64,000 nt of DNA from Methanobacteriota archaeon (lineage in GTDB: Archaea > Thermoplasmatota > Thermoplasmata > SG8-5 > JAGLSY01): positions 32,001 through 96,000 of the forward strand of contig JAEHCO010000001.1 in assembly GCA_020697715.1 (NCBI GenBank). The letters are read 5' to 3'. Both the position numbers and the translations under genes were made by a program. The notes beneath the pieces were generated by a model. The model had not been told where the DNA came from. It was given only the letters and a program-made list of their open reading frames with translations, and did no database searches. Shown here piece by piece: positions 1 through 64,000 of this stretch; position 1 is the first letter of the stretch; every line of letters begins with the position of its first letter.

Positions 1-2571
1 ATCAAGATCGATTACATAGATCGAATCCTCCAAACATGTGTCCATAGCTGTAACTTGTGTAGTGGTCACTATTAGGGATATCGGCGTCAAGAAAGGATAT
101 GTTACCGTCTCCATAATGCCCCAGATATCAGTGAAATCCCAGCCTGTAAAAGTTAATTCCTGCTTCATCTCGATAGTGGTCTTGCCGATCCCGCTGGCAG
201 TGCTCGGATTGCCGGATGTATTGGTATCCCAGAAGCAGTTCATGGTGGAGTTAAGATCAATTCCTGCAAAGCCGCCAATTGAACTAGCTCCACTAGCATT
301 TCCTGTGCTGTAGGAATTCATAATAAAGCCAATAACATTATTTTGTCCAACAAAGCCACCGATCATACTACCGCTACTGGCATTACCAGTGCTATAGGAG
401 TTCGTGATATCACCGCCATTACATCCTACGAAGCCACCAACATTACCTGCAGTTCCGTTGGCACTGCTAGTACTGTAGCAGTTCGTGATAGCACCAATAT
501 TATATCCTACGAAGCCACCGATCCACTGAACTCCGCTGATGACACCACCAGTGCTGTAGCAGTTCGTGATGGAGCCGTCATTATTATATCCTGCAAAACC
601 ACCAACATAATTTCCACTTCCAATGGCACTGGCACTAGCATCGCCAGAGCTATAGCAGTTTGAAATGGTGGCGCCGGGAGCATTTCGACCTACAAAACCA
701 CCAACATAATCACTAATTCCAAATATCCCACTAGCACTTGCACTGCCAGTACTGTAGCAATTCATTATAGAATCAGCATTCTGGCCAACGAAACCTCCAA
801 TATATAATTCGTACCCTATGGCATTCCCAATACTGTAGCAGTTTGTGATGGGGCCATCGTTCTGGCCAACGAAACCTCCTATCTGGATCGTACCGCTGGC
901 ACTGTCTGTGCTATAGGAGTTGGAAATATTGCCAGCATTACTTCCGATGAAACCACCTATATTACTATTGCCAGATGCACTGCCCTGGCAGTATGAATTG
1001 GTGATTGTGTTCGTATTCGCTCCGGCGAAGCCACCAACATAGGTTCCCCCGTTAGTGTTTCCGGTTGAATAGCAGTCGTCAATATTATTCTCATTGATTC
1101 CCACAAAACCACCTACATTATCACCACTGCCTGTAACCATCCCAGTTGAATAACTGGAAGTGATCGGACCATGGTTCCAGCCCACAAAACCTCCGAATTT
1201 GTTACTTGTCGAATTTACTAGTCCCGTACTATAACAAATATCAATTATGTGACCAAAGGTGCTGTATCCCATGAAGCCGCCAATAGTTCCAGCCCCCGAA
1301 ACATTACCTGTACTGTAACTGTTGGTTATTGAGCCCCCATTTCCACCAGATCCGGCAAAGCCCCCACTGTATGAGCCTGAAACATCCCCAGTGCTGTAGC
1401 AGTATGAAATGTCAGTATTAGTAGCCATATTGCCGATAAAACCGCCAGTTGATTGTGGGCCTGATACAAGACCTGTGGCATAGCAGTTGGTTATTTCTCT
1501 CGATGAATGGAATCCAGTAAATCCCCCGGCATTATTACCGATGGCAGTAGCATTGCCAGTTGCATAGCAATTATTAATTGTGCTTTGACTTGTACCGACA
1601 AATCCTCCAACACGATCACCTGTTCCAGTTGCATCACCTGTACTAAAACAATTAACGATTATTCCATTGAAACCACTATCATGTCCAATAAAGCCACCGA
1701 CATCATCTCGCCCATCGGCTGAGCCAGTGCTGTAACAGTTAGTTAATTGACTGTCATCATTCAATCCAATAAACCCACCAATCTCATCAGATGTACCAAT
1801 TGCTGTTGCTTCGCTGTGGCTGTCAGAAACCGTACCATAATTTACTCCTAAGAGCCCTCCAACCTGATTGGAGCCCGAAGCGATACCAATACTACTGAGG
1901 TTTTGCAATGAGCCAGCACTGAGCCCGATCAAAACACCAATATAGACATTGCCAGTGGATGTGCCGTTGGAATTACAATCACTTATGATTGATGAACCAC
2001 TTGAGGAACCAAGCAAGAGCCCTGCATAGCTGGTATTTGTATTTACTGAACCCTGACAGGAGATCCCCGTAATGATCCCTGAAGCACTACCGGCTAAACC
2101 TCCAACAGTATGATTACCTTTTATGTTAAGGCCAATGAAGATGATGTCCCTGATCTCGCTGTTTGGACCGGCATGACCAAAAAGTCCGACATAGCGTTGA
2201 GAGGAACGGTTGATGAAAAGGTCATTAATACTGTAGCCCTGGCCATCTAAGGAACCTTGAAAATCATCGACCCAATTACCAATTGGATCAAAACCCTCGA
2301 AGGCAGAACCATTTAAGTTCCATGTTGAGGTCGCGCTGGCATCGATATCATTCATCAGAACATAATGGGCATTCAGATCCAGCTCCATTTCCTGAAGCTG
2401 GTTCACATTTGTTACCTGATATGGATCTCCAGGAGTTCCGACACCCCCGCCTGAGAACAATGGGGCAGGAACTATCTCCATTCCCTCAACATCCGTAGTC
2501 ATGTCCAGCATCACGAATGATGAGCTGAAGATCATAGCTAAACTTATCAATAATGTAATAGATTTTTTCAT
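1..2571 (-). CDS. GLUG-motif repeat surface protein (partial, runs off the left edge)
   Basis: Absent from the ORF track, probably because its stop lies outside the window. Manual translation from ATG at 2571 gives MKKSITLLISLAMIFSSSFVMLDMTTDVEGMEIVPAP...GDPYQVTNVNQLQEM...YVLMNDIDAS, then repeated GGFVG..N...CYSTG units. Paralog of 2637..5792. Confidence 0.85.
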   Translation of the reverse strand, partial: MKKSITLLISLAMIFSSSFVMLDMTTDVEGMEIVPAPLFSGGGVGTPGDPYQVTNVNQLQEMELDLNAHYVLMNDIDASATSTWNLNGSAFEGFDPIGNWVDDFQGSLDGQGYSINDLFINRSSQRYVGLFGHAGPNSEIRDIIFIGLNIKGNHTVGGLAGSASGIITGISCQGSVNTNTSYAGLLLGSSSGSSIISDCNSNGTSTGNVYIGVLIGLSAGSLQNLSSIGIASGSNQVGGLLGVNYGTVSDSHSEATAIGTSDEIGGFIGLNDDSQLTNCYSTGSADGRDDVGGFIGHDSGFNGIIVNCFSTGDATGTGDRVGGFVGTSQSTINNCYATGNATAIGNNAGGFTGFHSSREITNCYATGLVSGPQSTGGFIGNMATNTDISYCYSTGDVSGSYSGGFAGSGGNGGSITNSYSTGNVSGAGTIGGFMGYSTFGHIIDICYSTGLVNSTSNKFGGFVGWNHGPITSSYSTGMVTGSGDNVGGFVGINENNIDDCYSTGNTNGGTYVGGFAGANTNTITNSYCQGSASGNSNIGGFIGSNAGNISNSYSTDSASGTIQIGGFVGQNDGPITNCYSIGNAIGYELYIGGFVGQNADSIMNCYSTGSASASGIFGISDYVGGFVGRNAPGATISNCYSSGDASASAIGSGNYVGGFAGYNNDGSITNCYSTGGVISGVQWIGGFVGYNIGAITNCYSTSSANGTAGNVGGFVGCNGGDITNSYSTGNASSGSMIGGFVGQNNVIGFIMNSYSTGNASGASSIGGFAGIDLNSTMNCFWDTNTSGNPSTASGIGKTTIEMKQELTFTGWDFTDIWGIMETVTYPFLTPISLIVTTTQVTAMDTCLEDSIYVIDLD

Positions 2572-2636
2572 ATCCTTCACCCGGCTTCCTCTGAATGGGA
2601 ATCGGGTGGCAAGATAATAACATTTCCGTAATATTG

Positions 2637-5600
2637 TTAAGAAATGTCTGGCTCCCCTTGCCCTTCAGCCTCAACCTCAATTTCAGCATCTGGCTCTGGA
2701 GATCCTTCCACACCCTCCGGCTTTCCACCACTTCCACCTCTGGTGAATCCAATAACAGCCAGCACACCCATAACGACAGCCGCGATGACCGCGCCCCAGG
2801 CCCATGCCGGGGTCTCGATGACCGTGTCCTGTGTGGATGGATCGGCGGTGCCATTATTCCAAACAGTTGTATTATGATATTCTGGAATTGTGTTATTGGC
2901 CCATTCGGTCGTGTTGTGGTATTCTGGAATTGTCTCATTGTTCCATATTGTTTGATTGTGATACTCTGGAACTGTCTCATTGTTCCAGATGGTCTGATTG
3001 TTGTACTCTGGAACTGTCTCATTGTTCCAGATGGTCTGATTGTTGTACTCTGTGACAATGAGGAAATCAGAATCCATGAAATCCGCTATGCCGTCATTGT
3101 CATCGTCTGGTGGAAGATCAGTGTCATCCAATGGGTCAAATCCACCTGCAATTTCGACTGCATCGTCCCAGTTATCATTGTCATCATCATCATCCACCGA
3201 ATCGTCAATTCCATCGCCATCATTATCTGATACCATTGTCGGATCAAGTGGGAAGTCATCAGAGGTATCTGGAGTGCCGTCATTGTCATCGTCCAGGTCT
3301 GTGGTGTCCGGTTGACCGTCATTGTCTGTATCCAGATCCACAGTAAGGGTGAATATCCGGGTGTCATTGGCACCGTTCCCATCATCAACTGTGACCTCGA
3401 CATTGTAGATACCTGCCTGCGCATTGTTGGGTGTTCCGGACAATATTCCGTCATTGTCTATTGAAAGCCAGCCTGTGACATTACCGGACAGGTTCCAGGT
3501 CGTGGATGGGTCATCTGTGGAATCATAATCGACCGAGTACAATGCTCCAGTGTTGGTGCTCGGAACATCTGGGGTTGTTATACTGGGGCCCATGTTCTCC
3601 ACATCGAAGGTGTAATTATAGAAGCCTTGGTGGCCCACAGGATCCGTGGCCGTGATATTTGCATAGTATGTGCCTACATCCACGTTCAAAGGAGTTCCAG
3701 ATATTACTCCAAATGAGGATATGGACAGCCAGCCTGTGGCATCGGTTTCCAAGCCCCATTGCATCATGCCAGATCCAGGAAGAGGTTGAAGGGCTGAATC
3801 AAAAACGATCATGTAATTTGAATCTTCAATAGCCGTGTCCATCATGGTCACTTGCCCTGTCGAGATAATTGTGGAGAACGGAGTCAGGTATGGGTATGAA
3901 GTGGTCTCCATAATGCCCCAGACATTTGTGAAGTTCCATGGCGGGTTGAATGTCGCTTGCTGCTTCATCTCAGCAGTGGTCTTACCAGTTGCACCAGTAA
4001 GTCCGCCAGCGCCGATTCCTATTCCTGTTACAGAAGTGTCGGTATCCCAAAAACAATCTATGATAGCGCCAGAATTGTTATATCCGGCAAAGCCACCCGA
4101 ATTGAGATTACCGATTGCCCTACCTGTGCTGTAACAATTCTTTATCGTGCCAATGCCCCATACATATCCTGTGAATCCACCAACCCGGTCATTACCAATA
4201 GCATTTCCCATGCTGTAGCAGTTCGCGATGATACCGTGGTTCTGTCCTGAAAAACCACCAACATATTCAATTGTTCCAATAGAGCTCCCAGTACTGTAGC
4301 AGGCAGTGATCGATCCAACTTCATTGATACCCACAAAACCACCAACATAACTATCTGTTCCAGTTGCACCCCCTGTGCTGTAGCTTGCCGTTATCGGTCC
4401 TTCGTTCCATCCTACAAAACCACCAATATACATATGTCCACTGGCACTACCTGTGCTGTAGCAATTTGTGATCGTGCCGACATTGGTCATAAACCCCGCG
4501 AAGCCCCCAACATAATCAAAAATTCCTGTGGCACTGCCAGTGCTGTAGCAATTTGTGACCTGGCTATTATCAATATATCCAACGAAACCACCAACATACA
4601 TATCTCCATTTACAATACCGGTGCTGTATGAGTTTATGATCGTGCCGCCAATATTAAATCCAACGAAGCCGCCGACATAATGATCGATCGATGTGGCATC
4701 TCCTGTGCTGTAGCAGTTAGAGGCGGTATTGCCATTAAGACCGATGAAGCCGCCGACATTGTTAGCACCGCTGGCATCTCCTGTGCTGTAGCAGTTAGAG
4801 ACGGGATTGCCATTAAGACCGATGAAGCCACCGACATGATCATCACCACTGGCATTGCCAGTACTGTAGCAGTTAGAGACGAGATTGTTATTAAGACCGA
4901 TGAAGCCACCATAATAATCTCCCGATGCAAAAGAGATGGCATTGCCGGTGCTGTAGCAGTTTGTTATAGTGCCACTGTTACTTCCTGTGAATCCTCCTGC
5001 ATAATCATCGACCCCATTGGCATCTCCCGTACTATAGCAATTTATTATGTCTGCCTGATTTTGGCCTACAAAGCCTCCTGTATACTCAACTGCGGTTGAC
5101 GTGCCAGTACTGTAGCAATTGGAGATATTACCTACAAAATTAAGTCCTACAAATCCACCAGCGGTCCATGAGATACCATTTACAGAACTGGTACTGTAGC
5201 AGTAAGTGATAGTGCCACCATTATTTGTTCCAACAAGCCCGCCAACATCAAAGATTCCAGTTACGTATCCTGTGCTGTAACAGTCAGTGATCGTGCCCAT
5301 ATTTCTTGCAACCAAGCCTCCAACAGTATCTTGGCCATCTATATCTGAATTGTTCAGGCCAATGCCAGTTAAGCTGGCTGTTTCGCTGATAATGCCAAAG
5401 AGGCCAACTTGATCTGTGGTGGAACGGTTTATTATCAAATTAATTATTTCAAAGCCCTGGCCATCCAGAGAGCCATTGAACTTCGATGTGGTATTACCAA
5501 TTGGTGTAAACCCTGCGCCAGAATCCCAGATATTGGTAATTGTGGCATCGATATCATTGCCCAATACGTAACTTGCATTCATGTCCAAGCGTATGTAATA

Positions 5601-5792
5601 CAAATCAAGAACATCCTCCACAATGTAAGGGTTGCCAATACTACCATCTCCACCACCGAAAGCTCCTCCGGCAAGTGGGACAGGGCCGGGAACAATTTCC
5701 TCACCCTCTACATTCGCGGTCATATCCAGCATCACAAAAAGTGAGCTGAGAACTAGCATAGAACTGATAATTAATGTGGCTGTTTTCTTCAT
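2637..5792 (-). CDS. GLUG-repeat surface glycoprotein with putative Ig-like domains, TSP3-like Ca-binding repeats and C-terminal TM anchor
   Basis: Signal peptide from MKKTATL (ATG 5792); many VGGFVG.N...NCYSTG repeats; two WLSI..G..SGTP Ig-like segments; DxDxDG repeats; TM segment WAWGAVIAAVVMGVLAVIGF. Confidence 0.85.
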   Translation of the reverse strand: MKKTATLIISSMLVLSSLFVMLDMTANVEGEEIVPGPVPLAGGAFGGGDGSIGNPYIVEDVLDLYYIRLDMNASYVLGNDIDATITNIWDSGAGFTPIGNTTSKFNGSLDGQGFEIINLIINRSTTDQVGLFGIISETASLTGIGLNNSDIDGQDTVGGLVARNMGTITDCYSTGYVTGIFDVGGLVGTNNGGTITYCYSTSSVNGISWTAGGFVGLNFVGNISNCYSTGTSTAVEYTGGFVGQNQADIINCYSTGDANGVDDYAGGFTGSNSGTITNCYSTGNAISFASGDYYGGFIGLNNNLVSNCYSTGNASGDDHVGGFIGLNGNPVSNCYSTGDASGANNVGGFIGLNGNTASNCYSTGDATSIDHYVGGFVGFNIGGTIINSYSTGIVNGDMYVGGFVGYIDNSQVTNCYSTGSATGIFDYVGGFAGFMTNVGTITNCYSTGSASGHMYIGGFVGWNEGPITASYSTGGATGTDSYVGGFVGINEVGSITACYSTGSSIGTIEYVGGFSGQNHGIIANCYSMGNAIGNDRVGGFTGYVWGIGTIKNCYSTGRAIGNLNSGGFAGYNNSGAIIDCFWDTDTSVTGIGIGAGGLTGATGKTTAEMKQQATFNPPWNFTNVWGIMETTSYPYLTPFSTIISTGQVTMMDTAIEDSNYMIVFDSALQPLPGSGMMQWGLETDATGWLSISSFGVISGTPLNVDVGTYYANITATDPVGHQGFYNYTFDVENMGPSITTPDVPSTNTGALYSVDYDSTDDPSTTWNLSGNVTGWLSIDNDGILSGTPNNAQAGIYNVEVTVDDGNGANDTRIFTLTVDLDTDNDGQPDTTDLDDDNDGTPDTSDDFPLDPTMVSDNDGDGIDDSVDDDDDNDNWDDAVEIAGGFDPLDDTDLPPDDDNDGIADFMDSDFLIVTEYNNQTIWNNETVPEYNNQTIWNNETVPEYHNQTIWNNETIPEYHNTTEWANNTIPEYHNTTVWNNGTADPSTQDTVIETPAWAWGAVIAAVVMGVLAVIGFTRGGSGGKPEGVEGSPEPDAEIEVEAEGQGEPDIS
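2851..3051 (-). repeat. 42-bp in-frame tandem repeat encoding EYNNQTIWNNETVP-like units
   Basis: Near-identical 42-nt units in the DNA; three full and two truncated protein units. Confidence 0.85.
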
Positions 5793-5863
5793 GATATCAT
5801 TTCCCCTATCAATGTGAGGGAAATGCACCATATGGCATAATTACTTTTAGATTGTTAATTGAA

Positions 5864-6901
5864 TTACAACAGCTTGCCCCACCTGGAAGGTTCCCTGCCC
5901 TTCCAGTTGCCCTTGTTGTAAGCATACCCGGCTATCAGCGGCAATGCGATGGTGGCCTCTGCCCAAACCATCTGCTCATGGTTGGTCTCTACTTTTCCCC
6001 ATGAACTGGCTTCCTTCAGGGTGCTGCCGGATAATGCGCCATCGCGCTCGTCAGCCACTGTGATCTGTATCGCGTATTTGTGCATGCGGACATCCTCCAG
6101 GAGCTTGCCAGATGGGTCAACTTCGACACCCAGGACAGTGTCCTGTACGAAGTTCTTGGGCACTCCGCCGCCTATCATGAAGATGCCGGATTGCTTGCTG
6201 GCTGTTACCAAGGCTACCAGTTCCCTGAAATCAGCGACCGAATCAATGCTCAGATGCAGATCCGGGTTCTGACGCTGGTGATCCAATAGACCGAATCCCG
6301 CACTGCAATCCGAGAAAGCTGGGCAGAAGATCGGAACATCCATCTTGTAGGCCGCGTGAATGACCGAGTCATCCACCTTCGGTCCCTGTTCATCCAGATA
6401 CTTGCCCATCTCCTTGATGAACTCGCGAGATGAATAGGGGCGCTTTTCGAGTTTGTCCGCTATCACTTTCACTGTCTGGTCGCACACGCGCAATTCTTCT
6501 TCATCTATGAACGTATCATATATTCTATCAATATGTAATTCGCGGAGATCATTGTCATCCACAAATGGTGTGCCGATGTAGTGCTTGAATCCAATGGCCT
6601 CGAAGAAATCCATGTCCACAATTACCGCGCCAGTCGAGACAATTGCATCGATCATATTGTTCATTATCATGTCATGAACAATTTTCTTCAAACCTGCTGA
6701 GAAGAGGGAGCCGGACATACAAAGGATCACCTTGCAATCATGGTCAGCCAGCATCATGTCGTATATCTTGGCCGCGCGTGATAGATTGCGAGCCTGGAAA
6801 GCCATGCTGGACATCGACTCCACGATATCTACAACGTCATGCTCTTTCATGTCATAATGCTCTATCAGGTCTTTGAGAAGGTCTTCTTTTTTCAGGTTCA
6901 T
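5864..6901 (-). CDS. dys: deoxyhypusine synthase
   Basis: DRIYDT, GGGVPKNF and GALSGSTLKEASSWGK motifs, with the active-site Lys retained. Confidence 0.9.
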   Translation of the reverse strand: MNLKKEDLLKDLIEHYDMKEHDVVDIVESMSSMAFQARNLSRAAKIYDMMLADHDCKVILCMSGSLFSAGLKKIVHDMIMNNMIDAIVSTGAVIVDMDFFEAIGFKHYIGTPFVDDNDLRELHIDRIYDTFIDEEELRVCDQTVKVIADKLEKRPYSSREFIKEMGKYLDEQGPKVDDSVIHAAYKMDVPIFCPAFSDCSAGFGLLDHQRQNPDLHLSIDSVADFRELVALVTASKQSGIFMIGGGVPKNFVQDTVLGVEVDPSGKLLEDVRMHKYAIQITVADERDGALSGSTLKEASSWGKVETNHEQMVWAEATIALPLIAGYAYNKGNWKGREPSRWGKLL

Positions 6902-7110
6902 ATGATCACATCTTATTGATTAGATAATTAATATTTGTAATGATAATAGATATTTAGTTCTTTTCAAAGAAGGCCTTAAACTTTAATTATTCGATAGATA
7001 TTACCATCGGACATAAGGGATGCATTCGAAGATCGGCCTTTATTGCAAGGCCAGCTTGTCTAATTAATATGGTAAATGCCAGCATTCCTTAATATCAACA
7101 TAATGAAGGG

Positions 7111-9174
7111 ATGGAAATGGCAGTCTCAACAGCAGAGAAATTGGCGCAGGGTCAGAAAGAGATATCGATCGGAGAGTTCTTCCAGAGGAACAAGCAGATC
7201 CTGGGATTCGACTCATTGACCAGAGCTTTATTGACATCTGTGAAAGAGGGTGTGGACAATTCTCTGGATGCTTGCGAGGAAGCCGGAATTTTACCAGATA
7301 TTTATGTCGAGATCGAGCAGATATCCAAGATCGAGTTCAAGATCACGATGGAGGATAATGGACCCGGCATTGTCAAGCGACAGATCGCCAATGTCTTCGG
7401 CCGGCTTCTGTATGGTTCCAGGTTCCATGCGATCCGCCAATCCCGTGGCCAGCAGGGTATTGGGATTTCAGCCGTTGTAATGTACGGTCAGCTGACAACC
7501 GGAAAACCAACTTACGTTATTTCCAAGACCGAGAAGGAAGAGGCCGCCCACTGGATGAACCTCGTGCTCAATACGAAGAAGAATCGAGCGGACATTATCG
7601 AAGAAGATTTCAAGATCTGGGAGGGCAAGGAGCATGGAACCCGAATTGAAGTTTATGTCAATGCCCGATATACCGCGGGTAAGCAATCGGTTCTCGAATA
7701 TCTGAAGGGAACTGCAATTGTCAACCCACATGCTCATATCACTTTCAAAGACCCGGCTGGGGAGATCCATGAGTTCAAGCGCGTGAGTGAGGATATACCA
7801 CGCCAGACCAAGGAAGTCAAGCCACATCCGAAAGGAATAGAACTTGGCCATTTCCACAATATGGCCAAGGCATCCAGTCATCGCCGCATGGTCGCGTTTC
7901 TAACTGACGAGTTCTCCAGGGTCAGCCCCCGTGTTGCCAAAGAGATACTTGAGAAGGCCGGGGTTCGGGAGAAGAAAAGCCCCAAGACCCTGAGCATCCA
8001 GGAAGCGAAGGCAGTTGTCAAGGCCATCGATGCAGTGAAGATCATGGCTCCCCAGACCGATTGCCTGTCACCCATTGGCCCCACGCTTATCAAGAAGGGG
8101 CTGCGTAATGTTCTCAGTGGTCTTAAACCGAAGTTCTACGCGCCCCCTATCACTCGTGATCCGAGTGTTTACTCCGGCCACCCATTCCAAGTTGAGGTCG
8201 GTATGGTCTATGGAGGCCAGCTACCCAAGGACAAGCAAGTGGAGATACTCAGATTCGCCAATCGCGTGCCGTTGCTGTACCAGCAGGGTGGGGATGTGAT
8301 CACCAATGCCATCTCCAAGGTGGACTGGCGGCGCTATGGACTTGAACAACGTGGCGGCAAGGGAATTCCCTATGGGCCAGCGGTAATCCTCGTGCATGTG
8401 GCTTCCACCCAGATACCTTTCACCAGCGAGTCCAAAGACGCGATCGCCAATATCAAGATCATCGACAGCGAGATAGAGCGGGCGTTGAGATTATGCGCCC
8501 GTAAATTAAAATCACATCTCAGCAAGAGCGCGACCAAGGCCAAGAATCGAGAGAAGTTCAATATTGTTCAGATATTGCTTCCGGAGATCGCGAAGAAATC
8601 CGCCAATATCGTGGGCAAGCCAGTGCCCAAACTTGGCAAGACCATCACCAGCATCATGGACGTGATCTGGATAGATGATTCCATCGAGTATGACAAGAAG
8701 AGGCACAAGGTGCAGGTTGACGTATATAATTACACATCGACCATCAAGAAAATGAAACTGTACGCGGAGCTTCCGATGGATGATATCGATATGAAGAAGT
8801 TCGATCCGGAGCCTGATGATATAAATGGCGACAAGGTGCAGTGGAATATTAATAGGATAGCCAGTACCGACAGCTATCCTATTAAATTCGAATTAAAGGG
8901 TCTGGAAAAGGAAGAGTTCAACGATGTTGAGGTTTATTTCAGTGATATGAACCCGGCCATCGTGATCGGAGCCGACATGCTGCCGGGCGACTGGAACCTG
9001 GATGATAAAAGGATCACGGCAGCGGCGCAGTCCTTGTTTGACTATGACGAGGCCGTGAGCAAGACCAAGAAACCGGACGATGATGATGATCTGGACTATG
9101 ACGATGTGGCCGAGGTCCTGGATGATGACAATGGCATTGGAGATAGTGCGGAGGTGATCTCAAATGACGAATAG
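7111..9174 (+). CDS. top6B: DNA topoisomerase VI subunit B
   Basis: GHKL motifs [23 protein letters not shown]; RFANRVPL; C-terminal extension with acidic tail. Confidence 0.97.
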
Positions 9175-10267
9175 TGACGACAGACACCAGAAAGCAGTGG
9201 AAGAGCTTTACAAGATAGCGGACAGCGTGTACAAGCAGATCGATAAAGGCCAGATACCGAAGATGGAGATCCCGCTGAGGTCGAAGAAAAATATTCAATT
9301 CGCTCCCAGAAAAGGCGTATGGAAATACGGGAACATGAAAGGCGTACGCAGTGCGAAGAAGCTCAATGGGGCCTACATGCTCCTGCGAACGATGTACATG
9401 CTGGAGTTCATCCAGGACATGATCAAGGACAGCAAATCATCCACCCTGAGAGAAATGTACTACATATCCGAGGGCTGGGACAAGGGCAAGTTCGGGTCCC
9501 AGGACGAGTCAAATAATCTGGCCGAGGACCTTGAGATAATTACAGCGTGTATGAGGGAGGACTTCAAGCTCCGCCCTGAAGAGGATGGAGCCAGAGTTAT
9601 CGGCAATCTCACTTTGGAAGAGGTCAACAGAAAGGGAATTAAAAAGAGAATAAACTGCCAGGACGATGTCGGCGACAGTGGATACAGCATACCGTACAAT
9701 GTGGAATCCGACAAGGTGAACTTCATCGAGACCGATGCGAAGTTCGTCATGGCTGTCGAAACTGGTGGTATGTTCGACAGGTTGGTGGAGAATGGATTTG
9801 ACGAGGATTCAAATGCAATTGTACTGCATCTCAAGGGACAGCCAGCGAGATCAACCAGGCGGATGATGAAGCGACTGAACGAGGAGATGAATCTACCAAT
9901 TCTCGTATTCACGGATTGCGATCCATGGTCCTTCAGAATTTATTCATCGATAGCATACGGGGCCATAAAGACAGCTCACATTTCAGAATACCTGGCCTGT
10001 CCAAGTGCGGTGTACATCGGCATAACCACCGACGACATACTGACCTACGACCTGCCGACCGACAAATTAAACGCACAAGATGTCAAGGCACTCAAGTCCG
10101 AGCTAACAGACCCGAGGTTCAAGGATAGGTTCTGGCGCGATGAGATCGAGCTGATGTTAAAAATAAACAAAAAAGCAGAACAGCAAGCACTGGCCAAGTA
10201 TGGTCTGAACTTCGTGACGGATAAGTATCTGCCGGAGAAGTTGACGGAACTGGGTATGCTGGATTAA
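9164..10267 (+). CDS. top6A: DNA topoisomerase VI subunit A
   Basis: TLREMYY catalytic Tyr motif, TOPRIM VET and DCDP, KAEQQAL; overlaps top6B. Confidence 0.97.
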
Positions 10268-10381
10268 TTCATTATAAATGCACAAGAGCTCCGAGCAGGC
10301 CAATGGGGGTAGGGATTGGCCAGTGGAGGAGCTGGGTGGGGGGCCGACCCATAGGATGGGGTGGGCAATATTGCAATGTAT

Positions 10382-10637
10382 CAGCAAGGCATCTTATATT
10401 CGAACATGCCCCGGGGCGAGTGTATTTTGTGTTAAATGCACAAAATAATAGTTCGAGAAGCAAAGCGATTCGAACTATGACGCAGACCCGGGGTACTATA
10501 TTCTATATCTCAGTGAGTGACAGTTGCGATGTGCCAGCAAAAAAATATCCTCCTCGCTCTCTCAATGCGAGGAGTCAAATAGAGCCCCGCCAGGAGTTCA
10601 ACGATGGGCGGGGGCCTTATCCACACCCAGCTTAGCA
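10382..10637 (+). ncRNA. structured dispersed non-coding element, family B copy 1 (ncRNA or non-autonomous mobile element)
   Basis: Homologous to 36307..36570; several stems with a compensatory change; G-T pairs favour the + strand. Confidence 0.6.
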
Positions 10638-10714
10638 AACTTATATCTCTGCAAGGGTGGGCATATTCAATGAATATTCATGGTGGGGGCGGTAAGCGGG
10701 CTAAATACCCGAAC

Positions 10715-11773
10715 CTAGAAAGCGTTGATAATCGTGTCCAGATCTTCCTTCGTCAATCCCGGATGCACCGGCAGGCTCAGCACCTCTTCCGCGGCCTTAT
10801 CCGAGTTATCCAAGCCTTTGCTTCCATAATCAGATAGCAGGTCGAACTTGTGCAGGGATTTGGGGTAATACACACCTGATCCGACACCATTGTCCCTGAG
10901 CTTCTGGATGACATTGTCCCTATCCTGCACTCTTATCGTGTACTGGTGGAAAACATGGCGGTAGCCATCTGGTACGTATGGAGTGACGATGCCTTTTGCT
11001 TTCAATCCTTCTGTTAAGTAAGCGGCATTTGCGATCCTGGCCTTGGTCATTTCTTCAAGTTTGGCAAGCTGGACAACGCCGATGGAGGCCGCGATGTCGG
11101 TCATTCTGAAATTGTATCCCAGGAATTCGTACACATAGCGGTCGGCCATGCCGTGGTTCCTGAACTTCTTGGCCAGGTCGTTTATCTCATCATCATTTGT
11201 CGTGATGATGCCGCCCTCGCCGGTTGTCATGTTCTTTGTTGGATAGAAGCTGAAACTGGCTGCATCTCCCATGGAGCCAGTGGTCTTCCCGTTCATGGCA
11301 GCTCCGTGAGCCTGGCATGAGTCTTCGAGAATCTTTAGACCATGCTGAACACCGAGCTTGTTTATCTTCTCCATGTCAGCTGACAGTCCGAAAATATGGA
11401 CTGGCATGATGGCCTTTGTTCTTGGAGTTATCTTCTCAGCTATTGAATCAGGAGAGATATTGAAGGTCTTTGGATCTATATCCGCGAAGACCGGGGTCGC
11501 TCCCGTGAATAAGATGGATGTCGCACTGGCCACGAAGCTGAAAGGAGTTGTTATGACCTCATCGCCCTTGCCGATGCCCATTGATAATAGGGCGAGGTGA
11601 AGGGCCTGGGTTCCGTTTCCCACCGCGATGCCGTGTTTCGCTCCGCAGTACTCGGCGAATTTTTCTTCCAATTCGGCGACTTTCTTTCCCTGAGCCAGCA
11701 TACCGGATTGCATAACGGCTTTCACTGCCTCGAACTCGTCATCCCCTATCTGGGGGCTTGCTACGTTTATCAT
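10715..11773 (-). CDS. DegT/DnrJ/EryC1/StrS sugar aminotransferase (WbpE-like)
   Basis: FSFYPTKNMTTGEGG PLP-lysine motif; GYNFRMTD. Confidence 0.92.
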   Translation of the reverse strand: MINVASPQIGDDEFEAVKAVMQSGMLAQGKKVAELEEKFAEYCGAKHGIAVGNGTQALHLALLSMGIGKGDEVITTPFSFVASATSILFTGATPVFADIDPKTFNISPDSIAEKITPRTKAIMPVHIFGLSADMEKINKLGVQHGLKILEDSCQAHGAAMNGKTTGSMGDAASFSFYPTKNMTTGEGGIITTNDDEINDLAKKFRNHGMADRYVYEFLGYNFRMTDIAASIGVVQLAKLEEMTKARIANAAYLTEGLKAKGIVTPYVPDGYRHVFHQYTIRVQDRDNVIQKLRDNGVGSGVYYPKSLHKFDLLSDYGSKGLDNSDKAAEEVLSLPVHPGLTKEDLDTIINAF

Positions 11774-11774
11774 A

Positions 11775-12404
11775 TTACAATCTCCTGTGATCTTTTGGTG
11801 TTTCGCCTATTTGTCTAGCTGGCACACCTGCCATGATGGCGAAGTCCGGTACATCCTTCGTAACTACCGCGCCAGCTCCAATAACCGTATCCCTGCCGAT
11901 CTTCACTCCTGGCAGGATCGTCGTATTGGCTCCTATCCTGGCATGGTCACCGACTCTCGCTCCTATCAAATTGATATCACCGCGACCCATGTACTTGTCA
12001 TTCGTGAAGCACGCGCGTGGTCCGATAAAGACATCGTCGCCGATTATCGTGTTCGTTGGAATGTAAACACCTGTCTGGATGGATGTGCGATTCCCGATCT
12101 TGCACTGGTCCTCGATGACCGTGCTGGTACCGATTATAACCTGGTCGCCGATCTCTGTTTCTTCCCTTATGAGAGCGTGATGGCCAGTCTGGCATCTATC
12201 ACCCATTTTCACATCCGTGTAGATGATCGTGTAATCCCTTATAACGCAGTTCTCTCCAAGTATCGAGCCGCGGGTCTCATTCTCGCGACCAGATATCATC
12301 AGTTCTTTGTCATGCTTTCCTGGATGGCCGATAACAGCAGTTTCTGCCACATATGTTCCATCACCTAGCTTGGTATCTCCAAGTATCCTTCCCATATTCA
12401 TCAC
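11775..12404 (-). CDS. hexapeptide-repeat N-acetyltransferase (WbpD-like)
   Basis: Left-handed beta-helix hexapeptides, FTND, IGAGAVVTKDVP...GVPAR. Confidence 0.88.
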   Translation of the reverse strand: MMNMGRILGDTKLGDGTYVAETAVIGHPGKHDKELMISGRENETRGSILGENCVIRDYTIIYTDVKMGDRCQTGHHALIREETEIGDQVIIGTSTVIEDQCKIGNRTSIQTGVYIPTNTIIGDDVFIGPRACFTNDKYMGRGDINLIGARVGDHARIGANTTILPGVKIGRDTVIGAGAVVTKDVPDFAIMAGVPARQIGETPKDHRRL

Positions 12405-13408
12405 TCCAGATCAATTTTCCTTCCAGTTTTAACGGATTCTATCGCGGCCTGGCAGACCTTGATCGTCTCCAGACCATCCTCACCGGATACGAGCGGTTCT
12501 CTCTTGTCCCGAATTGCTTCGAGGAAATCCACCAGTTCGTTCATGAGAGGTTCTTTCTTTCTTAGTGAAATGTCACGTATATCGAATTCAAGTGGGATAT
12601 GCGACATATCTGAATTATCAAAAGCACGTACCTGGGAGGATGATATCCTCGCACTCTGAGTGATATAATCAAGCTCAACAAAGTTCTTCATGCACGTGAG
12701 CGAGAGCTTGCGCACTTTCATGGGTGTCAACCAATTTATCTCGATGAAGCCAGTTGTACCGTTTTCGAAGTCAAGAAGTATGTTCGCATGATCCTCGAAA
12801 ACATCATTGGCCTGCTTTCCACCAAGTGCATAGACGCTCTTGATCGGGCTGCCGATGAGATAGCGGAGAGCATCGATATCATGAACACCCAGATCCATTA
12901 CCACTCCCACATCCCGTATCCTTGCCGGGAAGGAACTAACGCGCCTGGCGGTGATAGTTACCACATCACCGAACTTCTTGGAAGCTATGGCTTCCTTGCC
13001 GAACTTCACCACTGGATTATGCCTCTCGATAAGACCGACCGCGAGGGTGAGGTTCGCATCCCTTGCCGCATTGATCAATGTCTGGGATTCCTCAATAGTG
13101 GAGCAGATGGGCTTCTCGATAAGCACATGCTTTCCAGCCGCGATCGCATCCATCGCGATCTGAAAATGCGTAACTGTCGGAGTCGCTATTGACACCGCTT
13201 CGATGTCAGAGGCAAGAAGTTCATGATAATCCTCATATGCCTTTGCTCCGAACTTTTCCGCAAGCTCACCGGCTGTCTTGAAATCCACATCGGATATTGC
13301 ATCCAGAACACCAATATCTGAATATACCCGGGCGTGGTTTCGACCCATTGAGCCAACACCTATAACTCCTACACTTATCTTACCTTCAAAGCTAGTCATC
13401 GCGAGCAC
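12401..13408 (-). CDS. Gfo/Idh/MocA oxidoreductase (WbpB-like nucleotide-sugar 3-dehydrogenase)
   Basis: GVGSMG Rossmann motif, EKP, DLGVHD; operon with the acetyltransferase and aminotransferase. Confidence 0.88.
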   Translation of the reverse strand: MLAMTSFEGKISVGVIGVGSMGRNHARVYSDIGVLDAISDVDFKTAGELAEKFGAKAYEDYHELLASDIEAVSIATPTVTHFQIAMDAIAAGKHVLIEKPICSTIEESQTLINAARDANLTLAVGLIERHNPVVKFGKEAIASKKFGDVVTITARRVSSFPARIRDVGVVMDLGVHDIDALRYLIGSPIKSVYALGGKQANDVFEDHANILLDFENGTTGFIEINWLTPMKVRKLSLTCMKNFVELDYITQSARISSSQVRAFDNSDMSHIPLEFDIRDISLRKKEPLMNELVDFLEAIRDKREPLVSGEDGLETIKVCQAAIESVKTGRKIDLE

Positions 13409-13558
13409 CTAAGATACAATAGATATAAAGTTTTACCTTTTATGACATAAGATGATAAATGAATAAAAATTATAAGTGGGCTGAGGCGGATCGAGAAAAA
13501 TACGAAGCTTTTTTCGACATAGCCTCGGTTCACGATTAAAATCAAAAAGAAAACAAAG

Positions 13559-13700
13559 TGGGCCGAGGCGGATTTGAACCGCCGATCTTCGCCTTGCTGA
13601 TTGCATGTCAGAAATTTCTGGCATGCAACTGTAAGGGCGACGTCAGATGGAGTGAAATGTAAGCGAACTTGCCATTTCAAAACCCCTAGACCACCGGCCC
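13559..13700 (-). tRNA. tRNA-Val(TAC) with two introns (D-loop ~13647-13680; canonical 37/38 at 13595-13629)
   Basis: Acceptor GGGCCGG/TCGGCCC-A, anticodon arm TCGCC CT-TAC-AA GGCGA, T arm GGCGG TTCAAAT CCGCC; both inserts fold into BHB-like motifs. Confidence 0.9.
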
Positions 13701-13812
13701 GCGGTATTTCGGGGATTGGCGAAGTGGTATTTATTTCTGTGGTTTGATATGGTTTTTGTCAAAACCTTTAAAATGATGGTGGATATCACCTTAACATCCA
13801 CAGCAAGAGTAT

Positions 13813-13945
13813 GCGAGGGTAGCTAAGCATGGTCAAATTGACCTGCAACCACTGACGAATCAACAGCGTTTGCAATCAAGGCTAACGGCGATAGACTCAA
13901 GATCTATTCCTTAGTGGTTCGCCGGTTCAAATCCGGTCCCTCGCA
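13813..13945 (+). tRNA. tRNA-Leu(CAA) with a 49-nt non-canonical intron at 21/22 (13837-13885)
   Basis: Acceptor GCGAGGG/CCCTCGC-A, ATAGA CT-CAA-GA TCTAT, long variable arm, GGTTCAAATCC; removing the intron restores GGTCAA|CGGCG and gives 84 nt. Confidence 0.92.
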
Positions 13946-14124
13946 CCTTTTTATTTTTTGAGATAGCAGACTGTATTTTACACATACCCAGCAAGAATAT
14001 GAAGCGAACGAGCAGGGTCACCCGAGTTTTCTTTTGCAATGGAATACTTGTTCTTTTGGAGGGTGACCCAGCACAGTGAGCGTAAAAGAAAAGGCTTCCG
14101 TTTGAATCCGGTCCCTCGCACCTT
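13930..14124 (+). repeat. 20-bp direct repeat of the tRNA-Leu 3' end (13930-13949 and 14105-14124)
   Basis: Exact AATCCGGTCCCTCGCACCTT twice, 175 bp apart. Confidence 0.85.
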
Positions 14125-14833
14125 ATTTTACCATATTTTGTATCATCTCAACAAGCCTATCGATGATGACCTCATTGGCTTTTTCTCCGAATTCCTTCGA
14201 TGCAAGCTGGGGATCTCCCATGACACCAGTTGGGAAGTATTTTTCAGGGTGCTTGAGTATCATAAAAGGTGGGAAATTTGGATGATTGGATTCGGCAGTT
14301 CCCTTTACCAGATCAGGGCGTATGGCCATCACCCGCGAGGTCTCGATCATGCCCGCATGCCCGTCATTGACAGGTATCTCGATCTCGTTCATCGTGTACG
14401 CGATATCATAATCCGAAAGTACCATCAGATTAATGTCCTCATCATGGGCTTCCAGAACAGTCTCACCTGCAAGCTTCAGCGCGGTCATGTGAGTTCGTCC
14501 AGCATGACCGGATAGGACCACGATATTCCTGAATCCCATCCTGATCAACTCGGACAGGATGTCCTCCATCATCATCCGCAGAGTTTCGAATCTGAGTGTT
14601 ATGGTTCCCGGGAAGTTCTTGGTGCTCGAACACTGTCCGTATTTCAAAATAGGTAACAGATAGGCTCCCAATCGCTCTGAAACTACTTCCGCAACATATT
14701 GGGGTTGCAAACAATCGGTGGACAGGGGAAGATGTGGCCCATGCTCCTCTATCGCACCCAGTGGTAATATCGCGATAGAGCTCTCATTCACTTTTTCCCT
14801 TATCTCTTCAGTGGTCATTTCCTCCAATAACAT
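14123..14833 (-). CDS. creatininase family amidohydrolase
   Basis: PLGAIEEHGPHLPLSTD, FPGTI, GHAG and DGHAGMIETS motifs. Confidence 0.9.
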   Translation of the reverse strand: MLLEEMTTEEIREKVNESSIAILPLGAIEEHGPHLPLSTDCLQPQYVAEVVSERLGAYLLPILKYGQCSSTKNFPGTITLRFETLRMMMEDILSELIRMGFRNIVVLSGHAGRTHMTALKLAGETVLEAHDEDINLMVLSDYDIAYTMNEIEIPVNDGHAGMIETSRVMAIRPDLVKGTAESNHPNFPPFMILKHPEKYFPTGVMGDPQLASKEFGEKANEVIIDRLVEMIQNMVK

Positions 14834-15136
14834 GTTATCCCTCTTTACTAGTTCATGATTTTGTCCATGATTATTTCATGATTTTCTCATATTCATTCAT
14901 GATCGCTCATAGTCACTCATGATATACAAATGAAATCTTATAATTAACCTAAGGTAATCTTTATTATCAGTTAATCCATTATTGATTGTATAAATGGCAC
15001 ATAGGAGGCCTATTAGATAACTCCAGCAAATCCGTCAGCAGAAGCCTCAATAGTCTTTGAGCGACTTTTCTCAGATTATCTTCAGACCCTTTCAAAGAGC
15101 GGAAGCATTAATCTTCACATCAAGAAGCTTCAGAAG

Positions 15137-16693
15137 ATGGCTGAGACACTCACCATACTGAAAGGCGTCAGTATAAATGATGACGGCCAGGTATCCATGG
15201 ATCTCAGAGAATGGAGCATTGAGGATATCGTATCCACCATGAGCAAGGTGTTCGATTCGCTGATCGCGGTCTCCGCTATCACCAAAGGTGATGAAAAGGC
15301 CTACCTGGAAGCGGATGATTCCGTAATGAGGATAAAAAATCAATTCAAGTCCCAATTTGTCTCACTTGGCATAGAGAAGCATATCCTGAAGGGAGGTTTG
15401 AGATCCCATCTGGACGTGGGAATTGAAGGAGCGGATAAGGTATTGGGGGGAGGGATCCCCAAAGGCAATACCATATTATTGCTCGGACCACCTGGAAGTG
15501 AGAAATACTTATTCGCATACCAATATATAATCCAGGGACTGAGGGATGGAAGTGCATGTCTTATCAGCACATCGGTCACTGACCATAAAGGAATGAAGAA
15601 CAATCTTTCAAAGTTGAAGATCAAGCCATCCACATTCGAGGGCCAGGGATTATTGAAGACCATCGACTGGTATTCTTATAAGAAAGAAAATCTGGTGGGT
15701 GTGGAGGATGATGGAAATGTTTTCAGAGCGTCCAAGGACATAACCAATCTTGATATCGCGATAGGATCGGCTGTCAACAAGCTCTCCTTTGCCCCGACAA
15801 AAAGAGCGATGCTGGATATAATATCACCAGCACTCAATATCTATGATCATTCCATGGTCATAGAGTTCGTTCAAAAGGAGAAGAACCTATTGAAGACTAA
15901 GGGCTTCACGACACTTCTGGTGGTTGAGAGCGGAGCTCATGATGAAAGAACATTGTCCACTCTTAAACATCTTTCAGACGGTGTGTTGATTATCGAGAAA
16001 GGCAGCAAAGGCCAGCTTACATTCAAAGTAGAAGCTTTATCTGGCATGAAGTTCGACCAGAAGGCCCATCGCATCAAGGTGACCAAGAAAGGTCTGGAGA
16101 TCATTTCCAATGTGAAGGATGAAAGCTCCATATTACAGGATCTGCAAGAAATACCAGCGATTGACAAAATAACAGCAGAAAAACTTATCGAGGCTGGCTT
16201 CACCAGCATGGAAAAATTGGAAAAGGCGAAGAAGTCGGAACTGGAAAGTGTTACAGGCATTGATGCGAATGTGTCCAATAAGATCTACGAATACATACAT
16301 TCTGTAGAATATTCAAAGAAGATAATAGAGAGAAAGAGCCAGAACTGGGTAAGGAAAGGATTGCAATTCATTGGTAAAAAAGAGATAGACAAGGGAATGC
16401 AAAGTTTCCAGAGGGCGATAGAGATCCACCCCAAGAACTCAAGTGCGTGGCTGGAGATGGCCAGGCTTCTTTACAATGAAGGTAGCAAAGATGATTCCAG
16501 AAAATGCTTTGACAAAGCTTTGGAGATCGATCCCACATTGGCAAAAGAATGGTTCGATAAGACCGAGGTACAGGAAGCTGGATGGGGCTGTCCCGTATGT
16601 GGGTTCTACATAAAGGAAGAAAATATCGAATGCCCTGAATGTGGTGTCATATTCAGTGTTGAAGAAAGAGAGAGCCAGAGGGATCAAATATGA
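15137..16693 (+). CDS. KaiC/RAD55-like ATPase domain fused to HhH, TPR and zinc ribbon
   Basis: GIEGADKVLGGGIP, variant Walker A GPPGSEKY, LSDGVL, AEKLIEAGF (HhH), two TPRs, CPVC..CPEC; may start upstream at 15017. Confidence 0.8.
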   Translation: MAETLTILKGVSINDDGQVSMDLREWSIEDIVSTMSKVFDSLIAVSAITKGDEKAYLEADDSVMRIKNQFKSQFVSLGIEKHILKGGLRSHLDVGIEGADKVLGGGIPKGNTILLLGPPGSEKYLFAYQYIIQGLRDGSACLISTSVTDHKGMKNNLSKLKIKPSTFEGQGLLKTIDWYSYKKENLVGVEDDGNVFRASKDITNLDIAIGSAVNKLSFAPTKRAMLDIISPALNIYDHSMVIEFVQKEKNLLKTKGFTTLLVVESGAHDERTLSTLKHLSDGVLIIEKGSKGQLTFKVEALSGMKFDQKAHRIKVTKKGLEIISNVKDESSILQDLQEIPAIDKITAEKLIEAGFTSMEKLEKAKKSELESVTGIDANVSNKIYEYIHSVEYSKKIIERKSQNWVRKGLQFIGKKEIDKGMQSFQRAIEIHPKNSSAWLEMARLLYNEGSKDDSRKCFDKALEIDPTLAKEWFDKTEVQEAGWGCPVCGFYIKEENIECPECGVIFSVEERESQRDQI

Positions 16694-17634
16694 GCTTGGG
16701 CAAGAAGGCCTTCGCCTCGGCTCCCTGTAGCTTGACATTATTGGGATATGACCTACACGATCATATTGGAACCTCTGTGGGGATCGCACTGGATAAGCGA
16801 ATAAAATGTGAGACCATGATATCGGAAAGCTTCATGGTCAATAACGATGTCTATGATGGGAACAAATATCCTTATGTTAGGGCGGCTCTGCTTCATGGAT
16901 GGAGCGATATTGACACCCCTGTCTCATTCGAGATAGATGATATTACGATCCCAGATAATGTCAGTGGCTATGGACCTGGACATATCGCCTCCACCCTGGG
17001 TTCCCTGTCAATGATGAACGACAATCTGATGTTCGAGGATATCTTATTGAAAGGCCATGAGATATTGAAGGAGAATGATAGCAAGATGGGGGTATTGGGA
17101 CTATCCACCGCTATCAATGGATATGGCACTGTATTATCCAATGAGATCGGCAAAGGCCACTTATGGAGTGTGGGAAAGGGGAAGAAAGCGAGGCACATCC
17201 ATCATCTCGACATGCCGGATATGACATTCGTTCTCGCATTTCAGAAGGGTGGATCTGGGAAAGAGGATTTCTCTGGAAAGTTCAATAATTTCGCCAGGCG
17301 TCAGAGTGGCTTCTTCAAAGACATGCTGAAGGATTCGGCAAAGCTGGCTAAAAAAGGTCTTCAGGCTTTGGAGCGTGGGGATATGGAAGGGCTTGGCCAG
17401 GCCATGAACGAGACCGACAAGTTGACGAAGACGATGGGCATGTACACGCCAGAACTGAAAGTCGTGGCCGACCTGTGCAGGAGCCAGGCATTTGGAGCGA
17501 GGCTTTGCATATCGGAGAAACATGCGTATGTGGTGACTTTGACCAATGAGCCGGAAGAATTGGCCAGCAATATCCGGGAAAAGGGACATATCGCGATGGT
17601 CGCTGGCATATCCCGCGATGGATTGCAGATATAA
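16690..17634 (+). CDS. divergent mevalonate kinase-like GHMP-fold protein
   Basis: ASAPCSLTLLG N-terminus and ALERGDMEGLGQAMN C-domain; the Gly-rich ATP motif is degenerate. Confidence 0.6.
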   Translation: MSLGKKAFASAPCSLTLLGYDLHDHIGTSVGIALDKRIKCETMISESFMVNNDVYDGNKYPYVRAALLHGWSDIDTPVSFEIDDITIPDNVSGYGPGHIASTLGSLSMMNDNLMFEDILLKGHEILKENDSKMGVLGLSTAINGYGTVLSNEIGKGHLWSVGKGKKARHIHHLDMPDMTFVLAFQKGGSGKEDFSGKFNNFARRQSGFFKDMLKDSAKLAKKGLQALERGDMEGLGQAMNETDKLTKTMGMYTPELKVVADLCRSQAFGARLCISEKHAYVVTLTNEPEELASNIREKGHIAMVAGISRDGLQI

Positions 17635-17723
17635 ACAAACACTCTAAAGGGTTGATAAATTTAGTCGTGTTAGTTTTTCTAATCGCTAGTAATACATTGA
17701 ATTTAGGCGATTAGAAAGAACCT

Positions 17724-17845
17724 AGTCGGTTGCCGTAAGCCCATCTATGAAAATTTAGCTTAACTCGAAGCCATATAAGCTTCGAGAAATCGGGTTTTAT
17801 GGCCTTGGATGAGAACATTCAGGCACTTTTTGGGCATGATAGTTC
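17724..17845 (+). repeat. structured dispersed repeat, family A copy 1
   Basis: CGGTTGCCGTAAG...TTATGGCC outer stem, internal hairpin CTCGAAGC/GCTTCGAG, 3' tail shared with the 37470 copy. Confidence 0.75.
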
Positions 17846-19588
17846 TCACATTTCTTCAGGGGCCACAATACCCAGCGTGTTCAGCGCGTTCTGAAGTACC
17901 ATCTTGGAGCATTTTACCAGATTCAAACGCGCCTCCATGATATCCGCTTCCGCGCTGAGAACCGGGCAATCTCTGTAAAATTGATTGAAGAGGGATGCCA
18001 GCTCGTAGGTGTATGACGCCACAAGGTGGGGTGTCCTGTCATCCGCGCATTTGATTATGAGTGAAGGGAACCTGGCCAGTGCTTTTATCAAGCTTATCTC
18101 GGACTCATGGATCAGAAGTCCGGGGTCGAAGTCATTCGGAGCATCCGTATTCCTCAGGATGCTGCTCGCTCTGGCATGGGAGTATTGAATGAAAGGCGCG
18201 CTATTTCCTTCAAAGTTCATGGCCTCCTCCCATTTGAAGGTCATTTGCTTTTCCGCCTGCACCCGGATGATATTGTAGCGTATGGCACCGACACCCACGG
18301 TCTCCGCTATGCCCAGCTTGATCTCTTCAGGAAGCTCCGGTCTTTTCTTTTCAACTTCCGCCAGTGCCCTTGACACGGCCTCTTCGATGAGGTCATCCAT
18401 GTAGACAACCTGGCCCTTGCGTGTGGACATCTTGCCCTCTGGCAAGGACACGAAGGCGTAGAATATGACCTCGACCTTTTTCTCATAATCCAGTACCTCA
18501 TTGAGGGCTATGCTGACTGCCTCTGCTTTGAGTTTGTGATCCTCACCCAGCACATTGATCATATGGTCAAAATTATTATGTTTATCAATGTGGTAAGCTA
18601 TGTCACGTGTTGTGTAAAGGGACGTACCATCACTTCTTGTAAGGAACAGCTTGTTCTCCCTACCATGTATACCGAATTTCTCAAGATCCAGATACAGCGC
18701 GCCATCATCCTCGCCTGTCGATTCACTGGCTCTCAGTTTTTCAACTACTTCCGCCACACTACCGTCCCTGACATATTTTGATTCCAGGTCGAATTTATCA
18801 TAATGAATATCCAATCTCATCATGGGAACCAACATCCCTTCCAAAATGTCCTCACAGTTCTTCTTCACCTTCTTGGATATGTCAGCCTCTCCATCTTCCT
18901 CATAAAGTGAAATGAGCTTATTGATCTCATTATTGATATTGGGATCCTCAGCCATCAGCCTGTTAGCTTCCTGGTAGAATTTCACGAACTTGTGGTCCGC
19001 CCTGTCGCTCTCCACATCCAATCCAGTGATATTCTCATGGCCCCAGGTGAGAATAACTAATTGTTTTCCCATGTCATCAACGTAAAAATGAACATCCAGA
19101 TCATATCCTCTTTTTCTCAGGATACGCGCCATCGTGTCCCCGATTATTGGATTGCGAGCCCGGCCTACATGAAGCGGGCCAGTTGGGTTCGCACTGGTAT
19201 GTTCGAGGATAATCTTGGGAGCCTGATCCTCGAATTCGAAGGAACCATATCTATCCTTCATGCGAAATACCATTTCCATGGTTTTCCCGGCCAGTACTTT
19301 CCTATCAATGTAAAAATTAACATAAGGGCCCACATTCTCTATCTTTTCGAATAGAGGATTCGCGCCAATGCCAGCCACCAATTTCTCGGCCAGTTCCTGT
19401 GGTTTCATACCCAGTGGCCCAGCTAATGAGAAACAAACAAAGGCATAATCACTGTGCTGGTGTAATTTCAATGGTGGTAGGTAGAGCTCATTCCCACCCA
19501 GGGAATCCAAGGCCTTTCTCATCTGGGCATTTGCTTCTTTATCGAATAAGGCCAGTGGGTTGAACTTTTCTAAATTATCGACATCCAT
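17846..19588 (-). CDS. argS: arginine--tRNA ligase
   Basis: EHTSANPTGPLHVGRARN (HIGH-like), KMSTRKG, C-terminal LGIVAPEEM. Confidence 0.97.
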   Translation of the reverse strand: MDVDNLEKFNPLALFDKEANAQMRKALDSLGGNELYLPPLKLHQHSDYAFVCFSLAGPLGMKPQELAEKLVAGIGANPLFEKIENVGPYVNFYIDRKVLAGKTMEMVFRMKDRYGSFEFEDQAPKIILEHTSANPTGPLHVGRARNPIIGDTMARILRKRGYDLDVHFYVDDMGKQLVILTWGHENITGLDVESDRADHKFVKFYQEANRLMAEDPNINNEINKLISLYEEDGEADISKKVKKNCEDILEGMLVPMMRLDIHYDKFDLESKYVRDGSVAEVVEKLRASESTGEDDGALYLDLEKFGIHGRENKLFLTRSDGTSLYTTRDIAYHIDKHNNFDHMINVLGEDHKLKAEAVSIALNEVLDYEKKVEVIFYAFVSLPEGKMSTRKGQVVYMDDLIEEAVSRALAEVEKKRPELPEEIKLGIAETVGVGAIRYNIIRVQAEKQMTFKWEEAMNFEGNSAPFIQYSHARASSILRNTDAPNDFDPGLLIHESEISLIKALARFPSLIIKCADDRTPHLVASYTYELASLFNQFYRDCPVLSAEADIMEARLNLVKCSKMVLQNALNTLGIVAPEEM

Positions 19589-19590
19589 CT

Positions 19591-20814
19591 CTATCCCACC
19601 TTGTATCGGAGAATGGCCGCCAGACCATTGAAGGCCTTCATCAGCATTTCTCCTTCTTCCGAATCCATTGAGATCAATTCCACTGTCGTGCCATAGCTTT
19701 CGGCATTCACATATAGCCCTTCGATGACATCCGCTTCCTCATCGATGGCCACATCCCCCGAGCATTTTTTGCATTTTATCTGATTTGGATCATTGATCAT
19801 CTCCTGACCAGATACGCCGCAATCCTTACAGGTGTATTTCACCCGGTATCTGTCAACTCCCTCAGATACCATCAGGACATCCACTGCCCCGGCATTCAGG
19901 GTTTCATAGACCTCGACCTCGCCGTATGCGGTCAAGCCACCATCTGGCTTGCGAAGTTCGTCCATGAACCTTCGCATCAGCTCCTTTTCCTTGGATATGT
20001 CCATATCCTTCAGGGTCATTGTGGCATTTTCCAGAAGCTCTTTAAGGCCGTATTCGTCAGTATAGCCAGTATCAAATGTATTGAGGATCTTGCTATTCAA
20101 TGCGTGATTGAGATAATTCTTATCCGCGAAGAAATTCTTGGTGCTTCCCGGCCCACCAAGGATAATGCCCTTCAAGCCTTCGATCTCCAGAAATGCATCG
20201 TCTGCAATTCCAGCAACTTTCTTGTAATACTCATGGGCTGATATTTCAATTAATCTTTCAAATCTCTGAGCGGACTGGCCACCCTGTCGATGCTTGCCCA
20301 TGATCCTTGATTGGATATTCTTCACCACTTGCAATCTCTTGCCGTTCAGGATACCGATGGTCGCCTCGCTCCTGTCGATCACTATGAGGCCCAGAGTTTC
20401 CTTTTCAATGAGCATGTCCTCCAGAGCGTCCAGGTAAAAATACGAATCACATCTGTAAAGGAATGTGGAGATCGGTTCCGGTGGCTCGATGATGAAACTT
20501 ACTGCAACTGTCTGATCACCGCCAGCAGCCTTGTGCCCGACGAAGAAGGCCAGGCCATTTTCAGGCACTGCTTTATAATTCTTCAATCGGCCCATTATGG
20601 ACTCGATGGCCCAGGACACGTTCTTCTTTGTTGTTCTGGACTTGATATTGGATGACTGGGAAGCCTCATTCCTGAGATATGATACGACATCGTGCACCAT
20701 CTTCTTCTGCGGAATATGGAGTGATATCAGCTCGGTCGCTCTACCCTTGATGCTCTGGATCTCTCTGATCTGTCGCTTGAACTCGTATCTCGCTAATGCA
20801 TCTGGCTTTGCCAT
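19591..20814 (-). CDS. prf1: peptide chain release factor aRF1
   Basis: NIKS, YRCD and GGQS motifs; C-terminal GLAAILRY. Confidence 0.97.
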   Translation of the reverse strand: MAKPDALARYEFKRQIREIQSIKGRATELISLHIPQKKMVHDVVSYLRNEASQSSNIKSRTTKKNVSWAIESIMGRLKNYKAVPENGLAFFVGHKAAGGDQTVAVSFIIEPPEPISTFLYRCDSYFYLDALEDMLIEKETLGLIVIDRSEATIGILNGKRLQVVKNIQSRIMGKHRQGGQSAQRFERLIEISAHEYYKKVAGIADDAFLEIEGLKGIILGGPGSTKNFFADKNYLNHALNSKILNTFDTGYTDEYGLKELLENATMTLKDMDISKEKELMRRFMDELRKPDGGLTAYGEVEVYETLNAGAVDVLMVSEGVDRYRVKYTCKDCGVSGQEMINDPNQIKCKKCSGDVAIDEEADVIEGLYVNAESYGTTVELISMDSEEGEMLMKAFNGLAAILRYKVG

Positions 20815-20947
20815 GTATTGTCCTCGGTATTATATCGGGCACAAGGTATCCACCTTTATATATTTTATATGTTTGAGTTTGAGCACTCCCGCACTCATTA
20901 TCAATAGCAAGTATGAAATATTGATATCTGATTGTTCATGCGATAAT

Positions 20948-21631
20948 ATGGATAATGTAGTTATCTCAATAGGCGGCTCGATACTGGTACCGGACGATCA
21001 TGATACCTCTTACATCAAGGAACTGGCAGACATGCTTCTGAGGATCAAGAAGGATGCGAAGCTGTTCATCGTCGTGGGCGGTGGTCGAATAGCCAGATAT
21101 TATATTCGACTTGGTCGTGACCTTGGAGCTGATGAGTCCTATCTGGATGATGTTGGAATTGCTGTTACCAGGCTCAATTCCCGAATGCTGATTACCGCAC
21201 TTGGGGACAGTGCTTATCACGTGCCAGCCGAGAGCTTTGACGAGGCGATCATGGCCTCTAAAAATCATGATATCGTGATAATGGGTGGCACACATCCAGG
21301 ACACACGACAGACGCAGTTTCCGCCATGCTGGGTGAGCGTGTTGGAGCTGTTCGATTGATCAATGCCACATCCGTTGACGGTGTTTATACATCCGATCCG
21401 AAGAAGGACCCGGATGCCAAGCGCCTGCCCACGGTCAGTTTCCCCGAGCTGGTGCGCATCTGCCTGCAAGTCGAAGGCGGAGCTGGACCCAATGTGGTCT
21501 TCGATCCATTGGGTGCGAAGATAATTGCAAGATCTGGTATCGAGACACGGATCGTGCACGGTCGTGAGCTAGTGGAACTGGAGAAGGCCATACTTGGCAA
21601 GGATTTCCACGGTACCATTGTATCAGAATGA
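20948..21631 (+). CDS. pyrH: UMP kinase
   Basis: From MDNVVISIGGS; VVGGG, GGTHPGHTTDAV, DGVYTSDP. Confidence 0.95.
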   Translation: MDNVVISIGGSILVPDDHDTSYIKELADMLLRIKKDAKLFIVVGGGRIARYYIRLGRDLGADESYLDDVGIAVTRLNSRMLITALGDSAYHVPAESFDEAIMASKNHDIVIMGGTHPGHTTDAVSAMLGERVGAVRLINATSVDGVYTSDPKKDPDAKRLPTVSFPELVRICLQVEGGAGPNVVFDPLGAKIIARSGIETRIVHGRELVELEKAILGKDFHGTIVSE

Positions 21632-21645
21632 GGGGTGTTTGAGAT

Positions 21646-22203
21646 ATGGGAGATAAAATAAGGAGTTTCATCGCTGTCGATATAGGCCGCGTTCCTGAGC
21701 TCTTGAAATTCGTCAAGGCTTTGAGAGATATAGATTCAGATCTCAAGTTCGTAAAGCTGGATAACCTTCATATAACCTTGAAATTCTTGGGTGATATCGA
21801 TGAGGAATTGGTTCCGGAGATCGAGAGCTTTATGAGGAAGGCAGTTGAAGGACATGGACCTTTTGAAATGGATCTGAAAGGTACTGGTGTGTTTCCCAAT
21901 TACAAAAGGATATCAGTGGTATGGGCCGGCCTTGAGAAGACAGAGGTCTTGGCCGATATCGCAGATAAGCTGAACAACAACTTGACCATGATGGGGTTCC
22001 GTCAGGAAAGAAGGGGATTCTCACCTCATATCACGATCGCGAGAGTGGGGAACACTCTGGATACGATCGGCTTGCCGGAAACCGTCAAAAAGTTCGAGAA
22101 CTTGGAGTTCACCACACTTAAGGTCGAGAGGATCATTTTGAAGAAATCCGAGCTCACACCTAAGGGTCCGATCTACTCGGATGTTGTAACTGTTGAGCTA
22201 TAA
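21646..22203 (+). CDS. thpR: RNA 2',3'-cyclic phosphodiesterase (2H family)
   Basis: Two HxT motifs (HITLKFLG, PHITIAR); GPIY. Confidence 0.93.
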   Translation: MGDKIRSFIAVDIGRVPELLKFVKALRDIDSDLKFVKLDNLHITLKFLGDIDEELVPEIESFMRKAVEGHGPFEMDLKGTGVFPNYKRISVVWAGLEKTEVLADIADKLNNNLTMMGFRQERRGFSPHITIARVGNTLDTIGLPETVKKFENLEFTTLKVERIILKKSELTPKGPIYSDVVTVEL

Positions 22204-22235
22204 CTGGCACCTATTGAAAAGGAAATACGAGGGGC

Positions 22236-22313
22236 AGTCGGTTGCCGTAAGCTCATCATAAAACATCAACTGGATGCGGCGAACCAAACGCCGCACGTTC
22301 GAGCTTATGGCCC
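22236..22313 (+). repeat. structured dispersed repeat, family A copy 2
   Basis: GCCGTAAGCTC/GAGCTTATGGC stem enclosing a TGCGGCG/CGCCGCA hairpin. Confidence 0.75.
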
Positions 22314-22343
22314 TAATGATCCACTAATAGATTCTCAGTGTTT

Positions 22344-22748
22344 TCATTTCTTATATTTGTGGATCAACATCTTGTCCCAGTCCACATCATTCTCAAAGCC
22401 CTTGCTTTTCAGATATCGACTCATGGACTCGGTGACCCTGGCCACTTCCAATGACTTGGCTGAATGGTAATGTCCGTAGATGTACATCTCCAGGTCATCT
22501 GATTCTTCCTGGATCGGGAATATCATTCTCATGCGTCCCTGGCGATTGTAACCTTCTGGCTTCTTGTTCTTTTCCAGATCGATGAGGTTCTCCTTTATCA
22601 TCATATTGACCACCTCTTCCTCTTCGGGTGTCTGGTCCGTGTCCTCCAGGAACTTGAGGTACATCTCTGAGAATATAGGTGTGAAGTCCTTGTATTGCAC
22701 ACCCTTGTCAAATTTTATGTGTCCGCTTCTTACTTTCATATTGATCAC
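22344..22748 (-). CDS. hypothetical protein
   Basis: 134-aa ORF filling the gap between genes, with normal protein-like composition. Confidence 0.7.
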   Translation of the reverse strand: MINMKVRSGHIKFDKGVQYKDFTPIFSEMYLKFLEDTDQTPEEEEVVNMMIKENLIDLEKNKKPEGYNRQGRMRMIFPIQEESDDLEMYIYGHYHSAKSLEVARVTESMSRYLKSKGFENDVDWDKMLIHKYKK

Positions 22749-22883
22749 TTTTCTATACTATCCAAAATAGGATGGAGTGATATTTAATGGTTGTGGCTAA
22801 GAATTCGAATGTGTTATTCGGATCAGAAATGAGAATAATAATAATAATAATAAGTAAAGAGGAACAAGCAGAGAAGGATAATA

Positions 22884-22917
22884 AAAAAGAGAAGATTTGC
22901 GGGTCCGAAGACCCGCA
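22884..22917 (-). terminator. hairpin plus pyrimidine/T tract downstream of the pilin gene
   Basis: Minus strand TGCGGGTC-TTCG-GACCCGCA followed by AATCTTCTCTTTTTT. Confidence 0.6.
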
Positions 22918-22945
22918 TTAACTTAGTTGATTAGCGATAGCTGGC

Positions 22946-23452
22946 TTACATATTCAGTAAGCTGCCGCCGCTCATCTGGATCTCTTGTCCGTCTAGGTCG
23001 ACTATTGTAATTTCGTATTCACCAGCCTGTGCGTTTGCCCAGGTCAATGTTACGTAGTCTCCACTGTTTATAAGAGAGTTGGCTCCGATATCAGTTGCTA
23101 CTGCAGTGATATCCTGTCCAGCGCCAGATTTTGCAACAGAAATTGCTGTTGGCGGATTGGCATCAAACGATAATACATAACTAGTGGAATTAACACCAGC
23201 TATTGTTATTGTTATGTCTGTCCATTCGATATCTGTGCTGAACGATCCGAACTTCATTGTTGCGGTTGTTGAAGAGTCCTTATCGAGCTCTGACCAGTTT
23301 CCTGTTGCAGCTACACTGCCTCCACCGCCAAAGTCCATGACCATGACGTAAAGCACAGCAGCCAAAACCACGGTGATAGCGACCATCAAAATGGTAGCAA
23401 TAACCGGAGACACTGCGTCGTCCTTCTTTCTTATATTCCATGTGTTTTTCAT
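22946..23452 (-). CDS. archaeal type IV pilin
   Basis: Class III signal peptide and Pilin_N motif RKKDDA-VSPVIATILMVAITVVLAAVLY; SD GGAGG upstream. Confidence 0.9.
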   Translation of the reverse strand: MKNTWNIRKKDDAVSPVIATILMVAITVVLAAVLYVMVMDFGGGGSVAATGNWSELDKDSSTTATMKFGSFSTDIEWTDITITIAGVNSTSYVLSFDANPPTAISVAKSGAGQDITAVATDIGANSLINSGDYVTLTWANAQAGEYEITIVDLDGQEIQMSGGSLLNM

Positions 23453-23588
23453 ATATTTTGTCCTCCTGTAGACTATAAGCCTACGTAATTATAGATTACA
23501 AGGACAATATATTTATAGTTTTCTCAAAATAATACGGCAATCAACGTATATACATACGGCAAATACCGATGCATTGTGCCTCAAAGGA

Positions 23589-24341
23589 TCATATGTTCTT
23601 TGCGGATATACCCTTATCATCTATGTTGCATGATAAGATCTTAGTTTTCTCTGGGTGATTCCTCACCTTCCTTATCAGCAGATTCCTTGTGAAAGTGGAG
23701 CCCTCTCTGAGCCTCTCCAGTTCTATTGTGATATCCACTATATCCTGGACACCACTTTCCACGCGATTGTCAAAAACCCCTTTCAGCATCGTGACGAGGG
23801 CTATGCCATTATTTAGTTGAGTATGAGCCTTGATGGTCCTTATGGCGGAAAGCACATCAGCCTCATCATAATACTCTAGGAAGAAATCCAGAGAATCCAA
23901 TACGATCCTAAATGGTGGTTTGAGCTTCGATATACCATATGTGAGCGTGGTCAGGAAATTGACATCCATGCTTTGTTCAGCCTGGGCGGCATTGAATTGC
24001 TTGATATCTCGCATTTTCAATCCTTCCTGGCGATACTTGCTAACTTCCAGGTTCTTGGCCAGAACCTTCTCATAATACATCTTGCCGATATTCACGACCC
24101 TGATATCCTGCTTCCACCCGAATTCACCCATGGCGGTCTTAACAGCCTCATCACTTTCAGTGGTGGAGAAATAGGTAACGTTCTCATTTCCTATTCCAGC
24201 TGCTGCAAACTGCTTGGCAAATAGCTCGACACCGGTTCCGGGTATACCGGTGATCAATATCGTACATCCTTTCGGAACACCATCCATCAGGGATTTATCC
24301 AGCTCCTTCACACCTATGCTGGTAGTTTCGATCAAACTCAT
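23589..24341 (-). CDS. KaiC/RAD55-family ATPase-like protein lacking the Walker A lysine
   Basis: SIGVKELD..LMDGVP, GIPGTGVE, IVLDSL, RNLLIRKVR. Confidence 0.85.
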   Translation of the reverse strand: MSLIETTSIGVKELDKSLMDGVPKGCTILITGIPGTGVELFAKQFAAAGIGNENVTYFSTTESDEAVKTAMGEFGWKQDIRVVNIGKMYYEKVLAKNLEVSKYRQEGLKMRDIKQFNAAQAEQSMDVNFLTTLTYGISKLKPPFRIVLDSLDFFLEYYDEADVLSAIRTIKAHTQLNNGIALVTMLKGVFDNRVESGVQDIVDITIELERLREGSTFTRNLLIRKVRNHPEKTKILSCNIDDKGISAKNI

Positions 24342-24910
24342 TCACCCCCTATGGTTATCGTGGTATCACATACCAACTTCATCATATTGGATATCTCTTC
24401 AGTGCTGAACTCTTCCATTGTGAAGACCATGGAATAGGCATCCTTGGCTCTCAGATTGTTTATGAATATATGCAAGAATTCGGACAGGATCTTCATATTA
24501 TTGTGAATACCCAGGGCATTTATGGCATCTAAAACAATGACATTGTTCTTGCCATCTGATTTCCTTATGAGGTATTCCACCTTCAGCATGATGTTCTCCA
24601 GCATGGTGGGGCTTTCCACATAGAGCACGTTCTTGTATTTCTTGGCCCCTCCGACCATGATATGGGAAACACAGTCCACGAAGTAAATATTGGTAAGATC
24701 GATCTCCAGGATCTTCAAGACATCGATTATTGAATGTGATGGAATAGCCACCGTGATGTAGATGACATTCAAATTCTTCTTATTGGCGAAGATATCCACT
24801 ATTCCCCTTATGGCATCGAAATAACTATCACTGACTATCTTCAGGTTTATAGCGGATGAAGGTGGGAGCTCATGAAGCTCATCTGCCAGATCGCCAGGTG
24901 ATTTGATCAT
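24338..24910 (-). CDS. degenerate KaiC-like (RecA-fold) protein
   Basis: IYIT, YFVDC, IVLDAINAL, LVCDTTI; no P-loop; lies between two KaiC-like genes. Confidence 0.65.
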   Translation of the reverse strand: MIKSPGDLADELHELPPSSAINLKIVSDSYFDAIRGIVDIFANKKNLNVIYITVAIPSHSIIDVLKILEIDLTNIYFVDCVSHIMVGGAKKYKNVLYVESPTMLENIMLKVEYLIRKSDGKNNVIVLDAINALGIHNNMKILSEFLHIFINNLRAKDAYSMVFTMEEFSTEEISNMMKLVCDTTITIGGE

Positions 24911-25659
24911 AGACCACCACCGCCCTTGAGCAATGGAACAAGTAATACGCCCGCGGGTGTCAGATCCAGAACATATTTCGCTCTGGAATGTACTGTTCCT
25001 CTCATTTTCACCACTTGCAATGTCCTCAGAAGGTCTCCCCTCCGCTCATAATTCCCCATAAGGACGATACCATCCGCGATGGCTTCCTCCACCCCGTAGA
25101 GCGAGTACCTGTCGGCAGATGGTGATATTTCGGATATCAGAAGACTGGTGCAACCCCTGGTAGAAAGAGCTTTTCCTATCTTCAATATGAATTCCCTTAT
25201 CTTCTCCTCTGTTTTCAATCTGTAGCAAACGGAGGTTATGGAATCTATGACCAATCTTTTGACAGAAAGCTCATCCACGAGGTTACCCAGTGCACGAACC
25301 AGAGTGTCGACATCCTCCAGACTGAACTCCACATTTGTCAAACCCAATCTCTCATAGATGACTGGCATATCGACGAATGCCAGTTTTCCTGTTTTTATCA
25401 GGGATTCCTCAAAGAAATCATATGGGATGACATTCGTGGTAAGTTTCTCAGATGATTCTGTAACTGAAACAAAAAGTGAATTCTCATCGGCCAGAGCCCC
25501 ATGCACTAAAAATTCAAGGGACAGTGTGGTCTTTCCAGTACCGCAACTGCCTGTGAACAAAATGGTATTTCCTCTGGGTATTCCTCCATTTAGAATATTA
25601 TCCAAACCATCTATTCCTGTAACGCAACGTTCTCTCTCAATGATATTTTCTGAGGCCAT
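24907..25659 (-). CDS. KaiC/RAD55-family ATPase (single domain)
   Basis: TGIDGLDNILNGGIP, GSCGTGKT, LVIDS, GVEEAIADG, VVKMRG. Confidence 0.92.
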   Translation of the reverse strand: MASENIIERERCVTGIDGLDNILNGGIPRGNTILFTGSCGTGKTTLSLEFLVHGALADENSLFVSVTESSEKLTTNVIPYDFFEESLIKTGKLAFVDMPVIYERLGLTNVEFSLEDVDTLVRALGNLVDELSVKRLVIDSITSVCYRLKTEEKIREFILKIGKALSTRGCTSLLISEISPSADRYSLYGVEEAIADGIVLMGNYERRGDLLRTLQVVKMRGTVHSRAKYVLDLTPAGVLLVPLLKGGGGL

Positions 25660-25812
25660 GATTTCCGTTCTCCAATATAGCTAACCATATTTTAATCATT
25701 TGCATAAGGATGGATTAATTTGTAATTACCTGCAAATCTATTTATAAGTCTTAACAGATATATAAAAAACTGTCCATAACATCAAGCAGACATCAAGTAG
25801 GAGACTGGCACT

Positions 25813-28800
25813 TTGAGCGATTCCACACTTTACCTATGCCCATTTTGTGGCGCCTTCATAAACGAGGAGGCCGAGGTTTGTCCCAATTGCAGCAAACCAT
25901 TGGAAGAGGAGGTGGAAGGTGGATTCGAGAAAGAGCTGGATGATCTTATAGATGAAGATCTCAATGCCATGTCAGGAAGTGAATCCTGTCCCAGATGTGG
26001 AAAGCAGCTGGAAGAAGGATCATTAGAATGCCTGGATTGCAATATGAAGATCGAGGATGGACTGGAACCCGCATCTGAAGGAGAAGAGGAAGGAGTGGCT
26101 CTATTCCTTTGTTCAGGATGTGGGGCTTTTATCAATTCGAATTCCAATGAATGCCCCAAATGTGGTATTTCACTTGATGATGAGGCTGAAGAAGAACATG
26201 ATTTTGTAGAATATGATAATGAATTGCTGGATCTCCTTGTTGAGAATGAGCCAGATGAAGAAGATGAGCTTATCCTGGAGTTGGATAGCATAGATGATCC
26301 AGAAGATCTGATATCGGTCATTGACAAGATGCCGGATATTGAAGATGAAGAGCTATTCGATGATGAACCAGATATCGTACTTGATCTTGATCTGGCAGAT
26401 GACGATCCGGAAGGCGATCTTCTTCACATGAACATTGATGATGAAATAGAGAAGACCAGGATAGTGGAATCCATTAGCGAAAGGGTAGCCGGAGAAGTGG
26501 CTATCGAAAGTGATAGTGGAGATGAGATCATGCTCTGTGGAGAGTGTGGAGCATTTGTCTCCCAATCTTCAAAGGAATGTAATGTTTGTGGAAATGACAT
26601 AAGACCTGGCAGCCATCTGGCTATTGAAAAAGATGAGATCCCCTCAGAGAATGATGGCGAAAATACAGAGACCGCCCTGAGGTCCATACTTGGGATATTG
26701 GATGATGTCATACTTGATCCGGATCCAATGGCAGATCATGAGGATGATATTGGCATATGCCAGAAATGTGGAGCTTTCATACCTCATGGCGAGAGTGCGT
26801 GTCCCGTATGTCATGCGGACAAAAAGAGTCTTCCAGATATCATATACACGGAACTGCCTATAGATGATCATGATTCTATGTCCATTTGCGGGGATTGTGG
26901 AGCTTTTGTCAAATCCGATTCAGATACATGTAATGTTTGTGGAGCCAAGGTCGATGCCGATATGCTAAGATCCATAGAGCCAGATGATGTCTTGGAGATG
27001 GGGATGGATGCGGATGACCCAATGGATATTCTGAAAAAAGCACTGGGTGTGCTGGAATTACGAGATACGACACCAGAGGAAAGGATCGGTGGAGAACTGG
27101 ATCTATGTCCGGATTGTGGTGCTTTCGTCTCAGCTAATGCCAAATCATGCTCCATTTGTGGCAGCGATCTGATCCAGGGCACGGATATAAGCCTGGATGA
27201 TGGCATAGTCATGGATCTGGATGATGGATCGGTCATTCTTTCAGACAGTGTTTGTCCCAATTGTGGCTCCAAGTTCGGGGTCGGGGCAGGAGATTGTGAG
27301 GTTTGTGGCTTCACATTCCTCGGTGATGAAAGTGATCATGACGAGAAGGAAATGTCCTATGAAGACAGGGTGGACATATCGGATATCATAGAATTCGAGG
27401 TTCCAGAATTGACAAAGGAAAGCGCTATCGATCACCTCAATGAAATGGAAGATGATATGGATGATCTAATTCTGGATGAAGTAAAGCCTGAATCATCTGC
27501 CGAGGTTAAGAGTGGGGAACTATCCAATGAAGAAAAGCTGGCCAGGATAGAAAAGGCCTATGAAGAAGGGCAACTTAGCAAGGCCAATTACATAATCAAC
27601 AAGGCCAAGTTCTACGGACTTGTTCAGGAAATGAATGAGATAGAAGATGACCTGGATGAGCTTTTGATAGATATTGATGAGACGATGGCCGAGACCGTGG
27701 AAGTGCCGACCGAAGAGGATGAAATAGAAAGTCTGGAGCTTGGAGATCTTCATCTGAATATCGATCCAGATGCTCAGGACGACGAGGATACCCAGCCAGA
27801 TGTGGAAATGGAATATGATGATCTGTCCCTTTCAGAAGATGACATCAAAGAAGGCATCCATGACGGAAAATATGATGATATCATCGAATTCGATGATCAG
27901 GATCTGGATCTAACCCAGGATGATACTTATCAGGAAGATCTGGATGAGCATATTGAAACTTATGAGGAAGAGGATGAGACCTCGAAAGAGGATGAAACCT
28001 CGGATGAGGATGTCATATACGAAGAGGTCGAGGTCTATGTGGACGAAGATGGCCAGGAAATAGAATATGAAGAGGTCGAGGTAAATGAGGATGACATCGA
28101 AGAGTATGAGGAGGATGTCGATGATCCTGAAGGAACCGATTTAGATGATCATGACCCCGAGGAAACATATTTCGAAGAGGAAGACGAGATCCATGTACCC
28201 TTCAGATCACATGCCATGGCGGAGACCACTGGAGGACCGCAATATCTCAATCATTCCGGATGGGAATATGGTGTCATCGCATCACTTCTTACATCCCTCT
28301 TCTATGTCGCGCTTTCCTCATACATACCCATCAATCCCATATCATTGGCCATAATATTTGGCGTGATACTTATCTTCGCCTTCATAATGATGGTCACATC
28401 AAGATCCATATTCATGAAAGGCGATCTGTACCGTGGTTCCGTGTTCATGATAGGCGGAGTGATAATTTCTTTCATCCTGCTCCATTGGTTCGCGGATATC
28501 ATGATCGATGATCCGATGGTGGACAAAATGCTACTGTCGATAGGAATAATGATGATCGGTATAGGAATAATCTGGATAAGGGGCAAGATCCGATATATCC
28601 ATCTCTGGTTATCCGGCACCATATTCCTATTTCTGTTCTCCATAGGAGAGCTTTATTATTTCGAGCAATGGGCCTATTCCCCCATCCAGCCACCAGGAGC
28701 GATAGTGGCTGGGATCGGGATATCTCTGATCGTGGCCAGTTCCATACTGCTGGCCTATGAGAGAAGTCTACACACTTCGATAGAGACGGAGATCGTTCGA

Positions 28801-29373
28801 GGAGATATGGACTATCTCAATAAGAATTACAAGAAGGCATTGCATTCCTATGATAGGGCGCTTGAGAAAAGCACCCTGAAGACCGAATCCGCATTGAAGG
28901 CAGATGATACCAGGGAATACGATGTCCCATGGTACAGTAAAGGTGCGACCCTGATATTGATGGGTAATTTGAAAGAAGGAATTGAATGTCTGGATATGGC
29001 TCTATCCATAAATCCCAATAACGAGGTCGCATGGGTGAGCAAGGGAAATGCCTATTCAAAGCTCGGGGACATGAGCAGTGCTTTGGAATCATATAACAAT
29101 GCATTGATCGCGAACCCCAGATACATAATAGCCTGGAACAATAGAGGTAATGCATTTGCCAGGAAGGAGAATTATATCGAAGCCCTGAAGAACTATAACA
29201 GGGCGATCAAGCTGGATCCAGATTATAAGGACGCGTGGATCAATAAGGGCTATGTCCTGATGAAGATGGGAAAGCAGGATGAGGCGCTCAAATGTGTGTC
29301 GATGATAGGGGAGAAAAAGATGGGACAGCATGGAGCAGCCAGTACCAATGGCAGTACTAAGGCCTCTGCCTGA
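25813..29373 (+). CDS. giant acidic membrane protein: 8 zinc ribbons, about 6 TM helices, C-terminal TPRs
   Basis: Eight CxxC-x~10-CxxC units (most CxxCGAF), Asp/Glu-rich linker, hydrophobic block, TPR motifs AWVSKG, AWNNRG, AWINKG. Confidence 0.85.
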   Translation: MSDSTLYLCPFCGAFINEEAEVCPNCSKPLEEEVEGGFEKELDDLIDEDLNAMSGSESCPRCGKQLEEGSLECLDCNMKIEDGLEPASEGEEEGVALFLCSGCGAFINSNSNECPKCGISLDDEAEEEHDFVEYDNELLDLLVENEPDEEDELILELDSIDDPEDLISVIDKMPDIEDEELFDDEPDIVLDLDLADDDPEGDLLHMNIDDEIEKTRIVESISERVAGEVAIESDSGDEIMLCGECGAFVSQSSKECNVCGNDIRPGSHLAIEKDEIPSENDGENTETALRSILGILDDVILDPDPMADHEDDIGICQKCGAFIPHGESACPVCHADKKSLPDIIYTELPIDDHDSMSICGDCGAFVKSDSDTCNVCGAKVDADMLRSIEPDDVLEMGMDADDPMDILKKALGVLELRDTTPEERIGGELDLCPDCGAFVSANAKSCSICGSDLIQGTDISLDDGIVMDLDDGSVILSDSVCPNCGSKFGVGAGDCEVCGFTFLGDESDHDEKEMSYEDRVDISDIIEFEVPELTKESAIDHLNEMEDDMDDLILDEVKPESSAEVKSGELSNEEKLARIEKAYEEGQLSKANYIINKAKFYGLVQEMNEIEDDLDELLIDIDETMAETVEVPTEEDEIESLELGDLHLNIDPDAQDDEDTQPDVEMEYDDLSLSEDDIKEGIHDGKYDDIIEFDDQDLDLTQDDTYQEDLDEHIETYEEEDETSKEDETSDEDVIYEEVEVYVDEDGQEIEYEEVEVNEDDIEEYEEDVDDPEGTDLDDHDPEETYFEEEDEIHVPFRSHAMAETTGGPQYLNHSGWEYGVIASLLTSLFYVALSSYIPINPISLAIIFGVILIFAFIMMVTSRSIFMKGDLYRGSVFMIGGVIISFILLHWFADIMIDDPMVDKMLLSIGIMMIGIGIIWIRGKIRYIHLWLSGTIFLFLFSIGELYYFEQWAYSPIQPPGAIVAGIGISLIVASSILLAYERSLHTSIETEIVRGDMDYLNKNYKKALHSYDRALEKSTLKTESALKADDTREYDVPWYSKGATLILMGNLKEGIECLDMALSINPNNEVAWVSKGNAYSKLGDMSSALESYNNALIANPRYIIAWNNRGNAFARKENYIEALKNYNRAIKLDPDYKDAWINKGYVLMKMGKQDEALKCVSMIGEKKMGQHGAASTNGSTKASA

Positions 29374-32300
29374 CCTGCATGATGCATATTCCGATCATGG
29401 TTGCCAGGATCAATGAGAAGATATTACTGAACTCGTCAATAATGATTATATCGACCGATGCCACATCACTATCCGGCAGAAGCATGTAGCCACTGGAAGT
29501 AGTGTAATTCAATAGTGCCCAATTATCAACAGGGCCAGCAAGTGGCGTCGCATTGACTGTCACATTGATGAATATCGCGTATGAGCCGGGCGCGATATTT
29601 GTGAAGTACCAGCTAATATCCTGACCCAGTATTGTCGAAGGAGCTGGAACCGCGCTGTCGAAGATAATTCCAGAGGGTAATGTGTCATTTATCCAGACAT
29701 TGCCCGCATTGGTCGAGCCAGTATTATTGTAGAAGATGGTGTACATGATGGTGTCATTGGCATAGGCGGTTGTGACATTGGCGGTCTTCTGGATATCTAT
29801 AACAGGCCGCTGGCAGGTGACATTGGCCCATGAGGTCTCGGTTCCCAGAGAGTATGTCAAAGTGGCGGAATTGGATAATAATTCCAGATCGGTCGCATTG
29901 GCATTCACCTGCACCTCGATGGTTATGAGATTCGTACTCTGTCTGGGAATCTGGGTGAAGGTCCAGCCAAGATCCTGGCCAACTATCGTCACGGGCAATG
30001 GATTGGCGACCACATAATCGACATTCGCTGGAAGTACATCATCTATCTGAACATTCCAGGCCTTTCCCAAACCTGTATTATTGTACCATATCTCGTAGGT
30101 TATCAGATCGCCTGGTTGGGCAGTGGTCACATTGGCTGTTTTGGATATGGACATATTGGGGAGTTTAGGTGCCAGTGGATCAATGGGGTCAGAAAGCTCT
30201 ATTTCTTCTAGCCCAGTCGATCGGGATGACCTTGCGGCCTCGGCATTGTGCCTGATACTATTGGTCTCATCCTCCATACCCAGCCAGTCTGACATTTCGA
30301 TGGCGATGGAGATATCAGATTGCCTGGATATTCCAAGAAGTCCAAGGGGCACGCCTACCTCAATCCGGGATAGATCATTGGCCCCGGATGCTTTGCCGAG
30401 ATATGTCCATGGAGTGCTCGCGGACATCTCCTCATATGAGTATATCTCGCTGGATAGTATCTTATTGTATTTGCCAGTTATAAGGATTAAATGGTCAGCT
30501 CCAAGCTGACCATTTAAATAATGGCCTGTTTCGATATCATCATCCGCGTCTATGTATATCAACAGATGATCCATACCTTTTCTCTCAATGTGCCTCACAG
30601 GGCCGATATAACGGCTTATGAACCTGCCAGAATAATTCGCATCATAGCTCTGGGGGATGGTGGTATTGAGCCAATTGTCAACACCTCCAGCATCGTGATC
30701 CACTACACCGTCGCCATCACGATCCCCATTAGAATTCGCATCATCGACACCGTCATTATTAAAATCATGAGCATATGAGCCATCAGGGCCATCCAGCACA
30801 TCCGGGACACCATCATTGTCCGAGTCCAAATTAGGAGAAGTCTGAGTGACATTTTGAGCCGATGGTGTTGATCTGATCCTCAGCACTGGTATTGCGGATC
30901 CTCCCATGGCCACCCCACCCACGGATGTGTAGATGTTCAGCTCATCATCCATATTCATGCGGTAATCCCTGATATCCACATTCCTGTTCAGGAACTTCAG
31001 CTTTGCAGGATCCTTTCCTGGAACTACCTGATCATTGGCCGCATCGATATTTGGAGGTGTCGATTGCCAGTCTCCAAATGCTCCATCTATCGTCGTACCA
31101 GATGGTTGGCCATAGTGTTTGAGAGATGGTGCACTTACTATCATGTCCAAGTTGACGGTGTCGATCATGCCCACATTCAAAGGCATGAGGCCGATGGTCT
31201 GGCCATTCTCTGTCCCGGTCAATGTGGATGAAAGAATAAGTTGAGTGATTTCAGACGGCGATAGTGGCATGGGGTCGAATAATTCCAAATGAAGGACCTG
31301 GCCGTCCACCTGCATCGAGGATAGGCCAACCACCTCGTCAATGACAGGTTCTATCAGGCCATTATCATTCATATCCTTGTATAATGTGAATTGTGAAAGA
31401 ATATCCGGACTGGATGTTCCCAATATACGGAAGTCGAGTGAGTCGATCTCCACCTCATCCTCATAGCATACGAGTTCGAAGGAGCAAGAGAGAACATCAT
31501 CTCTTGCCAGTATATCATTCGAAGGGTCAGTGATCGACCTTATAGACAGGGATGCGGTATTGGGGATCATTATGCCATCGGAAGTGTCTGTATTTCCTTC
31601 GGAATCACTTGTCATGACAAGGACTGATGGTGACTGGTCTGCCAGATCGCTCATGGCCGTTCTCAGTTCGATCTTATCTCCACTCACCTTACTGGATACC
31701 GAGGATATATACATGAACCCACTCCAGTCATCAGGATCATGATCATTATCGAATCTCAATAGTTCAGATGCTTCCACATGATTATCATAACCATGAACAT
31801 CTATCAGGACATCGGCGCCCAGATTGTCGATGGAATAGCCAGTGCGATTATTCCCATCTGCATCTAGGAAGATATAGATGGAATCCACACCACTGCCATT
31901 CGCACTACCACCTTCCATCATGGTCCCGTCAACTTGTAGGAAAATGTCAAGATATGGATGATCCAATGAAAATCTAGTATCTACCAGATCTATATCAGGG
32001 TTTATGACATCCGATACTTCATCGGCATAGGATGTGAACTTATTCCAGTCACTGAAAGCTCCGTCTATCGAGATATCTCGTGTGTCACCATTATTCATAT
32101 TCTCGGTGAATATCGGCACATAGAGTATCAAAGATATCACAATGACAATGGATAAAAAGCCGATCTTCCACCTACGTGCTTTTTGACGATTCCTTCTCAA
32201 TATAGCCATATCCTGCTTTCTCTCAACCAAGGAATCACCATTTATGAAACCATCGCCATTAACTATGCCAGAGCCGTTGACCAGGCCATTCGTTAACCCA

Positions 32301-34660
32301 TTGGTCAAGCCATTGGTACGACCTTGACCATTTGTGATTCCATTCGTCCTACCCTGCCCATTCGTTAACCCATTGGTACGGCCTTGACCATTGGTGAGAC
32401 CGTTCGTTCTTCCCATACCATTTGTAAGGCCGTTCGTCCTACCCTGGCCATTAGTTAATCCATGGGCACCACCTTGACCATTGGTCAAACCATTTGTCCT
32501 ACCTTGACCATTGGTAAAGCCTTGAGCATGACCGAATTTCCTTCTCATCTTTTCAGAAAGTTCAAGATCATTGGAATGGGATATCTTCTCGGCATCCACA
32601 TCGTATACCAGAGAATCCAATATGGACTCCAATTCTTCTTCCGTATAGTCCTCTTCTTGATCGTCCACACACTCATCCTGATCGATGACCTCGAATGACT
32701 GGTCATCATCATCGTCCTCATCATCTAAATCAAATTCAAGGGAATCAAGAAGATCCTGCATCTCTTCATCTGACTCGACCTCATCCATATCCGTATAGCC
32801 CAATTCCAATGGATCTTCAATTATCTCTCCATCTAAACCGAAAATAATGGGAGTTGGAGCAGTATCCGGCTCATCAGTCTCATCAAGATCAAGAACAAGA
32901 GATTCGAGAAGATCGTCCATGTCTTCATCTGGCTCATCTTCAAGGATTAGCTCGGGTTCATGTTCAATATCATCTTCAAACTCTTCACCCTCAAGATCCA
33001 GACCCAATTCTGCCAGGTCGTCCAATCCATCCAATTCCAATAAGAGCCAGTCCTCTTTGAATGCCTCATCAGAGCCCTGGTCAAGATCAGATATATCGTC
33101 ATCATCGTGCTCGACCACCTCGATCCTTTCCAGCTCTTCATCCTTCAATTCCAATAATTCCAGGGAGAACATCTCGTCCTCCAATTCAGCCATTTCAGAT
33201 CTGAGGATATCGTCCTTCATCATGCCCTTCTCTTCGATCTCCATCTGCTTACAGTTCGGGCATGAACTGGAATCTCCCATAACGAAGGTGCCGCAGGACT
33301 CGCAGACCGTGAACCCTATGGTTGGAACTGTCTCGAGAAGGTCTATTTCCTCTTCAGGGTCCTCATCCGGTTCATCCAGCTCCCTGGATAATACCTCATT
33401 CACTTCCTTGGACAGGACATTCACATCTCCGATCTCATCCTCCAGATCACCCAGGGAATTGATGATGGCCTCATCCAGCTTGAATTCCTTCATGTCTATG
33501 ACATCGTCACAGTTCGGACAGCTTTCTGCCCCACTGCCCAGGAATGCTCCACAGGATCCGCATATACCAATATCTAGATCCGGGGCGGTCTCAAGCCTAT
33601 CCACCTCTGGTTCATCCACCAGGTCCATTTCCAATATCTCATCGATCTCGGAAGATAGCATCTCGCCACATTTGGGACACGTGTCCACATCCCCCTCCAC
33701 AAATGTCCCGCAGGAACTGCACATTTGGAAATCGATCTCCGGTATCGTCTCAAGGAGATCGTCATGCTCATCTGCCAGTTCATTGCCCAATGCTTCTGCG
33801 GTGATATCTTGACTGAATATCTCACCACAGACCCCGCAATCCTCGGATATGGAGCTGATCAATGCACCACAACTCGAGCATCTGGATAATATCTCATCAG
33901 TTACATCATCCTCATCTTCCTCCACCGTGGTGTAACATATTGGACAGACCGCACTGTGCTCGTTCAGAAATGCTCCGCAGTTCCCACATAGGTAAAATTT
34001 GATATCAGCAGCATCTTCGCCAACTGAAAGCCCCAGGAAATTGATTATGTTCTCGATCGCGCCTTTCTCATCCAAGATAAGATCCGAGGTCGAAATACGA
34101 GTGCCAGTAATGGAGCCGACATCGACTGGCTGACCCAATTGAACATGCATCCGATTCACAATATCATGGTTCACGAAACTGGGAGAGATGACATGAACGG
34201 ACGTGATATCCTTATCCTGCATCTTGCTCATGTTCTTTCTCATGAAGTCCATCGCGGAATCAGGTCCGAAGATATCCGCCGATTGCTGAAGAATATCGGT
34301 TATGAACACGATATTTTCTCTTCCCTCGGTCATTTTCAGGGTCTTGTTCACGGCCATATTGACATTCAAAAGAGCCCTGGCGCAGAGTAATAGATTATTA
34401 TCTTCCTCAACCCCGATCACTTGAGATATCTGGTAGGAGAACCAGTCTATCACGAAGAGCTGGTCCTTTTCCCTCAGACCCTGCATCTCCGGACCCATGC
34501 TCTCCAGGACATCGATCAATTCCTTTCCCGAAGAAGTGGCCACAAGGGCGATGATGGTCTTACCCTCATCCACATATTTCTCAATAAGGTGGGCCATCGA
34601 CAGGTAGGTTTGTTCCTCCAGGGCCATAACGGCAAATGATTCGGCTTTTTCTCCGGGCAT
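29357..34660 (-). CDS. giant transmembrane protein: degenerate KaiC-like N-terminus, 5 zinc ribbons, acidic linker, NGLT repeats, TM, large ectodomain with DUF11-like domains
   Basis: VIDWFSY..IGVEED segment shared with 15137..16693; CxxCG(A/T) ribbons; TM WKIGFLSIVIVISLILYVPIF; two IDGAF(S/G)DW; two KTANVTTA...TY.I.YNNTG; C-terminal DEF + hydrophobic + basic tail. Confidence 0.85.
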   Translation of the reverse strand: MPGEKAESFAVMALEEQTYLSMAHLIEKYVDEGKTIIALVATSSGKELIDVLESMGPEMQGLREKDQLFVIDWFSYQISQVIGVEEDNNLLLCARALLNVNMAVNKTLKMTEGRENIVFITDILQQSADIFGPDSAMDFMRKNMSKMQDKDITSVHVISPSFVNHDIVNRMHVQLGQPVDVGSITGTRISTSDLILDEKGAIENIINFLGLSVGEDAADIKFYLCGNCGAFLNEHSAVCPICYTTVEEDEDDVTDEILSRCSSCGALISSISEDCGVCGEIFSQDITAEALGNELADEHDDLLETIPEIDFQMCSSCGTFVEGDVDTCPKCGEMLSSEIDEILEMDLVDEPEVDRLETAPDLDIGICGSCGAFLGSGAESCPNCDDVIDMKEFKLDEAIINSLGDLEDEIGDVNVLSKEVNEVLSRELDEPDEDPEEEIDLLETVPTIGFTVCESCGTFVMGDSSSCPNCKQMEIEEKGMMKDDILRSEMAELEDEMFSLELLELKDEELERIEVVEHDDDDISDLDQGSDEAFKEDWLLLELDGLDDLAELGLDLEGEEFEDDIEHEPELILEDEPDEDMDDLLESLVLDLDETDEPDTAPTPIIFGLDGEIIEDPLELGYTDMDEVESDEEMQDLLDSLEFDLDDEDDDDDQSFEVIDQDECVDDQEEDYTEEELESILDSLVYDVDAEKISHSNDLELSEKMRRKFGHAQGFTNGQGRTNGLTNGQGGAHGLTNGQGRTNGLTNGMGRTNGLTNGQGRTNGLTNGQGRTNGITNGQGRTNGLTNGLTNGLVNGSGIVNGDGFINGDSLVERKQDMAILRRNRQKARRWKIGFLSIVIVISLILYVPIFTENMNNGDTRDISIDGAFSDWNKFTSYADEVSDVINPDIDLVDTRFSLDHPYLDIFLQVDGTMMEGGSANGSGVDSIYIFLDADGNNRTGYSIDNLGADVLIDVHGYDNHVEASELLRFDNDHDPDDWSGFMYISSVSSKVSGDKIELRTAMSDLADQSPSVLVMTSDSEGNTDTSDGIMIPNTASLSIRSITDPSNDILARDDVLSCSFELVCYEDEVEIDSLDFRILGTSSPDILSQFTLYKDMNDNGLIEPVIDEVVGLSSMQVDGQVLHLELFDPMPLSPSEITQLILSSTLTGTENGQTIGLMPLNVGMIDTVNLDMIVSAPSLKHYGQPSGTTIDGAFGDWQSTPPNIDAANDQVVPGKDPAKLKFLNRNVDIRDYRMNMDDELNIYTSVGGVAMGGSAIPVLRIRSTPSAQNVTQTSPNLDSDNDGVPDVLDGPDGSYAHDFNNDGVDDANSNGDRDGDGVVDHDAGGVDNWLNTTIPQSYDANYSGRFISRYIGPVRHIERKGMDHLLIYIDADDDIETGHYLNGQLGADHLILITGKYNKILSSEIYSYEEMSASTPWTYLGKASGANDLSRIEVGVPLGLLGISRQSDISIAIEMSDWLGMEDETNSIRHNAEAARSSRSTGLEEIELSDPIDPLAPKLPNMSISKTANVTTAQPGDLITYEIWYNNTGLGKAWNVQIDDVLPANVDYVVANPLPVTIVGQDLGWTFTQIPRQSTNLITIEVQVNANATDLELLSNSATLTYSLGTETSWANVTCQRPVIDIQKTANVTTAYANDTIMYTIFYNNTGSTNAGNVWINDTLPSGIIFDSAVPAPSTILGQDISWYFTNIAPGSYAIFINVTVNATPLAGPVDNWALLNYTTSSGYMLLPDSDVASVDIIIIDEFSNIFSLILATMIGICIMQVRQRP
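32265..32525 (-). repeat. Gly/Asn/Thr repeat (TNGLTNGQGR)n within the coding region
   Basis: Repeated decapeptide units encoded with synonymously diverged codons. Confidence 0.85.
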
Positions 34661-34736
34661 TTTTTCTCCATTTTTTTATGATATTTGGATCATCAAATTA
34701 TGATTCTCATATCATCAAATTAAGATCCTAAGATCA

Positions 34737-35456
34737 TCAATAAATTGTCTCCTGGCTATCTATTTCGATCCCATCGCTCATGATGAGGAAGGGATGTTTG
34801 TACGGATCATGGCGGGCGAACCTCATCTTGTAGATCGTTATCGTGCGCCTGTACTCGCCCTCGACATTCTCATAATCCAGTACGATTATTGAATCTGAAA
34901 TGAACTGCTCGATGCCGAATCTTGTTTCCCCGCTCTTATTGGCCTCGGTTATCAACACGGTCGTCAGTTCATGGTCCTTCAGAATACGACAGAATCTGAA
35001 TAATTCCCTTCTGAACTCGTCGATATCACTGTAGTACAGGCCGACAGCGGAAATGGAATCTATGAGCAATCGCGTTGCTCCTGTTTCTTTCACCGTCTGG
35101 ATAATGAAATCCAGCAGATTTCTAAGACTGACTATTCCGAGATCCACATCCTCCGCCAGATCGATATCCTTCCTCATCTCGCCAAAATCCACAAGCTGGA
35201 TGTCATTAGAACCATGATATTCATCAAAGTCCATTCCAAAGGCCTTGGAAGCCCGTAGTAGATTCTCCCTGCTCTCCTCCAGGGTGATGAACAATCCCTT
35301 CTCCCCATGCTCAGTGAATCCCTTGAATATGAACTGCATTCCGAACAGTGTCTTTGCACTTCCAGCAGGTCCGGATATCAAGTTGATAGTTCGCTCGGGA
35401 AATCCCCCGCCTGCAAGTTCATCCAAACCGCTTATTCCTGTATTTATTATTGTCAT
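34737..35456 (-). CDS. KaiC/RAD55-family ATPase (single domain)
   Basis: TGISGLDEL.GGGFP, GPAGSAKT, ITLEE, LLIDS, GIEQFISD, IYKMR. Confidence 0.92.
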   Translation of the reverse strand: MTIINTGISGLDELAGGGFPERTINLISGPAGSAKTLFGMQFIFKGFTEHGEKGLFITLEESRENLLRASKAFGMDFDEYHGSNDIQLVDFGEMRKDIDLAEDVDLGIVSLRNLLDFIIQTVKETGATRLLIDSISAVGLYYSDIDEFRRELFRFCRILKDHELTTVLITEANKSGETRFGIEQFISDSIIVLDYENVEGEYRRTITIYKMRFARHDPYKHPFLIMSDGIEIDSQETIY

Positions 35457-36163
35457 TTTTCCACCTCTCTGTCTTTGATCGAATATTTTTCATTAATTAA
35501 TTTGTAAAGGGAGGAATTGGAGCCATCCCCATCTATTTTCATATCTTTAAAAGCCCTGGCCAGTGAGATGTTCACAAGGGATATCAGCGACGATCTGCCC
35601 AATGCATTTTCCTCGAGCTCAAGTACTCGAGCAATTATCTGCAAGTGATCCAAACCATCCATCTTATCAGATGAGCCAGGCGGTGTAATTGCCCCGCCTG
35701 GCTCATATGTGTCGATGCACGTTTCCAGATAATTCATCACATCATATTCCAGCTCCAGATCCTTCTTCCAGGATCCGAGAAGTGATCCCATGGTATTACC
35801 AGTGAACCTCATAAGACGCTGGGAGAATTCGCATAAGAAAACCATGGAAAGATGGAGATCATTATCCTTCTCCATCTCACCCTGGCTACCCAATGACCTA
35901 ATATCGATATCATAGAATATCCTGGAATTCTTTATATCATATTCCAGGGCGCTTCGTGTCTTGCCCTTTCTTGTTCTGGATTCCAGCACGCCTATGGACT
36001 CGAGGTCCTGTAAATGCTTAACTGCAGTTGCCACGTGCATGTCCAGACCATGAGATATCTCGGTAGCTGTTGACCAGCCGCGGTCAACAACTACCGAAAT
36101 AATGTCCAGCGACCTCTCCCTGCCCAATATGGAGAGGCTTGTTTGAAGTTCTTTCTTGTTCAT
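35453..36163 (-). CDS. ArsR-like winged-HTH transcriptional regulator
   Basis: TATEISHGLDMHVATAVKHLQDLESIGVL; overlaps the downstream KaiC-like gene. Confidence 0.8.
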   Translation of the reverse strand: MNKKELQTSLSILGRERSLDIISVVVDRGWSTATEISHGLDMHVATAVKHLQDLESIGVLESRTRKGKTRSALEYDIKNSRIFYDIDIRSLGSQGEMEKDNDLHLSMVFLCEFSQRLMRFTGNTMGSLLGSWKKDLELEYDVMNYLETCIDTYEPGGAITPPGSSDKMDGLDHLQIIARVLELEENALGRSSLISLVNISLARAFKDMKIDGDGSNSSLYKLINEKYSIKDREVEK

Positions 36164-36306
36164 ATTATCCCCTTCTTTTTCAGTTGCCAGTTTCTTATCG
36201 CGCTCAGATATTTCATTAAATATAAAGTATTAATAAGATATTATAGGCTATTTGAAGTATTATTAATAAAGGTTTGGGATAACTTTAGTTCGGTTGAAAT
36301 ATCTAG

Positions 36307-36570
36307 CAGCAAGACATTTGTATTCGAGCATGCCCCGTCTGGATAATTCATTGATAATTTAATAGGGCGGGGTACTATATTCGATGTGCTAGCGAGTGAC
36401 AGTTGCGATGTGCCAGTAGAAAGATAAACTCCTCGCTTTCGAACGCGAGGAGTCAAACCAAACCCTGCCCCGATCTATTTTGCGTTAAATGCGCAAAATA
36501 ATAGTTCGAGAAGCAAAGCAATTCGAACTATGAAGCAGGGGCGGGGTCCTTATCCACACCCAACATAGCA
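36307..36570 (+). ncRNA. structured dispersed non-coding element, family B copy 2
   Basis: Homologous to 10382..10637, with the 63-bp cassette in a different position. Confidence 0.6.
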
Positions 36571-36687
36571 TACAGTGCACCATGTGGATTGGTGAAATAT
36601 ACACCAGTTAATGATCCCTACGCCTGCCTGATGAAAGCTAACAAAACTGCAAAACCTTTAATTCACTTGAGTGTATTGGGCGCCTTA

Positions 36688-37068
36688 ATGGCTCAGACAA
36701 TAAGCAATATCGACAGGCTCTTGACCCACTTCAGGAAGAACACGGACAGAGTTATTTCCATGCAAGCCCTCTCTGAAAAGATCATGGTAGGCGAGGACGA
36801 ACTCCAGGATGATCTGAAAAAGATGGTCGGAGGGGAGATGGTTTACGAGATCGGAGAAGGAAGATACATGCTATCTAACAATTCCGAACTGGTAGCCTAT
36901 GAAATATTCCGAGACATAGCTCCGAATATATCATTCGAGGAATACGTCAAGTACAAGGATGAGGAGCATGTGTTGATGAGGATGTCCAGAGACAGGAATG
37001 TAGTCATGAGCTCCAATATCGAAACAGATGAAGTCGAGGTCAAAAGAAGGGGGAATCACCTTCGTTAA
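36688..37068 (+). CDS. hypothetical protein (possible N-terminal winged helix)
   Basis: ORF from MAQTISN; ISMQALSEKI...LKKMV..EMVYEIGEGRY pattern. Confidence 0.65.
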   Translation: MAQTISNIDRLLTHFRKNTDRVISMQALSEKIMVGEDELQDDLKKMVGGEMVYEIGEGRYMLSNNSELVAYEIFRDIAPNISFEEYVKYKDEEHVLMRMSRDRNVVMSSNIETDEVEVKRRGNHLR

Positions 37069-37369
37069 TCCCCGATACAAGGGCAATAGAAAAGAGTCCC
37101 GCACTCAGAAAAAGACCTACGTGCCTAAGAAGAAGAGGCTGAACCTCAGGAAGATCGAGGAGTTCAAGTTCGAAATGGCCGATGTCCTCGAAGGACTGGC
37201 TCCTAATCTCGAAGGTACGATAAAAGGTTCGATAATCGCCAAAGCGGATAAGATCGATATAAATGCCGCGATGGATTTCGTTCTGGAGAAAGAGAAAGAA
37301 GGACTTCTGAACGCGGACCAGGTGAAGAGACTGGGGCGTATTCTCAATCACTACAGTTTTTACAGGTAA
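37028..37369 (+). CDS. hypothetical protein with a basic N-terminus
   Basis: 113-aa ORF overlapping the previous gene; start uncertain. Confidence 0.65.
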   Translation: MKSRSKEGGITFVNPRYKGNRKESRTQKKTYVPKKKRLNLRKIEEFKFEMADVLEGLAPNLEGTIKGSIIAKADKIDINAAMDFVLEKEKEGLLNADQVKRLGRILNHYSFYR

Positions 37370-37469
37370 TAGGACCATTGTTGAAATTAAAGACTTCACA
37401 ACCTATTATTGAATCATTTAAGGCCCATGGGTTACTAGCAGTAAATATGTGGAAATATTCAAAGAGTAA

Positions 37470-37585
37470 GCGGTTGCCGTAAACCTATCAAAGTATCAGT
37501 AAATGAACGCAGAGTTTTTGACTCTGCGAATTGAGGTTTATGGCCTATTCTGGGAACTTTCAGGATCTTTAGAGCCTGATAGTTC
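37470..37585 (+). repeat. structured dispersed repeat, family A copy 3
   Basis: GCCGTAAACCT/AGGTTTATGGC stem, CGCAGAGT/ACTCTGCG hairpin, GAAC.TTCAGG...TGATAGTTC tail. Confidence 0.75.
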
Positions 37586-37617
37586 ACATGCAATGTTTTT
37601 AATTTACCATTCCTTAT

Positions 37618-38745
37618 GTGGTCGGGATGATCACGATATCTGGGTTGATATACAAGGATCGAAGGTTCGAAGAGGGGCACATTATTGTCTCCGATAATGG
37701 ATATGAGATCAAACCAGGCATAATGGAAGGAGCTGATCATAATGGTATCATAATTCCGAAGTTCATCAACTGCCACACACATATCGGTGACTCCGCGATA
37801 CCGCGACCTCCAAAAGGCACAGTGGAGGAGATCGTGGGGCCACCGGATGGCTACAAGCATCGGATGTTGAGACAGACCTCGGAAGAAGATATTGTCCAGG
37901 GCATGAGGAAAAGCATCAGGATAATGGAAAGCAATGGTATTGGCAGGTTCATTGATTTTAGAGAAGAAGGGATCAAAGGAACCAGACAGCTTTCCAAGTC
38001 CATGGAAGATGAGACATATTCGGATCATGATGGAAGGATAAAATGCGACATCTATGCCCGACCGGAAAATAATGTGTTCGACCAGGATGAGATTGATAAT
38101 TTATTGGAGGTATCGACCGGCCTGGGTATCAGCGCCATATCCGACTGGGACTATGATGAATTGAAGGCAGTGGGCGAGTATGTGGCGGGTGAAGGACAGA
38201 CTTTGGCACTGCATGCGAGCGAAAGATCAAGGGAGGATATTGACAAGATACTTGATCTGAAACCTAAGTTCTTAGTTCACATGATCCATGCGAGTGATGA
38301 TGATCTAGCCCTGTGTGCGGATGGAGGAATTCCCATCATCATATGCCCGCGATCCAATGCCTTCTTCGGTACGACCCCCCCGATCGAAAGGATGTTGGCA
38401 GCGGGGATCGACATATGCCTGGGAACTGATAATATGATGTTGGTGGAGCCAGACATGTTCGGGGAGATGGAATTTCTCCGGAATTCCATTTCCAATAATA
38501 CCAGCAATCACGGCATGGATCAAGGCATCGATCAAGGCATGGATTATACAGTGGGCGATGAGAAGTTATTAAATATCATGTTAGACAATAGTAGAAAAGT
38601 ATTAAATTCGAATCCAGATATAGGGGTCGAACCCTGGGGGCAGGATGGATTCATTGTAATAGACCGGCCAACTGAGAGACCAGCGAGCCAAGTGATCGGT
38701 TCTTCCCCAAAAGATATCCGCTTCATGTGGAGATCACAGAGTTAA
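37618..38745 (+). CDS. metal-dependent amidohydrolase (deaminase-like)
   Basis: NCHTHIGD, LHASE, VHMIH, ICPRSN, LGTDN. Confidence 0.9.
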   Translation: MVGMITISGLIYKDRRFEEGHIIVSDNGYEIKPGIMEGADHNGIIIPKFINCHTHIGDSAIPRPPKGTVEEIVGPPDGYKHRMLRQTSEEDIVQGMRKSIRIMESNGIGRFIDFREEGIKGTRQLSKSMEDETYSDHDGRIKCDIYARPENNVFDQDEIDNLLEVSTGLGISAISDWDYDELKAVGEYVAGEGQTLALHASERSREDIDKILDLKPKFLVHMIHASDDDLALCADGGIPIIICPRSNAFFGTTPPIERMLAAGIDICLGTDNMMLVEPDMFGEMEFLRNSISNNTSNHGMDQGIDQGMDYTVGDEKLLNIMLDNSRKVLNSNPDIGVEPWGQDGFIVIDRPTERPASQVIGSSPKDIRFMWRSQS

Positions 38746-38807
38746 GAGCCACAGATGATATTGTGGTATTCGAATGATCGAGATCCATACCAATTGGAGG
38801 TGAGGAA

Positions 38808-39650
38808 GTGAAAATAAAAGAGCTAATGACAACGAACCCAATCGTTGCAGAACTGCCTGGCAACAGGACAGACGTATTGAGACAGCTTGTGACAGAGAAT
38901 AAAACTGGAGTTCCAGTGATCAAGGCAAAGGAAGGAACTCTTATGGGCTTTGTGACAAGGCAGGACATCACCAGAAAGCCAGAAGAAGAACAACTGGCTT
39001 TGATAATCAATAAGGAATATCCCACGCTCGAGCCAAACGATGATATAATTGAAGCAGCTGAATTGCTACTCACTCATGATCTACATCACCTTCCAATAGT
39101 CAAGAATGACAAGCTGGTGGGTATCATCACCCCTGCAGATTTTCTCCAAATAATAGAGGAGATGGAGCTTAAGACACACGTGGAAAATTTCGTCAGAACC
39201 CCTTGCGTACCGGTTTACGAGGGATCGCCACTTCCGGCTGTCGACACAGTATTCAGAGTGGCTGGCCTGGTGGCCGCGCCAGTCCTTGATGGGCATGGAA
39301 AGCTCGTAGGACTTGTCACGGACAGGGACATGTTCAATCTCTCGACCATCAATGTCAGCGCGGCCGTGTCCGCACTGGGCCTAGGAGAGGATGAAGATGA
39401 ATGGAGCTGGGAAGGCCTCAGGAACATCATGAAATTGTATTTCGATGTAAGGCGAATAGAATTGCCAAGCATTCCTGTAAAGGATGTGATGATCAAGGAA
39501 CCTCGAACCGTATTCAGAAAGACATCGATCAGCGAGGCCGCACGGATCATGAAGAAATACGATTATGGACAATTACCAATAAGGGATTCAAAGGACAAGC
39601 TCGTGGCGATGATATACGAGCTCGATCTCCTTGAAGCCATGCTACCGTGA
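38808..39650 (+). CDS. CBS domain protein (two CBS pairs)
   Basis: Repeated (L/V)P(I/V)...L.G(I/L)(I/V)T motifs; SD GGAGGTG before a GTG start. Confidence 0.9.
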   Translation: MKIKELMTTNPIVAELPGNRTDVLRQLVTENKTGVPVIKAKEGTLMGFVTRQDITRKPEEEQLALIINKEYPTLEPNDDIIEAAELLLTHDLHHLPIVKNDKLVGIITPADFLQIIEEMELKTHVENFVRTPCVPVYEGSPLPAVDTVFRVAGLVAAPVLDGHGKLVGLVTDRDMFNLSTINVSAAVSALGLGEDEDEWSWEGLRNIMKLYFDVRRIELPSIPVKDVMIKEPRTVFRKTSISEAARIMKKYDYGQLPIRDSKDKLVAMIYELDLLEAMLP

Positions 39651-39654
39651 TACC

Positions 39655-41346
39655 ATGGATCCTAATATCGTCCTTGGACTTGCAAAGAGACGGGGCTTCT
39701 TCTTCCCATCCTTCGAGATATACGGAGGGATGGCTGGCATGTATGATTATGGACCTTTGGGTTCGGCCATGAAGAACAATATCGAATCTCTGTGGAGGAA
39801 GAACTATGTCCTTCACGAAGGGCTGTCGGAGATCTTTTCTCCGATAATATCCCCGGAGGAAGTCTTTCGAGCATCTGGCCATCTGGCAGAGTTCAGTGAT
39901 TTTTCTGTCCAATGTCAGAAATGCAAGCAGGCTTTCAGAGCCGACCACTTACTTGAAGAAGTGGTCGATAACCCGGATTCCATGAGCCAGAAAGAACTGG
40001 GCGAAGCAATGGTGAGCAATGATATCAAATGCCCATCCTGCAAAGGCGAACTATCCGAGCCAGTCGCTGTGAACCTCATGTTCAAGACAACGGTCGGCCC
40101 TCTTGGCGGCCGTGATGGATATATGAGGCCGGAGACCGCTCAGGCGATGTTCTTCAATTTCCATCTCCTTCACAGGTTTTACAGAGAAAAACTACCATTT
40201 GGCATAGTGCAGCTTGGCAAGGGTTTCAGGAATGAGATATCTCCGCGCCAGGGCATCACCCGTCTAAGGGAATTCAATATGATGGAGGCAGAAGTGTTCT
40301 TCGACCCTGAGAACAAGGTGTGGCCGGGCTTTGCCGAAGTGGCGGACCTCAAGCTCAGACTGCTCCCTGATGGTCTGGAAGAGCAGGAACTTTCTCTCAA
40401 AGATGCGGTTTCCAAGGGCATAATCGCGAATGAGCCACTGGCTTATTTCATGCATGTTACCAAGAAAATATTACTGGCTGCTGGACTTGATGATAAGAGG
40501 CTGAGATTCAGACAGCATCTGAAGACCGAGATGGCGCATTATGCTGAGGATTGCTGGGATTGCGAGGCTCTGACTGGCTACGGATGGCTGGAACTTGTTG
40601 GTGTGGCCGATCGTGGATGCTATGACCTTCAAAGTCATATCGACCATTCGGATGCGGAGCTTACCGCTTTTATTAGATTTCCAGAGCCCATCGAGATGGA
40701 GGCCACGGTCATAGTACCAAACCTGAGCGCCCTTGGCCCATTGTTCAAAGGCAAGGCAGGAGCAATTGCTACAAGGCTTGGTGAGATGCCTTGTGATGGC
40801 CTTGATGCCACCATGCCGATCGTTCTGGACATGGATGGAGAAGAGGTCACCGTCCCCGCCAATTGCTTCACCATATCGCAAGAGATCAAGAAGGTGAGCG
40901 GCAAGAGGATCGTACCTCATGTGATCGAGCCATCATATGGATTAGATAGGATATTCTACACCGTGATGGATCACAATTACAAGGAAGATGGTGAGTATGT
41001 GACACTCGGCCTGCCGATCGCGATAGCCCCCATCAAATTTGGTGTATTCCCACTCATGACGAAGGACGGACTGGATGACATCGCTTCCGAGGTCGATAAG
41101 AAACTCAGACAGAAAGGATTATTAACATACTACGACGGCAGCGGGACCATCGGCAGAAGGTATGCCAGAATGGACGAGGCCGGTACACCCTTCTGCATAA
41201 CCGTGGATTATGAAAGCAAGGAAGATGATTGCGTGACGATTCGTGACAGGGATACCAAAGATCAGAAAAGGGTGAAGATGGATGATCTGGATAAGGTAGC
41301 TATATCCCTTGCGGATTCCTCACTCACCTTCGAAGCTATTGGTTGA
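39655..41346 (+). CDS. glyS: glycine--tRNA ligase (archaeal/eukaryotic type)
   Basis: YDYGPLG, RPETAQ, FRNEISPRQG, EMAHYA, VIEPSYG, IGRRYAR. Confidence 0.97.
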   Translation: MDPNIVLGLAKRRGFFFPSFEIYGGMAGMYDYGPLGSAMKNNIESLWRKNYVLHEGLSEIFSPIISPEEVFRASGHLAEFSDFSVQCQKCKQAFRADHLLEEVVDNPDSMSQKELGEAMVSNDIKCPSCKGELSEPVAVNLMFKTTVGPLGGRDGYMRPETAQAMFFNFHLLHRFYREKLPFGIVQLGKGFRNEISPRQGITRLREFNMMEAEVFFDPENKVWPGFAEVADLKLRLLPDGLEEQELSLKDAVSKGIIANEPLAYFMHVTKKILLAAGLDDKRLRFRQHLKTEMAHYAEDCWDCEALTGYGWLELVGVADRGCYDLQSHIDHSDAELTAFIRFPEPIEMEATVIVPNLSALGPLFKGKAGAIATRLGEMPCDGLDATMPIVLDMDGEEVTVPANCFTISQEIKKVSGKRIVPHVIEPSYGLDRIFYTVMDHNYKEDGEYVTLGLPIAIAPIKFGVFPLMTKDGLDDIASEVDKKLRQKGLLTYYDGSGTIGRRYARMDEAGTPFCITVDYESKEDDCVTIRDRDTKDQKRVKMDDLDKVAISLADSSLTFEAIG

Positions 41347-41350
41347 TACC

Positions 41351-42181
41351 TTGTCAGATGATCCAGCCCTTCAGAAGAATATTGATGATACTCATCGTCT
41401 TATTCTGAGCCATCTTGAAAAAGAGCTGGGCGATGATCGTCGCTATGGCCATCATGATCCGGATCAACAAAAGAAGACCGCGGTTCTTTTCTCCGGCGGT
41501 CTGGACAGTGCTTTACTGGCTCATATCGTCTCACAGGAATTCTTCAAGCCGAAATTATATTCCATTGGATTCAAAAAATCCAATGACCTCAACTGGTCGA
41601 AGGAAGCTGCAGACCTGATGGGGCTGTATATTGAGCAAGTTGTGATCGATGTGGAAGATATTGAAATGGCGATCAAGCACATTGTCCATGATATCGGAAT
41701 GGACAATCCAAAATGGATGGCTGTCTTCATTCCTTTTTATCTCATACTTAGCCAGGTGGAGGAAAGCTCCCTTATATTGGGCCAGGGAGCTGACGAGGTC
41801 TTTGGAGGATACAGAAAGTACAGGGAAGTTGATGAGAAGGAAGCACAGGCCATGATGGATAGGGACATCATGGAAATAATCGAGAGCGAGGCTTCCTTTT
41901 ATCACAAGATGGGAGGACATTTCGGCAAGAGATTGATACTCCCTTACCTTGACCCGGCGATCATCGAATACGGCAAGACCATACCTTTCGCCCATAAGAT
42001 AAATGAGGATCAGAACAAGAGAGTGTTGAGACTCCTGGCAGAAGATATTGGCCTTCCATCCCCGATAGCACAGAGACCGAAGAAGGCCATGCAATATGGA
42101 ACAGGAGTGTCCAAAGAATTGAAAAAGATCCTCAAAAGGTCAGGTACTGGATTGGAAGAATATATTGCTGAGTTGAAATGA
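41351..42181 (+). CDS. asparagine synthase C-terminal-domain protein
   Basis: FSGGLDS PP-loop, GQGADEVFGGY, RPKKAMQYG; no glutaminase domain. Confidence 0.85.
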   Translation: MSDDPALQKNIDDTHRLILSHLEKELGDDRRYGHHDPDQQKKTAVLFSGGLDSALLAHIVSQEFFKPKLYSIGFKKSNDLNWSKEAADLMGLYIEQVVIDVEDIEMAIKHIVHDIGMDNPKWMAVFIPFYLILSQVEESSLILGQGADEVFGGYRKYREVDEKEAQAMMDRDIMEIIESEASFYHKMGGHFGKRLILPYLDPAIIEYGKTIPFAHKINEDQNKRVLRLLAEDIGLPSPIAQRPKKAMQYGTGVSKELKKILKRSGTGLEEYIAELK

Positions 42182-42257
42182 CTTATTAATTGATGAAAAA
42201 AATTAGTAATCTATATCTATGGTAAGTGCCATGTACTTTCATTATTGAGGAAATTGT

Positions 42258-43079
42258 ATGGATGTTCGTCGTGTGAAGAGAAAAGTACTCATGCTCGGAG
42301 ATGGGGCTGTCGGTAAGACCAGTCTTATTCACAAATATGTGATGGATAAGTTCGATGACAAGTACATCACCACCATCGGGACTAAGATCACGAAGAAGAT
42401 CCTCAGCCTCAAACAGGACAGTGAAAAGGTCGAGCTCACACTCATGATATGGGATATACTGGGGCAGAAAGGATACACATCGATCCAATCCACCAGTTAC
42501 AAGGGGGGTGAAGGCGCACTTATGGTATGCGATCTCACAAGGAAAGAGACCCTTGCCAGCCTGGAGGAATATTGGATACCCGAGGTAAGAAAGGTACGCG
42601 ACAATATACCTTTCATCTTCGTCGGGAACAAAGCTGATCTGGTTGACAAGAGAGAGATCACGAATGATGACCTTCAAGAACTGGCAGACAAATATGATAC
42701 GAAATATTTCCTCAGCAGTGCGAAGACTGGAGAGAATGTGGAGGATATGTTCGAAGCCCTTGGTATGTCCATCATTTCAGATCAGGCCATAGAAACTTCA
42801 GAAGCTCAAACAGTGGCAAAAAAGGAGATCAAGGATCTCGTGGATGTCACTGACATCATAATCAATGAATTCTGCGATGGATTCGGAGACAGAGAAACCG
42901 CGATGGCGATGGTGAGACAGCAATTCTCAAGAGCGGGATTGGATGTAAAAGGCCCAGTCAAGGAAAATCTGATCCAGGCAGTGGAAAATCTGGCCCAAGT
43001 GGAAATGGGCTTCAAGGACGAATTCAAGGTCAAGAGTAATTTGTCAAAGAGAAAGAGAATGATCGAACAATATGGGTGA
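42258..43079 (+). CDS. Rab-like small GTPase with a C-terminal helical extension
   Basis: G1 GDGAVGKTS, G2 YITTIG, G3 WDILGQ, G4 NKAD, G5 SAKTG. Confidence 0.92.
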   Translation: MDVRRVKRKVLMLGDGAVGKTSLIHKYVMDKFDDKYITTIGTKITKKILSLKQDSEKVELTLMIWDILGQKGYTSIQSTSYKGGEGALMVCDLTRKETLASLEEYWIPEVRKVRDNIPFIFVGNKADLVDKREITNDDLQELADKYDTKYFLSSAKTGENVEDMFEALGMSIISDQAIETSEAQTVAKKEIKDLVDVTDIIINEFCDGFGDRETAMAMVRQQFSRAGLDVKGPVKENLIQAVENLAQVEMGFKDEFKVKSNLSKRKRMIEQYG

Positions 43080-43623
43080 TCAGATGGGTAAGAAATTGAT
43101 GAAGAAGATATGCTTGCTAGGAGATGGAGCTGTCGGTAAGACCAGCCTTATCAAGAAATTCGTGGATGACTCATTCGATGATAAATATATCAAGACCTTC
43201 GGCACAAAGGTGTCCAAGAAGCAGGTGGACATCAATAGGCCAGAGGATGAATTCCATCTCACATTCCTTATCTGGGATATTCTTGGTCAGAGAGTGCATA
43301 ATAATCTTCATTCCACATATTATAAAGGCGCTGCAGGAGCCTTCATAGTATGTGATGTCACAAGAAAGGAAACAATGGATAAGCTTGAGGACTGGATCAA
43401 TGTGTTCCGAGGTGTCAATGATGCCGCTCCCATTGTATTATTGGGGAATAAATCCGATCTTCTGGATGACAGAGGGCCAGCGGATCAACAGATCAAAGCA
43501 GTGGCTGACAAATTCAATTTATCATATCATCTGACCAGTGCCAAAACAGGCGATGATGTTGAGGAATCTTTCCTCGAGCTTGGAAATGAGGTCATAACTT
43601 CCTTCCTGAAAGGAGGTGTTTGA
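43072..43623 (+). CDS. Rab-like small GTPase
   Basis: G1 GDGAVGKTS, G2 YIKTFG, G3 WDILGQ, YYKGAAGA, G4 NKSD, G5 SAKTG. Confidence 0.92.
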   Translation: MGDQMGKKLMKKICLLGDGAVGKTSLIKKFVDDSFDDKYIKTFGTKVSKKQVDINRPEDEFHLTFLIWDILGQRVHNNLHSTYYKGAAGAFIVCDVTRKETMDKLEDWINVFRGVNDAAPIVLLGNKSDLLDDRGPADQQIKAVADKFNLSYHLTSAKTGDDVEESFLELGNEVITSFLKGGV

Positions 43624-43680
43624 AAATGCAAATCATATTTGCATTTTTAAAAGCCCGAAGTGTAACGGAGGGGTTCTGAT

Positions 43681-44649
43681 ATGAGTGATGATGGCACCGT
43701 CAGCTTCTTTGTAATTCCTGGAGATGCATTGAAAAGCCTGAGCGATGAACTCCAGATCGTTCTTGGCGAGGATCCTTCCAAAGAAACAATGGAAAGATAT
43801 GGATTCAGATGCGGCGAGGGACTTGTTCGCAGTATTGGATTCGAATGTGAAGACCTTGACGAATTCCAGGAAATGATGCCTGGAATATTGATCGAAACAG
43901 GCCTGGGAAGAACAAGGGCTCTCAAATTGATCGATGATCAGATCCTTATCGAATTCGAGGATTCTGTGGAAGCGAATGCAATGGGCAAAGCGGAAGTTCC
44001 AAGCTGTAATTTCACCAGAGGTTATCTTTCAGGAGTGGTCACCACCCTTTTCAACAGAAGATATGACTGCGTGGAAGAAACATGCATATGCAAGGGTGAC
44101 GAGATATGCATGCACAGGCTTACATTGAGCAGCCAGGATATCAAGCCAGAGGCTGAAAGCGTGGAGCAGTCAGAACAGGCATTCGATCTGGAGACCGCCA
44201 CAAGCTACCTGGTGAAAGAGGAGTCTCCCGATGTCTCATACAATATATTCAAGGATTATGTCACCCATGGGCATCAGGGATTGTGCATAACCAGAGATTT
44301 CCCAGCAAAGGTGAGGAAGAAGTTCGACCTCCAAAAGACACCGATAATCTGGCTTTCTACATCGGACACGGAGAACACTGTGGCCCCTCAGAATCTATCT
44401 GCACTTTTCTACCAGATAGAGAATTTCCTGAAGAAGAGCGAGAACGGTATCATAATACTCTCTGGAATGGAATACCTGATATCCCACAATACCTACCAAT
44501 CCGTTTTAAAATTCGTTCAGCTTCTCAATGAGCAGATCGCCATAAGGGATTCGATACTGATCGTACCACTTAGCCCTCTGACACTCGATGAGAAGGACCT
44601 GAAGATGATCGAGCGGGAACTGGAAACATGGCAGGATTGTTGCGATTGA
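43681..44649 (+). CDS. V4R-domain / DUF835-like fusion protein
   Basis: CNFTRGYLSG...EETCICKGDEIC (V4R); GLCITR, IIWLS, GMEYLISHN (DUF835-like). Confidence 0.8.
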   Translation: MSDDGTVSFFVIPGDALKSLSDELQIVLGEDPSKETMERYGFRCGEGLVRSIGFECEDLDEFQEMMPGILIETGLGRTRALKLIDDQILIEFEDSVEANAMGKAEVPSCNFTRGYLSGVVTTLFNRRYDCVEETCICKGDEICMHRLTLSSQDIKPEAESVEQSEQAFDLETATSYLVKEESPDVSYNIFKDYVTHGHQGLCITRDFPAKVRKKFDLQKTPIIWLSTSDTENTVAPQNLSALFYQIENFLKKSENGIIILSGMEYLISHNTYQSVLKFVQLLNEQIAIRDSILIVPLSPLTLDEKDLKMIERELETWQDCCD

Positions 44650-44785
44650 TGTGAACAATCAGACCCTAAAGGATTCATTATTTATTATCAGGTCTAAATG
44701 TTCACATATTCAGATTTTAGACCTTGAATCCACTATAACTACATTTATATAACATACTATATAATACCGGATGAGAGGAAAAACT

Positions 44786-45385
44786 ATGAAGGGAATCGAT
44801 CTGCTGGTCAAGAAGTCCAGAGAATTAAAAGCAAGCGGCATGAATGACAAAGAAATAGCCAGAGAGTTGCATCTCTCGGTTGGAACAGTAGTATGGCTTT
44901 TGACCAGGGACGTCAAGGTCGAGGCTCCACCTTCAGATATTAAGATCGGTTGGAAATCCGTGGGCGTATATGGACACCGTATTGCGATGATGTCCGCGAT
45001 CCTGTCAGATATCCTGGAAGAGGAGACCCTGAACCGAAAACTGGAACCGGATTCCGTAGTTGGCCTGGCCATAAACGGGGTTCCTCTGGCTTCCTACATT
45101 GCTGACGAATTACAATTGGAGCTGGCCATATTCCGCCCCTCCGATGATGACAAGTCCCCGGGAGCCGTGCTCTCGAATTTCGCGAGTGTGGAGGGAAAGT
45201 CGGTCGTCATAGTGGATGATTTCATAGGCAGTGGAGAGACCATGAAGAGTGCTGTCTCGAACCTCAAGAGCCTGGGTGCTAAGCCAGTGCTCATACTTAT
45301 TCTGGTCAACAAGACCGACAAGACAGAGATCCAGGGAGTGCCTGTCAGGTCTCTCATCAGAGCCAGGTCCATTGGATTGGAATAG
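44786..45385 (+). CDS. gfcR: PyrE-like HTH-phosphoribosyltransferase regulator
   Basis: N-terminal HTH EIARELHLS; VGLAINGVPLA; PRPP motif VIVDDFIGSGET. Confidence 0.75.
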   Translation: MKGIDLLVKKSRELKASGMNDKEIARELHLSVGTVVWLLTRDVKVEAPPSDIKIGWKSVGVYGHRIAMMSAILSDILEEETLNRKLEPDSVVGLAINGVPLASYIADELQLELAIFRPSDDDKSPGAVLSNFASVEGKSVVIVDDFIGSGETMKSAVSNLKSLGAKPVLILILVNKTDKTEIQGVPVRSLIRARSIGLE

Positions 45386-45399
45386 AAAGAGGAAAAAGC

Positions 45400-46974
45400 A
45401 TGCACTGGGTCGATGTATACGCTGAGAAGCTTCTTAAATTGAGTGATAGCCATCTGGTACAAAGTGGTACTGGAATATCAGGCCAGCCCCATCTGGGTAG
45501 TGCCAGTGACATCATATACGCTGATGGAATTCACAAAGCCATCATCGAACAAGGTGGAAAGTCCAGGGCTATCTGGATAATGGACGATATGGACGGGTTC
45601 AGAAAGGTTCCCGGCCAAGTACCAAAGGATTTCAAACAGTATCTGGGCCTTCCAGCAGCAGATCTGCCATGCCCGGATGGATGCTGTGGTTCCTTTGTCG
45701 AGCATTTTACAAGGCCTTTCCTCAAGAACCTGGAAAGGATCGATATCAGGCCCGAGGCCATATCGGTCGCCAGCATGTACAAGGATGGCAAATACGACGA
45801 AGTCATTAGAACTGCGCTTGAAAAAGCAGAGGAGATCAAGACCATATTGTACGAGGTCTCCGGGAGCAAGAAAGCGGATGACTGGCTTCCTTTCTTCCCG
45901 GTCTGCGAGAAATGCGGAAAAGTTCTGACAACACAGGCTTATGCTTATGAGAATGATAAAGTTCAATACAGGTGCAGTGGCGGAGTCGCGGGAAAGACCA
46001 ATTTCCCTGGCTGTGGACATGAGGGCGAGGTCGGAATAAGAGATGGAAAACTGCCCTGGAGGGTGGAATGGGCAGCTAGATGGAGCCATCTTGGTGTGAC
46101 CTGCGAGCCAATGGGCAAGGACCTGGGAGCCGCAGGTGGAACATATGAGAGCAGTAAGATAATATGTGAGCGTGTGTTCGGAAGCCAAGCACCAATGCCA
46201 GTCCCCTATGAATGGATAGTCATAGGTGGTAAAAGACTGGGTAAGTCCGTGGGCAGAATATTGACCATTGGGGAAATGATCGATATCGTGACCCCTGAAA
46301 TTACCAAATACTTCTTCTTCAGATCACAGCCGACCAGCCACAAGGAGATCGATTTTGAATTCGCGATCCCAAAGCTGGCCGAGGACTATGAGAACAGTGA
46401 ACGTGTCTTTTTCGGTGATACGGATAATGTTCCGGAGAAGGAAATTGATGATATCAAGAGAAGCTATGAGATATCCCAGATGAACGGAGTGCCAGAAGCT
46501 CCGGGAAATGCCTATTCTCATCTTGTTTCAATCATACAGACGAACCTCGATCTGGAAGGAGAGATCGATTGGAACGGTGTATTGACAACACTGAAAAGAA
46601 CAGATAATATCGATCAGATGGATGAAAGGAGCAAGGCAAAAGGCATTGCTGTTAAGGAATGGCTTGATGGCCATGCCCCGGAAAATGTGAAATTCTCCAT
46701 TCAGAAGGATATGCCAGAAGTGGAGCTTAGCGAGGATGATAGAAAATTCCTCACTGCCCTTTCCAGTGCTATCAGTGATATAGAATGGGAAGCCAGCCAG
46801 ATCCATGACACTATCTACGAAACATCACAGACCTGTGAGCTAAAAGCAGGCCAGTGTTTCAAAGCATTGTATAAGATATTCTTAGGTAAGAATCGCGGAC
46901 CCAAATTAGGATTCCTTCTGGCCTCTCAGGATAGGAAATTCGTGGAGAGAAGAATTGAACAGGCTATTGAATGA
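45400..46974 (+). CDS. lysS: lysine--tRNA ligase class I
   Basis: MHWVD start, ISGQPHLG, GKLPWRVEWAARW, PYEW, GPKLG. Confidence 0.95.
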   Translation: MHWVDVYAEKLLKLSDSHLVQSGTGISGQPHLGSASDIIYADGIHKAIIEQGGKSRAIWIMDDMDGFRKVPGQVPKDFKQYLGLPAADLPCPDGCCGSFVEHFTRPFLKNLERIDIRPEAISVASMYKDGKYDEVIRTALEKAEEIKTILYEVSGSKKADDWLPFFPVCEKCGKVLTTQAYAYENDKVQYRCSGGVAGKTNFPGCGHEGEVGIRDGKLPWRVEWAARWSHLGVTCEPMGKDLGAAGGTYESSKIICERVFGSQAPMPVPYEWIVIGGKRLGKSVGRILTIGEMIDIVTPEITKYFFFRSQPTSHKEIDFEFAIPKLAEDYENSERVFFGDTDNVPEKEIDDIKRSYEISQMNGVPEAPGNAYSHLVSIIQTNLDLEGEIDWNGVLTTLKRTDNIDQMDERSKAKGIAVKEWLDGHAPENVKFSIQKDMPEVELSEDDRKFLTALSSAISDIEWEASQIHDTIYETSQTCELKAGQCFKALYKIFLGKNRGPKLGFLLASQDRKFVERRIEQAIE

Positions 46975-47016
46975 AGCTCCCATTATTTTTTATCTCATCC
47001 GGCAATACACATATGG

Positions 47017-48534
47017 TTGACCATGGCTAAGAAGAAGGATGGGAAGAACAAGAATGGCAAGAAAATATTGCTTATTGCCAGTTCATTCCTTGTCGCTATT
47101 TTTAACACTGTCGCTCTGCTATACATCGCCAGGAACCTCGGGACAGAGATGTTGGGGGCATTGGCCTTCCTACTTTCCTTCGTAGGCCTCTTTGCCATTG
47201 TGGGCGATATGGGACATTCCTTCGCTTTCCAGGCGGCTGTGAGTGATGGATATCCCTTTTCCAAATGTTTTTCCAAGTTCAAAAAGGCCAAATTGGGCTT
47301 GGCCTTCGTGCTCACCTTGATCTCAAGTGGCATGATCCTCATATATGGTTCTTTTCTAAGCTCGGAGGATGATAAGTTCCTCCATGTGGCCGCGATGGTA
47401 CCCATGCTGTGCTATTTTGTGTCAAACAGCATAGCTCAAATATGGATAACTGGCTCAAATATCAAAGGTAAAAATGAGTCAGAGAAGGTTTATGAGGGCT
47501 TCGATGCCTTCATAAAACTCGTCCTGATAATTGGAGTTGTAAATCTCGGCTTCCTTGAAAATGACCAGGCCGGAGTGTTCAATCTTTCTTTCATCTACTT
47601 GCTGGCATCTTCTGTCGGGCTCATGGTATTGATCAATAGTTCGAGAAAGCTCAGGAAAGGAGACTTGGATGAGAAAATAGATAGCTATTTCATATTGACA
47701 TCCAAGAAAATACTTCCATACCTGTTCTTCACATCCCTTATCCTGAATGTGGATAAGATATTGATATGGCACTGGTGGAGCCTGGCAGACCTCGGCCTGT
47801 ACTTCGGAGCGCAGAGGATCGTTATCTTCATAGGAGCATCATCAGCCGCTATCGGGACAATACTGGGGGGAGCCGTGATGAAGTTCCAGAATGATCAAAA
47901 GGATCTTGTAGAATCACTGAGATTGACTGAAAGATACATAACTCTACTGGCTGTTCCTGTCACAGCCTTCTATATCGCCTTTGCCTATCATTTATTGACA
48001 CAATTCCTTGGCCCCAGCTTTGCCACGGCTGAACAGCCAGTTATCATCCTGGCTGTTTCCGGACTCTTCATAGCCCTCTCCACTCCCTCATTGCTATATC
48101 TTCTTCAGAAGAGGGATTACAAGTATCTGGGAACCATAGCCGCGGTTTCATTGGCAATGAACATATGCCTTGGTCTTCTTCTAATACCGGGCAATGGGAT
48201 CGCACAAGATATCGAGTGGATGCATGGGATAAATGGAGCCGCTATCGCCCTGTTGGTGTCCAATGCCATCGCTTTCTTCGGATTCAGAATAAAAGTGATG
48301 TTGGACATCGGATTCAAACCCCATCCGAGGATCGCCTTCCATTTCCTGGCATCGGGCATACTTTTCGTGATCTTGAAGTTCATGATCTGGCTGTGGGATA
48401 TCGATGTCAAGACCCCACACATTTTCATGTTCGCCATCTTCGCGGCCATCATTTACTTCTTCCTGCTGTATCTGGGAGGAGAGATGCTGAAGTATGATTT
48501 CTACAGGTTCAAAGACCTGGTCAATAATGAGTAA
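47017..48534 (+). CDS. oligosaccharide flippase-like (MOP family) membrane protein
   Basis: Polytopic; IARNLG, NVDKILI, LGLYFGAQR, GAAIA. Confidence 0.8.
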   Translation: MTMAKKKDGKNKNGKKILLIASSFLVAIFNTVALLYIARNLGTEMLGALAFLLSFVGLFAIVGDMGHSFAFQAAVSDGYPFSKCFSKFKKAKLGLAFVLTLISSGMILIYGSFLSSEDDKFLHVAAMVPMLCYFVSNSIAQIWITGSNIKGKNESEKVYEGFDAFIKLVLIIGVVNLGFLENDQAGVFNLSFIYLLASSVGLMVLINSSRKLRKGDLDEKIDSYFILTSKKILPYLFFTSLILNVDKILIWHWWSLADLGLYFGAQRIVIFIGASSAAIGTILGGAVMKFQNDQKDLVESLRLTERYITLLAVPVTAFYIAFAYHLLTQFLGPSFATAEQPVIILAVSGLFIALSTPSLLYLLQKRDYKYLGTIAAVSLAMNICLGLLLIPGNGIAQDIEWMHGINGAAIALLVSNAIAFFGFRIKVMLDIGFKPHPRIAFHFLASGILFVILKFMIWLWDIDVKTPHIFMFAIFAAIIYFFLLYLGGEMLKYDFYRFKDLVNNE

Positions 48535-48644
48535 ATGAAGATGGCTTTGACTCGGTCAATAATGAGTAAATGAAGATGGCTTTGACTCGGTCAATAATGA
48601 GTAAATGAAGATGGCTTTGACTCGGTTTATAATGAATAACTGAA
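48519..48644 (+). repeat. 35-bp tandem repeat, three identical copies plus a degenerate partial copy
   Basis: GGTCAATAATGAGTAAATGAAGATGGCTTTGACTC at 48519, 48554 and 48589. Confidence 0.95.
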
Positions 48645-48706
48645 TGAGGAATAAGAAATCCTTTTAAACATGTTCATCGATACACACACTCAAATGGGGA
48701 AGATAA

Positions 48707-49585
48707 ATGCAAGATAGGATCTATTCAGTAAAATGCCCGAGTTGCGGAACAGTCCATAATGGCCCAATAGGTTACATGTCACCTCACCAGGGGTATTTTT
48801 ATTGCCAGAAATGCACAGCTACAGTGAATATCAACCCAGATACTGGCGAGATAATTCCATATGAAATTTGGACACAGCATAACTATTATTCAAAAAGATC
48901 ACATTATCCAGGTTTGTACGAGCTTGAGGACAAGCCTACTAAATTCTCACCAAACCTTCTGGTCAAAGCAATGTTCAAGCCGAAAGAAGCATTTACGGAA
49001 TTGTACCATATATCCAGCATGGAGATGGGGATCGCATTATTGATCATGTTTGCAGTATTGACATCGACTATCTCATTTTTGGCTTATCAAATATCAGGCT
49101 CGGATAATATTGCTGTCGGAATGGGTTCCCAACTTCCCATTTCCTGGGTAACATTGGCCTTAATTTCATTGCCACTGGCAATTTTATCTTCATTGATAAT
49201 GGGCTGGCTCGCGGCAAAGATATCCGAATACTTCAAGGGAAGAAATGATTTCAAGAAAACGATCGCGCTAATGGGATATGCTGGAATGCCAGGGTTTGTC
49301 ATTGGGATACTGAACAGCATGATAATCGCCTCCAGTCTTGTGACAATGCCAGACTATTCAGACCCTATGGATCTTGACATAAATGCACTTCTCGTTTATG
49401 CGGCAGTAATTGGCGTCATAGGAATTATCAGCCTGATATGGGGGTTGATAGTATATGGCTCTGCTGTTTCAGTGGCCAATAATGTCTCATTCGGCGAGGG
49501 GATCTTATGCTATTTGGGAGCGGCGATATTGGTGGGTATTCTGTCAGCAATATTAATGGTGCCATTAGCCTTTATCATGATCTGA
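48707..49585 (+). CDS. Yip1-family membrane protein with an N-terminal zinc ribbon
   Basis: CPSC..CQKC; FKPKEAF, about 5 TM helices, F.G...FKKTIALMGY..P pattern. Confidence 0.75.
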   Translation: MQDRIYSVKCPSCGTVHNGPIGYMSPHQGYFYCQKCTATVNINPDTGEIIPYEIWTQHNYYSKRSHYPGLYELEDKPTKFSPNLLVKAMFKPKEAFTELYHISSMEMGIALLIMFAVLTSTISFLAYQISGSDNIAVGMGSQLPISWVTLALISLPLAILSSLIMGWLAAKISEYFKGRNDFKKTIALMGYAGMPGFVIGILNSMIIASSLVTMPDYSDPMDLDINALLVYAAVIGVIGIISLIWGLIVYGSAVSVANNVSFGEGILCYLGAAILVGILSAILMVPLAFIMI

Positions 49586-49665
49586 TGAATAAATCTGAAA
49601 CCACCACTAATTATTACACCCAGGACATGAGTTCATTCTAAACTCACTAAACACATTCTGCCTAT

Positions 49666-50835
49666 TTATCCCAGTGGTGACATCTTCCTGAGCTTTTCTA
49701 TCACTCCAGGAAGTACCTCAAGCACCTTCTCGACTTCAGCATCGGTGGTTTGACGCCCCAGTGTGAGCCTCATGGAACCATGTGCTTCCTCAGCCTTGAG
49801 GCCAATGGCCAGCATGACATGGGATGGATCCAAAGATGCGGATGAGCATGCGGATCCAGTGGTGACCGCTATACCATGATAATCCAGATTCAGAAGGATC
49901 GCTTCTCCCTCTATGTGGGAGAACCTAACATTGACATTATTGGGCAAGCGCTTGGTCCTGTGACCATTAAGGTAGGTCTCTGGTATCTTGGCCATGATCT
50001 CATTGATCATATGATCGCGCATCTTCATTTCCCTGGCCGTATCCTCTTCCATCCTCTGGCCACATACTTCCGCGGCCTTGCCAAGGCCAACTATAGCAGG
50101 TACATTCTCGGTTCCCGATCTAAGACCTCTTTCATGACTTCCACCATGATTTATTCTTGATATTCGCAAGCCTTTTCGAATGTAGAGCGCGCCTATTCCC
50201 TTTGGAGCGTAGATCTTGTGCCCGGATAATGATAGAAGATCAATTCCCATTTCCTTAACATCAATGGGAATTTTACCATATGCCTGAACAGCATCCGTGT
50301 GCAGAATAGCTCCTTTCTCATGCGCGATCCTGGCCAGTTCCTTGATATCCTGGACAACGCCTATCTCATTATTACCGAATATTATAGAGACCAATGATGT
50401 ATTGTCCCTGAAAGAATCTGTATACTCATCGATCTTCACAATGCCTTCTTCATCCACAGGGACATAGGTGACCTCGAAGCCAGTTTTTTCCAGATGCTGG
50501 AAGGTTCTGAGGACTGCGGGATGTTCTATCGAAGAGGTCATGATATGCGTGCCGTTTTTCCTTGAGCCATTGAGATATCCCTTTATGGCCATATTATCGG
50601 ATTCGGTACCGCCAGATGTGAAAATAATTTCTTCAGGCTCTGCCCCGATAAGGTCCGCTACCTGTTTCCTTGCCTTTTCTATTCCCTCTCTGGATCCTCG
50701 ACCAAAGGAGTGGATATTGGATGCATTCCCGTATACTTCATTGAAATAGGGGAGCATGGCCTCCAATACCAGGGGGTCCACAGGTGTCGACGATGCATGG
50801 TCCATGTAAATTCTATCACTAGCCATTTCAATCAC
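49666..50835 (-). CDS. iscS: cysteine desulfurase
   Basis: YMDHASSTP, FTSGGTES, SGHKIYAPKG, RSGTENV, GSACSS. Confidence 0.95.
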   Translation of the reverse strand: MIEMASDRIYMDHASSTPVDPLVLEAMLPYFNEVYGNASNIHSFGRGSREGIEKARKQVADLIGAEPEEIIFTSGGTESDNMAIKGYLNGSRKNGTHIMTSSIEHPAVLRTFQHLEKTGFEVTYVPVDEEGIVKIDEYTDSFRDNTSLVSIIFGNNEIGVVQDIKELARIAHEKGAILHTDAVQAYGKIPIDVKEMGIDLLSLSGHKIYAPKGIGALYIRKGLRISRINHGGSHERGLRSGTENVPAIVGLGKAAEVCGQRMEEDTAREMKMRDHMINEIMAKIPETYLNGHRTKRLPNNVNVRFSHIEGEAILLNLDYHGIAVTTGSACSSASLDPSHVMLAIGLKAEEAHGSMRLTLGRQTTDAEVEKVLEVLPGVIEKLRKMSPLG

Positions 50836-50981
50836 TTGGCCACCTGTAATAGTTAATGGTATTTAACTCTGATTTTCTTGCACAACTTCATTTCCTTCAT
50901 GAATTGAATATAATGAGAGAATGTGCTTAAAAGAATGAAAAATGTTTTATCTTTTATTAGTATGACTTGGAACGTGATAGA

Positions 50982-51695
50982 ATGACCGAAATATTGTACA
51001 TGAAAGATAATGATTCAAATTACATCAAGGAATTCGAGGCAAGGGTTGTCAAGACCAAGGATAATTATGTCGTACTGGACAAGACCGCTTTCTATGCCAT
51101 CGGCGGAGGCCAGCCTTCAGATACTGGCCTTCTTCGCTGGAATGGTGGAGAAAGCAAGGTCATCGAGGTCACCAAGAAGGGTATCATCAAGCACCATCTG
51201 GAGGGAGGTATACCTCCAGATGGCACTGAGGTCAAGGGCATACTGGACTGGGATAAAAGATACGGCCACATGCGCATGCACACCGCCCAGCATATCGTAT
51301 CAGGGGTGGTGTTCGATGAGTTCGGAGCCAGAACAGTGGGTAACCAGCTTTACCACGACAAGGCAAGGGTGGATCTTCATCCGATCAAATTAGATGAAGA
51401 AGATCTGACAAAGATAGAAAAGATGGCCAATGATATCATCTCGCAGGAACTGGAGGTCAGCATATATACCGAGACTCGAGCCATTTTGCTATCCAGTGTG
51501 GATGTGGAAAGGAGTAATCTGGACCTCATACCCGAGCATATCGAGAACCTGAGGGTGGTGAATGTGAAGGACTTTGATATATGCCCATGTGCTGGCACCC
51601 ATGTGCGGAATACCAAAGAACTGGGTAAGGTCAACATTATCAAGAAGGACAATAAAGGTAAGGAAAGAGTTAGAATTACCTATGTTTTGGAATGA
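50982..51695 (+). CDS. alaX: AlaX-type trans-editing protein
   Basis: GGGQPSDTG, HTAQH and CAGTH Zn motifs. Confidence 0.9.
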   Translation: MTEILYMKDNDSNYIKEFEARVVKTKDNYVVLDKTAFYAIGGGQPSDTGLLRWNGGESKVIEVTKKGIIKHHLEGGIPPDGTEVKGILDWDKRYGHMRMHTAQHIVSGVVFDEFGARTVGNQLYHDKARVDLHPIKLDEEDLTKIEKMANDIISQELEVSIYTETRAILLSSVDVERSNLDLIPEHIENLRVVNVKDFDICPCAGTHVRNTKELGKVNIIKKDNKGKERVRITYVLE

Positions 51696-51810
51696 GTATT
51701 TGATCATTCTATCAATGAAATGGCAGAAAGGATAATAAAGCATAATCAAATACCACTTATTACCCTAATGAGAGCTTGGAATGATTCAATAAATAAAGGT
51801 GGAAATAATA

Positions 51811-53688
51811 ATGCCAGGAATATTCGGACTTATGGATCTCGATCATTCTATAAATGATACCTTTGAACTAATGAAAAAGACACTGAATTATATACCAAAA
51901 TTCAAAATGCAAGAGGAAAAAATAGATCTCGGCCTTGCTGGAAAACTCTCATTACCCATATTTGACAAAGGGGATCAAACCTCATGGAATATTGATAAGA
52001 CCATAATGATTATGATCGATGGATACATAGTTAACGGTGATGAGCTAATCGAGAAATATGGGCTCGATCATAAGCTCAAAGAGTCTTCATGGTCAGAATT
52101 GTGCATTAAGCTTTATGAAAAACTAGGAAAGCAATTCATAAAAGAATTGAATGGCTCTTTCAATATGTTCATATCCGACAGTGTGGATAATAAGATAATT
52201 TTGGCAAATGATCGTTTCGGACACCGGCCGCTCTATTATTATGCTGGAGATAAGCATTTGATATATTCTTATGAGTTCAAGGGAGTCCTTTGTGATAGAA
52301 GGATCCCCAGAAAGCTCGATCTGGATAGCGTGGGAAGTCTTTTCGCCTTTGGGTATGTTTGGGGAGATCGAACCCTTATTGAAGGAGTTAGGATGCTGGA
52401 CGCCGCTTCTATTCTAGAATGGGATGCCTCTGGAACGAAGATTGAAAATTATTGGTTTGTGAAATATCCTACGGATCAAGATCAAAAAGATCCTGTTGAC
52501 CTGAAAGATATAGACCACTACCTGGATCTGGCGATGAAGCGAATAAAAGGATTGACTGGCAATAAGATTTTGTTCCTAAGCGGAGGATTGGATTCCAGAG
52601 CGATAGGATGTTATTTCAACCGCCATGATATTGAATATTCGACAGGTTCATTTGGGACATCTGAAACAAATGATGTGAAGATTGCGAAACAGGTCTCTGA
52701 TAAACTATCAAAAAGCCACACTGCATATGGATTCAATACTCAGCAAGGGGAGAAGATCCTCAAAGATTTCTTAAAGATCACCGATGGAATGGTCTCATGC
52801 GCATATATGTCAAATGCCCTTCCATGGGATGAAATGGGGAAGACCTGGAATATCGCGGTTCATGGTAATGGAGGCGATCTGCTTTTCGGCTCTTATTATC
52901 GACTGGAATTCGACCAATTGCCAAAGGATGACAAGGCATATTCCATAATATTCAAAAGCTATAATACAGGATTTACAAAGGACCAGATGGAAAAATTATT
53001 CAAACCCAAATACTCAAACAGAATATGGAATGGCACTCTTAAGATGTTCAAGGACGCATATCCGGCAAATAAAGATCATTCTGCCAATAGGATATCCGAA
53101 TATCTATGTTTTGTGCAGAAAGTCAAACGATATGTCAGCGTATCACCCTGGGTAATAAACAACCATATGGAACCAGTGAACCCTTTCTTTGATAATGACC
53201 TCATCGATCTCACACTGAACCTATCAGAATCACAAAAAGAGAACCAAAATGCATATATCCATACTCTTATTGAACAATTCCCGGAGACCATGAGCATCCC
53301 CCGAGTTCATGGAATAGATATTGAAGAGATTAAGACCAGTCTATTCAAAGAAGATATTAAAAAGAAAAGGATCAAGCGGTTATTGGCACTACCCAAAATG
53401 GCCTACCGAAAATACATCTCAAACAAGTTATTTCCACAAAAGATACATTACTGGAACCTTGAGTATATGACAAGGCATGAATTCAAAGATGTGTTCAGAG
53501 ATTTCGTGCTCGATAAAAGGACACTAGATAGAGGATTTTTCGATCCAGATGAATTGAAAAGACTATGGTACCAACATACAAATGCCTTCTTCTTAAAGAA
53601 CAATAGTCCAAAGCTCGCTCTTATCGTGAGTTTTGAATACTTTTGCAGAACCTTTCTTGATGATGAACCTGATCTTAAGCTCAAATGA
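51811..53688 (+). CDS. asparagine synthase-like amidotransferase (probably glycan-modifying)
   Basis: LNGSF, DRFGHRPLYY, LSGGLDSR, GNGGD, PFFDND; N-terminus MPGIFG lacks the catalytic Cys. Confidence 0.82.
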   Translation: MPGIFGLMDLDHSINDTFELMKKTLNYIPKFKMQEEKIDLGLAGKLSLPIFDKGDQTSWNIDKTIMIMIDGYIVNGDELIEKYGLDHKLKESSWSELCIKLYEKLGKQFIKELNGSFNMFISDSVDNKIILANDRFGHRPLYYYAGDKHLIYSYEFKGVLCDRRIPRKLDLDSVGSLFAFGYVWGDRTLIEGVRMLDAASILEWDASGTKIENYWFVKYPTDQDQKDPVDLKDIDHYLDLAMKRIKGLTGNKILFLSGGLDSRAIGCYFNRHDIEYSTGSFGTSETNDVKIAKQVSDKLSKSHTAYGFNTQQGEKILKDFLKITDGMVSCAYMSNALPWDEMGKTWNIAVHGNGGDLLFGSYYRLEFDQLPKDDKAYSIIFKSYNTGFTKDQMEKLFKPKYSNRIWNGTLKMFKDAYPANKDHSANRISEYLCFVQKVKRYVSVSPWVINNHMEPVNPFFDNDLIDLTLNLSESQKENQNAYIHTLIEQFPETMSIPRVHGIDIEEIKTSLFKEDIKKKRIKRLLALPKMAYRKYISNKLFPQKIHYWNLEYMTRHEFKDVFRDFVLDKRTLDRGFFDPDELKRLWYQHTNAFFLKNNSPKLALIVSFEYFCRTFLDDEPDLKLK

Positions 53689-53719
53689 AGGCCCCTAATG
53701 CAGAAGCCTGATTCGAATA

Positions 53720-55120
53720 TCAAACATTTGTCACATCAGATGGTTTGGTAGAGATTTTTTTATCGATAACAGGAACCTTCCAGGTGCCCCTTGACACCCA
53801 GGCGATCGCCACCAATGCACTGATCACATTGCTCAGCATCATACCCACCCAGATACCTGTGGCCCCCCAGTCCATATAGAATGCTAAAAGGAATACTAGT
53901 GGAACACGCAGACCCCATAATCGGATGATACCGAGTATCATACTGGGAACTGTCTGGCCAGATGCCTGGAAAGCGGACTGCGCACTGCCAAATACCCCGA
54001 AAAAGAGAATGGACATCCCGAATATCATCAGGAATCTTCCTCCCTCTTCTATCACTTCACGGTCATTGATAAATAGCTCGAATATCGGCTTCCTGAAGAT
54101 GTAGAAAGTGGTCGAGCACATAAAGAGCAGGATGGCTGTGAGAGCCATCGTGGTGTTCAGCACCTTGCCTGCCCGTTTTATCTTATTGGCTCCCAGGTTC
54201 TGGCCGATCATGGTCATGGCCGCGCCGGTCAATCCGCCAGTTATGACGAATACCATGTTGATCACCCTGTTCCCAACTCCATAAGTCGCCAGAACGACAG
54301 TACTGGTCTGGGCCACAAAGCCCATTAATATAACGAATCCAAAAGCCACCATGGCTTGACCAACTGATGCTGGGATCCCGATCTTGAATATCTGGATGAC
54401 CTTTTCCTTCTCCAGTTTGAGATGGGACCATTTTATCGTCAGGCTCTTGCCCCTGAAGAGAAGGTAGAAACAGATAAAACCTCCAATACTGCGAGATATC
54501 AGAGTTGCTAATGCCGCACCTGTGACCCCATAGGCTGGCAATCCCCCCCATCCGAATATCAGAATGGGGTCCAGAACGATATTGAGGATCACACTGAAGG
54601 CCGCGATGTACATGGGTGTCTTCATATCTCCCCAGCCACGAAGTATGGCGGCATAGGTCATCATCATGAACATGAAGGGCATACTGACGAATATCACCTT
54701 GATGTAGGGAGATGCCAGTTCTATAAGAGCTGGGTCCGCACCCATGAAGTTCAGAACAGTATCTGTGGCTAATATTCCCACGAAGCATATCACGATGGAC
54801 ATCAGTGTAAGCAAGCCCATGACCTGCCCTGCAGATTTCTTGACCTCTTCCTCATCCTTCGCTCCCGTGTATTGAGCTACGAGAGCCACACCAGCGACTG
54901 AAAGCCCGGAAGCAAGAGATATGAAAAGGAATACTATTGGCCAGGCCAATGAAGGTGCTGCCACTGCCTCTACTGGATTAAGACCCAGGCTTCCGGTCTT
55001 GCCAAGCCAGTAAGTGTCTATGAGATTATAGGCCATTTGAAAGAATTGTGTAAGCATCATGGGCCAGCCAAGAATGAAAAGGGTCTTCGCTATGGGACCT
55101 CGAAGTATCATTCTCTGCAT
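53720..55120 (-). CDS. MATE family efflux transporter
   Basis: YNLIDTYWLG, LRGWGDMKTP, NIVLDPILIFG, IGQNLGA; may start at ATT 55150. Confidence 0.93.
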   Translation of the reverse strand: MQRMILRGPIAKTLFILGWPMMLTQFFQMAYNLIDTYWLGKTGSLGLNPVEAVAAPSLAWPIVFLFISLASGLSVAGVALVAQYTGAKDEEEVKKSAGQVMGLLTLMSIVICFVGILATDTVLNFMGADPALIELASPYIKVIFVSMPFMFMMMTYAAILRGWGDMKTPMYIAAFSVILNIVLDPILIFGWGGLPAYGVTGAALATLISRSIGGFICFYLLFRGKSLTIKWSHLKLEKEKVIQIFKIGIPASVGQAMVAFGFVILMGFVAQTSTVVLATYGVGNRVINMVFVITGGLTGAAMTMIGQNLGANKIKRAGKVLNTTMALTAILLFMCSTTFYIFRKPIFELFINDREVIEEGGRFLMIFGMSILFFGVFGSAQSAFQASGQTVPSMILGIIRLWGLRVPLVFLLAFYMDWGATGIWVGMMLSNVISALVAIAWVSRGTWKVPVIDKKISTKPSDVTNV

Positions 55121-55300
55121 TCGTTTGGAAGTTTGAACCGTCTTGCTAATTCAGACACCTCCATGAACCATCTCACAGAACAACTGCATATGTGTGCATA
55201 TATAGACATAGATATTTAAACATTTGTATGTATGTGCATATATGCAAATCAGAGCAGGTGCCGACATCAAATCTTTATATCAATGAGCGATGCTCGTATC

Positions 55301-55897
55301 ATGGAATATGATCAGGATATTGATATTCAGGTGGTTGATGGCGTATATGAACCAGCAGAGGATTCCTTCCTTCTGCTGAGATCCATTGACCTAAAGCCAG
55401 GCATGCAGATGCTCGGTATGCGGATGCTCGAGGTAGGTACTGGCTCTGGCTTCATCTCCTTGCATTGTGCAAAAGCAGGAGCAATGGTAACAGCCACGGA
55501 CATTAACCCCGTGGCTGTTGACAATGCCCGATCCAATGCAAAGCGGAACAATTTACAGATCGATATTGTCCAGACCGATCTGGGTTCCGGAATTTCTGGC
55601 AAGTTCGATATCATTCTGTTCAATCCACCCTACATCACAGGCGAGGATAGTGAAATATTGAACAATCGGGAGAAGGAGCAATTGGTCGGTGGTGAGGGCG
55701 GGCATGAATTATCTATCAGATTTCTGGATGAAGTGCGCGATCTTCTTTGCGAAGAGGGCAGTATATTCCTTCTGACATCATCCCAGTCAGAAAATAATAT
55801 ATTGGAATATGCCAGTAAGTATTTTGAATTCACAAAAAAAGGTACAGAGAACCTGTTCTTTGAGGTTCTCTCTGTTTATAGATTCATGAAAAATTGA
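55301..55897 (+). CDS. HemK2/Mtq2-like protein methyltransferase
   Basis: VYEPAEDSFLL, EVGTGSG, FNPPY. Confidence 0.9.
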   Translation: MEYDQDIDIQVVDGVYEPAEDSFLLLRSIDLKPGMQMLGMRMLEVGTGSGFISLHCAKAGAMVTATDINPVAVDNARSNAKRNNLQIDIVQTDLGSGISGKFDIILFNPPYITGEDSEILNNREKEQLVGGEGGHELSIRFLDEVRDLLCEEGSIFLLTSSQSENNILEYASKYFEFTKKGTENLFFEVLSVYRFMKN

Positions 55898-55975
55898 ATG
55901 GAAATTGATGCATGTGGATTTATACAAGCAAGCCATGAGATAAAATTATAAGTATCCATTTGTGATTGCTGGGCT

Positions 55976-56926
55976 ATGGTCAAGTATTCCTTGAATAAAT
56001 CTCCACCTCCACGCAGTATATGGATAGAACCCACCAATCACTGCAATCTCAAATGTGTGTTTTGTTTCCATGCGACCAATAAGATGACACGAGAAAAAAA
56101 GCATATGGAATTTGAGACATTCCAAAAAATAATATCAAATATCAAAGATTTCAAGCCTATGGTCGTTTTACATCACTCTGGAGAATCATTTTTGCATAAT
56201 CAACTGGTGGATTTCATAAAACATGCGAAAGAGAATGGATTGGAGGTAGGAATGACCACCAATGGCACTCTTCTGGAGAAAGATGATTGGGCAATATTGA
56301 ATTCTGGTATTGATAAACTGAATATCTCCTTTGCTGGTGTGGATGAAGAAGACTATGCTCTGGTTCGCCAAAAAGATGAATATGCCAAAGTGAGGCAGAA
56401 CACGATCAATATAGCCGCCAAAAAGATAGAAAGGAAGGTGAAGATGGATATTGTGGTGAATATCGTCCGTACTCAAAATAATAAAGACCGCATAACAGAA
56501 TTTGAGAGTTCCTATGGGGCTCTGGAAGGAATTGATAATGTACTTATCAGGGATCTAATGGATTGGCATGATGAGGTCGATGTGGAAGGTCTGGCACAAG
56601 AAAAGAAGAAAGGCCACAACAAATATATTGTGGCCGCTTGGAGACGGATGCATCGTGTCCTATACAGTATCAGTGGCAAGGAAGATCATTTCAATAAAGG
56701 ACAAATATGCCTCGCACCGTATTATTCTGCCGGGATCTTATCCAATGGCGCGGTCGTACCTTGCTGCTACGATTTCAATGGAGATATCGATCTGGGCAAT
56801 ATAAAGACAAAGAGCTTCCTGGACATATGGAATGGGGAGGAGATGAGACAGCTCAGGAAGATACTTAACTCGGAGAAGGAAACAGCCAAACATCCCATAT
56901 GCGGACCATGTCGAAAACCCTGGTAG
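55976..56926 (+). CDS. radical SAM / SPASM-domain protein
   Basis: CNLKCVFC; C-terminal C...VPCC...LGNI...IWNG...CGPC. Confidence 0.9.
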   Translation: MVKYSLNKSPPPRSIWIEPTNHCNLKCVFCFHATNKMTREKKHMEFETFQKIISNIKDFKPMVVLHHSGESFLHNQLVDFIKHAKENGLEVGMTTNGTLLEKDDWAILNSGIDKLNISFAGVDEEDYALVRQKDEYAKVRQNTINIAAKKIERKVKMDIVVNIVRTQNNKDRITEFESSYGALEGIDNVLIRDLMDWHDEVDVEGLAQEKKKGHNKYIVAAWRRMHRVLYSISGKEDHFNKGQICLAPYYSAGILSNGAVVPCCYDFNGDIDLGNIKTKSFLDIWNGEEMRQLRKILNSEKETAKHPICGPCRKPW

Positions 56927-57032
56927 GTCATCTACTCATTCCCAATATCCGCATACCGAATTAGATGGTTACAAACCAGAATGGGCAAAATATCGACTGC
57001 AACATATTTTTACCAGAGACCTTATATCAGCT

Positions 57033-58172
57033 GTGATGAAGATATTGATGCTCCTCTCCAATTCATTCACCCATGACCCCAGGGTGCATAGAGAAGCCTT
57101 GAGCCTTATCAAGCATGGCTATGAGGTCAAAATAGTATGCTGGGATAGGCAGAGTCAGCATACATTGGAAGATTCCAAAGATGGTATTAAGATCCATCGA
57201 GTTCATAATACTGGATTTATGAAGCTCATTCCTTATGATCTATTTAAGCTTGGATCATGGTGGAGACTAGGCTTCAAGCGTGCGGTGGCATTGCATGAAA
57301 AAGAAGGATTTGACATCATCCACTGCCATGACATGGACACACTGGACATAGGTGTTAAACTGAAGGATAAGCTGAAATTACCTTTGATATATGATGCCCA
57401 TGAGATATGGCCATATATGGTCAAGGGTGAGATCCCGAACTTTCTTATAGACCACTTTGAAAAGAAAGAGGGAAAGATGATAAAAAGGGCAGACAAGCTG
57501 ATAACTGTAAGTGAAAAGGTAGCGAAATATCTTGTTTCTCAGGGAGCCAACATGGAAGACATCAATATTGTGATGAATGCTAAAGAGCCTGTTGGATCAT
57601 ATACTCCGACAGACAATAATATCCCCAGTGTGCTGTACATTGGAACTCTCAAAAAGAATAGATTCGTCAAGGAACTGGCAGAGGCTGCTTCAAAAATAGA
57701 TGGCATACAGGCCATCATAGCAGGAATGGGATCTGAAGAAGAAATTTTGATAAGCATTGCAAAGGATTCTAAGAGCTTGAAATTCTTGGGCAAAGTACCC
57801 ATGAAGGAGGTCATACCCATGACCCTGGCTTCTGATATTGTATATTGTATGTTCGATCCAGATCACCCTCTTACAAAGATCGGCTCACCCAATAAATTCT
57901 TCGAAGCACTGGCCACTGGCCGACCTATCCTCGCATCCAAAGGAACTTATGTAGGGGAGATGGTCGAGAAACTGAACTGTGGTATTGTGGCTGATCCCAC
58001 CATAAGTGGGATCCAAGACAGACTTTTATTCATCAAAGAACATCCTGAGGAACTGGAACAGATGGGGCGAAATGCACTGAAAGCCGCCTTGGATGGATAT
58101 AACTGGGAAGCACAGGAAAAAGTATTGATAGGGGTCTACGAAAGAATGAAAACAGAGAAATCACAAGGCTAG
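57033..58172 (+). CDS. glycosyltransferase family 4
   Basis: DPRVHREA, YDAHE, PNKFFEALATGRP. Confidence 0.9.
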   Translation: MMKILMLLSNSFTHDPRVHREALSLIKHGYEVKIVCWDRQSQHTLEDSKDGIKIHRVHNTGFMKLIPYDLFKLGSWWRLGFKRAVALHEKEGFDIIHCHDMDTLDIGVKLKDKLKLPLIYDAHEIWPYMVKGEIPNFLIDHFEKKEGKMIKRADKLITVSEKVAKYLVSQGANMEDINIVMNAKEPVGSYTPTDNNIPSVLYIGTLKKNRFVKELAEAASKIDGIQAIIAGMGSEEEILISIAKDSKSLKFLGKVPMKEVIPMTLASDIVYCMFDPDHPLTKIGSPNKFFEALATGRPILASKGTYVGEMVEKLNCGIVADPTISGIQDRLLFIKEHPEELEQMGRNALKAALDGYNWEAQEKVLIGVYERMKTEKSQG

Positions 58173-58214
58173 TACATTTATATATACCTTAGGAATTCAA
58201 AGCTTAGGTACATA

Positions 58215-59852
58215 ATGTTTGCAAGAAAATCATTTATCATCATGGTCACTCAGGCGATCGGCGCCATCATGGGAATGCTAGGGCTTCTCATCATAGCAAA
58301 AATATGGGGAGATTTTGCTACAACGGCATTGGGAGTGGTTGGATTTGGTATGGCATTTGTTGGAATGTTCTCTTTCATAACAGATCTAGGTTTTAATACC
58401 GCTCATGTAAAAAGAATATCAGAGGGTAAGGACCTGGGAACTTGCATTGGAACATTCATCTCAATAAAATTAATACTTACGGGTGTCATGGTCGCCATCG
58501 TAATTGGCGGCATGCTCATCTGGAAATATGTTTTGAATCAAGACTTCTATGATGCTACAAAGGAAAATATAATCTACATTTTCTTGATCTATTATGTACT
58601 TCTAAGTCTTTATCAGATAATGACCCTCACATTCAATGCAAAGATAGAGATCGCAAAAAGCCAGACATCTGCTGTCATGGATTCATTGGTCCGAGTGCCA
58701 TTGATGATCATTGTCGCACTTGCAGGTGTTACGGGCGCTTATATTGGAATAGATGGGCTCAGTAACGAAGTAAATATCACCGCGAAATATTCTTGGCCCT
58801 CATTCCTTCATCCATTACAGGATTTTTTGGCAAGCCATGCATTAGGAGCATTTGCTACTGCGTATTTACTAGGCGCTGCTGCAGTTTTTATAATGGCATT
58901 CATACAATTCCGTGGTTACCCTATTAAAAGACCAAGCAAAGAATATGCAAAAAGCTACATGCATTTTGCCCTGCCTATCATGTTTGTAACAACACTCACC
59001 GTGATCTCGGTTAATGTGGACAAGGTGATGATAGGGTATTTTTGGGCTGCTGAAGAGGTGGGATATTACTTCGCAGTACAGCGTATTTCCAATATGCTGA
59101 TAATGTTCTCCACCGGGATCAGTGTAGTTCTATTCCCTACGATATCAATGTATCATGTAAAGAAGAAATTTGGAGAGATCAGAGACACTACTCACAAAGC
59201 TGAAAGATATATCTCGATGATGATCGTTCCTCTGACCGTTTTTATAATTGTATTTAGTGGTGATATTATCAATATCGCCCTGAACAGTTCGTTCCAACCT
59301 GCGATCCACACCCTGCGTATCCTGGCAGTGTTCACATTGATCGCAGCATTAAGGATGCCGTATATTTATCTGGTCGTAGGGATGGATAAACCAGGCATCT
59401 CGGCCAAGATCCTAGCTACGGGCTGTGTCATTAATATCATTTTGAATTATCTTTTTATTCCAAGTTATGGGGTATTGAGTGGCTTTGACATTGTGGGCCA
59501 AAATGGTGCTGCTATTGCAACGACCATTTCAGTACTCATAACATTCATCATGTTCCGCTTCGCATCAAGGAAGCTTGTGGATACAAGGCTGTTTCAATCA
59601 CAGATCATTCTTCACATAGCTGCTGGTTCCATCATGGGAATTGTAATATATTTCTTGGGCTCGATGGTCGATCCTTTGAGATGGTATCACCTTACTTGCT
59701 TCGCCCTCATGGGTTTGGGATTATACTTCAGTGTGCTTTGGTTATTGAAGGAATTGAGAAAAGATGATATCAATATGGTCATGGATGCCATCAATCCAAA
59801 AGGGATCTTTCAATATTTTAAATCCGAATTGAGACCTGGAAAAGAAGAGTGA
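58215..59852 (+). CDS. oligosaccharide flippase
   Basis: DLGF, NVDKVMIG, VGYYFAVQR, LNYLFIP, GAAIAT. Confidence 0.88.
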   Translation: MFARKSFIIMVTQAIGAIMGMLGLLIIAKIWGDFATTALGVVGFGMAFVGMFSFITDLGFNTAHVKRISEGKDLGTCIGTFISIKLILTGVMVAIVIGGMLIWKYVLNQDFYDATKENIIYIFLIYYVLLSLYQIMTLTFNAKIEIAKSQTSAVMDSLVRVPLMIIVALAGVTGAYIGIDGLSNEVNITAKYSWPSFLHPLQDFLASHALGAFATAYLLGAAAVFIMAFIQFRGYPIKRPSKEYAKSYMHFALPIMFVTTLTVISVNVDKVMIGYFWAAEEVGYYFAVQRISNMLIMFSTGISVVLFPTISMYHVKKKFGEIRDTTHKAERYISMMIVPLTVFIIVFSGDIINIALNSSFQPAIHTLRILAVFTLIAALRMPYIYLVVGMDKPGISAKILATGCVINIILNYLFIPSYGVLSGFDIVGQNGAAIATTISVLITFIMFRFASRKLVDTRLFQSQIILHIAAGSIMGIVIYFLGSMVDPLRWYHLTCFALMGLGLYFSVLWLLKELRKDDINMVMDAINPKGIFQYFKSELRPGKEE

Positions 59853-59861
59853 TATCCTTGC

Positions 59862-60992
59862 TCATAGGCCCTGTTCTCTGAGGCCAGATACAATGGACTG
59901 GCAAACATAGATTATATCGTCCTCTGACAGGTTATTATGAAAGGGAAGGGCCAGCGTGGAGCCTGCTATCGATTCACATACCGGGAAATCACCTTCAGCA
60001 AATCCAAATTCGGATCTGTAGAAGGGCTGAAGATGCAATGGCGAGAAATAAGGGCGCGTGTCAATGCCCACGGATGCCAGGTATTCCATCAATTTATTTC
60101 TGTCAGCATTGGCTGAAAGCCTTATGACATATACGAACCAGCTCATCTTCACTCCTGGAATAACATAAGGAATTTCAACATGCTCTTGCCCAGATAGATG
60201 GTCATTATAGGTCTCTGCAACTTTCTTCCTGAGTGCCAGCATATCCTCTAAGCGTCTTATTTGTCCCAGACCCAGGGCTGCACTGATCTCGTCCATGCGA
60301 TAGTTGTATCCAAGCCTCTCATGTGCCAGCCATATATTGCTTTCACTCCTGCCCTGATTCCTCATGCTCCGGCATAATTTGGCAACTTCATCATCATCAG
60401 TGACGACCATACCACCTTCACCTGTCGTCATCTGCTTATTGGGATAGAAAGCGAAGGTGCTGGCTAGCCCAAAGGTTCCTACTTTTTTATTCATGTACTC
60501 TGCACCAATGGCCTCACATGCGTCCTCGATGACCACGAGATCATGCTCTTCAGCTATCTTCATTATGGGGGCCATATCACATGGCTGTCCAAAGATATGA
60601 ACAGGCAAAATAGCCTTGGTCTTCTCTGTAATTTTTTCTTCGATTCCTGCAGGGTCCATATTCATTGTTAGTGGATCAATGTCCACAAACAATGGCACAC
60701 CCCTCTCGAATAATATGCAATTGCTGGATGATATGAAACTGAAGGGAGATGTTATCACCTCATCCCCATCCTTAAGACCAATGGCTCTCATGCACAGGTG
60801 AAGTGCGCTTGTACCACTATTGACTGCCACAGAATGCTTGCATCCAATATAATCAGCCAATTCTTTCTCAAAATCTGCCACATACGGCCCCATGCTCAGG
60901 TGCTTGGTTCTCAGAACATTATTGACCATTTCTATTTCCGACTCGGTTATATCGGGACTGGAGAGGGAAATTTTTCTGGGCATCGTGATCAC
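59862..60992 (-). CDS. DegT/DnrJ/EryC1/StrS sugar aminotransferase
   Basis: VNSGTSALH, FAFYPNKQMTTGEGG, GYNYRMDE. Confidence 0.92.
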   Translation of the reverse strand: MITMPRKISLSSPDITESEIEMVNNVLRTKHLSMGPYVADFEKELADYIGCKHSVAVNSGTSALHLCMRAIGLKDGDEVITSPFSFISSSNCILFERGVPLFVDIDPLTMNMDPAGIEEKITEKTKAILPVHIFGQPCDMAPIMKIAEEHDLVVIEDACEAIGAEYMNKKVGTFGLASTFAFYPNKQMTTGEGGMVVTDDDEVAKLCRSMRNQGRSESNIWLAHERLGYNYRMDEISAALGLGQIRRLEDMLALRKKVAETYNDHLSGQEHVEIPYVIPGVKMSWFVYVIRLSANADRNKLMEYLASVGIDTRPYFSPLHLQPFYRSEFGFAEGDFPVCESIAGSTLALPFHNNLSEDDIIYVCQSIVSGLREQGL

Positions 60993-62035
60993 CGATCATC
61001 ATTATTGGGAGCAGAGATATCTGTGACATCGGAGATCATGTCCTTGAGCTCCTCGACGGAAAGCAATCTAGCATCCCTAGAATTGTAATTGCCTATTTCC
61101 ACCTTTTTTGCTCCAGCTGGTAGGTATTTATTCGAGGTAGAAATAACATAGAGATTGCCAACATCATAAATATTATGGCTCTCGGTCTCATTGATGAGCT
61201 CCTCGTGTATCTTTTCACCATCCTCCATTGGCATGGTCTCTATCATGATATTGCCCCTGTCTATCTCATATTTCTCACAGCAATACATGATGACAGCTTC
61301 CATCATATCTCCAAGTCTGAATGTAGGCATTTTCAATACGAATATCTCTCCTCCATGTGCTTGGGAAGTGGCCTCCAGAACAAGACTAGCAGCATCTGAG
61401 ATCTTCATTATGAACCTTGTAACATCCGGTTCGGAGATCAGGAGCTTGCCCTTACCAATAACACGATTTATCATCATTGGAATGACAGATCCCCTGGAAT
61501 TAGCCACATTGCCGAACCTCACGCATGCGAATACCTGATCATCATCAGCCAAAGTGGTTCCATTTAGAGTGATCCTCTCGGCAATGAATTTACTGGCACC
61601 CATGACAGTGGTGGGGTTGGCTGCCTTGTCAGTACTGATTGTGATCATCTTTTTCACACCATATTTAAGTGCCAGATCTACCACATTTTCGGTACCCATT
61701 ATATTTGTCTTCACACACTCAGTTGGTTCCTTTTCAGAGACCACCACGTGCTTCATCGCGGCCGCGTGGTAAATGTAATCTATATCATGGCTGCTGAAGA
61801 CCTTCTCCGTGCTCCTGAAGTCCCTTACATCACCCATGATCATTTCGAGCCTATCATTCTCGATCTGCGACCTCATGATAAATTGCTTTATCTCATCACG
61901 GCTGTAGACAATGACCTTTTCCGGCTCCTTTTCAAGAAGCTGTCTAACGATCTCACTACCTATAGAGCCAGTTCCGCCTGTTACCAGGATGGTCTTTCCT
62001 TTCCAAATGCTCTGCATACTTTTCCCTCCTATCAA
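60989..62035 (-). CDS. UDP-N-acetylhexosamine 4,6-dehydratase family SDR
   Basis: TGGTGSIG, HAAAMKHV, STDKA, MGASK, VRFGNV. Confidence 0.9.
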   Translation of the reverse strand: MIGGKSMQSIWKGKTILVTGGTGSIGSEIVRQLLEKEPEKVIVYSRDEIKQFIMRSQIENDRLEMIMGDVRDFRSTEKVFSSHDIDYIYHAAAMKHVVVSEKEPTECVKTNIMGTENVVDLALKYGVKKMITISTDKAANPTTVMGASKFIAERITLNGTTLADDDQVFACVRFGNVANSRGSVIPMMINRVIGKGKLLISEPDVTRFIMKISDAASLVLEATSQAHGGEIFVLKMPTFRLGDMMEAVIMYCCEKYEIDRGNIMIETMPMEDGEKIHEELINETESHNIYDVGNLYVISTSNKYLPAGAKKVEIGNYNSRDARLLSVEELKDMISDVTDISAPNNDDR

Positions 62036-62703
62036 TATGATCTTTCGTAAATTAATTTGAAGGCCTCTGCCGCCTCCATGCCTACCATTGTTCCACGATT
62101 GCGTGCCAGAGCCTCGATGTTCTCCAAGGATCTGGGGTGGGGGAATTTCTTCACCTCTAGCTCATAGGCAGCCATGGCCTCCAGCTTCTTCTCCAAAGTG
62201 CTGCTTATGTCAAAGAACACATTGGGTGTGAAAGGAGTATCCAACATCATACTTCCCCACTCTGTGGATGATGGTAATTCATATGTAAGAAGTCTTTTCA
62301 CCGTGTTACCTGGCCGGGGCCTGGTTGCCACCATCGTTGCCTCATGGACAATGCGATGGTCCATGTTTATATCTGTCTGGCTAGTGGTATAAACTATATC
62401 TGGTTTGACCTTGTTGATCAATTGCTGTAATAGATCATTCAGCTGAACCTTGGGAATAGTATCAAGTTTCACTGCCGGAAGTTCGAGAAAATGAACTTCC
62501 GAAAAACCAAGTATCTGGCTTGCCTTAATAGCTTCCTTCCTGCGCAGGGCGAACTCCTCTTTTGTTATGAGTGGCTCATAACCCGCGGTCACGATACATA
62601 GTTCTGCCGTGGCTCCATCGGCCACCATCTTGGCAATTGTTCCTCCAACACCCATGGTCTCATCATCAGGGTGCGCGCCTATTACCAGAATTTTATCATT
62701 CAT
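62032..62703 (-). CDS. PIG-L/LmbE family deacetylase
   Basis: AHPDDE, MDH, FPHPRS, AEAF. Confidence 0.9.
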   Translation of the reverse strand: MNDKILVIGAHPDDETMGVGGTIAKMVADGATAELCIVTAGYEPLITKEEFALRRKEAIKASQILGFSEVHFLELPAVKLDTIPKVQLNDLLQQLINKVKPDIVYTTSQTDINMDHRIVHEATMVATRPRPGNTVKRLLTYELPSSTEWGSMMLDTPFTPNVFFDISSTLEKKLEAMAAYELEVKKFPHPRSLENIEALARNRGTMVGMEAAEAFKLIYERSY

Positions 62704-62709
62704 TATGAA

Positions 62710-63615
62710 TCACTCCATTTCATCCAGTGCCTTGAAGTCACTTGGAATTATCGAACTGAATGGTTTATCGGTGAAGAACTTCACCGCTCTGAACCTTAAA
62801 TAATCTCTGAAGTCCTCGGAATATATATCTGGAATACCTTCAATGGTTTTTGTTTCTGAATGGAAGACCAGTTCACCTCCATCTGGAGAGGTATAATGGA
62901 TATCAAGTCCTTTCCTTTGGATTGCTGGTTTGAATCCTTTTCCCTTGACGATCTCCATATAATCCAGTATCAATGCATCCAGGAGTTCTTCCTTCTGTTC
63001 ATTACTGAATTTCGGAGGGTATATGTTCTCCTTCACAACCTTGCCTGGCATACCTGCGAAGAAACAACCACCCGGCACGTTCCTATTGGCAATGGTATTG
63101 TTTCCGATTATGACATGATCACCAACAGTAACCCCTGGCATAATTGTCGAGTGCGCGGTTATCCAAACATGATCACCGATCTTGACCGGACCCGATGTAT
63201 AAGGATATCCAGCAAAGACATCCATGAAACTTCCATGTGTCCAAATATCCACATACTGGCCTATACCGACATCATTTCCGATCTCAACATCATCATTACA
63301 GTTAATTCTGGTATTCTGAAGGATCAGGTTCTCATTACCGATCCGTATATTCTGGGAATGGGAGTTGGAAGCACCCTCGATCAATACGCCATCGATATAA
63401 TTATTGCTTCCAATGGCCGCATTCCTACAGAATATCTGTGTGTTCTTGATAACAGAGGCCGTTCCGATCTCCAGCCTACCGGCGACCTTGGCAATGAAGC
63501 CTTTGCCGATAATAACATTCTCACCGATGATTATGTGTGAGGCGCAAATATCGGCCCCTGGGTCAATTCTTGCTGACTCCGCGATGTCCACCTGGTTTCC
63601 CTTGACCGTCATCAT
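62710..63615 (-). CDS. hexapeptide-repeat acyltransferase
   Basis: Left-handed beta-helix repeats, IWTH, VKIGDHVWI, AGMPGK. Confidence 0.85.
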   Translation of the reverse strand: MMTVKGNQVDIAESARIDPGADICASHIIIGENVIIGKGFIAKVAGRLEIGTASVIKNTQIFCRNAAIGSNNYIDGVLIEGASNSHSQNIRIGNENLILQNTRINCNDDVEIGNDVGIGQYVDIWTHGSFMDVFAGYPYTSGPVKIGDHVWITAHSTIMPGVTVGDHVIIGNNTIANRNVPGGCFFAGMPGKVVKENIYPPKFSNEQKEELLDALILDYMEIVKGKGFKPAIQRKGLDIHYTSPDGGELVFHSETKTIEGIPDIYSEDFRDYLRFRAVKFFTDKPFSSIIPSDFKALDEME

Positions 63616-63814
63616 CTCTTGGATATATATCTAGGTTTTAAATGTTTCCTTTTAGGCATGGCTGGTTCATAACACTTGAGGGTATGGCCTATTTAAGATA
63701 GGCAAAAGCCCAGAAGGACATAGAGTTATCTTTTGACAGTGTGGTGGTGCTTAGAGGCAAATAGTGATTGAAGTATAGAAGAGGATATTGAATTAATCTG
63801 CAATATCGCCTATA

Positions 63815-64000
63815 TCATTTTTTGTTGATCCTGATGTTCATGGCATTCACGAATTCATCGATCTCTTCTTGGGTCAATTGTCTTATTACCTTTGCAGGAC
63901 TTCCAAATGCCAAGACCCTTTCAGGTATTTGCTTTGTTACAAGAGTATTGGCTCCGATCATACTATATTTCCCAACTTTTGTTTCAGCCATCAATAAACT
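63815..64000 (-). CDS. left-handed beta-helix protein, C-terminal fragment (acyltransferase or gamma-carbonic-anhydrase-like); partial
   Basis: Manual translation: ...VGKYSMIGANTLVTKQIPERVLAFGSPAKVIRQLTQEEIDEF...stop at 63815. Confidence 0.75.
   Translation of the reverse strand, partial: SLLMAETKVGKYSMIGANTLVTKQIPERVLAFGSPAKVIRQLTQEEIDEFVNAMNIRINKK

Follow-up and report, generated by a model that had tools for sequence, protein, structure and literature searches.

Hairpin-bounded repeats and a double hairpin nested in their loops in a Thermoplasmata archaeon: most likely mobile DNA of the IS200/IS605 kind

Introduction

Insertion sequences of the IS200/IS605 group, such as IS608 and ISDra2, transpose as single strands by 'peel and paste'. 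They have no inverted ends, make no target duplication and insert next to a short specific word. Their single-strand mechanism is summarised in two papers (PMC6006769, PMC3119063), the first of which names only IS200-type subclass 1.1 Y1 proteins for Archaea (Quentin et al. 2018, PMC6006769). The closest precedent for the repeats described here is the PATEs of Haloquadratum that have been hit by SMR-A repeats. The original account of Haloquadratum walsbyi describes PATEs (palindrome-associated transposable elements), small mobile repeats (SMR-A) that land inside their near-terminal palindromes, and PATEs reduced to their ends by deletion of the core (Dyall-Smith et al. 2011, PMC3119063). The REP, REPIN and BIME repeats of bacteria with their RAYT transposases form a second body of comparison (Nunvar 2010, PMC2817692; Bertels & Rainey 2011, PMC3116915; Di Nocera 2013, PMC3733652). 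Among the literature searched, no paper dealt with such repeats in Thermoplasmata. Here, we analyse two related hairpin-rich stretches in the genome of a Thermoplasmata archaeon and the family to which they belong.

Results

Two copies with a common backbone and a cassette in different loops

The window, by which we mean the whole 64,000-nucleotide stretch of DNA that was analysed, is part of a 956-kb contig in a 2.12-Mb genome (34 contigs, 93.8% complete). The stretches at 10382-10637 (copy 1) and 36307-36570 (copy 2) have a collinear three-hairpin backbone in common, 84% identical over the best common block (blastn), whose 5' half leads from a left end through a first GCCCCG stem to a conserved junction ending in GAGTGACAG and whose 3' half is made up of TTGCGATGTGCCAG, a hairpin with the arms CTCCTCGC/GCGAGGAG, a second GCCCCG stem and the tail CCTTATCCACACCCA (Table 1). 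The arms GCCCCGYC / GGGCGGGG, directly oriented, are common to the first and last stems, and the host stems that carry the cassette in the two copies have identical arms. On inspection, the tail is in neither copy an inverted version of the left end. Copy 1 is located between the convergent top6A gene and an aminotransferase gene, with the genes for topoisomerase VI subunits B and A beside it, and copy 2 is located between divergent ORFs.

Table 1. Features of the two backbone copies, in window coordinates
Copy	Feature	Position	Strand	Basis or remark
1	Left end (CAGCAAGGCAT...TATTCGAA), before first stem	10382..10404	+	common to copy 2 and other copies
1	First GCCCCG stem, 5' arm, with host-loop part CGAGTG	10405..10422	+	
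1	57-nt double-hairpin cassette	10423..10479	+	nhmmer, covariation, orthologous filled/empty pairs
1	Host-loop part ACGCAG with first-stem 3' arm (..CCCGGGGTAC)	10480..10496	+	
1	33-nt junction GGGGTAYT..N..GAGTGACA, end of 5' module	10490..10522	+	33 genome copies
1	Long-type 3' module, beginning with TTGCGATGTGCCAG	10523..10640	+	11 full-length copies in genome
1	Hairpin C, inside 3' module	10550-10574	+	compensatory changes
1	Second GCCCCG stem, loop empty	10584-10614	+	
1	Tail CCTTATCCACACCCAGCTTAGCAAAC	10615-10640	+	
2	Left end	36307..36328	+	common to copy 1
2	First GCCCCG stem, common 41-42-nt form	36329..36376	+	arms CATGCCCCGTC / GGGCGGGGT around 26 nt
2	33-nt junction, ending GAGTGACA	36369..36401	+	nhmmer
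2	TTGCGATGTGCCAG with hairpin C and second GCCCCG stem 5' arm (CCCTGCCCCGATC)	36402..36475	+	
2	Hairpin C	36429-36452	+	
2	57-nt double-hairpin cassette, in last-stem loop	36476..36532	+	blastn, nhmmer, covariation
2	Host-loop AAGCAG with 3' arm GGGGCGGGGT and tail CCTTATCCACACCCAACATAGCA	36533..36570	+	tail model, 12 matches

The cassette of copy 1 consists of a 9-bp hairpin with the loop TTAAATG followed by a second 9-bp hairpin with the 13-nt loop GAAGCAAAGCGAT. The 63-bp blocks at 10423-10485 and 36476-36538 are identical in 59 of 63 positions (93.65%; blastn, E 6e-22), and the stem difference TATTTTGTG/CACAAAATA versus TATTTTGCG/CGCAAAATA preserves pairing. The insert proper comprises 57 nt, because 29-nt first stems become 86 nt (29+57) and the last 6 nt of the block, ACGCAG or AAGCAG, are kept as the 3' part of the host loop in empty loops elsewhere. 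The empty form of the copy 1 first-stem loop (..CGAGTG^ACGCAG..) is found at C11:483k, C15 and C30, and that of the copy 2 last-stem loop (CCCGATC^AAAGCAGGGG) occurs in other copies. An earlier note on this DNA, made from its letters without database searches, had read this anatomy correctly in the collinear backbone, the placing of the cassette in the first-stem loop of copy 1 and the last-stem loop of copy 2, the compensatory change in a 9-bp hairpin and the convergent and divergent gene contexts; the cassette of 63 bp that it had delimited was right in its identity of 59/63 and too long by the 6 nt of host loop.

Backbone and cassette are separate multi-copy families

The two stretches are members of a dispersed family rather than a two-copy oddity. 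A blastn search of the genome with both window copies yielded 38 merged loci; as regular-expression inventories of the junction were too noisy, families were counted by iterated nhmmer seeded from the window coordinates and run over the 2.12-Mb genome. By this count, the 33-nt junction (GGGGTAYT, spacer, GAGTGACA) on the 3' side of the first stem is present in 33 copies. Eleven copies have the long 3' module, here referred to as Type I, which comprises TTGCGATGTGCCAG, the CTCCTCGC hairpin, the second GCCCCG stem and the tail CCTTATCCACACCC...AACAAAC; the remaining 22 junctions have a shorter 3' module, Type II, or variants thereof. Type I tails number 12, and the left end alone as nhmmer query matched only itself in this genome. 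All backbone copies in the genome lie in non-coding DNA and, at ~130-265 nt, are too short for a transposase gene; a protein-coding reading was rejected, the ORFs overlapping both window copies matching no Pfam family. The first-stem hairpin measures 40-42 nt in 21 of the 33 copies, 29 nt in five and 86 nt in four, three of these last being cassette-bearing (29+57), while hairpins of 75, 81 and 118 nt occur once each.

The cassette forms a family of its own with eight members in the genome (nhmmer), all non-coding and none standing alone. Three reside in first-stem loops, four in last-stem loops and one (C29:70530-70584) in an unrelated ~98-nt repeat, at the foot of a stem without GCCCCG arms; the cassette occupies at least five different loop contexts in addition to the ~98-nt repeat. 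The word that precedes the cassette is loosely defined, with GAGTG in four copies, GAGTC in four, GAGCC, AAGCC, TAGCC or GAGCT in five, and GATC and TAGCG in one each, and no consistent target duplication was found at the cassette flanks. On inspection of the alignment, the cassette ends agree as inverted repeats at only ~4-5 of 8 positions.

The structure is under selection

Folded as single strands, the copies gave z scores of -3.97 and -5.28, and none of 200 shuffles folded as well. In the predicted fold, the two 9-bp hairpins of the cassette extend from the loop of the GCCCCG stem as a three-way junction; the opposite strand of the copies folds about equally well. Sixteen cassettes from five genomes align without gaps, and in this alignment 99.6% of 270 cells pair in the two-hairpin structure while 10 of the 18 pairs (28 cells) have changes on both sides. 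None of 500 shuffles reached any of the five measures, and sliding the partners by 1-3 columns left at most 3 pairs changed on both sides. The cassette loops (TYAAATG-like and GAWGCRNAGCGAW-like) are conserved and the stems vary between genera. For the backbone, RNAalifold predicts three hairpins from 15 compact Type I copies. Compensatory changes affect 8 of the 33 pairs in this prediction and are concentrated in the middle hairpin and the inner portion of the first stem. All 15 copies retain G-U at the outer pair 4-45, and G-U pairs are in general frequent on the sense strand and the corresponding C-A mismatches rare, so that the palindromes are better on the sense strand of the element, which is compatible with RNA as well as with a single DNA strand. 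The feature is real, non-chance and well structured.

Relatives carry the same parts in other arrangements

By BLAST, backbone and cassette were detected in all three other genomes of the genus and in the one other genus of the family, and weak matches were obtained in 4 of 13 genomes of another family. When the public collection was scanned at one genome per species, a degenerate pattern of the cassette matched 29 times. Both helices form in 12 of these matches, which come from four archaeal MAG records; the other 17 are bacterial, do not fold and were taken as chance. The loci examined contain 30 Type I copies (11 in the genome under study, 17 in G003 and 2 in G002), seven of them cassette-bearing, three in the first stem and four in the last. 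In the second genome of the genus, the cassette is found in the first stem at one locus (L065) and in the last stem at two (L027 and L075), and further assemblies have it in the first stem (L062) or in the last (L004). Other inserts include a ~35-nt hairpin in the middle-hairpin loop of three G003 copies, an insert of ~100 nt in the first-stem loop and, within the 3' arm of that stem, a ~50-nt double hairpin distinct from the cassette. A second family of the order has the same 5' module, conserved 33-nt junction included, with a minimal 21-nt hairpin (loop TGTAA or TGTGA), suggesting that the 41-42-nt hairpins may themselves be loop-extended forms.

Comparison of orthologous sites among G000, G001, G002 and G003 revealed presence/absence as well as replacement of one variant by another. 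For the cassette, two filled/empty pairs were found. At C28:168.5k in G000 (filled) and C44:179k in G003 (empty), gene end, left end and stem are otherwise near-identical, arms and loop flanks are the same and the difference is exactly 57 nt; the second pair is filled at L065 in G003 (C48:3.0k) and empty at C30:3.08k in G000. Immediately beyond the junction word GAGTGAC the members of both pairs cease to be similar, one genome having a Type I and the other a Type II 3' module. For the whole backbone, one clean empty site was found: G003 has at L012 an insert of ~453 nt, composed of a Type I copy, the 98-nt repeat and a duplicated left arm, 5 nt after the stop codon, where the genome under study has 42 nt (C11:554.5k). 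This one clean filled/empty pair shows no target duplication beyond an ambiguous AT and, with element ends only roughly placed, yields no common target word; the L020 and L027 comparisons are not clean. The site of copy 2 has 53 nt in G003 between well-aligned flanks versus 308 nt in the genome under study, and this remnant consists of the left end and a tail-like piece, the hairpins being absent. For copy 1 no empty site is definable because G003, G002 and G004 are rearranged downstream of top6A. Six orthologous sites are occupied in both genomes by different variants.

An IS200-type transposase gene next to the hairpin

The genome has one Y1_Tnp gene (C1:16359-16709; Pfam Y1_Tnp, 101.7 bits), with intact HUH and Y motifs (DHVHLF and YISGQ). 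The protein scores as IS200/IS605 TnpA (NCBIfam NF033573, 115 bits at a cut-off of 55) and not as a RAYT (NCBIfam REP_Tyr_transpos, 22.9 bits at a cut-off of 80). No TnpB or Cas12f-like zinc ribbon (PF07282) was found in the genome, which is 93.8% complete.

A hairpin pattern of GCCYCGTC, 3-33 nt and GGRCGGGGT matches in 22 of 22 genomes of the order, the one under study included, at 1 to 38 matches per genome, versus 1 of 19 other genomes of the class, and the reversed pattern used as control gave 0 matches everywhere. Y1 genes are present in 16 of the 22 genomes of the order, mostly with one match each, and in 6 of the 19 others, none of which has the hairpin. The six genomes of the order with hairpins and no Y1 match are 59-83% complete. 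In 11 of the 16 Y1-positive genomes of the order the surroundings of the gene were examined, and in 10 of these 11 a 21-22-nt hairpin is located 78-1408 nt from the Y1 gene; in the remaining one, G007, none was seen in the 1.8 kb read. Among the matches listed, G005 and G009 each have a single one, a 22-nt hairpin that follows the Y1 gene at 380 nt and 95 nt, respectively; G006 and G008 each have two, one of them the Y1-adjacent hairpin at distances of 78 nt and 424 nt.

The 3' flank of the Y1 gene has a hairpin, an AT-rich spacer and then CGTGACTTGG (GTGAC), an arrangement that recurs in the repeats' 5' module with its hairpin, TAYTATATTC-type spacer and GAGTGACAG. Adjacency and sequence likeness together suggest a link between hairpin and TnpA. 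The hairpin is on one side only, none being present upstream of the Y1 gene in the loci read, and no autonomous element with a GCCCCG hairpin at both ends was found. In four genomes, the Y1 gene is inverted relative to the hairpin, and the genome under study has an inverted doublet of two short hairpins 0.5 kb from the Y1 gene. Five genomes have a tRNA gene with a partial duplicate between Y1 gene and hairpin.

Copies lie predominantly downstream of co-oriented genes

Placement was scored for 31 of the 33 copies, omitting one on a short contig and one without a called upstream ORF. The upstream gene is on the same strand in 25 of 31 (two-sided binomial p 0.0009, with crude ORF calls), its end lying 74-240 nt from the junction, and the co-oriented copies begin ~30-100 nt from the upstream stop codon. 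The spacers are tandem in 16 cases, convergent in 12 and divergent in three; in tandem spacers 13 copies are co-oriented and three anti-oriented (two-sided binomial p 0.02). The hairpins may also have a role within the 3' ends of transcripts from the neighbouring genes. A riboswitch or leader was rejected, as the copies lie 3' of genes, in all kinds of spacers and in 33 places. Rfam gave 0 matches in the whole window at gathering thresholds, and for 10250-10720 at E values up to 10 only a chance-level miRNA match (16.2 bits against a gathering threshold of 44).

Discussion

Altogether, these findings are most likely explained by nested non-autonomous mobile DNA of the IS200/IS605 kind and not by a new RNA gene. 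We consider it probable that both window stretches are lineage-specific, gene-less, hairpin-bounded elements of that kind, PATE-like or REP-like, and that the 57-nt double hairpin is a smaller non-autonomous element that landed in their single-stranded loops. In our model, the imperfect palindrome GCCYCGTC...GGRCGGGGT found throughout the order would be the recognition hairpin of the resident IS200-type Y1 (HUH) transposase, as its adjacency and likeness suggest, and this enzyme, working on single-stranded DNA, would move or copy in trans elements that have one or two direct hairpins and no inverted ends. The elements would settle just 3' of gene ends; their presence or absence at the same site in different species is observed. 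The base of the hairpin would be kept while its apical loop would tolerate and collect palindromic inserts (the ~20-nt extensions, the 57-nt cassette and other cassettes), as the filled and empty orthologous loops illustrate. Deletion between two like hairpins could give an ends-only remnant, of which one case was seen.

We further propose that insertion favours sites just after GAGTG-like words, because a loose word of this type precedes the cassette and 3' modules are exchanged right after GAGTGAC; the loop word at the cassette is GAGTG^AC, and the modules change immediately behind the same word in the junction. Such a preference would correspond to how IS200/IS605 elements choose their targets. 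The whole element differs between the two genomes in 4 of 6 occupied orthologous sites, which is not what simple transposition would predict and may reflect conversion or site-specific re-targeting. The copies are diverged and there is no sign of present-day movement.

PATEs and the backbone are both gene-less archaeal repeats without inverted ends (PMC3119063), and in both, like palindromes that resemble those of IS200/IS605-type transposons lie near both ends. The PATE traits found in the backbone are its non-coding nature, the lack of terminal inverted repeats, the IS200/IS605-like palindromes and the species-specific insertions. PATEs are described as making no target duplication and inserting next to a target word of 4-6 nt; here, the one clean pair shows the ambiguous AT only and gives no common word. 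The ends-only PATE of 52 bp (PMC3119063) compares with the 53-nt remnant at the copy 2 site in G003. SMR-A repeats insert within near-terminal palindromes much as 7 of the 8 cassettes in the genome under study lie in GCCCCG-stem loops, but they are ~110 bp long with prominent inverted ends, whereas the cassette has 57 nt, two adjacent hairpins and no clear inverted ends and sits in an apical loop. The phylum differs as well, the PATE host being the haloarchaeon Haloquadratum and the present host belonging to the Thermoplasmata, and Haloquadratum has many IS1341-type genes whereas here the Y1 gene is usually single-copy and no TnpB was found. Unlike PATEs, the present repeats show a hierarchy of loop inserts and the exchange of 3' modules at a fixed word.

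With the REP/RAYT systems, the repeats share GC-rich extragenic palindromes that number in the tens and lie for the most part behind genes, a Y1 HUH gene that is usually single-copy and has the same palindrome beside it, here on one side only, the combination of palindromes with other motifs in mosaics, and a copy number that varies widely among relatives. They differ in lacking a GTAG tag at the foot of the hairpin and in hairpins that are direct within the element instead of inverted doublets. Because the protein scores as IS200 TnpA and the hairpins are direct, this is, as judged from sequence, not a REPIN/RAYT system in the strict sense. The likeness to IS200/IS605 elements extends to subterminal hairpins that are alike and in the same orientation on one strand and to strand-specific imperfect palindromes, here with G-T pairs that become C-A on the other strand; unlike the known members, no complete insertion sequence with both ends was identified here and the element ends are roughly placed. 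Elhai and colleagues reportedly described, in Genome Research in 2008, small dispersed repeats nested in the hairpins of cyanobacterial repeats. These are said to resemble the cassette as very small palindromic units inside the loops of other repeats that leave the host structure intact, and to differ in being bacterial, 21-27 nt long and without a known link to a transposase.

Much of the earlier note's proposal that GCCCCG hairpins are targeted by a small palindromic unit, in a nested system of the REPIN/MITE type, fits the separate families, the filled/empty orthologs and the link of the hairpin to an HUH gene; the difference from a strict REPIN/RAYT system lies in the IS200 TnpA and the direct hairpins. 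The note had suggested looking for empty sites, which exist for the cassette at two orthologous pairs and for the backbone at L012, and for an HUH transposase flanked by the same hairpins, which turned up within 78-1408 nt in 10 of 11 genomes and with the hairpin on one side only. The Rfam match that it had named as a refutation was not found in the whole window at gathering thresholds, and the riboswitch against which it had argued is rejected on the position of the copies after genes, in all spacer types and at 33 places. Its other proposal, an undescribed ncRNA with a movable subdomain, fared less well, as a single RNA 'gene' would now have to exist as 33 diverged copies whose modules are exchanged and whose presence varies from species to species.

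It is nonetheless this proposal, in a broader form, that comes next after mobile DNA. The family could be a functional structured RNA in transcript 3' ends, with a three-stem core whose loops take optional subdomains, serving as a stabiliser, a processing or termination signal or a protein-binding platform, and with duplicated copies kept as useful. We regard this as unlikely. The co-orientation of 25 of 31 copies with the gene upstream, their start ~30-100 nt from the stop codon and the 13 versus 3 of the tandem spacers fit such a role, as do the covarying stems and conserved loop sequences of the cassette across two genera, the frequent G-U pairs of the sense strand (4-45 in 15/15) with rare C-A, and the conservation of basal stem and junction word across families of the order; the placement and the conserved loops count to that extent against the mobile reading. 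Strand asymmetry and orientation bias, however, are also expected of elements that are moved as one DNA strand. Presence/absence and whole-module swaps at orthologous sites within a genus would be unusual for a gene-tied RNA, the same cassette has three unrelated hosts, one of them the ~98-nt repeat, a transposase gene is linked to the hairpin and Rfam is without a match. An RNA role would, moreover, leave mobility possible, bacterial REPs being both mobile and transcribed.

It is also conceivable, and in our estimate rather improbable, that the cassette does not move by itself and that the mosaic arose by recombination, template switching or gene conversion through the near-identical GCCCCG arms, whole hairpins being copied between positions together with their loop contents. 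The loop types ..CCCGAGAGACGCAGGG.. and ..CCCGATCAAAGCAGGG.. each occur at both first- and last-stem positions, the host stems of the two window copies agree in their arms, orthologous copies have exchanged 3' modules at a fixed word and the whole element is replaced in 4 of 6 occupied sites, all of which speaks for such copying. It accounts poorly for a cassette in at least five loop contexts and in a ~98-nt repeat stem without GCCCCG arms, and for the C28:168.5k pair in which arms and loop flanks are the same and only 57 nt differ; the arms, at 8-10 nt, are also short for homologous recombination. That one or both copies are chimeric joins of repeat reads is highly implausible, even in a 34-contig draft rich in short repeats, where one cassette lies at the end of a contig (C15), because the second genome of the genus shows the same arrangements as do other assemblies (L065 and L062 for the first stem; L027, L075 and L004 for the last) and both window copies lie deep in the 956-kb contig between unique flanks.

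Returning to nested mobile DNA as the preferred explanation, we tentatively speculate that the order may keep a counterpart of the REP-RAYT system built on an ordinary IS200-type TnpA, in which a mostly single-copy gene is inherited together with a strictly conserved hairpin that some lineages have amplified to tens of copies. This hairpin could then offer, in its apical loop, a dedicated landing pad for a hierarchy of smaller palindromes, and the 57-nt double hairpin might be a parasite of a parasite that recognises GAGTG-like words in single-stranded loops, forms a three-way junction there and is moved by the same enzyme.

For annotation, the family accounts for many of the hairpin-dense spacers 3' of genes in these uncultured archaea, and it warns against calling such spacers riboswitches or small-RNA genes. 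The system is small and sharply defined, with a hairpin base found order-wide, a 57-nt insert with filled and empty orthologs and an exchange of modules at a fixed word, so that oligonucleotides could be used directly to test how IS200-type enzymes choose their targets and how mosaic repeats such as BIMEs arise. As a worked example, it would extend the connection between hairpin-bounded repeats and a single-strand (HUH) transposase beyond the haloarchaea, with the hairpin loop of one repeat serving as the landing site for another.

Inserts in the backbone hairpins

The middle (CTCCTCGC) hairpin of the backbone, the gene-less three-hairpin repeat, carries an additional hairpin of ~35 nt in its loop in 3 of the 17 long-type copies (those with the Type I 3' module and tail) of the related genome G003 (L020, L073 and L082), and all three backbone stems are therefore able to take inserts. 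A ~50-nt double hairpin (CTCGGC..GCCGAG together with CTCAGC..GCTGAG), which is distinct from the cassette, interrupts the first stem in its 3' arm, where it parts GGGCG from GGGT; it is present in the archaeon's own genome, G000 (C28:25978 and C11:664364), and in G003 (L074).

Repeats adjoining the backbone

Further repeats flank copy 1 on both sides (see table). The 5' unit belongs to the CCGAGCAGG...CCAGCG stem family, which houses the cassette in another genus (L015, L024 and L034), and its reverse complement follows the backbone copy at C11:161k. Besides copy 1, the short 3' repeat adjoins the backbone at C11:230.7k and at the G003 loci L020 and L079. Elsewhere in the window, one stretch has numerous partial matches at other places in G003 and in the related genome G002; it probably represents either a further repeat or a gene end present in several copies. 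ARAGORN reported no tRNA genes across window positions 1-64000, although it may overlook an archaeal one.

Positions of the flanking repeats and other features
Feature	Position	Composition
Unit immediately 5' of copy 1	window 10286-10378	stem GCTCCGAGCAGGCC...GGCCAGTGGAGGAGC, then G-tract block GGGTGGGGGG...GGGGTGGG
Short repeat 3' of copy 1	window 10655-10705	AAGGGTGGG, AT-rich palindrome, GGTGGGGGCGG
Probable repeat or repeated gene end	window 37444-37588	
Hairpin pair near the Y1 gene	L001 (G000:C1:14859-18209), locus ~2330-2460	two short GCCTCG...CGGGGT hairpins, inverted orientation

Two relatives carry a second copy of the final ~35 codons of top6A, the gene beside copy 1, downstream of it (L033, G002:C43; L034, G004:C56). 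A ~98-nt repeat separates the two top6A ends at these loci, accompanied in G004 by extra hairpins and a small ORF.

Surroundings of the IS200-type gene

The hairpin pair near the single Y1 (IS200-type TnpA) gene of G000 is enclosed by a longer inverted repeat of ~25 nt and lies ~0.5 kb from the gene, past a tRNA gene, in a layout that resembles a REPIN. At the Y1 loci of G005, G008, G003 and G001 (L056, L057, L058 and L052, respectively), the IS200-type gene is likewise separated from its hairpin by a tRNA gene, ahead of which lies a partial copy of the tRNA 5' half; this arrangement resembles an integration scar.

Tail units and module order

One or two more tail-like units often lie behind the tail (..CACCCAGCTTAACAAAC), as at C22:213.8k, C34:26.25k and C30:3.2k in G000 and at L065 in G003. 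At one orthologous site an old tail is still present behind a newer 3' module; it is as if older ends had had modules added in front of them.

Follow-up and report, generated by a model that had tools for sequence, protein, structure and literature searches.

We propose that a 13-kb stretch of the genome of an uncultured Thermoplasmata archaeon holds two independent KaiC modules side by side, together with one lineage-specific neighbor: module B, a receptor–KaiC–regulator signaling unit, and module A, a pilus-linked KaiC regulator. This proposal, to which we give an even chance of being right, is built on directly observed domain identities, motif states and conservation of each module. The stretch lies within a 64,000-nucleotide piece of DNA, the window, from whose first letter positions are counted, and all eight ORFs reported in a first-pass annotation are present at the coordinates given below. 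On the minus strand, module A comprises a pilin gene and three KaiC-type genes, each KaiC gene overlapping the next by 4 nt. The gene for a 1186-aa protein, ZnTPR_1186, diverges from these KaiC genes. Module B, again on the minus strand, comprises the gene for a 1767-aa giant, which converges on that of ZnTPR_1186 with a 17-nt overlap (29357–29373), and the genes KaiC_239 and HTH_236, which overlap by 4 nt; ZnTPR_1186, KaiC_239, HTH_236 and similar names are labels given here. The 2.1-Mb genome as a whole contains 31 matches to the Pfam KaiC family, PF06745. A two-component system was considered and set aside: a Pfam scan of 14 proteins of the window turned up neither HisKA/HATPase_c nor REC domains.

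The giant of module B (29357–34660, all its parts on the minus strand) begins with a KaiC-type domain (aa 1–215; 34016–34660), which the first-pass annotation had overlooked. This N-domain aligns with the KaiC_239 family (hhalign 98.5%, E 2.1e-15), and in the PDB its profile finds KaiC 8zn5 (7e-23), SSO2452, PH0186 and FlaH 4yds (5.8e-10). Distant members keep the motif GPxGxEK; in the alignment the P-loop of the present copy is deleted, so that with its Walker A motif gone the domain is inactivated rather than an intact KaiC ATPase. There follow five zinc ribbons, four of them of the CxxCG[AT]F type (aa 225–470; 33251–33988; Pfam DZR 9.7e-13), and then two segments defined by composition (together 32216–33220): an acidic linker with 43% Asp plus Glu (aa 481–712) and membrane-adjacent G-x-T-N-G pentapeptide-type repeats with 12% Lys plus Arg (aa 713–815), a repeat common to the giant’s paralogues and relatives. 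A transmembrane helix (aa 834–852; 32105–32161; hydropathy 2.45) leads to an ectodomain modeled as three β-sandwich domains (aa 860–1480; 30221–32083). The protein ends with two DUF11 repeats (aa 1503–1700; Pfam DUF11 4.7e-20) and a C-terminal hydrophobic anchor recognized by hydropathy (aa 1738–1764), the two together spanning 29369–30154.

Neither the repeat segment nor the ectodomain matches a Pfam family at E ≤ 0.1. In the ectodomain model (pLDDT 77, pTM 0.69), domains 1 and 3 are predicted to be DOMON/CBM9-like, with an Asp-rich insert in domain 3. Structure matches found with VIA include Sas6 (7uwu; Z 12.7, rmsd 3.3, 171 aligned), CBM9 (1i82; Z 11.9, rmsd 3.2, 150 aligned—a likeness of fold, yet one without a Pfam match for CBM9/DOMON membership), glucodextranase (1ulv; Z 10.8), 2ivf_C (Z 10.4) and a sialidase (6mnj; Z 9.7). 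Foldseek returned multi-Ig adhesins and integrin legs, at query-normalised TM-scores of only 0.11–0.17. With carbohydrate-binding modules the model agrees at Z 10.8–12.7.

Besides the giant, module B encodes two smaller proteins. KaiC_239 (34737–35456, minus strand) is a single-domain KaiC-type ATPase (Pfam KaiC 2e-64; 217.6 bits against the PF06745 cut-off of 26.6) in which G29, G32, S33, K35, E60, E61 and D133 are invariant across 24 family sequences. Its P-loop reads GPAGSAKT, Ala replacing the last Gly of GxxxxGK[ST]; K35, E60, E61 and D133 nevertheless provide the Walker A motif, catalytic Glu and Walker B Asp of an intact enzyme. HTH_236 (35453–36163, minus strand) consists of a predicted ArsR/Phr-like winged helix (aa 1–86) and a helical C-terminal domain, for which no match was found. 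It falls below the cut-offs of the NCBIfam ArsR/SmtB model (21.8 bits versus 55; 1.2e-4) and of Pfam HTH_20 (16.6 versus 27), and its profile finds 2p4w in the PDB (5.7e-6). In VIA the HTH_236 model (pLDDT 84.9) aligns with 2p4w_B (Z 12.6, rmsd 2.3, 84 aligned), and Z 12.6 relates it both to Phr (2p4w), a heat-shock regulator of P. furiosus, and to CzrA (1r1u).

The three genes travel together. When the class was searched with the N-domain, the 30 best loci, our own included, came from 12 families. In 25 of them a KaiC_239-type gene stands directly upstream of the N-domain gene (42–94% identity, own copy excluded), and in 22 an HTH_236-type gene stands upstream of that KaiC gene; nine families contribute these loci (f1, f2, f4, f6, f15, f17, f18, f22 and f28). 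Gene calls in compared loci were longest-ORF or tblastn calls made here, and these and all later locus tallies overstate the number of independent events because related genomes are non-independent samples. The linkage of the 1767-aa giant to a KaiC and a wHTH gene of its own, seen previously at this one locus, is thereby borne out. Of the five among these 30 loci that lack the upstream KaiC gene, four are other inactivated-KaiC architectures, and the fifth has no KaiC within its 1.5-kb flank. Within the genome itself there are two further triads of KaiC, wHTH and giant, on contig C31 and at C11:211720, whose repeat, transmembrane and ectodomain segments are homologous to those of module B and whose cytoplasmic heads and gene order differ; their wHTH proteins show no close kinship to HTH_236 (hhalign probability 2%).

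How might such a unit work? In both modules we infer every binding step, the direction of the signal, the ligand and the output genes. Module B would be a three-gene transmembrane signaling unit, its 1767-aa protein spanning the membrane with ~880 residues of CBM9/DOMON-like and DUF11 β-sandwich domains outside, probably binding a glycan or surface, and the inactivated KaiC domain, five zinc ribbons, acidic linker and GxTNG repeats inside. That inactivated domain would assemble together with the active KaiC of the gene immediately upstream, and the ATPase or phosphorylation state of the assembly would govern how active the ArsR/Phr-like wHTH regulator is; production of this regulator is probably translationally coupled to that of KaiC_239. 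The first-pass annotation had likewise supposed that the two giants recruit KaiC, and a predicted complex hints that KaiC_239 may contact the N-domain: the score was 0.42 (runs of 0.41, 0.45 and 0.42) against 0.00 for the best of three controls, which the predictor grades as weak support, a level at which a pass is oftener wrong than right unless contact was likely beforehand. The partner has a pLDDT of at least 76 in this prediction, and the runs share at least 88% of contacts; because KaiC–KaiC complexes are already solved, the pass may reflect only likeness to them.

It is equally conceivable that module B encodes a surface protein and an ATPase dedicated to assembling it or turning it over. 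Spelled out, that alternative makes the giant a surface adhesin or cell-envelope protein rather than a sensor; KaiC and the inactivated KaiC domain would help to insert it into the membrane, cluster it, anchor it or turn it over, and the wHTH protein would simply autoregulate the operon. We think this version unlikely, though several points favor it. A surface role would suit the modeled ectodomain, with its likeness to adhesin and carbohydrate-binding modules, and also the DUF11 repeats and C-terminal anchor, both typical features of surface proteins. The ectodomain family has very many members, as envelope proteins would: all 41 of 41 relatives have matches, up to 27 in one genome. Thermoplasmatales, moreover, have a glycoprotein layer and no S-layer (PMC12448462). 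Set against these points is the DNA-binding regulator, retained in 22 of the 30 loci and drawn from other wHTH families in the two analogous triads, which fits an output role better than chance autoregulation. In addition, two of the five ectodomain paralogues in the genome have no KaiC or wHTH neighbor, so KaiC is dispensable for display of such an ectodomain as such. Those two paralogues also weigh against the signaling reading, as do the five loci without an upstream KaiC gene and the dissimilar wHTH proteins of the two other triads.

Module A is a different assembly of KaiC-type proteins. Its pilin (168 aa; 22946–23452, minus strand) is an archaeal type IV pilin of the PilA type, with a predicted class III signal peptide and hydrophobic N-terminal helix (Pilin_N, PF07790, 35.4 bits against a cut-off of 25.2, 2.1e-8; TIGR02537, 51.1 against 20, 6.6e-14) and sequence matches to solved pilus subunits in the PDB (8gi2, 2.7e-7; 9myg; 8fj5). 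The 136-nt gap upstream of it contains a TATA-like stretch and a Shine-Dalgarno-like AGGAGG, so the pilin gene probably has its own promoter. KaiC_250 (24907–25659, minus strand; Pfam KaiC 8.9e-55, 186 bits against the PF06745 cut-off of 26.6) is a single-domain KaiC-type ATPase with intact Walker A, catalytic Glu and Walker B Asp, its motifs reading canonically GSCGTGKT, SVTE and RLVIDS in the consensus of 78 sequences. It is 85–88% identical across families; when the family’s second genus is compared in this way, aRF1 reaches 66% identity and ArgRS 56%. The other two proteins fail as intact ATPases at Walker A. In KaiCw_250 (23589–24341, minus strand; Pfam KaiC 5.8e-24, 85.2 bits) the P-loop reads GIPGTGVE, and the consensus of 46 family sequences, G.PG.G.E, has lost the Lys-Thr and retains the Walker B region and a TTE motif; identity to its counterparts is 59–72%, whether in other families or in the second genus of this one. 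KaiCdeg_190 (24338–24910, minus strand) is short, KaiC-related and devoid of a P-loop, below the Pfam cut-off (23.6 bits, 3.9e-5), with VESPTMLENIMLK and LDSxNxLxIHN as strongly conserved motifs of the family consensus. No KaiC of the stretch, KaiC_239 included, is a bona fide circadian KaiC: the copies are single-domain proteins of 190–250 aa, as against two tandem domains (CI–CII) in ~500 aa, and reach 107–133 bits on NCBIfam circ_KaiC, whose cut-off is 546.

This trio is widespread. KaiCdeg_190 was detected in 21 of the 22 genomes of the order and, at E ≤ 1e-10, in 152 of the 201 class genomes sampled, usually in single copy; in two families (f9 and f20, 20 genomes sampled from each) it was not found. 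A set of 5.8 billion proteins yields 816 clusters at E ≤ 0.001, and among the 120 listed the names are hypothetical or generic KaiC/FlaH and the labels Thermoplasmata or a related MAG. Across 80 loci surveyed, a KaiC_250-type gene lies directly upstream of KaiCdeg in all 78 with enough flank, KaiCw lies downstream in 45 of 64, and a pilin follows on the same strand within 3.5 kb in 61 of 71. Fully flanked loci number 62: 33 with trio and pilin, 19 with a KaiC pair and pilin, and 10 with the trio and no pilin. The association of KaiC-type genes with a pilin, noted earlier at this locus, is thus confirmed and conserved far outside this genome (52 of the 62). The search for pilus ATPase and TadC genes that the first-pass annotation had recommended found none within the window; the nearest machinery lies ~570 kb from the pilin on the same contig (C11:631009–635572), where two ORFs of the T2SSE type (frames of 568 and 610 aa) flank two of the T2SSF type (frames of 360 and 350 aa).

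In our preferred reading, one active and two inactivated KaiC-type proteins, probably in a mixed oligomer, would act like ArlH or CirA, making the expression or assembly of the neighboring PilA-type pilin depend on the state of the cell. Counting against this reading are the 10 of 62 loci with no pilin downstream, the probable promoter of the pilin itself, the two families in which KaiCdeg_190 was not found, and the remoteness of the pilus ATPase. Alternatively, the trio might serve Thermoplasmata generally, in housekeeping or timing, and sit next to the pilin through inherited gene order devoid of functional meaning. Its near-universal, usually single-copy occurrence and the unusual conservation of KaiC_250 do fit a core cellular role, the pilin apparently has a promoter of its own, and in the 10 loci without a pilin housekeeping genes stand downstream where pilins stand elsewhere. 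That account is nonetheless quite unlikely in our view: the pilin still adjoins the KaiC genes in the 19 loci that have no third KaiC gene, and it is kept across families whose other flanks differ—Lhr helicase and radical-SAM genes in f4 and the ribbon/TPR gene in our archaeon’s own family, f1.

Between the modules lies the gene for ZnTPR_1186 (25813–29373, plus strand; Pfam DZR 2.7e-22, TPR_1 1.5e-33). The protein has eight CxxC-x10-CxxC ribbons (aa 9–498), six of them CxxCG[AT]F, an acidic linker (aa 521–800, 41% Asp plus Glu), ~6 transmembrane helices (aa 820–982; five by hydropathy scan and one weaker segment by eye) and C-terminal TPR repeats (aa ~1000–1170); an even number of helices would place ribbons and TPR together on the cytoplasmic side. 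Orthologues with frames of 1019–1134 aa occur in the order, and the gene adjoins module A only in f1 and module B only in this genus. ZnTPR_1186 is a conserved protein anchored in the membrane, and its position here is a local feature of f1. Among the neighbors of the orthologue in other families of the order no KaiC-family gene was called; two positions from it, a 256-aa gene gives a Pfam match of the Rad51/RecA type (1e-7).

The first-pass annotation had joined all eight genes into one trans-envelope system, in which the two giants form a receptor/scaffold pair recruiting KaiC oligomers to control pilus or surface assembly. The whole arrangement, 17-nt convergent overlap included, is indeed kept in another genome of the genus, the ribbon/TPR gene diverges from the KaiC trio in both f1 genera, and the ribbons of both giants share an 18-residue spacing and lie in acidic linkers; this ribbon type is not specific to the pair, however, being a genome-wide module (15 ORFs carry at least two CxxCG[AT]F motifs or at least three ribbons), and the 1767-aa giant’s ribbons match ZnTPR_1186 and a third giant, on contig C31, equally well. 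Synteny largely refutes the scheme, which we regard as very improbable: each module is conserved by itself and the entire set is kept only in same-genus genomes, the wHTH–KaiC–giant unit is missing from the locus in a second genus of the family, where pilins, trio and ribbon/TPR gene are present, the ribbon/TPR orthologue of f3 and f4 sits on contigs other than the trio’s, beside a NosD-like giant, an MBL-fold gene and a phosphoglycerate mutase, and module B stands alone in other families of the order.

More broadly, and possibly rather than probably, an inactivated KaiC domain may be what transmits signals in the cytoplasm for a large family of giant glycan-binding surface receptors across Thermoplasmata, with a dedicated active KaiC connecting each receptor to a wHTH regulator of its own. 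If true, this would amount to a KaiC-based counterpart to bacterial two-component or anti-sigma signaling, complete in three genes. Separately, a class-wide core complex, in which one KaiC protein is active and two are inactivated, would couple the pilin pool or pilus state to cell behavior.

Archaeal KaiC-like hubs, among them inactivated KaiC (iKaiC) domains, were reportedly described by Makarova, Galperin and Koonin in mBio in 2017. In a search of the iKaiC and KaiC literature on Thermoplasmata pilins, archaeal zinc ribbons and Methanomassiliicoccales adhesins, a scope that excluded the 2017 mBio survey, we found no description of an iKaiC–ribbon–TM–CBM9-like fusion in an operon with KaiC and an ArsR-type wHTH gene. 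Both modules fit the published idea of KaiC-like ATPases as hubs of archaeal signal transduction, as conveyed by papers that cite it (PMC5847659, PMC10983859); so far as those papers relay it, the likeness lies in the expanded single-domain KaiC paralogues and in active and inactivated KaiC domains joined with predicted input and output domains.

Module A recalls ArlH/FlaH of the archaellum and CirA, which are likewise KaiC-type proteins of one domain with genetic ties to type IV filament systems; CirA of Haloferax volcanii, for instance, affects the regulation of pilin-mediated motility and arl transcription (PMC10983859). It differs in coupling one active KaiC to two inactivated ones and in having no ArlI/ArlJ-type gene nearby, and the KaiC-type proteins here are not ArlH/FlaH themselves, scoring 35.6–48.5 bits on NF052589 (cut-off 215) in a window with no T2SSE or T2SSF match. 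KaiC-family ATPases have been associated with archaeal type IV pilus loci as proposed regulators (Makarova, Koonin and Albers 2016, PMC4858521). In the main text of that study, from which the word Thermoplasma is absent, KaiC genes likewise adjoin pilus genes; there they stand beside the ATPase/TadC machinery of named pilus clades, whereas here they stand beside stand-alone pilin genes far from machinery. A parallel for that distance is the CdiP pilus of Cuniculiplasma divulgatum, for which PMC12448462, a paper naming KaiC in its reference list only, places two pilin genes ~500 kb away from the operon that encodes the machinery, its platform protein split, much as the pilin here lies ~570 kb from its T2SSF- and T2SSE-type ORFs. 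Module B, for its part, invites comparison with bacterial transmembrane regulators that sense through an ectodomain, for instance RsgI-type anti-sigma factors bearing CBM-like biomass sensors: both have a bitopic membrane protein with a CBM-like ectodomain encoded with a transcription regulator, and an RsgI-like CBM3 module is among the ectodomain’s fold matches (4b9c, Z 7.4). The cytoplasmic transmitter of module B would be a KaiC pair instead of an anti-sigma domain, making the resemblance one of analogy between proteins whose cytoplasmic parts are non-homologous.

The open reading frames named in the first-pass annotation were all found, at the positions it gave, in the window (G000:C11:32001-96000; G000 is the genome itself, assembled to 2.1 Mb in 34 contigs, of which C11 is one). 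The names KaiC_250, KaiCdeg_190, KaiCw_250, ZnTPR_1186, KaiC_239 and HTH_236 are labels coined in this analysis. Module A comprises a trio of KaiC-related genes read from the minus strand, KaiC_250 (24907-25659), KaiCdeg_190 (24338-24910) and KaiCw_250 (23589-24341), in which KaiCdeg_190 overlaps each neighbor by 4 nt, together with a 168-aa pilin (22946-23452, minus) assigned a Pilin N-terminal domain by Pfam and NCBIfam. Divergent from the trio lies ZnTPR_1186 (25813-29373, plus; 1186 aa), with double zinc ribbons and TPR repeats, on which the gene of a 1767-aa giant (29357-34660, minus) converges with a 17-nt overlap. The giant belongs to module B, where its gene is preceded by KaiC_239 (34737-35456, minus) and that in turn by the wHTH gene HTH_236 (35453-36163, minus), the latter two overlapping by 4 nt. 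Pfam and NCBIfam support the KaiC domains, double zinc ribbons and TPR repeats, as well as DUF11 repeats. The 425-nt gap upstream of HTH_236 (36164-36588) contains GC-rich inverted repeats, for example at ~36420-36470 and 36500-36560 (minus-strand reading), and may be a regulatory region or a hairpin element.

The eight genes had been read as a single trans-envelope KaiC/pilus signaling system, a proposal not borne out by synteny: ZnTPR_1186, module A and module B separate across families. The related loci, labeled as Thermoplasmata, Methanomassiliicoccales, Methanobacteriota or 'Candidatus Proteinoplasmatales archaeon SG8-5' MAGs, were interpreted using longest-ORF or tblastn gene calls made in this analysis. 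A genome of the same genus (G003) retains the entire arrangement, which says little because the whole region is collinear there. In another genus of the family (G004, locus L055), the order runs AAK, LigT, orf134, two pilins, KaiCw, KaiCdeg, KaiC_250, a divergent ribbon/TPR gene (1051 aa), a 269-aa gene and an amidohydrolase, and the wHTH-KaiC-giant unit is missing at this locus. Families f3 and f4 keep the KaiC genes and pilins, with a Lhr helicase and a radical-SAM protein encoded upstream, and in f4 genomes (L024, L025, L026) the wHTH-KaiC-giant unit stands alone. Orthologs of the ribbon/TPR protein occur in 19 of the 22 genomes of the order; those of f4 (TM block 36-43% identity) reside on contigs other than that of the KaiC trio, amid genes for a NosD/beta-helix giant, an MBL-fold protein and phosphoglycerate mutase. 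Gene calling gave no KaiC-family member among these f4 neighbors, and a 256-aa gene two positions off has a Rad51/RecA-type Pfam match (1e-7).

Several observations accompany this comparison. In three f4 genomes (L183:8888-18901, L184, L185), the ribbon/TPR orthologs are co-directional with the MBL-fold gene (279 aa) and the ~2000-aa NosD/beta-helix giant, which could be the native context of the ribbon/TPR protein. Multi-ribbon f4 proteins of 888 and 1559 aa, encoded ~5 kb from pilins, were rejected as ZnTPR_1186 orthologs for lack of a TM/TPR match, and the f4 genes upstream of the KaiC trio were rejected as a pilus ATPase and platform, as Pfam assigns them to the Lhr helicase and radical-SAM protein. 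The 1559-aa protein of G021 (L054:406-5085), about 2.4 kb downstream of the pilins, combines some ten zinc ribbons with a weak match to SMODS (nucleotidyltransferase; 2.2e-8). Directly downstream of the pilin genes, a 134-aa ORF (window 22344-22748, minus) keeps its position in G003 and G004 at 93% and 80% identity, respectively, and is without a Pfam or NCBIfam match.

Module B encodes an intact KaiC and an inactivated one. The P-loop Lys, catalytic Glu pair and Walker B Asp of KaiC_239 are invariant across 24 sequences. The first ~215 residues of the giant, its N-domain, gave weak BLAST matches to further degenerate KaiC proteins encoded in the same genome. When 26 N-domains of related loci were aligned (A1) and compared with the alignment of the KaiC_239 family (A2), the hhalign probability was 98.5% (E 2.1e-15), and the A1 profile finds solved KaiC, SSO2452, PH0186 and FlaH chains (8zn5 at 7e-23). 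At the P-loop site the N-domain of the window has an alignment gap, and distant members retain GPxGxEK without the Lys-Ser/Thr. Because KaiC profile matches coincide with a missing P-loop, the N-domain is identified from sequence as an inactivated KaiC domain, for which the term iKaiC is in use in the text of PMC5847659. Residues 1-215 had no match at E<=0.001 in a large protein collection (length 971-3093 aa).

Beyond the N-domain, the giant continues with five CxxC-x10-CxxC ribbons (aa 225-470), a linker that is 43% D+E (aa 481-712), GxTNG-type repeats (aa 713-815), a TM helix (aa 834-852), an ectodomain of ~880 residues (aa ~860-1737) that includes two DUF11 repeats (aa 1503-1700), and a C-terminal hydrophobic anchor (aa 1738-1764). 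No Pfam family matches aa 860-1480 at E<=0.1; a model of this region built from 16 homologs (pLDDT 77, pTM 0.69) contains three beta-sandwich domains, which were compared with 48,161 PDB representatives. Domain 3 resembles Sas6 (Z 12.7; rmsd 3.3, 171 aligned), the CBM9 of T. maritima xylanase (Z 11.9) and the glucodextranase C-domain (Z 10.8); domain 1 the gamma subunits of ethylbenzene dehydrogenase (Z 10.4) and nitrite oxidoreductase (Z 9.0); and domain 2 sialidase CBM and cohesin-type sandwiches (Z 8-9.7). Such scores exceed the stated background of Z 7-8 and indicate fold rather than function. A Foldseek search with the 621-residue ectodomain model returned only multi-domain adhesin/integrin rows (query-normalized TM 0.11-0.17) and was not used for assignment. 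For the remaining component, HTH_236, a profile of 20 relatives retrieves Phr, the heat-shock regulator of P. furiosus (2p4w, 5.7e-6), to which the HTH_236 model (pLDDT 84.9) aligns over residues 2-86 at Z 12.6; the fold list, filled by matches to the wHTH domain, had none for the helical C-terminal half.

The association of these parts recurs widely. The N-domain query matches 66 of 201 sampled genomes of the class, a count that includes other inactivated-KaiC architectures. Of the 30 best N-domain loci, own locus included, 25 have a KaiC_239-type gene immediately upstream (42-94% identical, not counting the window copy; one truncated at a contig end), and in 22 of the 30 an HTH_236-type gene precedes that KaiC. 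The other five comprise L154, with no KaiC within the 1.5-kb flank of the N-domain, and L162, L167, L169 and L170, where the KaiC and N-domain matches share one ORF and there is no separate upstream KaiC; L162, L167 and L169 are of a ~490-aa type also found at window 15137-16693. Five f18 loci (L148, L156, L157, L160, L163) encode an inactivated KaiC in a 310-344-aa frame running into GxTNG repeats, and may represent minimal or split giants.

Within the genome itself, five proteins have a homologous ectodomain, three of them in KaiC + wHTH + giant triads. Besides the window unit, one triad on C31 encodes a 292-aa KaiC, a 247-aa wHTH and a 2303-aa giant with HhH, ribbons and TPR, and another at C11:211720 a 307-aa KaiC, a 242-aa wHTH and a 2917-aa giant with TPR, HhH, one ribbon and an FG-GAP ectodomain. 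The wHTHs of these two triads belong to other families (HTH_24/MarR-like matches; hhalign to HTH_236 2%) and their gene order differs from that of the window unit, so that what recurs is the logic of KaiC, wHTH and giant, assembled from different parts. The ectodomain paralogs at C22:50032 and C30:76770 have no KaiC neighbor. The latter (C30:76770-81046, L004; 1052 aa) has only a short cytoplasmic head with GFTNG repeats, and its gene shares 4 nt with that of a distinct acidic zinc-ribbon protein of 373 aa, an arrangement that looks as though the ribbons had become a gene of their own. Across the genome, PF06745 (KaiC) has 31 matches in 2.1 Mb, several in long frames (865, 834 and 976 aa) that join KaiC-like domains to other parts; C11:381461-384040 has two KaiC-like domains and adjoins a KaiC at 384112, and the long KaiC-like frame at C11:609086-612001 adjoins a KaiC at 612272.

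The favored reading of module B is a transmembrane receptor served by a dedicated KaiC and a wHTH regulator, for which we infer the binding steps, ligand and outputs. The ectodomain would bind a glycan or surface, the inactivated KaiC head would dock on the active KaiC_239, and KaiC_239 would in turn control the wHTH regulator. Complex prediction with A2 and A1 (aa 1-215) scored 0.41, 0.45 and 0.42, with a best of 0.00 among three controls, partner pLDDT of at least 76 and at least 88% of contacts common to the runs, for a verdict of 'weak support'. Of 157 solved complexes, 116 passed the mark, as did 2 of 215 mismatched pairs; so low a pass is weak, since the range up to 0.60 holds just 18 of the 157 together with both passing mismatches. 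Moreover, KaiC-KaiC assemblies have already been solved, so the pass may reflect only that likeness. The main rival holds that the giant is a surface adhesin and KaiC_239 its dedicated assembly or turnover ATPase; the carbohydrate-binding-type folds and the upstream KaiC figure in that account too, with the accompanying wHTH gene the part that the receptor reading makes its output.

Module A has its own signature. KaiC_250 carries canonical GSCGTGKT, SVTE and RLVIDS motifs, retained in the family consensus (78 members). KaiCw_250 reads GIPGTGVE, and its loss of the P-loop Lys-Thr extends to the consensus G.PG.G.E (46 sequences); KaiCdeg_190 has no P-loop and conserves its own motifs very strongly (81 sequences). 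The most specific marker of the module, KaiCdeg_190 occurs in all but one of the order's 22 genomes (21) and, at E<=1e-10, in 152 of the 201 class genomes sampled (the unpublished G109 included), usually as one match per genome; at the same threshold it was not found in any of the 20 f9 genomes, the 20 f20 genomes or the sole f30 genome sampled. A large protein set yields 816 clusters at E<=0.001, and the names shown among 120 listed are hypothetical or generic KaiC/FlaH labels.

A GTDB pattern scan gave 119 relatives of module A, of which 80 were kept and examined, with neighbors identified by tblastn; related genomes are non-independent samples here, and the 201 genomes are a sample of the class. 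A KaiC_250-type gene lies directly upstream of KaiCdeg_190 at 78/78 loci with enough flank (two lacked it), a KaiCw-type gene directly downstream at 45/64, and a same-strand pilin within 3.5 kb downstream at 61/71. The 62 fully flanked loci divide into 33 with trio and pilin, 19 with the pair (no KaiCw) and pilin, and 10 with the trio and no detected pilin, the last with housekeeping-like genes downstream. The main rival, a core function unrelated to pili, has these ten loci to draw on and the pilin-bearing majority to account for. Module A is best read, by analogy, as a mixed KaiC oligomer regulating the adjacent pilin or its assembly, in which one active and two inactivated members would combine, and for which we infer the binding steps and outputs.

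The window pilin matches solved PilA-type pilus subunits; the genome has just one other small Pilin_N ORF. Genes for the ATPase and platform of type IV pili lie outside the window, at C11:631009-635572 (two T2SSE-type and two T2SSF-type ORFs), C11:338698-340642 and C3:11415-13359 (T2SSE/T2SSF frames). The last two have near-equal T2SSE/T2SSF scores and frame lengths (703 and 706 aa; 711 and 711 aa), which reflects either recent duplication of the locus or a duplicate created by the assembly. Pilin_N matches also open frames of 1851 and 1805 aa at C22:217753 and C22:223245, which would encode giants that begin with a pilin-like segment.

To our knowledge, few worked examples exist of KaiC-like ATPases as native archaeal signaling hubs in which input, transducer and output are all defined. 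In module B the three would sit in a single operon, variants of which recur in this genome and in nine or more families, so that three recombinant proteins would be enough to test it. Few gene sets of the class are as conserved as module A, and its link to pilin genes may offer the S-layer-less Thermoplasmata a route to regulate surface filaments. The hub idea is reportedly set out in a 2017 mBio paper by Makarova et al., which later papers cite for it; text searches of the literature turned up no description of either module architecture. The hub concept, inactivated KaiC domains and the proximity of KaiC to pilus genes are already published (PMC4858521, PMC5847659), and the supplementary tables of the former, which give KaiC arCOGs for each pilus locus, may affect how new module A is. 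The regulation envisaged for module A would resemble the manner proposed for ArlH and CirA (PMC10983859; PMC4858521).

Follow-up and report, generated by a model that had tools for sequence, protein, structure and literature searches.

The window analysed, a stretch of 64,000 nucleotides from the genome of an uncultured Thermoplasmata archaeon, contains three co-directional genes on the + strand, which encode two small GTPases, designated here G1 (273 aa) and G2 (183 aa), and a protein of 322 aa combining a V4R with a DUF835 domain. The three open reading frames, together with their Pfam matches (Ras, Ras, and both V4R and DUF835), demonstrate that the gene trio, originally spotted in the first-pass annotation from the sequence of the window alone, is real. 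The individual features are as follows:

42182..42257, + strand: putative promoter region of the cassette, an AT-rich intergenic stretch with a TATA-like run 5' of G1 (inferred from sequence)
42258..43079, + strand: G1, Rab-like small GTPase extended at its C-terminus (ORF of 273 aa; Pfam Ras)
42258..42785, + strand: GTPase domain of G1, residues 1-176 (G1-G5 motifs, catalytic Gln70; Pfam, alignment and model)
42813..43076, + strand: C-terminal four-helix domain of G1 (Cext), residues ~186-273 (alignment conservation and fold model)
43072..43623, + strand: G2, Rab-like small GTPase of a single domain (ORF of 183 aa; Pfam Ras; alternative start at 43084)
43624..43680, + strand: spacer of 57 nt between G2 and the V4R-DUF835 gene (sequence)
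43681..44649, + strand: V4R-DUF835 protein, 322 aa (Pfam and homologue alignment)
43690..44130, + strand: N-terminal V4R sensor domain of the MopR/PoxR type, residues ~4-150 (alignment and profile match)
44185..44631, + strand: DUF835 (inactivated KaiC-like) domain, residues ~169-317 (PF05763 and alignment)

If G2 begins at the ATG at 43072, its gene overlaps that of G1 by 8 nt, which agrees with the overlap originally described; the alternative ATG at 43084 is found just past the G1 stop codon. The spacer, in which an inverted repeat of 10 bp without mismatches and, in front of the V4R-DUF835 ATG, a GGAGG occur, is particular to this genome, the stop codon being followed by the ATG with no gap in a relative from the same genus. 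It is not a copy of a repeat element, as it occurs only once in the genome. The Asn-synthase-like gene located upstream was also considered as a member of the cassette and rejected, being kept there within the order only, with other genes elsewhere.

The two Rab-like GTPases

Both GTPases are recognized by the Pfam Ras model PF00071 (cut-off 21.6 bits), G1 over residues 9-172 (E 6.3e-41, 140.1 bits) and G2 over residues 12-174 (E 1.5e-36, 125.9 bits), and both belong, with the G1-G5 motifs present, to the small GTPases of the Ras superfamily. The P-loop reads GDGAVGKTS, the switch I is YITTIG in G1 and YIKTFG in G2, and the G3 motif DxxGQ (WDILGQ) includes the catalytic glutamine, the NKxD and SAK motifs being there, too. 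The completeness of the motifs and the presence of the glutamine, both claimed in the first-pass annotation, are seen also in the alignments: residues G14, K20, T21, T39, D66, G69, Q70, N124, K125, D127, S154 and A155 are invariant across 53 aligned homologues of G1, and the P-loop, DxxGQ, NKxD and SA are invariant in 52 homologues of G2. Among the best 120 of the 1497 G1 homologues obtained at E <= 1e-10, the query coverage reaches 94-100%, with 116 of these 120 covering at least 97%.

With regard to the characterized GTPases, the closest ones are the Rabs, for G2 by sequence and for G1 by fold. The best 60 sequence matches of G2 in the PDB are Rab-family or Rab-like GTPases, including Rab22A (E 4.7e-29) and the Thorarchaeota Rab (E 1.9e-28), whereas the solved folds closest to G1 are the Thorarchaeota Rab 7eze and eukaryotic Rabs, including Rab8a and Rab1; KRAS appears first at rank 39 of this ranking, in which the E-values lie near each other. 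Some homologues carry the NCBI name 'Rab family GTPase'. Concerning the Rab-like features listed at first sight, the switch I of the YxxT(I/F)G type and the IWD were found in both proteins, whereas YYKGA applies to G2 only, its counterpart in G1 being SYKGG. In a comparison by eye with the consensus of the RabF motifs, IWD and the YYKGA of G2 match, but the RabF1 stretch TFGTKV and the RabF3 stretch RVHNNL do not. The lack of a prenylatable cysteine noted at first sight is confirmed, with no Cys near either C-terminus (G2 ends with ...SFLKGGV and G1 with ...RMIEQYG); in this respect the two proteins differ from Rabs in the eukaryotic sense, which end in a hypervariable tail with prenylatable cysteines.

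In their Rab-like sequence and fold and the lack of prenylation cysteines, G1 and G2 resemble the archaeal Rab-like GTPases (available parts of PMC4915359 and PMC10933270; Thorarchaeota Rab 7ezb/7eze); Rab-like proteins were earlier reported from 'Thermoplasmatales archaeon' and Aciduliprofundum (Surkont and Pereira-Leal 2016, PMC4915359, in its available part). They differ from these by a conserved operon partner, none being described in the available parts of PMC4915359 and PMC10933270, and, in the case of G1, by the extra four-helix domain. By length and motifs, G2 fits the Rup family (single domain, 150-240 aa, eukaryote-like G1-G5, not MglA), whereas G1 with its 273 aa is longer than the limit of Wuichet and Sogaard-Andersen 2015; as of that survey (PMC4316618), no Rup-type GTPase had been characterized, and a term search of its text returned neither KaiC nor V4R.

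A prokaryotic Ras-superfamily GTPase that comes with its own partner gene and is tied to further signal-transduction proteins is also known from MglA-MglB, the actinobacterial conservon (CvnA-D) and the Rup group 1 neighbourhoods (PMC4316618). In contrast to these, the partner here is V4R-DUF835 instead of Roadblock/MglB, and the G3 motif has the DxxGQ form of eukaryotic Ras/Rab. Membership in the MglA family is rejected, no Roadblock/MglB partner gene occurring in the scanned neighbourhoods. The ArvA-ArvB-ArvC system (Mills et al. 2024, PMC10927574), from the euryarchaeon Haloferax volcanii, similarly consists of a small GTPase that shares a conserved operon with two further genes, for which roles as its GEF and GAP have been proposed; a role in vesicle formation is shown for ArvA alone. 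The partners of ArvA are, however, DUF2073 and DUF2072 proteins, neither of which was found here; with V4R-DUF835 in place of ArvB/ArvC as the downstream gene, G1 and G2 are not ArvA proteins either.

The extra domain of ~95 aa reported for the first GTPase is real, spanning residues ~186-273 (~88 aa). This Cext is conserved in the 53 aligned G1 homologues, is modelled as four helices (pLDDT 94.5) and is present in 12 of the 201 genomes sampled across the phylum. The searches with Cext yielded chance-level matches only in Pfam at E <= 10, nothing below E 0.38 with its profile in the PDB, none at E <= 0.001 by Foldseek against the PDB, unrelated generic helical proteins (best Z 7.4) in the wide VIA-align search and no usable match in the protein atlas. 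A KaiA-like four-helix bundle was also considered, but no match of that kind appeared in the searches. Cext is a conserved, lineage-restricted domain for which no relative by family or fold was found, and it probably recruits a further partner.

Conservation of the GTPase/V4R-DUF835 pair

The V4R-DUF835 profile fetched 80 loci from Thermoplasmata, including Methanomassiliicoccales. A small GTPase gene adjoins the V4R-DUF835 gene in 72 of the 80, although it should be noted that this count and the following ones overstate the independent support, since the genomes are related and the 80 loci share their species pool with the 41 relatives mentioned below. The GTPase is positioned directly upstream on the same strand in 69 loci (46 of them with a distance between -3 and +13 nt) and directly downstream in two; in one further locus it is truncated at the contig end. 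G1 is found upstream in 16 of the 80 loci, and the order G1-G2-V4R-DUF835 is colinear in 17 of the 41 related genomes, this one counted. The ancestral core is G2 with V4R-DUF835, and G1 is an addition that this lineage made on the upstream side.

The surroundings of the pair vary: the 72 neighbours on its upstream side fall into 27 families and the 71 on its downstream side into 29. The pair or trio is kept also in other families of organisms, flanked by an RNA polymerase subunit and a Na/H exchanger (L012), by urocanase and NUDIX (L013), or by AIR-synthase-like and proteasome genes (L018). Both parts are even joined in a single protein of 527 aa (P0476), with Ras at residues 6-180 followed by the V4R-DUF835 profile at 192-508; this fusion forms a singleton cluster, its GTPase being without the Gln and its V4R part without Cys residues. 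A GTPase gene still precedes the V4R-only gene that has lost DUF835 (L015, with a second pair in L057), and the linkage is also favoured by four genomes of 99-100% completeness (G026, G030, G033 and G039), which possess neither a Rab-like GTPase at E <= 1e-30 nor a full-length V4R-DUF835. On the other hand, V4R-DUF835 stands without a GTPase, despite room upstream, in five loci (L058, L085, L096, L110 and L119), in three of which (L085, L096 and L110) it is accompanied by KaiC genes.

The linkage of GTPase and V4R, for which the first-pass annotation had proposed a synteny survey, is thus strongly conserved, amid varied flanks and with one fusion. Taken as a whole, the original observation is confirmed and its interpretation partly supported. 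No description of the cassette was found in the literature searched, which did not comprise Makarova et al. 2017 (mBio).

It could be argued that the genes are merely co-expressed neighbours with separate functions, or that they belong to a conflict or defence system and not to a housekeeping switch, given that V4R is fused to ParA-type NTPases in predicted immune systems (available part of bioRxiv 10.64898/2026.10.19.760177), and that the GTPase paralogues are expanded and patchy, with at least seven tandem G1-type genes forming an array in one locus (L022). The pair is, however, inherited with the species across the whole class, mostly as one copy per genome and among housekeeping genes; PADLOC matched no system, the sole match being a weak CARF-like one on G1 (E 4.3e-5); and the fusion protein as well as the start/stop overlaps speak for joint action. 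This explanation is therefore considered very improbable.

The V4R-DUF835 protein and its relation to Bet3

The V4R-DUF835 gene announced behind the GTPases corresponds to the ORF 43681-44649, whose product is matched by both Pfam families: V4R (PF02830; residues 90-148, E 1.7e-11, 44.4 bits, cut-off 31) and DUF835 (PF05763; residues 181-314, E 5e-35, 120.7 bits, cut-off 33.1). In the alignment of its homologues (140 at E <= 1e-10), C109, E132, C135 and C143 of the V4R domain are nearly invariant. The V4R family profile aligns to MopR (5kbe; E 2.9e-4) and PoxR (5fru; E 5.3e-4) with the Cys/Glu/Cys/Cys columns coinciding, and it also matches the stand-alone archaeal V4R protein MJ1460 (2osd); the Pfam score and the pattern Cys...Glu-x2-Cys...Cys thus assign the domain to the MopR/PoxR type. 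In MopR and PoxR, the sensor is followed by AAA+ transcription-activator domains. In contrast, the sensor described here is followed by DUF835 and has its gene next to that of a GTPase.

The kinship of V4R and Bet3, put forward in the first-pass annotation, holds as far as the shared fold and probable common ancestry are concerned (Podar et al. 2008, PMC2253512, in its available part), but not at the level of sequence: the domain appears nearest to MopR and PoxR, which sense phenol and have a zinc site, and no Bet3/TRAPPC3 chain was retrieved at E <= 0.01 with the V4R family profile against the PDB. This is of importance for the idea that the V4R domain, by virtue of its Bet3 fold, would itself be the GEF of the Rab-like GTPase, homologous to TRAPP-Rab1/Ypt1.

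In TRAPP, it is chiefly the longin subunits that form the exchange surface, and no longin-type genes were found in the scanned neighbourhoods; the zinc-site pattern, too, is that of a ligand sensor. Despite this, the GTPases have the Rabs as their nearest relatives and the GTPase gene keeps its V4R neighbour even where DUF835 is gone. Moreover, the GTPase genes of the Asgard archaeon MK-D1 generally do not share an operon with genes for Roadblock, longin or TRAPPC3 proteins (Tran et al. 2024, PMC10933270, in its available part), and therefore the cassette would be the clearest genomic link between a GTPase and V4R so far. Direct GEF activity of V4R is nevertheless regarded as unlikely and the TRAPP-like reading as speculative. 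The same low probability is given to its wider consequence, i.e. a Rab-like GTPase/V4R partnership outside Asgard archaea and eukaryotes, in which V4R would act directly on the nucleotide state, and the TRAPP-Rab pair would derive from, or recapitulate, a more ancient pairing of sensor and switch in archaea that was plugged into KaiC-type signalling.

As for the C-terminal half, DUF835 has been listed as an inactivated KaiC domain (iKaiC) by Galperin et al. 2018 (PMC5847659, in its available part), and the inactive KaiC-like character ascribed to it at the outset agrees with both this label and the alignment, where GLCITRDFP occurs and the Walker A motif GxxxxGK[ST] is missing. The homology of DUF835 and KaiC rests here on that literature, since the hhalign comparison with the KaiC genes of the same genome is weak (E 0.048) and served for a tentative register only. 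In other proteins, DUF835 is C-terminal to various sensor domains (7TM, PAS, GAF, CBS and REC), i.e. placed as a transmitter would be, which would fit such a role.

Proposed sensor-switch coupling and a possible KaiC connection

The reading preferred here, and held to be reasonably probable, is that of a three-gene signalling cassette, in which the Rab-like G2 works with a dedicated V4R-DUF835 sensor, G1 being added. The G2 gene would usually be translationally coupled to that of the cytoplasmic sensor, the two proteins would bind each other, and the V4R domain, being of the MopR/PoxR type with a zinc site, may bind a small molecule. The ligand state would be converted into the GDP/GTP state of G2, the sensor acting as its dedicated regulator or effector, whereas the P-loop-less DUF835 transmitter may relay the signal to KaiC-type ATPases; the binding, the direction of control, the ligand and the KaiC output are what we infer, the identities of the domains, their intact catalytic motifs, the conserved adjacency and the one fusion protein being what the sequences show. 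The second switch, G1, with its lineage-restricted Cext, probably brings in the further partner. The complex prediction for G2 (alignment A4) with V4R-DUF835 (alignment A2), scoring 0.01 ('no answer'), counts as evidence neither way.

The organization of the eukaryotic cell depends centrally on small GTPases and the regulators dedicated to them, and little is understood of their forerunners in prokaryotes. The retention of this gene pair in many related archaea points to a candidate signalling module that combines eukaryote-like GTP switches with a sensor. A Rab-like switch encoded almost always with one sensor offers a defined pair for binding, exchange or GAP assays. A connection of the V4R/Bet3 fold with GTPases before eukaryotes thereby becomes directly testable, and a way is opened into the KaiC-like signalling of archaea, whose networks are for the most part untested. 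G1 contributes a new conserved four-helix domain.

The KaiC-centred archaeal networks (Makarova, Galperin and Koonin 2017, as cited in the available part of PMC5847659) share with the present genome the position of DUF835 behind REC, PAS and other sensors as well as the large number of KaiC genes, the genome having 31 PF06745 and five DUF835 matches. A small-GTPase partner may distinguish the cassette from these networks as described, no mention of such a partner being found in the literature searched, Makarova et al. 2017 itself lying outside it. The same genome contains, on contig C28, a second cassette, KaiC-G2'-G1', with a KaiC gene and two GTPases, which keeps its gene order in 14 genomes between flanks that differ (some with TPR/zinc-ribbon, some with MCM/NMD3). 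Together with the iKaiC label of DUF835, this supports a tie to KaiC-type signalling, as had been suggested by the proposed wiring into the KaiC network. KaiC-family neighbours are, nevertheless, present at only two of the seven GTPase loci of this genome, and most G1-type paralogues are without adjoining KaiC-family genes.

A different order of events is also conceivable, with the GTPase upstream and a KaiC-fold protein as its target: G2-GTP would bind DUF835 (and G2'/G1' would bind KaiC'), thereby gating the assembly of a KaiC-type hexamer, while V4R would represent an independent ligand input. A short GTPase gene indeed adjoins a KaiC-fold gene in both cassettes, and this proposal also accords with the abundance of KaiC-family genes and with the V4R-DUF835 paralogues that have KaiC genes instead of a GTPase beside them. 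The other four DUF835 genes of the genome, however, have no GTPase neighbour, and the GTPase is followed in some loci by a V4R-only gene but in none of those scanned by a DUF835-only one. The proposal may thus be taken as possible but rather doubtful, and the coupling of G2 to its dedicated V4R-DUF835 sensor is preferred to it.

The tie to KaiC is further supported by L013, where the trio is followed by a KaiC gene at a distance of 0.8 kb downstream. In the evolutionary tree, G2' of the KaiC cassette is not orthologous to G2, so that the two cassettes arose separately. The KaiC' protein has an atypical Walker A (GEPGTMKS) and, where a Glu pair would stand, LEQ, and it is therefore perhaps not a normal ATPase.

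The three-gene cassette and its Rab-like GTPases

The first-pass annotation described two tandem GTPases followed by a V4R-DUF835 gene, an arrangement that the open reading frames and their Pfam domains reproduce (window positions):

42258-43079, + strand: G1, GTPase with a C-terminal extension, 273 aa
43072-43623, + strand: G2, short GTPase, 183 aa
43681-44649, + strand: V4R-DUF835 protein, 322 aa

Pfam recognized Ras in G1 (E 6.3e-41) and G2 (E 1.5e-36), and both V4R (E 1.7e-11) and DUF835 (E 5e-35) in the 322-aa protein. The first ATG of G2 is overlapped by the G1 stop codon (43077-43079), an alternative, second ATG being located at 43084. The cassette is preceded by CBS, GlyRS and Asn-synthase-like genes and followed by those for a GfcR-like phosphoribosyltransferase and a class I LysRS, the organism belonging to the Thermoplasmata according to the names on homologues.

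The Asn-synthase-like gene (41309-42181, 290 aa), whose longest frame shares 38 nt with the GlyRS end, covers only the C-terminal part of PF00733 plus DUF7411; it precedes the GTPase cassette order-wide, not beyond the order. G2 and the V4R-DUF835 gene are separated by a 57-nt spacer (43624-43680) that is inserted in this genome alone and occurs in it once; in a same-genus relative, ATG comes immediately after the stop codon. The spacer contains a perfect 10-bp inverted repeat and then a T/A-rich run, with GGAGG ahead of the ATG.

Both GTPases exhibit GDGAVGKTS, the switch-I Thr, WDILGQ with the catalytic Gln, NKxD and SAK, and reading their sequences revealed no C-terminal Cys in either, so that the complete motifs, the catalytic Gln and the missing prenylation Cys claimed previously were all borne out. 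The best 60 matches of G2 to PDB sequences are all Rab-family or Rab-like GTPases, with Rab22A (E 4.7e-29) and a Thorarchaeota Rab (E 1.9e-28) at the top. The AlphaFold model of G1 (pLDDT 86.5) has Thor-Rab (7eze), Rab8a, Rab1 and Rab3 as its nearest folds, KRAS appearing first at rank 39 with close E-values. Based on these sequence matches of G2 and nearest folds of G1, both are therefore considered Rab-like; they do not, however, qualify as Rabs by prenylation, and the consensus RabF motifs are matched only partly. Some homologues already bear the NCBI name 'Rab family GTPase', and Rab-like proteins of Thermoplasmatales are reported in a 2016 paper (PMC4915359).

The V4R-DUF835 protein and its linkage to a GTPase

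A profile built from 48 family members matches the first ~150 residues to the domains with which MopR (5kbe) and PoxR (5fru) sense phenol. Four residues conserved almost without exception, C109, E132, C135 and C143, occupy the Cys/Glu/Cys/Cys columns of both; in MopR, the residues of these columns coordinate zinc. Pfam upholds the V4R-DUF835 identity. The family profile finds no Bet3/TRAPPC3 chain in the PDB at E <= 0.01, and a role of V4R as a TRAPP-like GEF for the GTPase is improbable. The DUF835 part, annotated as an inactive KaiC-like domain, lacks a Walker A motif in the alignment, and Galperin et al. 2018 (PMC5847659) counts DUF835 among inactivated KaiC domains. Elsewhere, a Pfam scan places DUF835 C-terminal to 7TM, PAS, GAF, CBS or REC sensor domains.

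The GTPase-V4R linkage, for which a synteny survey had been proposed, is kept both among relatives and in public loci, two samples that share species and contain related genomes, their counts being non-independent. G1, G2 and the V4R-DUF835 gene are colinear in 17 of 41 related genomes, the present one included, as checked by purpose-built HMMs and Pfam, and in two further relatives contig ends interrupt the locus (L019; L020 and L021). One genome (G027) has G2 and V4R-DUF835 without G1 (L016); another (G037) has a lone V4R-DUF835 gene (L014) and, at a separate locus (L015), a GTPase gene with a V4R-only gene behind it. Four genomes (G026, G030, G033, G039) yield neither a Rab-like GTPase match at E <= 1e-30 nor a full-length V4R-DUF835. 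In other families, the trio or pair is retained amid quite different flanks (L011, L012, L013, L018).

A family-profile scan, one genome per species, gave 80 loci from Thermoplasmata, Methanomassiliicoccales and Methanomassiliicoccus, with V4R called by an HMM of the family's own N-terminal domain. A same-strand GTPase gene lies directly upstream in 69 of them, 46 of which show a gap of -3 to +13 nt, and 16 of the 80 include G1. Of the loci other than the 69, L051 has its GTPase truncated where the contig ends, the GTPase is directly downstream in L095 and L117, and L041, L086 and L099 are contig ends uninformative for the neighbour count. The GTPase is absent despite room in L058, L085, L096, L110 and L119; L085, L096 and L119 come from assemblies with the same prefix as the pair-bearing L056, L051 and L116. 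As to the flanks, the 72 upstream neighbours belong to 27 families and the 71 downstream ones to 29; PAC2 and arginine decarboxylase (Methanomassiliicoccales) and the Asn-synthase-like gene (own order) make up the largest. That the linked genes are mere neighbours, or a defence system, is highly improbable.

Of 5089 profile matches in 1.84 billion representatives, the best 150 include a single fused protein, P0476 (527 aa; Ras domain 6-180, then the whole V4R-DUF835 profile 192-508), Pfam having been applied to 47 of those 150, picked by length or two matched stretches. The fused protein is a singleton cluster from a 21.8-kb contig and is divergent, with the catalytic Gln and the V4R cysteines missing.

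One Thermoplasmata clade (L057, L059, L062, L064, L068, L072, L073, L078, L079) has extra V4R-only genes (158-192 aa) 3' of V4R-DUF835, at about 4950-6000 of each locus. The order in L057 (GTPase, V4R-DUF835, GTPase, V4R-only) looks like a duplicated pair with DUF835 lost from the second copy.

The 130 GTPase domains of the fetched loci were placed in a quick IQ-TREE, with SH-aLRT support only and a sampling biased by most loci having been fetched through V4R-DUF835. The V4R-preceding GTPases form one set of 63 rows (60 V4R-linked; support 84) and a 12-row clade (11 V4R-linked; support 100), the four-helix-domain proteins, i.e. those with the G1 extension, forming a separate 46-row set (support 82). 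G2 thus represents an orthologous lineage that has been inherited along with its V4R partner, and G1 derives from a different, expanded one.

A possible KaiC tie and sensor-switch unit

The genome has 31 PF06745 matches and five DUF835 genes. A second cassette, outside the window (contig C28, L001:5762-7910, - strand), consists, in order, of genes for a KaiC-like protein (KaiC', 253 aa), a short GTPase (G2', 179 aa) and a long one that carries the four-helix domain (G1', 270 aa). The tree puts G2' in the set of long GTPases, apart from G2. In 14 related genomes an orthologue of KaiC' (>= 61% identity) is colinear with G1', flanked by TPR/zinc-ribbon genes in the own family, where a 591-aa zinc-ribbon/TPR protein stands ahead, and by MCM and NMD3 in another. 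Canonical KaiC-type motifs are GK[ST] and a Glu pair; those of KaiC' are deviant (GEPGTMKS as Walker A, and LEQ). A KaiC gene also follows the trio of L013 at a distance of 0.8 kb. It is rather unlikely that the GTPase gates KaiC-fold assembly.

The GTPase and V4R-DUF835 pair would constitute a sensor-switch unit: V4R may sense a small molecule, G2 and the V4R-DUF835 protein would bind each other, coupling the nucleotide state of G2 to the ligand state, DUF835 could relay the signal to KaiC-type ATPases, and G1 may be an added second switch with its own recruiting domain. This reading of the cassette as a whole is moderately favoured; only the domain identities, motif integrity, adjacency and fusion are directly established.

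Among the papers searched on KaiC/DUF835, Rab-like GTPases, V4R, Methanomassiliicoccales and iKaiC, none describes the pair. The searched text of Podar et al. 2008 (PMC2253512) does not contain the word 'GTPase', and Wuichet and Sogaard-Andersen 2015 (PMC4316618) mentions neither KaiC nor V4R. A 2026 preprint (bioRxiv 10.64898/2026.10.19.760177) presents V4R as a sensor of soluble ligands that is fused to ParA NTPases, Rab, KaiC and DUF835 being absent from its searched text.

The own genome also has, outside the window at C11:460545-461851, a V4R match in a 300-aa frame ~0.5 kb 5' of a KaiC gene, with no GTPase.

The four-helix domain of G1 and its paralogues

The extra domain of ~95 aa noted in the first GTPase corresponds to residues ~186-273, conserved in 53 of 53 aligned homologues with D199, F205, P233, E249 and R265 invariant, and is predicted as four helices (pLDDT 94.5 folded alone). 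Pfam, a PDB sequence profile, Foldseek, VIA-align and the protein atlas gave no relatives. It was detected in 12 of 201 genomes sampled evenly across the phylum and nearly always forms the C-terminal part of frames of 270-300 aa. Among the ten Ras-family genes of the own genome, four carry it by HMM, and two more have a diverged version of it by alignment.

Three more long GTPase paralogues (300-340 aa) are encoded in the own genome, on contig C22 (L006:6663-8484) and at L005:5390-6412, with the catalytic Gln replaced (DIIGS, DMLGR) and C-terminal parts aligning only loosely to the four-helix domain. In a 3.7-Mb relative with 30 matches to G1, at least seven tandem four-helix-domain GTPase genes, and an eighth cut short by the contig end, occupy one locus (L022; G023:C35:8000-19158).
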